32,000 nucleotides of DNA from Gemmatimonadota bacterium (GCA_022823225.1 JAJDXM010000083.1:16064-48063), one strand, 5' to 3'. Shown: positions 1 through 32,000, counted from the stretch's first letter. Numbers and translations are program-made. The notes: generated from the letters alone by a model not told the origin.

Positions 1-1
1 T

Positions 2-532
2 CATGAGTGCGAAGCGAAGGACGGCTGGCACGTCTCGATCGAAATCGTTGTCGAGGTGCTTGCGCCGGGAGACCACCGGCCGGCGGCGGAGGGCGAAGCG
101 GGGCAGGTGGTGGTGACGAGCCCGAACGAGGTCTATCCGCTGGTGCGGCTGGGGACCGGGGATCTGTCCGCCTGGAACCGGGAGCCATGCGCGTGCGGTC
201 GAACCAGCCCGCGGCTCGCCGGGTTTTGGGGCCGGGTCGGCGAGGGCGTGAAGGTGAAGGGCATGTTCGTGCATCCGCGTGAGCTGGCCGGGGCGCTGGC
301 GCGCAACCCCGCGGTCGCGCGGTACCAGGCGGTGGTGACGGAGGGGGCCGATGGGCACGATGTGCTCACCGTGAGGGTGGAGGCCGCGCACGGGGCGGCC
401 CTGGGCGAGGGGGAGGTCGCCGCGCTGGCCGCGCGGATCCGCGCGGCGGTGAAGGTGCGGGCGGGGGTGGAGGTGGTGGAAGCCGGAACGATCGGCGACG
501 CGGCGGGTAGGGTGGTGGACAGGCGGGGCTGA
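2..532 (+). CDS. Phenylacetate-CoA ligase-like (PaaK / F390-synthetase family) adenylate-forming enzyme, C-terminal part; 5' end lies outside the window
   Basis: The frame is open from position 2 (HECEAKDGWHVSIEIVVEVLAPGD...), upstream of the GTG listed at 56. The pattern ...GEAGQVVVTS...PLVRLGTGD...C.CGR..PRL..GRVGE.VKVKG..V.P and the small C-terminal domain are typical of PaaK-like ligases. Stop TGA at 530-532. Confidence 0.6.
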   Translation, partial: HECEAKDGWHVSIEIVVEVLAPGDHRPAAEGEAGQVVVTSPNEVYPLVRLGTGDLSAWNREPCACGRTSPRLAGFWGRVGEGVKVKGMFVHPRELAGALARNPAVARYQAVVTEGADGHDVLTVRVEAAHGAALGEGEVAALAARIRAAVKVRAGVEVVEAGTIGDAAGRVVDRRG

Positions 533-540
533 GGTGCCCA

Positions 541-556
541 GAATACTCTTGTATTC
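541..556. promoter_or_regulatory. AT-rich perfect inverted repeat GAATAC-tctt-GTATTC in the 40-bp gap before the first small-lipoprotein gene
   Basis: Read directly: gaatac (541-546), tctt, gtattc (551-556). It is an unusual AT-rich patch in a GC-rich genome, 17 bp upstream of the ATG at 573. It could be an operator or a small hairpin. No function is demonstrated. Confidence 0.3.
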
Positions 557-572
557 CCGACAGGGGGAGAAG

Positions 573-1130
573 ATGGAACAGCAGGAATCGCCGCGGAAGA
601 TTCGATCGGGGCTCAAGGGGATCGCACGCGCCGTCCCCGCTGTCGCGTTGTGTGCCTGCGCGACCGCCCCGGCGGGGGAACCGGAAAGTGGTCGGGAACC
701 GATCACCATTCACGTCGACAACAAGACCAGCCGGGTGGTCACCGTGGAACGCATCGTGGCCATGCAGGGCAGCAGGGGCAGCACCGCCTTCGGAGAAGCC
801 AGGAGACAGGGGCAGCGGCCCATCACGCAGCGCGTGGGTCTGGTAAACGGAGAATCGAGAAGGACGCTGACCGTTCCCTGGCACCCGTCCCGGCTGGCCC
901 ACGAGCTCCTGTGGCTCGAAGGCGTGGTGCGCGTCGCGACCGACTCCGAGACGCTCGGCCCGGGCCAGAATCGCATGACCTACCTGGTCGAGGAGTGCCG
1001 GGGCGCGAGGATGAACGCCTGCGTGGACACCCACGCACTCCACCTGCCGCCGGGCGCGGAAGTGGAACTGGTGATCGACACGCGCCACGAGGCAAGGATG
1101 TACTACGAAGTTCCGGCGAGAGGCCCCTGA
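573..1130 (+). CDS. Small exported lipoprotein-like protein, unknown family (paralog A of the 8415-8882 gene)
   Basis: ATG at 573 is preceded by gggggaga. The N-terminus MEQQESPRKIRSGL aligns with MESQGKIRTGL of paralog B, which supports this start over the GTG at 534. Signal peptide with lipobox-like L-C-A-C. Conserved blocks EPITIxVDN.T.RVVTVER.VA, RVGLV.GES..TLT.PWHPSR.AH.LLW and VEEC...C..T..LHLPPGAEV.LVIDTR.E..MYY.VP. Confidence 0.75.
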   Translation: MEQQESPRKIRSGLKGIARAVPAVALCACATAPAGEPESGREPITIHVDNKTSRVVTVERIVAMQGSRGSTAFGEARRQGQRPITQRVGLVNGESRRTLTVPWHPSRLAHELLWLEGVVRVATDSETLGPGQNRMTYLVEECRGARMNACVDTHALHLPPGAEVELVIDTRHEARMYYEVPARGP

Positions 1131-1152
1131 CTGGCAGCCTCATCCACGACTG

Positions 1153-3579
1153 CTACCGGGTCCGCAGCGCCGCGACCGGATCGATCCGCGTAGCCAGCAG
1201 GGCCGGAATCGCCACCGCCAGAGTCCCTACGCCGATCAGCAGCAGGGCGGCAATGGCGAAGCTCAACGGGTCGTAGGGACTGACCTCGAAGAGCGCCAGG
1301 CGGAGCGACCGCGAAATCACCAGTCCCAGGCCGGTACCCAGCACCACCCCGCATCCCATGGGTGCGAGACCCTGGCGCAGAATCAGCCGCAGGATTTCCG
1401 CGCGTCCCGCTCCCAGGATTATCCGCACGCCCAGTTCCGTCCGCTGCTGGCGCACCGAGAGGAAGACGACCACGCTCAGCCCCACCGATGCCAGGAGCAG
1501 CGCGGTCCCGCCCTGCGCCACGAAGAGGGTCCCGAAGATCCTGTAGAAGAGCGTCTCCAGAGCGAGCAGATCCGACATGGCCCGAGGGTCATGAATCGGT
1601 GTGTTGGCGTTGGCGGAGGTGACGGCCGCGCGCACAGCCGAGGTCGGAGCGAGAGGATCGGCGGGACCGGCAGCCACGACGTACACGGAGAGTGCCTCGC
1701 CCTGTGAGAGTGGTGTGTAGACACCCTCGGGCCCGGAGCCGGCAGCGACCACACCGCCCATGAACAGGTCGGGTACGACCCCCACAACGGTTCGCCAGGG
1801 TGCGGCGCTACCGGTGCTGGCCACGCGAATCCGTCTTCCGACCGCGTCGCCGGCGAGGTGCGTGGAGGCGAAGCTCCGGTTCACAAGAGCCACCGGCGTG
1901 GAACCGGCGGCATCGGACGCGCCGAAATCCCTTCCCTCCAGGATTCCGACCCGAAACGCGGAAAAATAGCCCGGGGAAACCTGCGCCCAATGGGCCATCG
2001 CGTCGCCCGTGGGGGCCATCGCGTCGCCCGCCTCGCCGATCGCGACGTCGACCCTGGGGGCCCCCAGCGCTGGAAGCGAAGAGCCCAGCGCGGCAAACTC
2101 CAGGGTGGGAACCGCCTCGATCCGCTCACGCACCGTGCCGAGAAAGTGCCGTGGGTCTTCGCCGGCGGGAAGGTCGGCCGGGGCGACCGTGAGGCGCGCG
2201 GTGAACACGCTCTCATGATCGAAGCCGTAGTCGAACCGTTTCAGCGTCGCCACGCTCCGTGTCATGACGCTCGCGGCGACCAGTAGTCCCATGGCCATGG
2301 CAAGCTGACCCGCCACCATCCAGCGGCCAAACCTCCCGATCCGCAGCCGCGCCCCGGACCCGTCCCTGCCGGCCGGACCGTAGCGGTGTCCTGCCGCCTT
2401 CAGCGCCGGTGGGATACCCGAGATCAGAACGGTGGCCCCCGTGATCGCGACGATGAAAAGGAAGACCAAGCGGTCGAACTCGAAGGCGACCCAGAACGGC
2501 AGATCGGCGTCGGCGGTGGCCGCTGCGAAGAGCCGGATGCCCGTCCAGGCGATTCCGGTACCGAGCGTCGCGCCGAGCACCGCGAGCAATGTCGCCTCCA
2601 ACAGCAGGCGGAAGCCGATCTGGCTGCGTCCGGCGCCCAATGCGCTTCTGGTCCCCGTTTCGCGCGCCCGGGCAGCCACCCGCAACACCAGCAGGTTGGC
2701 CGCGTTGGTGCACGCGATCAGTAGCACCAGCGACGCGACCGGGAGCATCGCCCGGAACAGCGGCGCTGCGCCGTAAACGATCGCCTCCCGGACGAAGGGC
2801 TCGACCACGGGCGCACCGTCCGGGCTCGTTTCCGGGTAGGTCGCCCGCAGCCGGGTCACAATGCCCGCGAGTTCAGCCGCCGCGTCGTCCGGCGCAGCGC
2901 CGGCACGAAGTCTTCCGAAAACGCGGAGCGGAGCCCCGGTGCCGCGTTCCGTCCCGGCGGCGTTTTCCGGGAGCGGCAGCCAGATGTCCTGCAGGCGCGG
3001 GAAACGGATCCCTTCCGGAATGACACCGAGAACCTCGGCGGGTTCCCCGTTCACCACCACGGTATGGCCCACCGCCTCGCCGGAGCCTCGGAACAGCTCC
3101 TCCCAGGCGCGATGCGACAACAGGACCGTCGGAGCCGCCTCCGGATCGCTGTCAGCTTCCCGGAACAACCGGCCGATCTCGGGCTCCAGGCGCAGCGCCG
3201 CCAAGGCGTTGGCGGTCAGCGAGGCACTGCTGTACCGAACCGGTCCCGCGGGCCCCCGGACGTTGACCGACCCCTCGCGATAGGCCGCGAGTTCCTCGAA
3301 GCTCTGCTGAGCGGCGCGCCAATCGAGATAGTCGTGAATGGTCGGCTCCGCGCCCGGGATGCCGGGGGACGGTGCGGCGAGCGCCACCCGCACGATCCGA
3401 TCGCCGTCTTCGACCGGGAGGTCCCTGTTCAGCACCGCATGCGCGATGCTGAACATGATGGCCGTGCATCCGATGCCCATCGCCAGCGCGGCGACCGTGG
3501 TCGTCGACAGGCCCGGATGCCTGGCGAGCATCCGGACGGCATCTCGCAACCCTCCCACGAACCCCAACTCCACCTCCAC
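1153..3579 (-). CDS. ADOP-family (duplicated orphan permease) MacB/FtsX-like ABC permease with no fused or adjacent cognate ATPase
   Basis: 808 aa. N-terminus ...LRDAVRMLARHPGLSTTTVAALAMGIGCTAIMFS is the standard ADOP/MacB TM1 signature. It has a large periplasmic domain, an FtsX-like 4-TM bundle, then a second periplasmic domain and a second FtsX bundle ending ...ATRIDPVAALRTR. The start may be GTG 3579 or GTG 3573. Confidence 0.85.
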   Translation of the reverse strand: MEVELGFVGGLRDAVRMLARHPGLSTTTVAALAMGIGCTAIMFSIAHAVLNRDLPVEDGDRIVRVALAAPSPGIPGAEPTIHDYLDWRAAQQSFEELAAYREGSVNVRGPAGPVRYSSASLTANALAALRLEPEIGRLFREADSDPEAAPTVLLSHRAWEELFRGSGEAVGHTVVVNGEPAEVLGVIPEGIRFPRLQDIWLPLPENAAGTERGTGAPLRVFGRLRAGAAPDDAAAELAGIVTRLRATYPETSPDGAPVVEPFVREAIVYGAAPLFRAMLPVASLVLLIACTNAANLLVLRVAARARETGTRSALGAGRSQIGFRLLLEATLLAVLGATLGTGIAWTGIRLFAAATADADLPFWVAFEFDRLVFLFIVAITGATVLISGIPPALKAAGHRYGPAGRDGSGARLRIGRFGRWMVAGQLAMAMGLLVAASVMTRSVATLKRFDYGFDHESVFTARLTVAPADLPAGEDPRHFLGTVRERIEAVPTLEFAALGSSLPALGAPRVDVAIGEAGDAMAPTGDAMAHWAQVSPGYFSAFRVGILEGRDFGASDAAGSTPVALVNRSFASTHLAGDAVGRRIRVASTGSAAPWRTVVGVVPDLFMGGVVAAGSGPEGVYTPLSQGEALSVYVVAAGPADPLAPTSAVRAAVTSANANTPIHDPRAMSDLLALETLFYRIFGTLFVAQGGTALLLASVGLSVVVFLSVRQQRTELGVRIILGAGRAEILRLILRQGLAPMGCGVVLGTGLGLVISRSLRLALFEVSPYDPLSFAIAALLLIGVGTLAVAIPALLATRIDPVAALRTR

Positions 3580-3619
3580 GCCTTCAAGTCAGCTTCCAGC
3601 TCCCTGGCTGGCAGTCCGG

Positions 3620-5539
3620 CTACCGCGGAATAATATAGTGCACCACGTTGCCGTTACGGTCCACGACCGCAAGAGGGGCTTGCAGGACTTCGACCGCTGT
3701 CCCGGGCAGGCCGGCAGGCGCCGGCAGTGTGAATTCGTCGGCGACGCCGAGATCGACATCCTCGTATCCCAGATCGATCATCGACGCGAGCGTCACGATA
3801 CTGAGCGGATTGGGCACCTCGCCGTTGATGAACGGCGTCATGAGTTCGGTCACGAAAACCAGTTCGTTCCAGTGGCCGTTCCACACTCCGGGGCCGCCGA
3901 CACCCTGAACGGGCACGAGCTTGCTCGACGTGTATCTTTCGCCGCCGATCCGGGCGAAAGCGGCGACCGCGGAATCGCCCGTGAAGTGCGGCTGGCCGGT
4001 GCGTCCAACGCGCGAGGAGTCCTGGATCAGACCGAGCCGCCCCCACAGCACCCCGAATCCCAGCACGTGGGCCATCTCGTGGACAATCGTGCCTTCGAGA
4101 TGGCCGATGCTGTCCAGCCCCTCCGCATCCGCGAGGTCGATCCGCAGCGTCCCGGCTGTCGGCAGGCTGGAATCCTGACGGATCAGACAGGGCCCCGCCT
4201 CGGCGAGGGTGCGGCCGCGGCCATCGATTTCTTCAACGCTTGCGTAGATCACAAGGTCGTTGATGATGCGGTCGCCGTCGGTTTCCAGCTTGATGTTGCC
4301 ACGGGACAGACAATCCTGCAGCAGGGGTTCCCGCACCGTGCTCCACGGGAGATTGCCGCCGATCGCCGCTTCCCACAGCTGCCTGGCGTTCTCGAAGGCC
4401 GCGCGGTGCGATTCCCGCAGTTCGTCCGGATTGGCGAAGACGATCTCGATGTCATAGACGGGGGGCGTGGCGTGGGCGGTGAAGGTTGCCGCGGCCAGAG
4501 TGTCGGTTCCCTCGAGCACTGCGGCGGTCAGCGTATAGTCGATATTCGGCTCGGTTCCGAGCACCCACTTGTCCACACCGGCGAAACCGAGCGTGTCGGT
4601 TACGGCCCGGGACGGGATCACGGCGCTCTCCCGACCCGCGACGAAAGAAACGGTGTCGCCGGCGACGATGTTTCCGTACGGATCCAATACCTGCACCCTG
4701 GGCTGCACCGGGACCGGAAATCTGACCTCGGACTCCTGGCCGTCTCCCTGGACCAGGACGACCTGCGCGGCGGGACCTGCGACTGCACGGGCCTCGAAAC
4801 GCACCGGGTTGCCCGTGATCCCGCTTCCCTCGACCGTGGCCTCCAGGTTGTAGGTGCCCGGGATGGTCCCCAGTGTCCACTGGCCCGAGCTCGCGCGGCC
4901 GGTGGCATCGGTGACCGAATCGGCGCCGGCGACCTGCGCGTCCCGTTCGGTTGCGAAAGCGACCCGAATGCCGGCCAGCGGCGATCCGTCCGCAGCAGTC
5001 ACGAGTATCTCCGGCGCCGCAGGGACCGGGTTGGCCACCCGTGCCATTTGGCCGGCCCCCGCGATGGCGACGACCTCGGCCGGAATCCCGATTGCGGTGG
5101 CGGTGAGGGTCAGCGGCTCCAGACCGGCCACCGTCGCGCGGAGCGCCTGCGGTCCGGCGGCTCCCAGCGTCCAGGCGCCCGGCGACGCGATCCCGTCGCT
5201 GCCGGTTCGCGCCACGCTGGCCTCGATCGTTCCGCCCCCGGCGGTGACCGCGAAATCGACCCGCACGTCGGCGAGCGCCGCTCCCGCGCGACCGGTCACC
5301 CGCACCTGGACGGGGTTGGCGACAGGCGTTCCCGTGGTGGCGCTCTGGCCGTCACCGGCCTCGATGGCCAGCGCGGTGGGAACGTCCGGCTCCGGTTCGG
5401 GTGGCTCGGGCGGTGTGACCGTGGCGTCGCCGCCGCAGGCCGAGGCCTGAAGGCAGGCGGTCACGATGAAAGCTGCCGCCGCCTCGCGGACGCCTGTGCC
5501 ACGGGCTGCTCTGCGGTGTTCGTCAGGTTGCGGCCTCAT
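3620..5539 (-). CDS. Lipoprotein with three Ig-like (Big_1/invasin-type) repeats fused to a leishmanolysin-like (peptidase M8) metalloprotease domain
   Basis: Signal with lipobox IVTAC. Three ~95-aa repeats (residues ~55-358, nt ~4466-5377), each starting (A/V)..(G)(D/A)GQ and ending ...L.A(T/A)V. Zinc motif VHEMAHVLGFG (HEMAH at nt 4081-4067), and a downstream GHWNE...TELMT segment matching the third-His/Met-turn region of M8 enzymes. Confidence 0.8.
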   Translation of the reverse strand: MRPQPDEHRRAARGTGVREAAAAFIVTACLQASACGGDATVTPPEPPEPEPDVPTALAIEAGDGQSATTGTPVANPVQVRVTGRAGAALADVRVDFAVTAGGGTIEASVARTGSDGIASPGAWTLGAAGPQALRATVAGLEPLTLTATAIGIPAEVVAIAGAGQMARVANPVPAAPEILVTAADGSPLAGIRVAFATERDAQVAGADSVTDATGRASSGQWTLGTIPGTYNLEATVEGSGITGNPVRFEARAVAGPAAQVVLVQGDGQESEVRFPVPVQPRVQVLDPYGNIVAGDTVSFVAGRESAVIPSRAVTDTLGFAGVDKWVLGTEPNIDYTLTAAVLEGTDTLAAATFTAHATPPVYDIEIVFANPDELRESHRAAFENARQLWEAAIGGNLPWSTVREPLLQDCLSRGNIKLETDGDRIINDLVIYASVEEIDGRGRTLAEAGPCLIRQDSSLPTAGTLRIDLADAEGLDSIGHLEGTIVHEMAHVLGFGVLWGRLGLIQDSSRVGRTGQPHFTGDSAVAAFARIGGERYTSSKLVPVQGVGGPGVWNGHWNELVFVTELMTPFINGEVPNPLSIVTLASMIDLGYEDVDLGVADEFTLPAPAGLPGTAVEVLQAPLAVVDRNGNVVHYIIPR

Positions 5540-5684
5540 GGTGGATCTCTAATCGCGCGCTTGCACGAGGGCAAGTTGTCGGACCGGGCGCCGCCGGACG
5601 CATCCCGGCCCGCGATTGGCGCGGCAGCCTCCCATCACATTAGCTTGGCGAACGCTCAGTACCCCAGAACCCGGGAAGGAAACC

Positions 5685-8213
5685 ATGCGCAACATCACCC
5701 CACTTCTTCTCCTTCTGCTTGCCGGCGTCCTCGCCCTGCCGGCGTCGGACCCGCTCGCCGCGGCGTCCGCCTCCCCGTTCCCCCTCCTGCAGGAGGAGGA
5801 GGAGCAGGACACCACCGAGGCCGAAGAAAAGGAGGAGGAAGAACCGGACACCACCACCAAGTACACCGACGTGATCACCGAGGACGCGATCACCACCGAG
5901 GGCCTCTTCAAGACCCACATGATCGAGGACGAGCTCTTCTACGAGATCCCGCTGGACATGCTGGACCGCGAGATGCTCCTGCTCACCCGCATCGCCCGCA
6001 CGCCGGACGGCGCGGGTTACGGTGGGTCGAAGGTCAACACCTCGACGGTCAGATGGCAGAAGAACGACGAGCGCATCTTCCTGAGACTGGTCAGCTACTC
6101 GAACATCGCGGACGACACGACCGCGATTGCGGGCGCGGTTCAGAATTCGAACTTCGAGCCGATCCTGCAGACGTTCGACATCGAGGTCATGTCCGAGGAC
6201 TCCATGGCGGTCGTCGTGGAGGTCACCGACATGTTCACCAGCGATTTCGCGCTCCTTGGGATCAGCAGGTTCCAGCGCAGCAACTACGGGGTGCGCCGCC
6301 TGGACGGCGACCGCACCTACATCGTGCGCGCCAACGCCTATCCGCGGAATGTGGAGGTGCGCCGCGTCGTGACCTACGACGCCACCCAGGCGCCCTCCAA
6401 CGCGGCCGGCAACACGATGTCGATGGAGATGCACCACTCGATGCTGCTCCTGCCGGACGATCCCATGGAGCCACGCCTCTGCGATGAGCGCGTGGGGTTC
6501 TTCAGCACAACCAAAACCGACTTCAGCCTGGACACGCAGCGCGCCGAGACGCGGTGCTTCATCACCCGCTGGCGCCTCGAACCGAGTGATCCGGAGGCGT
6601 ACGCGCGCGGCGAGCTCGTCGATCCGGTCGAGCCGATCGTCTACTACATCGATCCGGCGACCCCGCCCAAGTGGGTCCCCTATCTCATCCAGGGGGTGAA
6701 CGACTGGCAGGTCGCCTTCGAGGCGGCCGGCTTCAGCAACGCGATCGTGGGCCGGGAGGCGCCGAAGGACGATCCGGACTGGAGCCCGGAGGACGCGCGC
6801 TATTCGGTGATCCGCTACCTGGCGTCCGACGTACAGAACGCTTCGGGGCCGCACGTGCACGACCCGCGCACCGGCCAGATCCTCGAGAGCGACATCCAGT
6901 GGTACCACAACGTGATGAACCTGCTGCGCAACTGGTTCTTCGTGCAGACCGCCGCCGTCAACGAGGAAGCGCGCGGGGTCGAGTTCGACGACGAGGTGAT
7001 GGGCGAGCTCATTCGCTTCGTCTCGGCACACGAGGTGGGTCACACGATCGGGCTGCAGCACAACTTCCAGGCGCACTCGGCCTATCCGGTGGAGCGTCTC
7101 CGCACCCGCTTCGTCTGCGAGAACGGAGTGTCGTCCTCGATCATGGACTACGCGCGCTTCAACTACGTGGCGCAGCCGGGCGACGACACCTGCGTGTACC
7201 CGGTCGTGGGTCCGTACGACAAGTTCGCCATCGAGTGGGGCTACCGGCACTTGCCGGGCACCGACCGCGACTCCGAGATGGAGCCGCTGCGCGCGATGGT
7301 GGTCGACAAGCAGAGAGACGCGATGTACCGCTTCTCCAGCCCCACCGGCGCCGATCCGACCGTGCAGACCGAGGCCATCGGCGACGACGCGATGCGCGCC
7401 TCCGACTACGGCATCGAGAACCTGAAGCGCATCACCGACCGGCTGCTCGACTGGACCCGCGAGGACGGCGAGGACTACTCGAACCTCGAGGAGCTCTACA
7501 ACAATGTCGTGTCGCAGTGGTCGCGCTACACCGGACACGTCGTGACCAACATCGGGGGCGTGGCGCAGATCCGGAAGCGGCAGGGCCAGAGCGGCGTTCC
7601 GTTCGAGATGGTTCCCAAGGGGGACCAGGAGCGGGCGATGGACTACCTCGACCGCCAGGTCTTCTCGACGCCCACCTGGATGCTGGAAAGCGATATCCTG
7701 CACCGCTTCCAGGGCACGGGCACCGTGGACCAGGTTGCGTCCCGCCAGTCGAGCGCGCTCAACCAGGTGCTGAACGTCACCCGGATGAAGCGTCTCGTGG
7801 AACAGGAGGCGTTCCACGGCAATCGGGCCTACACGCTCGGCGAAATGCTCGACGACCTGCGTGAGGCCGTCTGGCGCGAGGCCATGAACGGCCGCGCCAC
7901 CGACGCCTACCGGCGCAACCTGCAGCGTGCCTACCTGGAGCGCATGAAGGACCTGATGATGGACGATGCCGCTCAGGCGTCGGACGTGGCGCCGTTCGCC
8001 CGCGGACAGCTGGTGACGCTGATGGAAGAGCTGAAATCCGCATCCATGAACAACCGGCACGAAGCGACCAGGCTGCACTTCGTCGATGCGGTGATCCGCA
8101 TCGAGACGATGCTGGACCCGGCCAACAACGTGGCGCCGGCCGGTGGCGGCGGGCCCCCGACCATAGTCTTCCCCTTCCCGGGCTCGAAGGTGCCGCCGGA
8201 TTCCGGCCGATGA
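5685..8213 (+). CDS. Secreted zinc-dependent metalloprotease of the DUF5117/DUF4953 (met-zincin) family
   Basis: ATG 5685 is preceded by ggaagga. Signal peptide MRNITPLLLLLLAGVLALPA. Acidic low-complexity linker QEEEEQDTTEAEEKEEEEPDTTT (nt 5790-5859). Catalytic motif HEVGHTIGLQHNF (HEVGH at nt 7029-7043), characteristic of this family. 842 aa. Confidence 0.85.
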   Translation: MRNITPLLLLLLAGVLALPASDPLAAASASPFPLLQEEEEQDTTEAEEKEEEEPDTTTKYTDVITEDAITTEGLFKTHMIEDELFYEIPLDMLDREMLLLTRIARTPDGAGYGGSKVNTSTVRWQKNDERIFLRLVSYSNIADDTTAIAGAVQNSNFEPILQTFDIEVMSEDSMAVVVEVTDMFTSDFALLGISRFQRSNYGVRRLDGDRTYIVRANAYPRNVEVRRVVTYDATQAPSNAAGNTMSMEMHHSMLLLPDDPMEPRLCDERVGFFSTTKTDFSLDTQRAETRCFITRWRLEPSDPEAYARGELVDPVEPIVYYIDPATPPKWVPYLIQGVNDWQVAFEAAGFSNAIVGREAPKDDPDWSPEDARYSVIRYLASDVQNASGPHVHDPRTGQILESDIQWYHNVMNLLRNWFFVQTAAVNEEARGVEFDDEVMGELIRFVSAHEVGHTIGLQHNFQAHSAYPVERLRTRFVCENGVSSSIMDYARFNYVAQPGDDTCVYPVVGPYDKFAIEWGYRHLPGTDRDSEMEPLRAMVVDKQRDAMYRFSSPTGADPTVQTEAIGDDAMRASDYGIENLKRITDRLLDWTREDGEDYSNLEELYNNVVSQWSRYTGHVVTNIGGVAQIRKRQGQSGVPFEMVPKGDQERAMDYLDRQVFSTPTWMLESDILHRFQGTGTVDQVASRQSSALNQVLNVTRMKRLVEQEAFHGNRAYTLGEMLDDLREAVWREAMNGRATDAYRRNLQRAYLERMKDLMMDDAAQASDVAPFARGQLVTLMEELKSASMNNRHEATRLHFVDAVIRIETMLDPANNVAPAGGGGPPTIVFPFPGSKVPPDSGR

Positions 8214-8264
8214 ATCGCGACGGGTAGGGCGGTCCGGTCACCAGGGGCCGGGCTGGCTCCGGCA

Positions 8265-8307
8265 GCGGCCCCGCGGCGGAAGGATTCGCCGCGGGGCCGC
8301 CGTTTTG
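8265..8307 (+). terminator. Rho-independent terminator downstream of the zinc metalloprotease gene
   Basis: A perfect 14-bp GC stem, gcggccccgcggcg (8265-8278) pairing with cgccgcggggccgc (8287-8300). The loop is gaaggatt, which could extend by 2 more pairs. It is followed by cgTTTTg (T-run 8303-8306). Confidence 0.7.
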
Positions 8308-8414
8308 CTTGACGGTTGCTGGCGCTGGGCCGCATTGTGCATGGAGAGGAGCCCACGCCAATCTGAAACCGACGCCGTACCCATACACTTCCAGACGCGG
8401 AAGGAAGGCTGAAG

Positions 8415-8882
8415 ATGGAATCGCAGGGGAAGATCCGAACGGGGCTCACGGCATTTGCCCTCGCCGCTCTGCCGCTCGCGCACGGCGCGTGCGCATCGTC
8501 TCCGGGGGGAGAGGGGGGTGGCAACGAGCCGATCACGATTCAGGTCGACAACATGACGAACCGGGTGGTCACCGTGGAGCGGGTCGTGGCCGCGGGTGCG
8601 GCCACCCAGCCCGTGACTGTGCGCGTCGGCCTGGTGCGCGGCGAGTCGCAGCAGACGCTGACGATTCCGTGGCATCCGTCCCGGATGGCTCACCAGCTCC
8701 TTTGGTTCGACGGACTGAACAGCCCCAACTACCGCGTCGAGGAATGCACGGGCCAGGGCACGACCGACTGCGCGGAAACGCGGGTGCTCCACCTGCCGCC
8801 CGGCGCCGAGGTGTCGCTGGTGATCGACACGCGCCTCGAGGTCACGATGTACTACCAGGTGCCCTCGGAAAGCGGCTACTAG
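8415..8882 (+). CDS. Small exported lipoprotein-like protein, unknown family (paralog B of the 573-1130 gene)
   Basis: ATG 8415 is preceded by ggaaggaagg. Signal peptide ...ALAALPLAHGAC. It has the same three conserved blocks and the same Cys pair as paralog A. The stop TAG (8880-8882) overlaps the stop of the convergent permease gene. Confidence 0.8.
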   Translation: MESQGKIRTGLTAFALAALPLAHGACASSPGGEGGGNEPITIQVDNMTNRVVTVERVVAAGAATQPVTVRVGLVRGESQQTLTIPWHPSRMAHQLLWFDGLNSPNYRVEECTGQGTTDCAETRVLHLPPGAEVSLVIDTRLEVTMYYQVPSESGY

Positions 8883-9688
8883 CAGTCCTGTGACTCCGTG
8901 TCAGGGCTCCTCGCCAGGCGGCGGAGTCCGAGCAGGGCGATCGCGGTCCAGAGCGCGAAGTGGTAGGCGACCATGCCGGTCGCGCCCCAGTCCCACGCGC
9001 CCGGACCCAGCCCGCGGATGAAGTCGCGGAATACCCCGGCCGGGAAGATCACGAACTGAAAGACCGCGCCGACCGCATCGATGTCGGCGAGCTCGCCCAG
9101 GACGCCGGCCAGTCCGCCCATCAGCCAGGAAAGCGCGTAGTACCCGAGCCCGAGCCAGGCGGCATGCCGGATGCCGAACGTCGCAAAGGCAAAGCTGATC
9201 GCACAGGCTGCGGCGCCCAGAAGGCAGACATGCACCATGGCGGCCAGGCCTGACATGAAGGGGGTGTCGCCCGTGAAGAAGCGCGCCGCCGAAGTCAGCC
9301 CCAGGATCAACATGAGGACGAGCGTAGCGAGCTGTACCCCACCATAGCGACTCAAATACGTGCCTCCCTCGTCTTCGCCTGTTGCGAAAAGCCTCTGCGG
9401 CATGGAAAAACCGAGGATCACGACCCCGAGAGTGAACAGGAACGCCAGGATACCGACGATGAACACCAATCCGGCACCGCGCGCCATCTGCCCCAGCTGC
9501 TCCGTCGGAATGTCCTCGGGGTCCGCTTCGGAGACCTGTTCTGCGGCACCCTGTACCTCTTCGAGCACTGCCGTGAGGTCGAAGGCGTAGACGCATACCG
9601 CCAGCAGCGCCCCGGCGAGAAAGACGCCCAGGGCGAGCTTCCATCTCCGTTGGATTGCCTCTTTGAGAGCTGTTTTCACGATCGACAT
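8879..9688 (-). CDS. ABC-2-type transporter permease, divergent copy (6 predicted TM)
   Basis: I chose the internal ATG at 9688 (MSIVKTALKE...), preceded by aaggag, rather than the ORF start at 9799. It is paralogous to the upstream permease: shared N-terminal RRRW+TM1, an acidic loop, and the C-terminal W.WGATGMV.YHFALWT..ALLGLRRL.R.P. Confidence 0.7.
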   Translation of the reverse strand: MSIVKTALKEAIQRRWKLALGVFLAGALLAVCVYAFDLTAVLEEVQGAAEQVSEADPEDIPTEQLGQMARGAGLVFIVGILAFLFTLGVVILGFSMPQRLFATGEDEGGTYLSRYGGVQLATLVLMLILGLTSAARFFTGDTPFMSGLAAMVHVCLLGAAACAISFAFATFGIRHAAWLGLGYYALSWLMGGLAGVLGELADIDAVGAVFQFVIFPAGVFRDFIRGLGPGAWDWGATGMVAYHFALWTAIALLGLRRLARSPDTESQDC

Positions 9689-9738
9689 TTGAGCTCCTTG
9701 TTCGGGTGGCGAAAGTGGGGCGGCTACGTGGACATCGT

Positions 9739-10593
9739 TCAGAGCATGACGGGCCGCCGCTCCAGACGGCGGAGTCCAAGCAGGGCGGCCCCGGTCCAAA
9801 GGGCAAAATGATACACGACCATTCCAGTGGCTCCCCAGTTCCAGTCCGTTCCGGATGCGAAGCCCGCGACGAAGTCATCGATCGGATTGTCCGGGAAGAT
9901 CAGGAACGGCAGGAGGTCCTTCACCCAGTCCGGCACCGGAGCGCCAAAACCGAAAGCGGGGTCGACGATGCTCCATGCAATGCTCGACGCGAAGACGTAG
10001 GCGATCGCGAAGAAGGCCGCGCGACGCAATCCCAGCGCAGTTATGGCGTAGCTCACCGCGCAGGCGAGCGCGCCAGTCAACAGAACCTGGGCGAACCGGC
10101 CCGGATCCGTCATGACCAACTGGTTCGGCACACCCGATGCAGGGTCGTTGCCCGGAAGCACCGCAACGATGACAACAAGCGCAAAGAGCACGTGTGCGGC
10201 GAGATTCACGCCCTGGATGCCCAGGTAGCGGTGAAGATAAAAGCGCGTCAGCGGCATCGGGTGCTGGGCCCAGAGCATGACCGCGCCGCTGCGCCGCTCG
10301 TTTGCGACGATTCCCCCCGGCAGGAGCACGGCGACCATCAGCGTGCCGACCTGGAAGAGGAAGCCAAGGACGCCCATCAGGAACAGGACTCCGGCGCCCC
10401 GCATCATTCCGCCTATCTGCTCCTCGCCCGGGGGCGCTTCCGACTCCGCGATCCCCTGGATCTCGTCCAGGATCCCCTGCACGTCATACGCCTTGCTCAC
10501 CACCACCAGCGCGACGCCGCAGAGGAACACGACCAGCAGAACCCTCCACCTGCGGCGCAGAACGTGGAGCAGCGTCTCCCTGGCGATGGTCAT
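9739..10593 (-). CDS. ABC-2-type transporter permease
   Basis: 284 aa, multi-TM. It contains the ABC-2 style segment IVANERRSGAVMLWAQHPMPLTRFYLHRYLG (E-R-x-x-G...P..R pattern). Its start ATG overlaps the ATPase stop (ATGA at 10590-10593), which implies translational coupling. Confidence 0.75.
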   Translation of the reverse strand: MTIARETLLHVLRRRWRVLLVVFLCGVALVVVSKAYDVQGILDEIQGIAESEAPPGEEQIGGMMRGAGVLFLMGVLGFLFQVGTLMVAVLLPGGIVANERRSGAVMLWAQHPMPLTRFYLHRYLGIQGVNLAAHVLFALVVIVAVLPGNDPASGVPNQLVMTDPGRFAQVLLTGALACAVSYAITALGLRRAAFFAIAYVFASSIAWSIVDPAFGFGAPVPDWVKDLLPFLIFPDNPIDDFVAGFASGTDWNWGATGMVVYHFALWTGAALLGLRRLERRPVML

Positions 10594-11303
10594 GAAACCG
10601 CTCCTTCCAGTCCGAGGAATTCCCCCTCCAGGAAGTCGCGCGTGAACCCGCCTTCGGGCGGCTGGACGACCCTGCCCTCCCCCTGGTCGATGAGGAGCAC
10701 GCTGTCGCTCATCATCGCCATCTCGCCGAGGTCGTGGCTGGCCACCAGGACGGTCATGCTGCCGCGAAGGGTCTCGATCCGCCTGCGCAGCCGGATCCGC
10801 TGCCCGGGATCGAGTCCCGATTCCGGCTCGTCCAGGATCAGCAGCTTCGTGGGGCGCATGAGCGCAACTGCGAGCGCCAGCCGGCGCCTCATCCCCTTCG
10901 AGAGCCCCTTGACGGGGACCTGGGTGTCGTAGTCGACGCCGGCCAGTTGCCGTGCGTTCTCGACATCGGCGTCGGGACCGGCGGCGGCCGCGGCCAGCGC
11001 CATGACCCCGTCACAGCTCCAGCCGTCCGGCATGGCGGTGTCATCCGCGAGGTAGCCGAGCCCGCGCCGGCGCCGATAGTCGGAAGGGGAGAGGCCGTCG
11101 ACGGAGGCGTCGCCCCCGAAGGGGTCCAGGATGCCGAGCAGCGTACGGAACAGCGTGGTCTTGCCGGAGCCGTTGGGGCCTACGATCGCGAGCACCTCGC
11201 CGGGCACCACATCGAGCGTGAGTCCCGTGAGGATCGGGCTACCCCTGCGGTATCCGATCGAGAGGTCGCGTAGCCGGACCTCGGCCGGTTGGGCGTCGTT
11301 CAT
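10590..11303 (-). CDS. ABC transporter ATP-binding protein
   Basis: Walker A GPNGSGKTT, signature LSKGMRRRL, Walker B LLILDEPESGLD, H-loop ASHD. Start taken at MNDAQPAEVRLRDLSIGY (ATG 11303) rather than the ORF start at 11348. Confidence 0.9.
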   Translation of the reverse strand: MNDAQPAEVRLRDLSIGYRRGSPILTGLTLDVVPGEVLAIVGPNGSGKTTLFRTLLGILDPFGGDASVDGLSPSDYRRRRGLGYLADDTAMPDGWSCDGVMALAAAAAGPDADVENARQLAGVDYDTQVPVKGLSKGMRRRLALAVALMRPTKLLILDEPESGLDPGQRIRLRRRIETLRGSMTVLVASHDLGEMAMMSDSVLLIDQGEGRVVQPPEGGFTRDFLEGEFLGLEGAVS

Positions 11304-11395
11304 GGGTGATTGCCTGGAGAGGTGGGGGTGAAGGGGTTGGTGCCTCATACGGTTCGGAAGCCGGAGAACGTCATGGCGGCGGACAATATACGTCG

Positions 11396-11559
11396 GTGGT
11401 GGCGCGGCCGCTGGCCGAACTGCGGACTCTGAACGGCCCGACGGCGGACATCTGCGCCATTATCTCCGAGATCGAGGCCGGGCGCTCGTGAGGGTCTTCG
11501 TCGACTCGAACATCCCGTTGCATGTGGCCGGCGCGGAGCATCCGAACCGCGGGCCCGCC
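11396..11559 (+). pseudogene. Degraded type II TA remnant: an antitoxin C-terminal tail overlapping by GTGA the first ~24 codons of a PIN (VapC) toxin
   Basis: VRVFVDSNIPLHVAGAEHPNR (from GTG 11488) matches the N-terminus MIFLDTSVFIHHVGRGHPLR of the intact PIN gene at 31611. After about 24 codons the frame becomes S/R/P-rich junk antisense to the 11595-12197 gene. The upstream frame ends ...AELRTLNGPTADICAIISEIEAGRS with a stop overlapping the toxin start, which is typical TA geometry. No plausible antitoxin N-terminus remains. Confidence 0.45.
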
Positions 11560-11594
11560 ACCCGGTCTCCGGAGAGCGCCGGCGGGCGGGCGGG

Positions 11595-12197
11595 CTACCG
11601 ATTCACGCGGACGTTGGCGGACATCCTGACCCAGAGCGCGGTCGGCCCGTCCTCGTTCTCCGCGGGCGAGAAGCTGGCCAGGGGGCCGATCCCCAGCAGA
11701 GCTTCGTCCAGGGCTTCGTACCCCGAACTCCGGTCGATCCGCTGCTGCTGCACGACGCCGGTCTCGTCCACCAGGAAGCGGGCGGTCGCTCCCGGGCCTG
11801 CCAGGCCTGGGGTGCCGGTCTCTTCGCCCCCGTACGGGATGTTCCCGAACAGCGCTCCCAGCACATCACTCCCGTTCAGCAGCTCGGGAGGCCGCGCCAG
11901 GGCGAGTTCCACATCGACCGGGCGTGGGCCGATCAACAGGACGCACAACTCTGGATGATCGGGGGCCGACTCCGAGGCTGCGGAAGGACCGACCAAGGCC
12001 CGCGCGGGGGAGCCCGTGTCCAGCAATTCCTGGCAGGCGCGAACGAAATCGTCGGGCCCGTCGAACATTCGAAGCCCGGTCACGGTGACACCCAAGCCCA
12101 CCGTGACGAGGACGAGGGTATGCAACAGCCAATTGCTCCTTCGAGATTCCTCGATTCCTTCCTGTTCCTCGGCGAAGTGACCTGACGGCGAAGGCAT
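11595..12197 (-). CDS. Membrane-anchored protein with a TonB C-terminal-like domain
   Basis: N-terminal TM WLLHTLVLVTVGLGVTVTGL. The C-terminal segment PYGGEETGTPGLAGPGATARFLVDETGVVQQQRIDRSSGYEALDEALLGIGPLASFSPAENEDGP fits the TonB_C pattern (G.a.v.f.vd..G.v....i..SsG...LD.aal......F.PA...G.P). There is no obvious proline-rich spacer. Confidence 0.55.
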   Translation of the reverse strand: MPSPSGHFAEEQEGIEESRRSNWLLHTLVLVTVGLGVTVTGLRMFDGPDDFVRACQELLDTGSPARALVGPSAASESAPDHPELCVLLIGPRPVDVELALARPPELLNGSDVLGALFGNIPYGGEETGTPGLAGPGATARFLVDETGVVQQQRIDRSSGYEALDEALLGIGPLASFSPAENEDGPTALWVRMSANVRVNR

Positions 12198-12286
12198 CTT
12201 CCCGCGGCATCGGTTCCGTCGCTTGCGCCCCGCTCCGGGGCCGGGTCAATTGCCCATTCCGCCGCGCTTCCGAACCCGAACCGAAA

Positions 12287-13663
12287 ATGGCCATGAAGAT
12301 TCCGACCGGCAAGCCGTCCGCCCGCGCTACTGCAACCGCCCACGTCCTCGCGGCCGCCGTGGCGCTCACCACCATCGCCGCGCCCGCCCACCTCCTCGCG
12401 CAGGAGGGCGGCCACATGATGCACGGGGACCATCACGATGGCGTCACGGTGCTGCGGGCCGCGCGCATGCTGGATGTCGTGACCGGCGAGATGCACACGG
12501 GCGCGGTCCTCGTCGTCGAGGACGGGATCATCACGGCGGTGAATCCGGAGACCGTCCCGCACGCGATGCACGACATGGACCTCGGCGACGTGACGCTCCT
12601 ACCCGGGTTCATCGACGCGCACACCCACCTGGCGAGCCAGATCAGCGCGACCTCGTTCACCGATGCGGTGATGCGGACCGAGGCCTACTACGCCATCAAC
12701 GCGGTGCGGTTCGGCGGCCTCACCGTGCGGGCCGGCTTCACCACGGTGCGCGACTTCGGCGGCGACGTGACGGTCGAACTCGGCCACGCGGTCGAACGCG
12801 GCGACATCCTCGGGCCCCGCGTGATCCCGTCGCGCAGCCCGCTCGGCATCACCGGCGGCCACTGCGACGTGACGGGGTTCGCGCCGGGGATCCGCGAGGG
12901 CGGCCCGGAAGAGGGCGTGGCCGACGGGCCCTGGGAGGTGGTCGAGGCGGTCCGCTACCAGATCAAGCACGGCGCGAAGGTGATCAAGACGTGCGCGACG
13001 GCGGGGGTGCTGTCGATGGAGGGGCCGGTCGGCGCCCAGCAGTACACGCTCGAGGAGCTCACCGCGATGGTGGACGAGGCCGCCCGGCACGGGGTCAAGG
13101 TCGCCGCCCACGCGCACGGCTCCGAGGGGATCCTGGCGGCGGTGCGGGCGGGGGTGGCGTCGATCGAGCACGGTTCGGTTCTCACCGACGAGATCATGGA
13201 CCTCATGATCGAGAAGGCGACCTACCTCGTCCCAACCACCTATCTCGCCGACCGGATCGACCTGGACGCGCTGCCGCCGCTGGTGCGCGCGAAGGCCGAG
13301 GAGATCCTGCCGGTCATGCGGGTGAGCCTGGAGCGGGCGATTGAGCGCGGCGTCCCGATCGCCTTCGGCACCGACGCGGGCGTCTTCCCCCACGGCGAGA
13401 ACGCGGGCGAATTCGGGATCTACGTCGCGCTGGGGATGAGCGAACTGGACGCGCTCCGCACCGCGACGATCCACGCCGCCGAGCTGCTCGGCACGCCCGA
13501 CCGCGGCCGCCTGGCCGAGGGGCTGCTTGCGGATGTCATCGCCGTGCCGGGGAACCCGCTCGACGACATCGCCGTGACGATGGACGTCCAGTTCGTGATG
13601 CAGGGTGGCCGGGTGGTGAAGCATGTGGTGGGCGGGCGCGACATGCACTCGACGGGACACTAG
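12287..13663 (+). CDS. Exported metal-dependent amidohydrolase (COG1228 / imidazolonepropionase-like superfamily)
   Basis: Signal peptide ...LTTIAAPAHLLAQ. Amidohydrolase motifs LLPGFIDAHTHL, KVIKTCATAG, VAAHAHG, IEHGS, FGTDAGV. A His-rich stretch HMMHGDHHD follows the signal peptide. Confidence 0.85.
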   Translation: MAMKIPTGKPSARATATAHVLAAAVALTTIAAPAHLLAQEGGHMMHGDHHDGVTVLRAARMLDVVTGEMHTGAVLVVEDGIITAVNPETVPHAMHDMDLGDVTLLPGFIDAHTHLASQISATSFTDAVMRTEAYYAINAVRFGGLTVRAGFTTVRDFGGDVTVELGHAVERGDILGPRVIPSRSPLGITGGHCDVTGFAPGIREGGPEEGVADGPWEVVEAVRYQIKHGAKVIKTCATAGVLSMEGPVGAQQYTLEELTAMVDEAARHGVKVAAHAHGSEGILAAVRAGVASIEHGSVLTDEIMDLMIEKATYLVPTTYLADRIDLDALPPLVRAKAEEILPVMRVSLERAIERGVPIAFGTDAGVFPHGENAGEFGIYVALGMSELDALRTATIHAAELLGTPDRGRLAEGLLADVIAVPGNPLDDIAVTMDVQFVMQGGRVVKHVVGGRDMHSTGH

Positions 13664-13669
13664 AGGCGG

Positions 13670-14902
13670 ATGGGCGCGGGGGTCTCCGACATGGGTTTCG
13701 GGCCCGCTACCGATGCCGGGCCTGCCGCCGGCCCCGGGCCGACCGGGTCGCCCGTGAACATCTCCCGCGACCAGCTGGCGACCGCCGTCCGCGCCCTCTG
13801 CGCCGACTTCGGCCATGACTACTGGCAGGCCGCCGACGAGGCGCGCGCCTACCCGCACGAGTTCGTCGAAGCGCTGACCGACGCCGGCTACCTGGCCTGC
13901 CTGATCCCGGAGGAGTACGGCGGGATGGGGTTCGGGGTGCGCGAGGCATGTGTGATCCTGGAGGAGATCAACCGTTCCGGCGGGAACGCGGCGGCCTGCC
14001 ATGCGCAGATGTACACGATGGGGACGCTGCTTCGGCACGGGTCGGCGCAGCAGAAGGCGCGCCATCTGCCCTCCATCGCCGCGGGTGAGCTGCGGCTGCA
14101 GGCGTTCGCGGTCACGGAGCCCGACGCCGGTTCCGACACCACCCGCATCCGCACCTTCGCCCGCAGGGAGGACGATCACTATGTCGTTTCGGGACAGAAG
14201 GTCTTCATTTCGCGGGTGCTCCAGTCCGATCTGATGATCCTGCTGGCGCGCACGACCCCGCTGGACGAGGTCGAGAAGCGCACGGCGGGCCTGTCCGTCT
14301 TCCTCGTAGATCTGCGCGACGCCGGGGACGCCGTCCGCGTCAACCCGATCGCCACGATGATCAACCACGAGAGCTGTGAGGTCTTCTTCGACGGGCTGAG
14401 AGTCCCGGCGGAGAACCGCATCGGCGAGGAGGGCAGGGGACTGCGTTACATCATGTCGGGGATGAACGCGGAACGGATCCTGCTGGCCTCCGAGTCGATC
14501 GGCGACGGCCTCTACTTCGTCGACCGCGCATCCGACTACGGGAGCGCCCGGCAGGTTTTCGGCCGTGAGATCGGCGCGAACCAGGGCGTCCAGTTCCCGA
14601 TCGCGGATGCCTACATGGACATCCGCGCCGCGGCGGCGGTGCGGGATGAGGCGGCCCGGGAGTACGACCGCGGCGAAACCCGCGGCGACGGCCCCAACAT
14701 GGCCAAGTACCTGGCGTCGCGGGCAGCCTGGAAGGCGGCCAACGTCGCCATGGACACCTTCGGCGGGTGGGGGATGGCGACCGAATACGGGGTCGAGCGC
14801 AAATTCCGCGAGGCGCGGCTGTACATGGTGGCGCCGGTGGCCAACAACCTGGTCCTGAGCCATGTGGCGACGCATGTGCTGGGGATGCCGAGGTCGTTCT
14901 GA
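13670..14902 (+). CDS. Acyl-CoA dehydrogenase family protein
   Basis: Typical ACAD features: IPEEYGGMG, AFAVTEPDAGSD, SGQKVFIS, GMNAERILLASESIG, FGGWG. The start may be 13670 or ATG 13691. Confidence 0.9.
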   Translation: MGAGVSDMGFGPATDAGPAAGPGPTGSPVNISRDQLATAVRALCADFGHDYWQAADEARAYPHEFVEALTDAGYLACLIPEEYGGMGFGVREACVILEEINRSGGNAAACHAQMYTMGTLLRHGSAQQKARHLPSIAAGELRLQAFAVTEPDAGSDTTRIRTFARREDDHYVVSGQKVFISRVLQSDLMILLARTTPLDEVEKRTAGLSVFLVDLRDAGDAVRVNPIATMINHESCEVFFDGLRVPAENRIGEEGRGLRYIMSGMNAERILLASESIGDGLYFVDRASDYGSARQVFGREIGANQGVQFPIADAYMDIRAAAAVRDEAAREYDRGETRGDGPNMAKYLASRAAWKAANVAMDTFGGWGMATEYGVERKFREARLYMVAPVANNLVLSHVATHVLGMPRSF

Positions 14903-14912
14903 GGGGGCGAGG

Positions 14913-15809
14913 GTGACGCATCCGAACATGCCGCCGCCCGGGAACGACGCGTTTCCCGCCTGCCGCTCGATCCTCTTCGTGCCGGGCGACCGCCCGGACC
15001 GATACGGCAAGGCGCTGGGTGCCGGCGCCGACGCGGTCTGCATCGACCTGGAGGACGCGGTGCCCCCCGGTCGAAAGGACCAGGCGAGGAGGTCGGTCGC
15101 ACGATTCCTGAACGAGCGGCCTGCCGGTTCCGCGAAGGGGTGGACAAAGGAAACTTCATCGCCGGCCCCGGTCATTGTGCGCGTCAACGACCCGGCAGGG
15201 GGGGAAGGGGAGCGCGACGCGATCGCTTTGGCCGATTGTCGGCCCCCCGACGCCTTCATGATCCCCAAGGTGAGGACCGCCGCGGATGTTCAAGTCGCCT
15301 CGCATGCCCTGCCCGCCGTGCCGCTGCTCACTCTGATCGAAACGGCGCGCGGGCTCGAAAGCGCGGTCGAAATCGCGGCTTGCGACGGCGTAGCGGGACT
15401 GGTCTTCGGCGGATTCGACCTGGCCATCGAGTTTGGGGCCGAACCCGGGTGGGAAGCACTCCTGTACGCGCGCTCCCGGGTCGTGCACGCGGCCGCGCTA
15501 GGCGGCGTCCCGTCCATCGACGTGCCTTCCCGGGACTTCGGCGAGATGGCCGTGCTGCGTGAGGAAGCCAGGCGTGCCCGCCACCTCGGATTCGCCGGCA
15601 AGGCGGCGATCCACCCGGCGCAGATCTCCGTGATTCATGAGATCTTCACGCCGTCGCCCGACGAGGTGCGTCGGGCCCGCGAGATCCTCGAGGCGGACCG
15701 GGCCGCAGGCGGAGGCGCGGTCGCGCTCGATGGCAAGATGGTGGATCGGCCGGTTGTCGAAGCGGCGCGCCGAATCATCCGGCGGGCGCGGACGCGCTCA
15801 ACCCCATGA
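14913..15809 (+). CDS. CitE-like (HpcH/HpaI/citrate-lyase beta family) acyl-CoA lyase
   Basis: SILFVPGDRPDRYGKALGAGADAVCIDLEDAV is the hallmark CitE N-terminal motif. The later GFAGKAAIHPAQI is also typical. The start is GTG 14913 (gaggggg upstream) or ATG 14928. Confidence 0.85.
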   Translation: MTHPNMPPPGNDAFPACRSILFVPGDRPDRYGKALGAGADAVCIDLEDAVPPGRKDQARRSVARFLNERPAGSAKGWTKETSSPAPVIVRVNDPAGGEGERDAIALADCRPPDAFMIPKVRTAADVQVASHALPAVPLLTLIETARGLESAVEIAACDGVAGLVFGGFDLAIEFGAEPGWEALLYARSRVVHAAALGGVPSIDVPSRDFGEMAVLREEARRARHLGFAGKAAIHPAQISVIHEIFTPSPDEVRRAREILEADRAAGGGAVALDGKMVDRPVVEAARRIIRRARTRSTP

Positions 15810-16654
15810 ACGAGCCCGCCGCCGCGGTCGGCCGGACCCGCGTCCGAAGGGACATCCTCGCGCCGTGGCCCAGCCAGGCCATGCTCGGCCTCCTCGACCG
15901 GGATCCCGATGGCATTGGCGAGGGCGACCCTCTCCCTCTGGGGTGGCACTGGCTCTACTTCAACGAACCCCTGCGGGCTTCGCGCCTTGGGGCGGACGGG
16001 CATGAGGAACGGGGCGCGTTCATGCCGGCGGTGGACCTGCCACGACGGATGTGGGCCGGTGGACAACTTCGTTCGCTCGGCCCCATCCGGCTCGGTTCTC
16101 CGGCCGAACTGCGGTCGGGGATCCACAGCGTGAACGAGAAGCGCGGAAGGAGCGGCCGACTCGTCTTCGTCACCCTGGAGCACATGGTGTTTCAGGATGG
16201 CCACCAGTGCCTGCACGAGAAGCAGGTGATCGTCTACACCGGCTCGCAGCCCTCCGCCCCCCCGCAACCCCCCGCCCCCCGGGGCCATGCCCCGGCCCCC
16301 GAGTCGGCGCGGACCTTCCTCCCGACCGTCACCACGCTCTTCCAGTTCTCGGCGCTCACCTACAACCCCCACCGCATCCACTACGACCACCCCTACGTCA
16401 CCGCACAGGAAGGCTATCCCGGCCTCCTGGTGCACGGCCCGCTCACCGCGCTCCTTCTCCTCGACGCCGCCGCCAGACACGCCCCCGCACCCCCCGCCCA
16501 CTTCCGCTACCGCGCGCTCGCGCCCCTGTATGCAGACGAGCCGATCACCCTCGCGGGCCGCGCCGAGCCGTCGCCCGCCGGGCGCATCGTCGAGGCGCGC
16601 GGACCCGCCGGAAACGTTGCCATGCGCGGCTGGGTTGCCTGGCGGTCCCGGTGA
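15806..16654 (+). CDS. Double hot-dog (MaoC/HTD2-like, COG3777-type) enoyl-CoA hydratase, resembling mesaconyl-C4-CoA/itaconyl-CoA hydratases
   Basis: ATGA start/stop overlap with the CitE-like gene (15806-15809). The N-terminal half has PLGWHWLYF...RRMWAGG. The C-terminal half has LFQFSALTYNPHRIHYDHPYVTAQEGYPGLLVHGPL, the MaoC hydratase motif region. A Pro-rich linker separates the two halves. Confidence 0.8.
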   Translation: MNEPAAAVGRTRVRRDILAPWPSQAMLGLLDRDPDGIGEGDPLPLGWHWLYFNEPLRASRLGADGHEERGAFMPAVDLPRRMWAGGQLRSLGPIRLGSPAELRSGIHSVNEKRGRSGRLVFVTLEHMVFQDGHQCLHEKQVIVYTGSQPSAPPQPPAPRGHAPAPESARTFLPTVTTLFQFSALTYNPHRIHYDHPYVTAQEGYPGLLVHGPLTALLLLDAAARHAPAPPAHFRYRALAPLYADEPITLAGRAEPSPAGRIVEARGPAGNVAMRGWVAWRSR

Positions 16655-16722
16655 ACAGGTCCCCGTGCACTCGGGTGGCGATGCCACCGCGCCGAATCGC
16701 GGCCGTGAGCCCTTCTTGCGCC

Positions 16723-16760
16723 TTGCCAGCACGGCATGTTCGGTATATCTATTGTAGATA
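16723..16760 (+). promoter_or_regulatory. Candidate mazEF promoter with an overlapping inverted-repeat operator
   Basis: TTGCCA (16723-16728), a 17-bp spacer, then TATCTA (16746-16751). The perfect IR TATCTA-ttg-TAGATA (16746-16760) overlaps the -10-like element. It is a locally AT-rich island 20 bp upstream of the mazE GTG. Read from sequence only; promoter rules for this lineage are unknown. Confidence 0.35.
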
Positions 16761-16779
16761 CTGACACGAAAGGGCCGCA

Positions 16780-17019
16780 GTGGGAGTTCAATCACACGTT
16801 GCGAGGTGGGGCAACAGCCTGGCCGTCCGCATTCCAAAGGTGGTTGCGGAGCAGTGGGGAGTTCGCGAAGGATCCTGCGTCGAACTGGATCCGCGCGATG
16901 ACCGACTCGTCATGCGCAGGAAGACCCCTGACCTGTCGGACATGGTGGCGCGCATGACGCCGGAATCACTCCACACGGAGGTCGAGACCGGACCCGCGCA
17001 GGGAAGAGAGGAGTGGTAG
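16780..17019 (+). CDS. mazE: MazE/PemI-type antitoxin (AbrB/SpoVT swapped-hairpin domain)
   Basis: The N-terminus ...VARWGNSLAVRIPKVVAEQWGVREGSCVEL is the canonical AbrB/MazE DNA-binding fold signature. 79 aa, directly upstream of mazF. Confidence 0.85.
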   Translation: MGVQSHVARWGNSLAVRIPKVVAEQWGVREGSCVELDPRDDRLVMRRKTPDLSDMVARMTPESLHTEVETGPAQGREEW

Positions 17020-17028
17020 GGGGAGGTA

Positions 17029-17376
17029 GTGGCTGGGGAAGAGTATGTGCCGGGCTCGGGCGAAATCGTGTGGCTGGCCTTCACGCCTCAAGCCGGGCAT
17101 GAACAGTCGGGGCGCCGGCCGGCGCTGGTTCTGAGTCCACGGATCTACAACGGGGTGAGCAGTCTGGCCCTGTTCTGCCCAATCACCTCCAGGCGAAAGG
17201 GCTATCCCTTCGAGGTTGGACTGCCGGCCACGGGCGAGGTCACGGGTGTCGTCCTGGCCGACCAGGTCAAGAGTCTGGACTGGCGTGCCCGCCGGGCGCG
17301 CTTTGCGTGCCGCGCCCCGCCAGCAGTATTGGGCGAAGTCCTGGACAAGCTGTCTGTTCTCCTGGAGAAGTCCTGA
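17029..17376 (+). CDS. mazF: MazF/PemK-family endoribonuclease toxin
   Basis: YVPGSGEIVWLAFTPQAGHEQSGRRPALVLSP..YN......LFCPITSRRKGYPFEV....GVVLADQVKSLDWRAR matches MazF/PemK motifs. The GTG start is preceded by gggggagg, 9 nt after the mazE stop. Confidence 0.9.
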   Translation: MAGEEYVPGSGEIVWLAFTPQAGHEQSGRRPALVLSPRIYNGVSSLALFCPITSRRKGYPFEVGLPATGEVTGVVLADQVKSLDWRARRARFACRAPPAVLGEVLDKLSVLLEKS

Positions 17377-17422
17377 GGGACAGCTCAGGAAATACGGGCG
17401 CCTGGGGGGTTGACCCTTCCCC

Positions 17423-20400
17423 CTACCCTCCCGGCACGGCGACCACCTCAAGCGCTTCGGGGCGCAGTCCTTCCGGATAGACCCGCGCCAGCAGCTCCGG
17501 CACGCGGCCGGTGACCATCTCGTTGACGCGCTCGATCACGCCCGGCAGCCTCTCCCACGACTGCTCGATTCGCCAGATCTGGTCGGCCGTCGCAGGCGAG
17601 GTGGAGCGCTCGATCTGCCCGTACGCGTTGCTGCCGCCGCCTGCGTCGCCCAGGTCGCCCTGCAGCTCCTGGAGCGCTTCGCGCACTGCCTCGATCTCTT
17701 CGGTGAGATCCTCCGGCGCCTCCTCGGCGTCGTTCACCCGCTGCTGCGCGCGCGTCACCTGCTGCATCATCTGGCCGATGCGCTGCGCGGCCTGGTTGCG
17801 AGGGCCGGAGAGCCGGTAGGATTTCAGCATGACCTCGTGGCGGGCCATCAGATCGGCCCGCGAGATCGACACGCGGGGGTCGAGGCGCACCTCCACGGGC
17901 TGCTCCATCGTCTCGCCGCTCACGGTGAGCGCCACCGTGTAGGTGCCCGGCAGCACGCGCGGGCCCGGGCCCATCGGCTCGCCGTCCGGGCCGTCCATCA
18001 CCAGCCGCAGGTCCCAGATCACCTGGTTGAGGCCCTCGTCGGTGCCGGCGTTGAGTTCCCGCACGACCATGTCTCCGTCCCGGATCTCGAGCGTAACGCT
18101 GTCGGCGTCGGCACCGAGGTGGTAGCGGATCCAGGCCCCGCCGGGCGGGTTGGGCGCCGCGTAGATCCCCGGCGTCCAGCCCTGGGGGGTGTACATGTTG
18201 TACGAGGTGGCGCGCCGCACCGGGTAGAGGTGGGCGGCGGACGCCATCACCGCGGCGCTCAGTTCCTGCAGCGGCGCGATGTCGTCCATGATCCAGATTC
18301 CGAGCCCGTGCGTCCCGATCACAAGGTCGTTTTCGCGCGGGTGAATGACGATGTCGTCGACCGGCACGGTGGGCATCCCGTTCCTCAGCGGGTGCCAGTT
18401 CGCGCCCCCGTCGATCGACACGTGCACGCCCACCTCGCTCCCCGCAAAGAGCAGGTTGTGCGCGGTGGGATGCTGCGCCAGCGCGTTCATCGACGTCATG
18501 GGCAGCCCGTTCGTGACCTGCTCCCAGCTCTCGCCGAAGTCGCGGCTGACGAAGATGTAGGGGTTGAAGTCGTCGCTCCGGTGGCCGTCGAAGACCGCGT
18601 ACGCCTCCCCCGGCGCGGCGCGCGACGCCACGATGCGCGTCACATACGTGTGGGGCGGCAGCCCGCGCACATTCCCCGTCACGTCCATCCAGTTCTTGCC
18701 CCCGTCGCGGGTCACGTGCACCCGCCCGTCGTCGCTGCCGGTGTACAGCACCGCCGGGTCATGCGGCGACTCCGCGAGCGCGGTCAGGTTGCCGTAGTTG
18801 GACTGCCCGTCGTTGCGGGACATCTGCGGTTCGCTCCCCGGCACGCCCATCAGCTCCAGGGTGTCGCGGTCGATCGCGTACGTCAGGTCGCCGCTGATCT
18901 CCTCCCAGCGCTGCCCCAGGTCCGGGGAACGGAAGAGGATGTTCGCGCCGACGTACACGACCCGGTCGTCGTGCGAAGAAAGCAGGATCGGCGTGTCCCA
19001 GTTCCAGCGCAGCGAACGGTCGTCGTCCTCCTCGGTCGGGCGGGCGATGGGGCGGATCGACTTGCGCTCGTTGGCCGCGAGGTTCACCCGCGCGATGTTG
19101 CCGCCCTGCGACTCGGCGAACATGATGTCGGGGTTGGTGGGGTGCATGACGGTAAAGAAGCCGTCGCCGCCGCCCACGTTGTACCAGTCGCGCGTGCGGA
19201 CCCCCTGGTTGGACAGCGTCTGCGAGGGCGCGCACCAGGAGCCGTTGTCCTGCAGCCCGCCGCAGACGTGGTAGGGATCGCGCATGTCCACCCCGATCTC
19301 GTAGAACTGCGCGAGCGGGAGGTTGCGCAGCTGGTACCAGTTGTCCGAGCGGTCCCAGCTCACCGATACGCCGCCGTCGCCGGCCAGGATCAGGTGCTCC
19401 GAGTTGGCCGGATTGATCCAGAGCGCGTGGTGGTCGAGATGCACGGTTGTGGCCGCGTCCGGGGTGAAGTTTCGGCCCCCGTCGGACGACCGGTAGAGGG
19501 AGGCGCCGCCCAGGTAGATCCGCTCGGGGTCGTTGGGGTCGACGCGGATCTGGCTGTAGTACATGGGGCGGTTGTTGGTGGTCGACAGCTGGTCCCAGGT
19601 CTCGCCGCGGTCGGTGGAGCGGTAGACGCCGGTCTGCCTGTCGTCGTTGCCGCCGCCGAAGCCCCCGAACCCCTGGCCCGGCCCGCGCGCGTCCGCCTCG
19701 ACAAGCGCGAAGATCATGTCGGTGTCGCCGCGGTAGATGTCGAGACCGATCCGGCCCATGTCCCCATCCGGCAGCCCGCCTCCCAGCTCCGTCCAGGTGT
19801 CTCCCCCGTCGGTGGTCCGGTAGATGCCGCTGCCCGGACCGCCGCCGTTGAAGCCCCAGGCGCGCCGCTGCCGCTGGTACATGGCCGCGAAGAGGGTCTT
19901 CGGATCGCCCGGGTCCATCGCCAGGTCGATGGCGCCCGTGTGCTCGTCGACGAAGAGGACCAGTTCCCAGGTCTTGCCCCCGTCGGTCGTGCGATAGACG
20001 CCCCGCTCGGGGTTCGCGCCCCAGAGGTGGCCGACCGCGGCGACATAGGCGACGTCGGGGTCGGTCGGATGCACCCGGATGCGGCCGATGTGGTGGGTGT
20101 TCTCCAGTCCGACATGCGTCCAGTTGCGCCCGGCGTCGGTGGAGCGGTAGATGCCGTTGCCCCACGGTGAGCTCTGACGGTTGTTGGGCTCGCCGGTCCC
20201 GACCCAGACCACGTTGGGATTCGAGGGCGCCACGGTCACGGCTCCGACCGAAGCGGTGGCCTCGTCCCTGAACACGTGCTCGAAGGTGATGCCGGCGTTC
20301 TCGGTCTTCCACAGCCCGCCGGTCGCAACGCCCACATAGAAGGTGCTCGGGTCCGACTCCACGACGGCCAGTTCCGCCACCCGTCCCCCCATGATGGTGG

Positions 20401-20560
20401 GGCCGATGGTGCGGAAGCGAAGGGCGGAGGTGGCGCGCGCGAACGCGTCGTCGGCGTTCTGGGTCGTGCCCGTGGCCGGGGCCAGGAGCCCGGAGCCGAT
20501 CAGAGCGGTGGCGATGAGTCCGACGATGACGGATGGGTGGCGGTTTTCGGTGCGGTTCAC
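17423..20560 (-). CDS. Exported VPS10/sortilin-like BNR (Asp-box) repeat beta-propeller protein
   Basis: 1045 aa with a signal peptide. Repeated Asp-box-like motifs: S.D.G.TW variants YRSTDAGRNW, YRTTDGGKTW, YRTTDGGDTW, YRSTDRGETW, YRSSDGGRNF, VTRDGGKNW, VSIDGGANW. The N-terminal RFRTIGPTIMGGRVAELAV is typical of this family. Confidence 0.85.
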   Translation of the reverse strand: MNRTENRHPSVIVGLIATALIGSGLLAPATGTTQNADDAFARATSALRFRTIGPTIMGGRVAELAVVESDPSTFYVGVATGGLWKTENAGITFEHVFRDEATASVGAVTVAPSNPNVVWVGTGEPNNRQSSPWGNGIYRSTDAGRNWTHVGLENTHHIGRIRVHPTDPDVAYVAAVGHLWGANPERGVYRTTDGGKTWELVLFVDEHTGAIDLAMDPGDPKTLFAAMYQRQRRAWGFNGGGPGSGIYRTTDGGDTWTELGGGLPDGDMGRIGLDIYRGDTDMIFALVEADARGPGQGFGGFGGGNDDRQTGVYRSTDRGETWDQLSTTNNRPMYYSQIRVDPNDPERIYLGGASLYRSSDGGRNFTPDAATTVHLDHHALWINPANSEHLILAGDGGVSVSWDRSDNWYQLRNLPLAQFYEIGVDMRDPYHVCGGLQDNGSWCAPSQTLSNQGVRTRDWYNVGGGDGFFTVMHPTNPDIMFAESQGGNIARVNLAANERKSIRPIARPTEEDDDRSLRWNWDTPILLSSHDDRVVYVGANILFRSPDLGQRWEEISGDLTYAIDRDTLELMGVPGSEPQMSRNDGQSNYGNLTALAESPHDPAVLYTGSDDGRVHVTRDGGKNWMDVTGNVRGLPPHTYVTRIVASRAAPGEAYAVFDGHRSDDFNPYIFVSRDFGESWEQVTNGLPMTSMNALAQHPTAHNLLFAGSEVGVHVSIDGGANWHPLRNGMPTVPVDDIVIHPRENDLVIGTHGLGIWIMDDIAPLQELSAAVMASAAHLYPVRRATSYNMYTPQGWTPGIYAAPNPPGGAWIRYHLGADADSVTLEIRDGDMVVRELNAGTDEGLNQVIWDLRLVMDGPDGEPMGPGPRVLPGTYTVALTVSGETMEQPVEVRLDPRVSISRADLMARHEVMLKSYRLSGPRNQAAQRIGQMMQQVTRAQQRVNDAEEAPEDLTEEIEAVREALQELQGDLGDAGGGSNAYGQIERSTSPATADQIWRIEQSWERLPGVIERVNEMVTGRVPELLARVYPEGLRPEALEVVAVPGG

Positions 20561-20696
20561 GTTCTTCTCCCGGCGGAGGTCAACTTGCTCGGGCGGCAGC
20601 CGAAGGGCATCCTGTAGGTGGACTCATCGGCGCCGCGCCGGGATACAATAGGCGCAAACCGATCTGTTGCCCATACCGAACCGCAAGGAGGATGCA

Positions 20697-21848
20697 ATGG
20701 CTACACGGCGAGACTTCATCGAGCGAGCGGGGGCCCTGGCGGGTGCGGCGGCATTGGGCATGGCGGTCCCGGCGGGTGCGGCAGGCGCGAAGAGCGCCCC
20801 GCGCGCGGCGGGTGGTGCGGTGGCCCGGCCGGGCGGCCGACAGGCCATGCGGATCCTCATCCTGGGCGGTACGCAGTTCATCGGTCCCTTTGTCGTGCGC
20901 CGCGCGATGGCACGGGGCCACGAGATCACGCTCTTCAACCGCGGCCGCACGAACATCCACCTCTTCCCCGACATCGAAAAGCTCGTCGGCGACCGTAACG
21001 ACGACCTCAGCGCGCTGGAGGGCCGCCGCTGGGACGCCGTGATCGACAACTCGGGCTACACGGCGGATCAGCTGCGCCTGTCCGTGAACCTGCTGAGGGA
21101 CATGACCGACCAGTACCTCTTCACCTCCACGCGGGCGGTCTACCACGACTTCTCCGAGCCCGTCATGAACGAGGACGCCCCACTCGGCCCCCGTGACATC
21201 CCCGAGCGCGACTGGGTCGGCTACGGCCCCAACAAGGTGCTGGCGGAGCGGGTGGTGCGGGAGGCCTTCGGTGACCGCGCGCTGATCGTGCGTCCCCCGG
21301 TGGTCGTGGGACCGGGCGACCCGAGCGACCGCTTCACCTACTGGGTGGACCGCATCGACGACGGTGGCGAGGTGATGGTCTGGGGCGACCCGGCGGACCC
21401 GGTCCAGTTCGTGGATGTGCGGGACCTGGCGGAGTTCTTCGTCAACCTGATCGAACACGAGACCCGGGGAGTCTTCAACACCAACGGGCCGGCCGCGCCG
21501 CTTTCCACGGCCGAGCTGGTCTACGGCATTCGCGCCGTTACGTCGAATCCGGTGTCGTTTACCTGGGTGGACTGGGACTTCCTGGCGGAACGCGGGCTGA
21601 TGCCGCAGAACCCGCTTCCGTTCTGGCAGCCTCCGCGGGGCCGCTACCTCAACTACGGACGGATGGACAGCAGCCGCGCCATCGAGGCGGGCCTCCGCTT
21701 CCGCCCCTTGGCCGTGACCGCGAAGGACACGCTGGACTGGCACCGCAGCCGAGAGCAAATGGGCAACTACCAGATGCGTATTCTCGACCGCGCCAGGGAG
21801 GAAAGGGTGCTCGCCGAGTGGAGGGCGGCGATGGGGGATTTGCTGTAG
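20697..21848 (+). CDS. NAD(P)-binding epimerase/dehydratase-like (SDR-superfamily) protein with a twin-arginine (Tat) signal
   Basis: ATG 20697 is preceded by aaggagga. MATRRDFIERAGALAGAAALG is Tat-like (RRxFI). Rossmann motif ILILGGTQFIGPFVV...LFNRG. Confidence 0.8.
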   Translation: MATRRDFIERAGALAGAAALGMAVPAGAAGAKSAPRAAGGAVARPGGRQAMRILILGGTQFIGPFVVRRAMARGHEITLFNRGRTNIHLFPDIEKLVGDRNDDLSALEGRRWDAVIDNSGYTADQLRLSVNLLRDMTDQYLFTSTRAVYHDFSEPVMNEDAPLGPRDIPERDWVGYGPNKVLAERVVREAFGDRALIVRPPVVVGPGDPSDRFTYWVDRIDDGGEVMVWGDPADPVQFVDVRDLAEFFVNLIEHETRGVFNTNGPAAPLSTAELVYGIRAVTSNPVSFTWVDWDFLAERGLMPQNPLPFWQPPRGRYLNYGRMDSSRAIEAGLRFRPLAVTAKDTLDWHRSREQMGNYQMRILDRAREERVLAEWRAAMGDLL

Positions 21849-21979
21849 TCCCACGCCCCGGAGCAACCCTTTCGGGGCTGGCCCTGTCTCCCAAACCGAG
21901 GGACGATTTCGCCGGGCATCCCGTCGCCGCTGTGATCGCCCGGGCCGACAGCGCCCCGCCAGTCACCAAAGGAGCCCCG

Positions 21980-23242
21980 ATGCCCCGTGATTCTCCGCCC
22001 ACCCCCCGGACCGCCCCCATTCCCGCGAAGGCCCCGGCAGTCGCACTCACCATGCTCCTCGCCGCCATGCTCACCGCCTGCGCCCCGGACACCTCGACGC
22101 CCCTCGGCGACTTCGCCACCACGTTCGACACCATCGGCGGCACCGTCCACGTCACCAACACCGGCACCCCGCCCCCGGCGCGTCTCGAACTTGTCGCGTC
22201 GATCGGGCCCAAAACCCTGACCGACACTGGCTCGCCGGACGAGTTCGGTGGCGTGAACAGCGTGGCTCTCGGGCCGGACGGGGAAGTCTTCGTGGCCGAC
22301 GCACGCAACTTCGAGGTCAGGGTCTTCGGTCCGGATGGTGCTCACCGTCGCACTTTCGGCCGACAGGGCGAGGGGCCGGGCGAGTTCCGCAGCCTCTATT
22401 CGCTGGCGTGGGCGGGGGATCGCCTCCTGACCTACGATCCCGTCCAGGGCCGCATCGGCGAGTGGTCGGCCGAGGGTCAGTGGCTCGGGCAGCAGGGCAC
22501 CGAGAGCGGCTATACCGGTCCGGTCAGCAGCGTACGCCTGTACCCTGTCGGGCCCGACGAGGTGTTGCGGCCCGGGCTCGGCGCCATGTTCGAGTCGGAA
22601 TTCGGCCGCGCCTTCAAGTCGGTCCTGATCGGACTGAACAGCCGTGGCGAGACGGGCGACACGCTGGCGCGGCTGGACGGCCCCGGTGGCGGTCCACCGT
22701 CCGGCATCGTTTGCCAGTCCGAGGAGATGATCAGTTTCTTCACGATTCCCTTCGCCCCGCAGTTCGTTCAGCACCCGGGGCCGGGCGGCATCACGTACTC
22801 CGCGCTCACAAGCTCCTACCGCATCGCCGTCACCCGTCACGATGGCGCCGACACCCTGCGCGTGATCGAACGTTCATTGCCGGCCGAATCGATCGGGGAC
22901 GACGAGTGGCAGGCCGGCAACCAGGAATACGAGGATTGGCGCGCCGAGCAGCGCGGCGCTTCCTGCGAGCCCTCAGGACCCGCACGGCCCGCCACCAAGC
23001 CGTTCATCGAGGATCTTTTCGTCGCTCCGGACGGCCGGCTCTGGGTCGAAGTGATGCGCACGGCCGGCAACCGCTGGGAGGTCTTCGACACTGAAGGCAG
23101 GCTGCTCGTCAGCTTCTCCGCACCGGCGCGCGGCGAGAGGGTGGTGCCGGCCTTCGACCCATCCGGCCACCTGCTGACGATCCGCCAGGACAGCCTCGAC
23201 CTGGACCACGTGGATGTGTGGCGGCTGGAACGGGAGGACTGA
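21980..23242 (+). CDS. Lipoprotein, 6-bladed beta-propeller (NHL-repeat-like)
   Basis: ATG 21980 is preceded by aaaggag. Lipobox LLAAMLTAC. Motifs VALGPDGEVFVADARNFEVRVFGPDG...FGRQGEGPGEF are typical of NHL/6-bladed propeller lipoproteins. Confidence 0.75.
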   Translation: MPRDSPPTPRTAPIPAKAPAVALTMLLAAMLTACAPDTSTPLGDFATTFDTIGGTVHVTNTGTPPPARLELVASIGPKTLTDTGSPDEFGGVNSVALGPDGEVFVADARNFEVRVFGPDGAHRRTFGRQGEGPGEFRSLYSLAWAGDRLLTYDPVQGRIGEWSAEGQWLGQQGTESGYTGPVSSVRLYPVGPDEVLRPGLGAMFESEFGRAFKSVLIGLNSRGETGDTLARLDGPGGGPPSGIVCQSEEMISFFTIPFAPQFVQHPGPGGITYSALTSSYRIAVTRHDGADTLRVIERSLPAESIGDDEWQAGNQEYEDWRAEQRGASCEPSGPARPATKPFIEDLFVAPDGRLWVEVMRTAGNRWEVFDTEGRLLVSFSAPARGERVVPAFDPSGHLLTIRQDSLDLDHVDVWRLERED

Positions 23243-23302
23243 CGCACGGAGACTCGGCGCGGTGTCGGCCCGGGGGTCGCGGCCGGTTCGACGCCCGGTC
23301 CC

Positions 23303-24022
23303 CTACTCCACGGCCCCCTCGAAATCCCCCGTCCTGAGGAACCGGATGACGGCGGTGGCCGTGTGCCGGCTGTTCATGATCAGGAAGTGCGTGCGGGGCA
23401 GGACCAGCATGGGAACGCCTTCGACGCGTGCCTGCTCGACGCTCACGATCCCGTCGTCGGGGCCGGGAATCGCCAGGGGGCCGATCGGCTGCACGCTGCG
23501 GCTGCCGGCGATGATCCCCATCTCGTAGTCGGGTGGGGGCAGCGTCGCCGGGAGGTCGGTGCTGTCGGTTCCCAGCGAGCTGCCGACGGGACCGAGCGCG
23601 TCGACCGCCGCGGGCACATCGCCCAGCCACTCGACGAAGTGGCTGCCGCCGCTGGGAGGGGCGAGCAGAACGACGCGTCCGAGCCGGGGCGGCGAGACTT
23701 CGGCGAGGTATCGGCGTATGACGAGGCCCCCGAGCGAGTGGCCCACGAAATGGACCCTGGGGGAATCGTCGCAACATGCGTCCACCGCCGCTGCCAGCGT
23801 CGCCACCTGCTCAGGGAAGGGAGCGGTGAGCGACTCGTAGCCGACATTCTCGATTCGGTAGCCCGCCCACTTCAACCGCTGCGCAAGGAGCGCCATCGAG
23901 GCGGGAGAACGCCCCAGTCCGTGCACCAGTACGACGGACTCGCCCTCGCCCGGGACGGGAGTGGTTTCGCACGCCGCGGGAGCGAGCGCGAGCACCGCCA
24001 GGAAAAGCCGCTTCATCCTCAT
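23303..24022 (-). CDS. Exported alpha/beta-fold hydrolase (lipase/esterase-like)
   Basis: Signal peptide MRMKRLFLAVLALAPAAC. Oxyanion region VVLVHGLGRS and nucleophile elbow GHSLGG. 239 aa. Confidence 0.8.
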   Translation of the reverse strand: MRMKRLFLAVLALAPAACETTPVPGEGESVVLVHGLGRSPASMALLAQRLKWAGYRIENVGYESLTAPFPEQVATLAAAVDACCDDSPRVHFVGHSLGGLVIRRYLAEVSPPRLGRVVLLAPPSGGSHFVEWLGDVPAAVDALGPVGSSLGTDSTDLPATLPPPDYEMGIIAGSRSVQPIGPLAIPGPDDGIVSVEQARVEGVPMLVLPRTHFLIMNSRHTATAVIRFLRTGDFEGAVE

Positions 24023-24237
24023 GGTTCCAGATAACCTTGCTCTTCAGGCGCGCGCGGGAAAGAATGGGAGATCGGCACCATCGCCGCGGACAGCCCCGCG
24101 GCCCCCTCCGTACATGAGGACCAGACAGCATGATCAGGCAAACGAATGACACGTCTCCGCACCCCCGCCGGCCCACCCCGGTCGCGCGTCCCCTCCTGGC
24201 AGCCCGTGGACAGGACTCCCGCGGCATTCGAGCGGCG

Positions 24238-27200
24238 ATGCATCCGCGTTGGACCGCTCCGCCGACCCGGCCACGCTGTGGTGTCCGCTTTACCAAATGT
24301 CGTGTTCTCTTTACATCTCACATCTCCAGGACTTCGCTCTTCGTTGCCTTGGCCCTCGCGGCGATCGCGTTCGCGCTGCCCGCGTTGGCCACGCCGCTCG
24401 CGGCCCAGCAGCGCCTCGACGAGGAGTACACCGCGCTCATCCGCGAATTCACCACCGAGGACTTCTTCTCGACGCCGCTCGTCGACCACCTCCCCTTCAG
24501 CGAGACGGTGCCCACCCCGCTCGACCACCTCGGCCACATCTCCGGCGCGCCCGACATCCTGAGCTATCCTGCAGAGGTGCATTCGTACATGCGCGCGCTG
24601 GCCGCCGCCTCCCCGCGGGTCGAGGTCTTCTCGATGGGCATGTCCGAGGAGGGGCGCGAGATGATCCTGGTCGTGGTCAGCTCCGAGGAGACAATCGCGG
24701 CGCTGGAAGCCAACAAGGCCGCGCTGCGCCGTCTGGCCGATCCGCGCGTCACAACGCCCGAAGAGGCGCAGGAGATCATTGGCACCGCGAAGCCGGTCTA
24801 CTGGTCCGCGGGCGCCATCCATTCGCCCGAGACCGGGTCGCCCGAGATGTTCATGGAGCTGGCCTACCGGCTCGCAGTCGGCGAAAGCGAATTCATCCGC
24901 GACATCCGCGACAACCTCATCTACATGATGACGCCGGTCGTCGAGCCGGACGGGCGCGCCAAGGTGGTTGACCTGCACATGGCGCGGCACAAGGACCCGG
25001 ACGCCACCACGCCCACCCGCCCGCTCTACTGGGGCCAGTACGTCGCCCACGACAACAACCGCGACAACATCGGCCTGTCGCTCGCACTCTCCCGCGCGGT
25101 GACGAACACCTACCTGGAGTACCGCCCGACCGTCTTCCACGACCACCACGAGTCGGCGTCGCACCTCTACACCTCGACCGGACGCGGCCCCTACAACGCC
25201 TGTCTCGACCCGATCGTCATCAACGAGTGGAACCGGCTCGCCTACAAGGAAGTCAAGGACATGACCGCCTACGGCGTCCCGGGCGTGTACACCTTCGACT
25301 TCTACGACGGCTGGGGCGCCAACTACATGATGTGGGTGGCGCACATGCGCAACTCGATCGGCCGCTTCTACGAGACGCAGGGCGCCGGCAACGCATCCAC
25401 GCGCATCATCCGTTCCAATGTGCAGCGTCAGTGGCACCGGCCCAGCACCCCGGTGCAGCAGGTCGTCTGGGGGATCAGGAACAACGTCAACCTGCAGCAG
25501 AGCGCCGTGATGATCGCCATGCACGAGGTGGCGACGAACCGCGAGGAATTCCTGCACAACTTCTACCAGAAGTCCGCCCGCTCGGTCGCGAAGGCGTACA
25601 AAGAGGGCCCGGCTGCCTACGTGCTGCCCGCCGCCGACCAGCGCCCCGGCCAGCAGGGCCGGCTGCTCAAGCTGATGGAAGACCACGCCTTCGAGGTGCA
25701 CCGGCTCAACGAGGACGTCGAGGTGGAGGGCGAGACCTTCGCCGAGGGCAGCTATGTCGTCCGGATGGACCAGCCGTTCTCGCGGGGCGCCGACATGCTC
25801 CTCGACAAGCAGTACTACAACCCCGACGACCCCCGGCCCTACGACGACGTGGGCTGGACGGTCGGGCCGCTCTTCAACGCAAAGACGGTGCGGATCGAGG
25901 ACCCGGCGATCCTCGACGCCGAGATGACGCTGGTCGAAACGGCGACGGTGCCGGGCGGGGTCGAAGGGCGCCGCGGCGGCGTCTACCTGGTGAACTACAA
26001 CGCCGACAACACGCTCGCCCAGTTCCGTTTCGCGAACGGCGACCTGGTCATCCACGCGGCGCAGGAGTCGTTCAGCGACGGCGACCGCGACTTCAACGCG
26101 GGCACCTTCGTCATCCGCGAGGAGGACAACCCCGAGGCCGACCTGGCGATGCGGCTCGACGCAGCCGCCACCGAGTATGGCTTCACCGCGGTCCGCACCC
26201 GCAACGAGCCCGAGGTGCCGATGCACGAGACCCGCGTGCCCCGGATCGCGGTCATGCACACCTGGACGAGCACCCAGGACGAAGGCTGGCTGCGCGTCGG
26301 GCTGGACGAGTACGGGATTCCGTACAACTACATCTCCGTACACGACGTGCGCGATAATGAACAGCTGCGCGACTCGTACGACGTGATCGTGATGGGGCAG
26401 ACCCGGGGGAACCCGCTGAGCGTGGTGCGGGGGCTGCAGGGCAGCGAGCCCGTCCCGTGGAAGGCCACCGAGCTCACCCCCAACATCGGGCGGCAGGCGT
26501 CCACCGACGACATGCGCGGCGGCCTGGGCCTCGAAGGCGTCCTGAACCTGAAGAGCTTCGTCGAGGCGGGCGGCGTCTTCGTCACGATGGCGAGCGCGTC
26601 GCAGCTGCCGATCCACTTCGGCCTGGCCGACGGCGTCTCGATCCGGCAGACGCCGGACCTGTGGGCACGGGGCGGCGTCTTCGCGACCCGGGTCACCGAC
26701 GAGGCGAGCCCGATCGGCTACGGCTATGACGAACTCGGGGTGTCCTTCAACTCGGCCCCGGTGTTCGCGGCGGGTGGTGGTGGGGGCTTCGGGGGCTTCG
26801 GCGGGTTCTTCGGCGGAGGCGGAGGCGGTGGCGGGCGAGGCCCGGGCGACACGACTGCCCGGCGCACCGGTCGCGGCGGCGTCGGCGAGCAGGACTACGT
26901 GCAGGGCCGGGCGCGCGACATGGGCCAGGCAGGCGTCGAGGCGTTCCGGGAAGCGCAGCGCGCGGAGCAGGAGGCGAACGCCGGCCAGCAGGGCGGTCCC
27001 GCCGGCGGCGGAGGGAACGCGAACCGCGTCCGCGTGGTGATGCGCTTCGCGTCGGACGTGAACGAGCTGCTGATCAGCGGCGGACTGCGGAACGGCCAGG
27101 CGCTGACCAACGCCCCGGCGGTGGTCGACGTCACCCTGGGCGACGGTCACATCGTGCTGTTCTCCTTCAACCCGTTCTGGCGCTCGCACACCCACGGATC

Positions 27201-27300
27201 GTACGCGCTGCTCTTCAACACCTTCATGCACTTCGACGCGCTGTCGGCGGATCCGGAAGCGGTGCTTGCGGAGCAGGAGGGAGGGTCTTCGAGCCGGTAG
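24238..27300 (+). CDS. Large exported peptidase M14 (zinc carboxypeptidase)-like protein
   Basis: Hydrophobic signal ...LFVALALAAIAFALPALATPLAAQQ. M14-type zinc motif AIHSPETGSPE (HSPE at nt 24820-24831) and a later HDHHES region. The long C-terminal extension carries a Gly/Phe-rich low-complexity insert. The start is uncertain: ATG 24238 is the last in-frame start before the signal peptide. Confidence 0.8.
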   Translation: MHPRWTAPPTRPRCGVRFTKCRVLFTSHISRTSLFVALALAAIAFALPALATPLAAQQRLDEEYTALIREFTTEDFFSTPLVDHLPFSETVPTPLDHLGHISGAPDILSYPAEVHSYMRALAAASPRVEVFSMGMSEEGREMILVVVSSEETIAALEANKAALRRLADPRVTTPEEAQEIIGTAKPVYWSAGAIHSPETGSPEMFMELAYRLAVGESEFIRDIRDNLIYMMTPVVEPDGRAKVVDLHMARHKDPDATTPTRPLYWGQYVAHDNNRDNIGLSLALSRAVTNTYLEYRPTVFHDHHESASHLYTSTGRGPYNACLDPIVINEWNRLAYKEVKDMTAYGVPGVYTFDFYDGWGANYMMWVAHMRNSIGRFYETQGAGNASTRIIRSNVQRQWHRPSTPVQQVVWGIRNNVNLQQSAVMIAMHEVATNREEFLHNFYQKSARSVAKAYKEGPAAYVLPAADQRPGQQGRLLKLMEDHAFEVHRLNEDVEVEGETFAEGSYVVRMDQPFSRGADMLLDKQYYNPDDPRPYDDVGWTVGPLFNAKTVRIEDPAILDAEMTLVETATVPGGVEGRRGGVYLVNYNADNTLAQFRFANGDLVIHAAQESFSDGDRDFNAGTFVIREEDNPEADLAMRLDAAATEYGFTAVRTRNEPEVPMHETRVPRIAVMHTWTSTQDEGWLRVGLDEYGIPYNYISVHDVRDNEQLRDSYDVIVMGQTRGNPLSVVRGLQGSEPVPWKATELTPNIGRQASTDDMRGGLGLEGVLNLKSFVEAGGVFVTMASASQLPIHFGLADGVSIRQTPDLWARGGVFATRVTDEASPIGYGYDELGVSFNSAPVFAAGGGGGFGGFGGFFGGGGGGGGRGPGDTTARRTGRGGVGEQDYVQGRARDMGQAGVEAFREAQRAEQEANAGQQGGPAGGGGNANRVRVVMRFASDVNELLISGGLRNGQALTNAPAVVDVTLGDGHIVLFSFNPFWRSHTHGSYALLFNTFMHFDALSADPEAVLAEQEGGSSSR

Positions 27301-27337
27301 GGGCGCGGGGCGGCCGCCCCCGAACCCCGCGGACAAA

Positions 27338-27736
27338 TCACTGCAGCGTCGCGACCAGCCCCGATTCGAGGATGTGGCGGTCGTGCGTGAGCAGCGTTGC
27401 GCCCAGTATGCGGGCGGTCGCCACGAGTATGCGATCCGCGGGATCACGGTGGAACGACTCCGGCAAGGCCGCCACCTCCGCCGCGATCGCCGGAGATATT
27501 CCGTGCCGCCGAACCAGCGGAGGTGCAGCCGCCTTCTCCAGCCACTCGCGGAGCGGAAGAGTGAGATGGATGCGGCCGAGGCTGTGAAGAGTGGCTACCT
27601 CCCAGAGGGAGATGTCGGAAACCCGCAACGGCGAGTCCCCGTCCGCCGCATCCAGTGCCCGCCGCTGTGCCGGAGACAGTGGCCCGTCGCCCTGGAGCCA
27701 CCAGATCAGAATATGGGTGTCGAGCAGCGCGGTCAC
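27338..27736 (-). CDS. vapC: PIN-domain ribonuclease toxin (VapC-like)
   Basis: The GTG start at 27736 overlaps the antitoxin stop (GTGA). VTALLDTHILIWW...SLWEV...HRDPADRILVATA...LLTHD supplies the four conserved acidic PIN positions. The longer 236-aa ORF upstream of this start is G/R-rich junk. Confidence 0.85.
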   Translation of the reverse strand: MTALLDTHILIWWLQGDGPLSPAQRRALDAADGDSPLRVSDISLWEVATLHSLGRIHLTLPLREWLEKAAAPPLVRRHGISPAIAAEVAALPESFHRDPADRILVATARILGATLLTHDRHILESGLVATLQ

Positions 27737-28023
27737 TCTCGGTCCACCCGGCCATCCGTGGAATCCGGATCCGGCGTATCGTCGGCACCGGCGAGACTGT
27801 CCCAGTGTTCCTCCGGCACCACCGGCCCAACGATATCGCCGACGATGGTGACGGTTCCCTTCAGTTCCGACTGCGGATGGTGGGACTCCGCCTGGCTCGG
27901 CGGCCAGAGTTCGGCGACCGGCCGTCCCCGCTTCAGGATGACGATGCGCTCGCCCGTCTCCCGCACACGGTCGAGAATGGCCAGGCACCGTGCCTTGAAG
28001 TAGGATGCGTTGATGGTTTCCAT
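27733..28023 (-). CDS. Phd/YefM-type antitoxin
   Basis: METINASYFKARCLAILDRVRETGERIVILKRGRPVAELWP is the Phd/YefM N-terminal fold signature. It has an acidic, disordered C-terminus and a 4-nt overlap with the PIN toxin gene. Confidence 0.8.
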   Translation of the reverse strand: METINASYFKARCLAILDRVRETGERIVILKRGRPVAELWPPSQAESHHPQSELKGTVTIVGDIVGPVVPEEHWDSLAGADDTPDPDSTDGRVDRE

Positions 28024-28025
28024 GC

Positions 28026-28058
28026 GACCAGTCTCGGTGACCGGTCATATGTTGTCAA
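28026..28058 (-). promoter_or_regulatory. Candidate promoter/operator of the phd-vapC module
   Basis: On the minus strand there is a perfect TTGACA (plus coordinates 28053-28058), a 17-bp spacer, then GAGACT (28030-28035). The 8-bp palindrome GACCGGTC (28039-28046) lies in the spacer, and a near copy GACCAGTC (28026-28033) overlaps the -10-like element. This spacing would put the transcription start at or next to the ATG (28023), making the mRNA possibly leaderless. Confidence 0.3.
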
Positions 28059-28158
28059 GGCTTTCGCCCGCCTGCGCGTCCGCTCCCACCTGCTTGCGCC
28101 CCCGCCCCCCGACCCGCATTCTGAACCGGGAGCAAAAGGATCGACAGGAGGCCAGAAA

Positions 28159-29544
28159 ATGCCGCGAACCAACGGCCTGGACCGCAGAACCTTCCTCAGG
28201 GGGGCGGGCTCCAGCGTCCTGCTTGGCACCGCGGGCATGTCCAGCCTGGCCGCCGGCTCCGGCCTGCTCGGCGCCCGGCGGGTGGCCGCCCAGCCGCCCG
28301 CCCGCCCCCACCCCCCCGCCCCCGACGACTACGATTTCGACGAGGTCATCGACCGCCTCGGCACGGACAGCGTGCGCTGGGACCGCGCGGTCGCGCAGTA
28401 CGGGGACGGAATCGTCGCGGGGATGGGCGTCGCGGACATGGACTTCCGCGCGCCGCCGTGCGTCACCCAGGCGCTCGCCGAGCGCTGCGCCCACGAGAAC
28501 TGGGGGTACATGCACCGCCCGGCCTCCTACGCAGAGGCGGTCGCGGCCTGGAACCACCGCCGCTACGGCATCGAGATCGACCCCTCGACCCTCGTCTTCA
28601 CGACCGGCGTCCACCCCGGGATCATCGCGGCGCTGCACACCTTCTCGCCGCCCGGCACCCGCGTCCTGATGACGACGCCCACCTACAACGGCTTCTACAC
28701 CGACCTCCGCTTCGCCCGCACGGTCACCGACGACAACCCGATGATCGTCGACGCGGAAGGCCGCTATTCCATCGACTTCGACGACTTCGAGCGGCGCGCC
28801 CGCCGGTGCAACACCTTCATCCTCTGCAACCCGCAGAACCCGACCGGCAACTGCTGGACGGCCGAGGACCTGACCCGCATGGGCGAGATCTGCCTGAGAC
28901 ACCGCTGCGTGGTGCTCGCCGACGAGATCCACTGCGACTTCGTGACCCGGGGGAACACCTATACGCCCTTCGCCACCCTCGACCCCGAGATCGTCGCGAA
29001 CAGCCTTACCTTCAAGTCGGGGAGCAAATCGTTCAGCCTCGCGGCGATGAAGGTGGCGTGGTACTACAGCACCAATCCGGACCTGCTCGAGCGGGTCAAG
29101 GCGAACACCCGCGCCGACCTGAGCACGCTCGGCATGGTGGCGATGCGCGCCGCGCTCAACGAGGGCGAACCCTGGCTCGACGACCTGCTCGTCTACATCG
29201 ATGCGAACCACGACGCTGCCGAGTCGTACATCCGCGACAACATCCCGGGCGTGCGCTACAGGAAGGCCCAGGGCACCTACCTGGCCTGGCTCGACGTGGC
29301 GGAGTTCGCCGAGCGGATCGGGGCCGCCGGGACCGCCGCGCGCGAGAGCGCCGAGGGCAGCGCCGACGTGACTCCCGAGAAGGTCGTGCAGCGGTGGTTT
29401 GCGGAGCGTGCTGGTGTTTTCCTGAACCCCGGCCCCGGTTACGGTACAGGCGGGGCTGGACATATGCGCATGAACCTCGCCTCTTCCCGGAAGATCGTGG
29501 AGTTGGCGTTGAACAACATGGCCGAGGCGGTGGCCGAGGCTTGA
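28159..29544 (+). CDS. PLP-dependent C-S lyase / cystathionine beta-lyase of the MalY/PatB class (aminotransferase class I/II fold) with a Tat signal
   Basis: ATG 28159 is preceded by aggag. MPRTNGLDRRTFLRGAGSSVLLGTAG is a near-consensus Tat motif. MalY/PatB-like motifs: DRLGTDSVRWD, MGVADMDF, CNPQNPTG, ADEIHCDF, and the PLP-lysine region KSGSKSFSLAAMK. Confidence 0.85.
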   Translation: MPRTNGLDRRTFLRGAGSSVLLGTAGMSSLAAGSGLLGARRVAAQPPARPHPPAPDDYDFDEVIDRLGTDSVRWDRAVAQYGDGIVAGMGVADMDFRAPPCVTQALAERCAHENWGYMHRPASYAEAVAAWNHRRYGIEIDPSTLVFTTGVHPGIIAALHTFSPPGTRVLMTTPTYNGFYTDLRFARTVTDDNPMIVDAEGRYSIDFDDFERRARRCNTFILCNPQNPTGNCWTAEDLTRMGEICLRHRCVVLADEIHCDFVTRGNTYTPFATLDPEIVANSLTFKSGSKSFSLAAMKVAWYYSTNPDLLERVKANTRADLSTLGMVAMRAALNEGEPWLDDLLVYIDANHDAAESYIRDNIPGVRYRKAQGTYLAWLDVAEFAERIGAAGTAARESAEGSADVTPEKVVQRWFAERAGVFLNPGPGYGTGGAGHMRMNLASSRKIVELALNNMAEAVAEA

Positions 29545-29606
29545 GGATCGGCTGGGGGAATGAAATCCGCCCCGGCAAAAATCCCCCGTTGGGGAGGAGA
29601 GCTGAA

Positions 29607-31232
29607 ATGAAGAGACTGAGCGCGACCTTCTGGAGCGCGGCGGCCGCCGCTGCCCTCATCCTGGCTGCCTTGGCTGCCCCGCCCGCGGCCCGGGCCCAGT
29701 TCGACGATGTCGGCGTCATCACCTTCCCGACCTCGGCGACCGGGGCGGCCCAGGAGCACTTCCTGCGCGGCGTCGCGATCCTGCACAGCTTCGGCTGGAA
29801 GCAGGCGCGCGAGCAGTTCCACGCGGCCCAGGAGATCGATCCCGACTTCGCGATGGCGTACTGGGGCGAGTCGCTCGCGTACAACCATCCGCTCGTCACC
29901 AACATGAACCCGGACGACCCCCGGGAAGCGCTGAAACGGCTCGGCGCCACCCCCGAGGAGCGCCTGGCCAAGGCGCCCACCGAGCGCGAGAAGGGCCTGC
30001 TCGGCGCGGTCGAGATCCTCTGGGGCGAGGGGCAGCACCGGGATCGCGCGGTCGGTTACATGGAGGCGATGGCGGACCTGCACGACGCCTATCCGGACGA
30101 CCCCGAGATCGCGGCCTTCTACGCGCTCAGCCTGCTCAGCGCGACCCGCGCGGTCCGCGACCTCAGCGACCGCTGGAACGTCCGCGCGGGCACGATCGCG
30201 CTCAAGCTGCTGAACGACAATCCGCTGCACCCCGGCGCGGCCCACTACACCATTCACGCCTTCGACCACCCCATCATGGCGCCGCTTGCGCTGGACGCGG
30301 CCTACGCCTTCGCCGACATCGCCCCGGCGGTGTCGCATGCGCGCCACATGCCGACCCACATCTTCATCCAGCACGGAATGTGGGACCTGGTCTCGGGCCA
30401 CAACCAGTCGGCCTATGACGTCGCGCGCGAGCTGTGGGTGCCCGGCGACGCGCTCGGGGACGCCATCCACGCGCTCGACTGGGGCCAGTACGGCGACCTG
30501 CAGCGCGGCGACTACGCCAAGGCGCGGCTGTGGATCGAGCGCCTCGAGTCGATGGTCCAGAACGACGGCTTCGAGACCGGCGGCGCGCGGGGCGAAGCCG
30601 GATCGGCGCGGGCGCGCAACTCCGTGCCGCTCCTCAAGTCACGCTACATCGTCGAGACCGAGGAGTGGGAGGTGCGCGAGGCGACCGACGACATGACCAC
30701 CAGCGAGTTGCTCGCGATCGGGCTCAGCGCGGCGCACACGGGGGATGAGGGCGCGCTCAAGGCGGCCGCCGGCATCCTCGGCGAGAAGTCGAACGGCAGC
30801 GGCTACAATCACGTCATGCACATGCAGGTCAGCGCGCTCCTGGCCGTGCATACGGGCAATCCCGACAAGGTGGAGAAGCTGATGGACGACGCCGTCACGA
30901 CGGTCGAAGCCATGGCGCCGCCGCGCGGCTCCGCCAACCCGATCAAGCCGGTCCACGAATTCTACGGCGAGCTCCTGCTGGACATGGACCGCGCCGAGGA
31001 CGCAGCCGAGATGTTCGAGACGTCGCTGCTGCGCATGGCGGGTCGGCCGCGCTCGCTCCTCGGGCTCGCCCGCGCGAACGCCATGATGGGCAACGACATG
31101 ATCGCCGCCGAGAACTACGCCAGGGTCGCAGCGATATGGGAGGGCCGCACCGGGATCGCCGGGCTGGACGAGGCCCGTGGCTTCCTGGCGGATCACGCGG
31201 CGGGCGGAGCGTCGAGTTCGGGCAGGCGGTAG
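29607..31232 (+). CDS. Secreted all-helical (TPR-like) protein with conserved His-rich motifs, function unknown
   Basis: ATG 29607 is preceded by ggaggag. Sec signal MKRLSATFWSAAAAAALILAALAAPPAARAQ. Helical-repeat character: FLRGVAILHSFGWKQAREQFHAAQEIDPDFAMAYWGESLAY. His cluster HPGAAHYTIHAFDHP...VSHARHMPTHIFIQHGMW. Confidence 0.7.
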   Translation: MKRLSATFWSAAAAAALILAALAAPPAARAQFDDVGVITFPTSATGAAQEHFLRGVAILHSFGWKQAREQFHAAQEIDPDFAMAYWGESLAYNHPLVTNMNPDDPREALKRLGATPEERLAKAPTEREKGLLGAVEILWGEGQHRDRAVGYMEAMADLHDAYPDDPEIAAFYALSLLSATRAVRDLSDRWNVRAGTIALKLLNDNPLHPGAAHYTIHAFDHPIMAPLALDAAYAFADIAPAVSHARHMPTHIFIQHGMWDLVSGHNQSAYDVARELWVPGDALGDAIHALDWGQYGDLQRGDYAKARLWIERLESMVQNDGFETGGARGEAGSARARNSVPLLKSRYIVETEEWEVREATDDMTTSELLAIGLSAAHTGDEGALKAAAGILGEKSNGSGYNHVMHMQVSALLAVHTGNPDKVEKLMDDAVTTVEAMAPPRGSANPIKPVHEFYGELLLDMDRAEDAAEMFETSLLRMAGRPRSLLGLARANAMMGNDMIAAENYARVAAIWEGRTGIAGLDEARGFLADHAAGGASSSGRR

Positions 31233-31276
31233 CGCGCGCCGGGGGTGGACCGGCGGTTGGGGTGCGAGTAGCTTCA

Positions 31277-31321
31277 TTGCACCACTTTGTTGCACAATCA
31301 CCACGAACTTGCACCACTTTG
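31277..31321 (+). promoter_or_regulatory. Tandem direct-repeat operator candidate upstream of the RHH antitoxin gene
   Basis: An exact 13-bp direct repeat TTGCACCACTTTG at 31277-31289 and 31309-31321, spaced 32 bp start to start. A third TTGCAC half-site (TTGCACAATCACC, 31290-31302) contains a -10-like CACAAT. The array ends 2 bp before the ATG at 31324. Confidence 0.5.
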
Positions 31322-31323
31322 CC

Positions 31324-31587
31324 ATGCCGAGAATCCATTTCGTCGTCAGTGAGACGGCCAAGATCGCCTACCACGCCGAGGCGAGCCGCGCGGGCAAGTC
31401 AATGGGCGAGTGGATGCGGGAGGCGGCCGATGAGAAGCTGGCCGCCGCGCGCCCGCGGAAGTTCACCGTGGAGGAGCTGGCGCGCTTCAACGCCGAGTGC
31501 GATGCCCGCCGCTCTGACCAGCCGGAACCGGACTGGGACGAGAGCAGGCGGGTGATCGCCGAATCCAGGCTGGCCGGGCTGGGGTAG
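31324..31587 (+). CDS. Ribbon-helix-helix (CopG/Arc-like) antitoxin
   Basis: MPRIHFVVSETAKIAYHAEASRAGKSMGEWMREAADEKL has a strand-helix-helix pattern typical of RHH antitoxins. 87 aa, located 23 bp upstream of a PIN toxin gene. Confidence 0.7.
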   Translation: MPRIHFVVSETAKIAYHAEASRAGKSMGEWMREAADEKLAAARPRKFTVEELARFNAECDARRSDQPEPDWDESRRVIAESRLAGLG

Positions 31588-31610
31588 CGGCCCGTGGACT
31601 GCGCCGCCGA

Positions 31611-32000
31611 ATGATCTTCCTCGACACCAGCGTCTTCATTCATCACGTCGGGCGCGGGCACCCGCTGCGGGACCGGGCGCGCGAGGTCGTGAAGGGCGCC
31701 CTGGAGCGCGATGCACGGCTCGTTACGTCGGCGGAGGTGATGCAGGAGCTGGTGCACTTCTATCGGCGCAGCCGGCGGGAGCCGGTCCTGAGGGACGCGC
31801 TCGCGCTGATGGGCGGGATCGTCGACGAGGTCTGGCCGGTCGAGCGGGAAGATGTCGAGCTGGCCTGGCAACTCGCCGGCCGCCACCCCGCGCTGGATAC
31901 CCGCGACCTGGTGCACCTCGCCTGTTGCCTCAGGCGCGAAACACGCGACGTCGTGACCTTCGACCGCGGGCTGGCCGCGGCGTGGGAGGCGCGCCGTTAG
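31611..32000 (+). CDS. vapC: PIN-domain ribonuclease toxin (VapC-like), complete; its stop is the last codon of the window
   Basis: MIFLDTSVFIHH...TSAEVMQEL...ALDTRDLVHLA...VVTFD gives the conserved acidic PIN residues. Stop TAG at 31998-32000. Confidence 0.85.
   Translation: MIFLDTSVFIHHVGRGHPLRDRAREVVKGALERDARLVTSAEVMQELVHFYRRSRREPVLRDALALMGGIVDEVWPVEREDVELAWQLAGRHPALDTRDLVHLACCLRRETRDVVTFDRGLAAAWEARR

Follow-up and report, generated by a model that had tools for sequence, protein, structure and literature searches.

Two paralogous predicted lipoproteins of a lineage-restricted family lie near exported zinc metallopeptidase genes in Gemmatimonadota

Introduction

The Inh/AprI inhibitors of serralysins (MEROPS I38, Pfam Inh) are soluble periplasmic eight-stranded barrels and are not lipoproteins. 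Small lipoprotein inhibitors encoded beside their target peptidases are also an established arrangement (PMC9890683). In Tannerella forsythia, the potempins PotA-E are lipoprotein inhibitors of the KLIKK peptidases, and they specifically inhibit the linked peptidase and form a stable complex with it (PMC9890683). Potempins fold either as a five-stranded OB domain or as an up-and-down β-barrel made of eight strands, and their ORFs overlap the peptidase gene or sit at most 5 bp upstream of it and are co-transcribed with it (PMC9890683).

The window analyzed here, the whole 32,000-nt stretch GCA_022823225.1 JAJDXM010000083.1:16064-48063 from a Gemmatimonadota bacterium, carries two small genes, copy A and copy B, whose products resemble the potempins in several respects. 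Both groups are small (about 100-130 residues when mature), all-β and lipid-anchored, the anchor being predicted for A and B, and both are encoded by several paralog-like ORFs next to genes for secreted peptidases, metzincins included. Potempin signal peptides are unusually similar between paralogs, and the equivalent feature of A and B is the n-region MESPRKIRxGL. However, A and B share no sequence similarity with potempins, their predicted fold is a nine-stranded sandwich rather than a five-stranded OB domain or an eight-stranded barrel, and no potempin structure was among the 50 Foldseek matches listed for either model. The Inh/AprI inhibitors are likewise small exported β proteins with one disulfide, a bond that A and B probably share, and they cluster with metzincin and ABC-transporter genes. 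Unlike in Inh/AprI clusters, the ABC genes near A and B are of the ABC-2 or MacB type, with no type I secretion system. The Pfam Inh profile did not match the A/B family even at E ≤ 10, and Inh/AprI structures were absent from the 50 Foldseek matches listed for either model.

Results

The two ORFs given in the preliminary description were both present, and a comparison of their products by BLASTP established the proposed paralogy, with 90/178 identities (51%) and an E-value of 5e-50. The same alignment returned the identities counted by hand earlier in three blocks (18/22, 23/31, and 28/43), and the insertions ascribed to copy A only appeared in it as one gap of 13 residues and another of 14. 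The DNA similarity noted around the start codons was real and lay within the coding n-region, which is kept at the protein level among A and B orthologues; no non-coding element was found upstream of both genes. GC3 was 0.82 for A and 0.87 for B, with GC2 of about 0.5 in both, and overlapping ORFs in other frames or strands at the two genes were without the high-GC3 pattern. Because of this pattern, the dN/dS of 0.24-0.55 for orthologues in other genomes and the confident AlphaFold models, A and B are real genes and not high-GC shadow ORFs. The exact sequence of copy A is present in NCBI/ENA, and the named proteins in its cluster carry the annotation hypothetical protein. Scanning the window and loci L001-L025 in six frames with the family HMM revealed no further copies.

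The features of the region are listed in Table 1. The 7,284 nt between the two copies contain three genes, which code for an ADOP permease, a peptidase with Big_1 and M8 domains, and a metzincin of the DUF5118/DUF5117/DUF4953 type. The ADOP gene is convergent with copy A across a 22-nt gap and is missing from most related loci. The likely start of the DUF4953 gene is the ATG at 5685, inside an ORF spanning 5616-8213. Both peptidases keep the HExxH motif and an export signal, and in the window the distance from copy A is 2.5 kb to M8 and 4.5 kb to DUF4953. On the other side, Mem1 and Mem2 are 37% identical to each other, show weak ABC-2 permease similarity, and are both encoded convergently with copy B.

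Table 1. Features in and around the A/B region of the window.
Feature	Coordinates	Strand	Evidence
Copy A, 185-aa member of clade A with signal peptide, lipobox ALCAC, Pro/Glu-rich tether, predicted β-sandwich domain with two surface-loop insertions	573..1130	+	ORF, BLASTP, GC3, lipobox, AF2 model
Copy A, Cys29 codon	657-659	+	
Copy A, codons of the Cys pair	996-998, 1020-1022	+	
ADOP-family duplicated MacB/FtsX-type permease	1153..3579	-	TIGR03434 635 bits, Pfam
Big_1 + peptidase M8 (leishmanolysin-like), HEMAH motif, N-terminal Cys-containing signal	3620..5539	-	Pfam, translation
DUF5118/DUF5117/DUF4953 met-zincin, HEVGHTIGLQH, Sec signal	5685..8213	+	Pfam (DUF4953 E 9e-109)
Predicted intrinsic-terminator hairpin between DUF4953 and copy B, 16-bp stem (14 G-C), T-run	8265..8300	+	fold z = -4.5
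Copy B, 155-aa member of clade B with signal peptide (AHGAC), Gly-rich tether, predicted β-sandwich domain	8415..8882	+	ORF, AF2 model, family-alignment invariants
Copy B, Cys26 codon	8490-8492	+	
Copy B, Cys111 codon	8745-8747	+	
Copy B, Cys119 codon	8769-8771	+	
mem1 (8879-9799) and mem2 (9739-10593), tandem paralogous polytopic membrane proteins	8879..10593	-	
ABC transporter ATPase, in minus-strand unit with mem1/mem2	10590..11348	-	Pfam/NCBIfam

The N-terminal signal ending in Cys that had been described for both copies is, more exactly, a lipoprotein signal, strict in A and imperfect in B. The signal-peptide Cys (C29 in A and C26 in B) occurs in all family members in the alignment. The lipobox test combined a positive n-region, a hydrophobic h-region and the PROSITE PS51257-type pattern [LIVMFWSTAG](2)-[LIVMFYSTAGCQ]-[AGS]-C, and the strict lipobox was matched in 22/37 full-length distinct family sequences. 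Copy A (...AVPAVALCAC) matched the strict pattern, copy B (LAHGAC) missed it only at position -3, which is His, and copy B orthologues with ALGAC or ASGAC passed. As the Cys follows the h-region in every member and the strict pattern recurs in this proportion of the family, A and B are taken to be exported proteins that are very probably lipidated.

A and B belong to a tiny, lineage-restricted family without a name. In agreement with the earlier failure to recognize a family, neither copy had a Pfam or NCBIfam match at standard thresholds or a PDB sequence match, and profile comparison with the PDB sequences yielded chance-level matches only (E ≥ 0.9). A word-indexed profile search of 5.8 billion proteins recovered 36 clusters at 90% identity, among which there was no annotated relative and whose named members all come from Longimicrobiales/Gemmatimonadetes MAGs. 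Among 1.84 billion representatives, searched exhaustively with a HMMER profile, only 11 proteins matched. One of these 11, a weak match to the 813-aa repeat protein P0029, was judged to be low-complexity or Cys-hairpin motif resemblance and was set aside. The family divides into clades A, B, and C, with D-type and P0030-type outliers.

The AlphaFold2 models bore out the β-rich mature domain expected from the sequences, as both contained a compact, all-β domain of about 115 residues with nine strands. In copy B, the block-mean pLDDT was 82-98, mostly >90, over residues 41-150. The model of copy A had a pTM of 0.72 with the two insertions at low pLDDT, and in both models the clade-specific insertions formed low-confidence surface loops. 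Foldseek found no PDB match with E ≤ 1e-3 for either model, and the best PDB neighbours were generic sandwiches (2mca, the pVHL β domain, cytolysin domain 4, and the HGSNAT luminal domain; TM ≤ 0.43). A lenient scan yielded matches to the ASH profile (PF15780) alone. They covered strands 1-4 in 13/23 members with a best E-value of 1e-4, all below the 27-bit gathering threshold, and copy B scored 12.9 bits. ASH/PapD-like Ig-type β-sandwich domains are similar to A and B in size and all-β architecture, but the C-terminal half of A and B, with the Cys hairpin and HLPPGAEV, has no counterpart in ASH domains, and a match to this fold class would carry no functional implication.

The VEEC...C pair that had been called conserved (C111/C119 in B numbering) showed little or no variation across the family alignment. 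It is located at the base of a predicted β-hairpin whose loop is 3-7 residues long, and in the most distant relatives the pair and the entire hairpin are missing together. Because of this position and this joint loss, the pair fits a disulfide. The polar residues N46, R56, R70, H93, E109, E110, H126, and R140 are invariant and common to all clades, while H93, H126, E109, E110, E132, D45, and D138 are invariant or nearly so in clades A-D. The family motifs include HLPPGAEV and PWHPSRLAH.

Gene order was compared in 15 non-redundant A/B loci, all from close relatives (dS 0.1-1.0). A and M8 were together in 13 of these loci, jointly missing in one (L001) and never apart, and clade A always had the M8 lipoprotein peptidase and the DUF4953 metzincin nearby. 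In 11/13 loci, A and M8 were head-to-head, and A lay upstream of M1 or DUF4953 in the same direction. B, where present, was found only directly downstream of DUF4953, and three loci (L017, L026, and L030) had DUF4953 but no B. The region was otherwise heavily rearranged, since M1, ADOP, the ABC genes, DinB, and RHH are present in some of the 15 loci and missing from others. The two copies do bracket the peptidase/permease block in the window, as first noticed, but this is not a conserved architecture: most relatives have A inside the cluster, between M8 and M1/DUF4953, and A lies to the left of ADOP only in the window and L030. The bracketing is thus a local rearrangement and not a unit. A mobile or recombination-bounded block between direct-oriented paralogs was also considered and rejected, because A is inside the cluster in relatives and the intervening genes vary independently. 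The preliminary description had regarded random neighbourhoods of homologs as evidence against its reading. Neighbourhoods were conserved for clades A and B in close relatives, but they were different for clade C and the D-type and P0030-type members. The genes found next to members outside clades A and B were an ABC-2/GldG-like operon, a small-lipoprotein operon, and a Sortilin/BNR gene, and the D-type and P0030-type relatives had no peptidase neighbour.

The predicted terminator upstream of copy B is followed on its 3' side by a TTGAC box, and the hairpin and the box are conserved in 6 loci. Since a terminator is followed by this box, copy B is predicted to be its own transcription unit. A long hairpin 3' of A was found in L002 and L032 and was seen in the alignment for L017, so that tight bicistronic coupling as in the potempins is absent, and A and B each seem to form a transcription unit of their own. 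In contrast to the short potempin spacing, 66-341 nt separated A from M1 or DUF4953 in relatives. Also, A in the window is followed by a convergent permease gene, whereas potempin genes are co-transcribed with the peptidase gene.

The dN/dS of A and B (0.48-0.49) was higher than that of their neighbours (0.19-0.33), showing that the two genes evolve faster. Surface or partner-binding proteins often evolve fast. The gene-wide dN/dS (0.24-0.55) gave no sign of positive selection.

Discussion

We tentatively propose that A and B are envelope-anchored partners or inhibitors of peptidases, following a logic like that of the potempin/KLIKK-peptidase and Inh/serralysin pairs but with homology to neither. 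Each protein would consist of a lipoprotein signal, a flexible tether of 10-12 residues and a β-sandwich of about 115 residues with a disulfide-stapled hairpin, and would bind exported zinc metallopeptidases encoded alongside. The M8-like lipoprotein may be a partner of A, while both A and B may pair with the DUF4953 metzincin and, in loci that have it, with M1. The most likely roles would be those of self-protective inhibitors or membrane tethers, holding or silencing the peptidase at the cell surface, and paralog specificity might come from the loops that vary, namely insertions 1 and 2 and the loop between the two Cys residues.

In weighing this proposal, we counted in its favour the export signals and lipobox, the confident models, the co-occurrence of A with M8, the position of B after DUF4953, the HExxH motifs and export signals of the peptidases, and the fast evolution of the two genes. 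The inhibitor-beside-peptidase arrangement known from the potempins was counted as well (PMC9890683). Counted against it were the loss of A and M8 in L001, which can be a single event, the clade C, D-type, and P0030-type members without a peptidase, the terminator before B and the hairpin after A, the 2.5 kb between A and M8 in the window, the loci with DUF4953 and no B, and the fact that no solved inhibitor resembled the A or B models in the Foldseek comparison with the PDB. The invariant polar residues also argue against it; being common to all clades, they point to a common ligand rather than to paralog-specific targets.

Synteny inertia is a serious rival to the peptidase-partner proposal. 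A and B could be lineage-specific envelope lipoproteins with an unrelated structural or ligand-binding role, and their adjacency to peptidases could reflect shared ancestry after local duplication. As the A/B loci all come from close relatives, their gene order may be due to inheritance and not to selection, which agrees with the low dS between loci. The quite different neighbours of the members outside clades A and B, the apparently separate transcription units and the relocation of A within the cluster in the window and L030 also fit such inertia. However, at least 5 independent gains or losses of neighbours have left A no more than 5 kb from M8 and DUF4953, it never occurs without M8, and the same-strand position upstream of M1/DUF4953 is its commonest arrangement. 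Taken together, an absence of any coupling appears possible but somewhat doubtful.

A role as accessory lipoproteins of ABC-2 exporters would associate C with the GldG-like/DUF4340-like genes, B with mem1/mem2/ATPase and, in the window, A with ADOP. Clade C is the final gene of an operon coding for an ABC ATPase, an ABC-2 permease, ABC_transp_aux (GldG-like), and a DUF4340-like protein. This order recurs in three genomes, the gap to the operon is 10 nt in the SB0661_bin_2-type locus, and, unlike for potempins, there is no peptidase neighbour. To our knowledge, no small lipoprotein component of GldG-type/DUF4340 ABC-2 systems has been described. B adjoins ABC-2-like genes in 9/12 loci that have B, and A abuts the ADOP gene in the window and L030. 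However, the window copies lie outside GldG-type operons and are convergent with their ABC neighbours rather than co-transcribed, and A is without an exporter neighbour in most genomes. Moreover, B is kept in L029 and L032 although the ABC genes are missing there, and mem2 or mem1 is kept in L026-28 and L030, where B is missing. A linkage between B and the ABC genes was rejected on these grounds, and the ABC genes beside B are dispensable for its presence. Location in the same operon combined with co-occurrence was found for clade C only, not for the window copies, and an exporter role for the family is improbable.

A small periplasmic metal- or ligand-binding module using the invariant His/Glu/Asp residues, for example for zinc supply or buffering for the adjacent metallopeptidases, is very improbable, since the conservation of these residues in clades A-D, the zinc enzymes next door and a non-significant, chance-level similarity between the N-terminal region and the profile of the copper chaperone Atx1 (E 0.9) are set against the variation of H87, the absence of most of these residues from distant P0030-type relatives and the lack of a match to any known metal-binding family.

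The peptidase-partner proposal also has a far-reaching version, which we consider rather unlikely. A and B would then be founders of a family of metallopeptidase inhibitors that is new in structure and anchored in the membrane, each paralog being tuned by its variable loops to a different exported metzincin (M8-like or DUF4953), in a potempin-like system of attack and self-protection with an origin independent of that in Bacteroidota, and clade C would indicate that this scaffold originally served as a partner of a GldG-type ABC-2 system.

If A and B do act as peptidase partners, they would be a further non-homologous case of lipoprotein inhibitors paired with secreted metzincins, and they would provide a starting point for functional study of the uncharacterised DUF4953 metzincins and bacterial M8-like peptidases in an uncultured Gemmatimonadota clade. 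In either case the wider impact is limited, since the family occurs in a single narrow lineage and bears on no open question of long standing. If the proposal is false, a clean definition of an orphan family still stands, with three orthologous clades, the lipobox, the putative disulfide hairpin, and the HLPPGAEV and PWHPSRLAH motifs, and this A/B/C definition could seed a Pfam entry. The names of the MAG sets and samples of the Gemmatimonadota that carry A and B suggest a sponge origin.

Copies A and B are genuine paralogous genes

The two open reading frames reported in the preliminary description as small exported proteins, copy A and copy B, exist at the positions claimed for them, and their paralogy was borne out by BLASTP (51% identical residues in 178 aligned columns, E 5e-50). 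The identities previously counted by hand in three blocks were reproduced exactly, and the two insertions said to be confined to copy A appeared in the BLASTP alignment as gaps of 13 and 14 residues. Both genes have codon-position GC typical of real genes (GC3 0.82 in A and 0.87 in B; GC2 about 0.5 in both) in a window of 68-70% GC, where long overlapping ORFs in other frames do not have this pattern. The dN/dS between A/B orthologues of different genomes was 0.24-0.55, indicating that the products are under relatively relaxed purifying selection; A/B evolve faster than neighbouring genes (about 0.48 versus 0.19-0.33).

Features of the window and their coordinates
Feature	Position	Strand	Details
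Copy A	573-1130		ORF, 185 aa
G+C-rich hairpin	8265-8300		16-bp stem and T-run, between DUF4953 and B; fold z = -4.5
Copy B	8415-8882		ORF, 155 aa
Sortilin/BNR protein	17423-20560	-	1045 aa
M14 carboxypeptidase-domain protein	24130-27300	+	1056 aa
PIN-domain protein	27338-28048	-

In most A and B orthologues an in-frame ATG lies inside the conserved n-region (KIRMGL). A GGAAGA stretch precedes the ATG, and with this stretch as ribosome-binding site the n-region ATG is a possible alternative start. The window copies have lost it (RSGL, RTGL; 573-620 and 8415-8450), and must start at the upstream ATG.

Protein anatomy and predicted structure

The family alignments A1 (23 sequences) and A4 (34 sequences) open with a basic n-region, which reads MESPRKIRxGL in clades A and B, the orthologous groups of the two copies, and continue with a hydrophobic stretch. 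Next comes a conserved Cys with Ala or Gly before it and Ala-Ser/Thr after it, and a tether of 10-12 residues rich in Gly, Pro and Glu links it to the conserved domain. The strict lipobox is matched by copy A (ALCAC) and by 22 of the 37 full-length distinct members; copy B (AHGAC) fails it at position -3 only. From these sequence features we infer that the family consists of lipoproteins.

The AlphaFold2 models agree with the earlier view of a beta-rich mature domain, being all-beta with nine strands each. Both models are confident: that of B has a mean pLDDT of 80 and a pTM of 0.69, and its block means between residues 41 and 150 are 82-98, most of them exceeding 90; that of A (pTM 0.72) has low confidence in both A-specific insertions. 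Cys111 and Cys119 (B numbering), both invariant, occupy successive strands of a predicted hairpin, with an inter-Cys loop of 3-7 residues, and the most distant relatives lack the entire hairpin together with both Cys. The position on a hairpin, the variable loop and the joint loss fit a putative disulfide staple, the bond proposed earlier for the VEEC...C pair. The motifs VDN, R.G.V.G, PWHPSRLAH, VEEC and LHLPPGAEV are common to the whole family.

A narrow orphan family

The family had been described as unrecognised, and our searches found no characterised relative. Pfam and NCBIfam models gave no match to A/B at normal thresholds, searching every PDB sequence with the profile brought up only chance-level matches, and Foldseek with both models found no PDB match at E<=1e-3, the nearest neighbours being generic beta-sandwiches (TM<=0.43). 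Relaxing the cut-off to E<=10 brought out a single recurrent signal: strands 1-4 of 13 among 23 members matched the Ig-like ASH domain below threshold (best E 1e-4). The broad Ig-like/PapD-like fold class may include the family.

Word-indexed searching of 5.8 billion clusters yielded 21 of them (36 with a broader profile), and HMMER, run exhaustively against 1.84 billion representatives at 50% identity, found 11 matches. Scanning one genome per species (185,579 species) located 11 loci in 8 MAGs, all labelled Gemmatimonadetes or Longimicrobiales. Both window proteins were already in public databases, and named cluster members are called "hypothetical protein". This is a real, unannotated and very narrow orphan family. 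MAG and sample names (SB0661_bin_2, APA_bin_39, ENGE20, PANK22) suggest sponge microbiomes as its possible source.

A neighbour-joining tree resolved three orthologous clades, with A and B as sisters. Clade A is long and has both insertions, clade B is short, and clade C has insertion 2 only. P0023 is a singleton (D-type), and P0030 with its neighbour is a much more distant tandem lipoprotein pair lacking the Cys hairpin. Such a pair (119 and 127 aa; L023, 10001-10772, also L024 and L025) lacks the HLPPGAEV motif, and directly upstream of it in L023 lies a 1051-aa Sortilin/BNR protein 35% identical to that of the window. The family profile also matched four stretches of P0029, an 813-aa repeat protein (E 4e-9, exhaustive HMMER search) with at least six copies of a unit of about 100 residues containing C..G.G.C.V.P.L.L.PG; the match was taken to reflect a probable likeness to the Cys hairpin at the level of the motif.

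Gene neighbourhoods

Window and reference proteins were mapped by tblastn onto all fetched loci, supplemented by look-up gene calls, and counts refer to 15 non-redundant A/B loci. Most often the genes stand in the order AMP-ligase(+) / M8-like(-) / A(+) / [M1(+)] / DUF4953(+) / B(+) / [ABC-2-like permease(s)(-), ATPase(-)] / ... amidohydrolase, where M8, M1 and DUF4953 are peptidase genes. A and the M8-like gene occur together in 13 loci, are both absent from one (L001), and are never found apart. B is present in 12 loci, each time directly after DUF4953, and absent from three that retain DUF4953 (L017, L026-28, L030). M1, DinB, ADOP (a duplicated MacB/FtsX-type permease) and other genes were gained or lost among these loci.

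The preliminary description had A and B bracketing a 7.3-kb protease/permease block, and this did not hold as a conserved unit. The order AMP-ligase / A / ADOP(-) / M8(-) / DUF4953 is found only in the window and its closest relative, L030, while L029 and L031 have AMP-ligase / ADOP(-) / M8(-) / A / DUF4953 and differ from the window only in the position of A. Thus, within a very recent lineage A moved from one flank of the ADOP-M8 pair to the other, and the bracketing is a local rearrangement. Most other loci have no ADOP and carry M1 between A and DUF4953. In L030 (9335-11867), DUF4953 is split into calls of 727 and 122 aa and clade B is absent; at 8x long-read coverage, an assembly error is indistinguishable from a real deletion.

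The minus-strand genes that come after B (8879-10593) encode a tandem pair of polytopic membrane paralogues with 37% identity, located upstream of an ABC ATPase. As called, the two ORFs share 61 nt, and the start given for the first is therefore probably wrong; in most relatives just one member of the pair is present.

Clade C is the last gene of an operon encoding a PPIase, a 138-aa membrane protein, an ABC ATPase, an ABC-2 permease, ABC_transp_aux (GldG-like) and a DUF4340-like protein. This order is found in three genomes, with a 10-nt gap before C in the SB0661_bin_2-type locus, and no peptidase gene was found in the C loci. The D-type gene is flanked by two small ORFs, one a lipoprotein, and the P0030-type pair lies downstream of a Sortilin/BNR gene.

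Transcription units

In six loci (window, L002, L003, L014, L029, L032) the DUF4953-B spacer keeps a hairpin followed by a TTGAC box, and B is therefore very probably a transcription unit by itself. The terminator hairpin, GCGGCCCCGCGGCGG...CCGCCGCGGGGCCGC and then a T-run (window 8265-8345 and relatives' spacers), is perfectly conserved. A CAyTsTG motif accompanies the conserved TTGAC box upstream of clade B genes, and L014 has extra tandem copies of a TTGACA-containing segment.

An imperfect hairpin of about 70 nt immediately follows clade A genes (L002, 5503-5577; L032, 5938-6012), with MFE of -50 to -59 kcal/mol for folded stretches of about 100 nt and z of -3.0 (L002) and -5.8 (L032); its arms are also visible in the L017 alignment. 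It has no T-run, ends right at the start codon of the next gene in L002, and may act as a terminator, as a REP-like element or in translational control. The window has no such hairpin; there, 22 nt separate A from the convergent ADOP gene. With a separate B unit, post-A hairpins and a convergent ADOP, these loci lack the close bicistronic linkage by which potempin-peptidase pairs are defined (PMC9890683).

Possible function

Sequence suggests that the two peptidases encoded next to A and B are active and exported: each has a signal peptide, and the motifs are HEMAH (M8) and HEVGHTIGLQH (DUF4953). We tentatively place first a model in which A and B would be partners or inhibitors of the adjoining peptidases. 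The tethered beta domain, variable loops, fast evolution and metzincin neighbours are reminiscent of Inh/AprI, which are inhibitors of serralysins. A and B also resemble potempins in having a small beta domain on a tether, with surface loops that vary, in evolving faster than their neighbours and in staying beside metzincin genes through many local rearrangements (PMC9890683). Membership of the potempins or of Inh was tested on fold and operon organisation and rejected on both; at best, by analogy, the family might work like them.

Confidence in the peptidase-partner model is low because the A/B loci are without exception from closely related genomes (dS 0.1-1.0), the neighbours of clade C and the outliers are unrelated, and A and B are separate transcription units. 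In addition, many polar residues are invariant in every clade, as would be expected if the ligand were shared and not specific to each paralog. Inherited gene position with no functional link is nearly as likely. An accessory role for ABC-2 transporters would suit clade C, yet the evidence on B and A contradicts it, and it is improbable. The ABC genes are not tied to B, since B occurs without them in L029 and L032 and a permease without B in L026-28 and L030. A metal- or ligand-binding role is possible but less probable still.

Other genes of the window

The remaining window is ordinary chromosomal content, including an amidohydrolase, an acyl-CoA dehydrogenase, an HpcH aldolase, an epimerase, an NHL propeller and an alpha/beta hydrolase, along with a weak TonB_C match whose 24.2 bits fall below the cut-off, 24.6. 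The M14, Sortilin/BNR and PIN proteins are further exported or hydrolytic products, and in relatives the corresponding region also holds genes for an S58 peptidase and MazEF.
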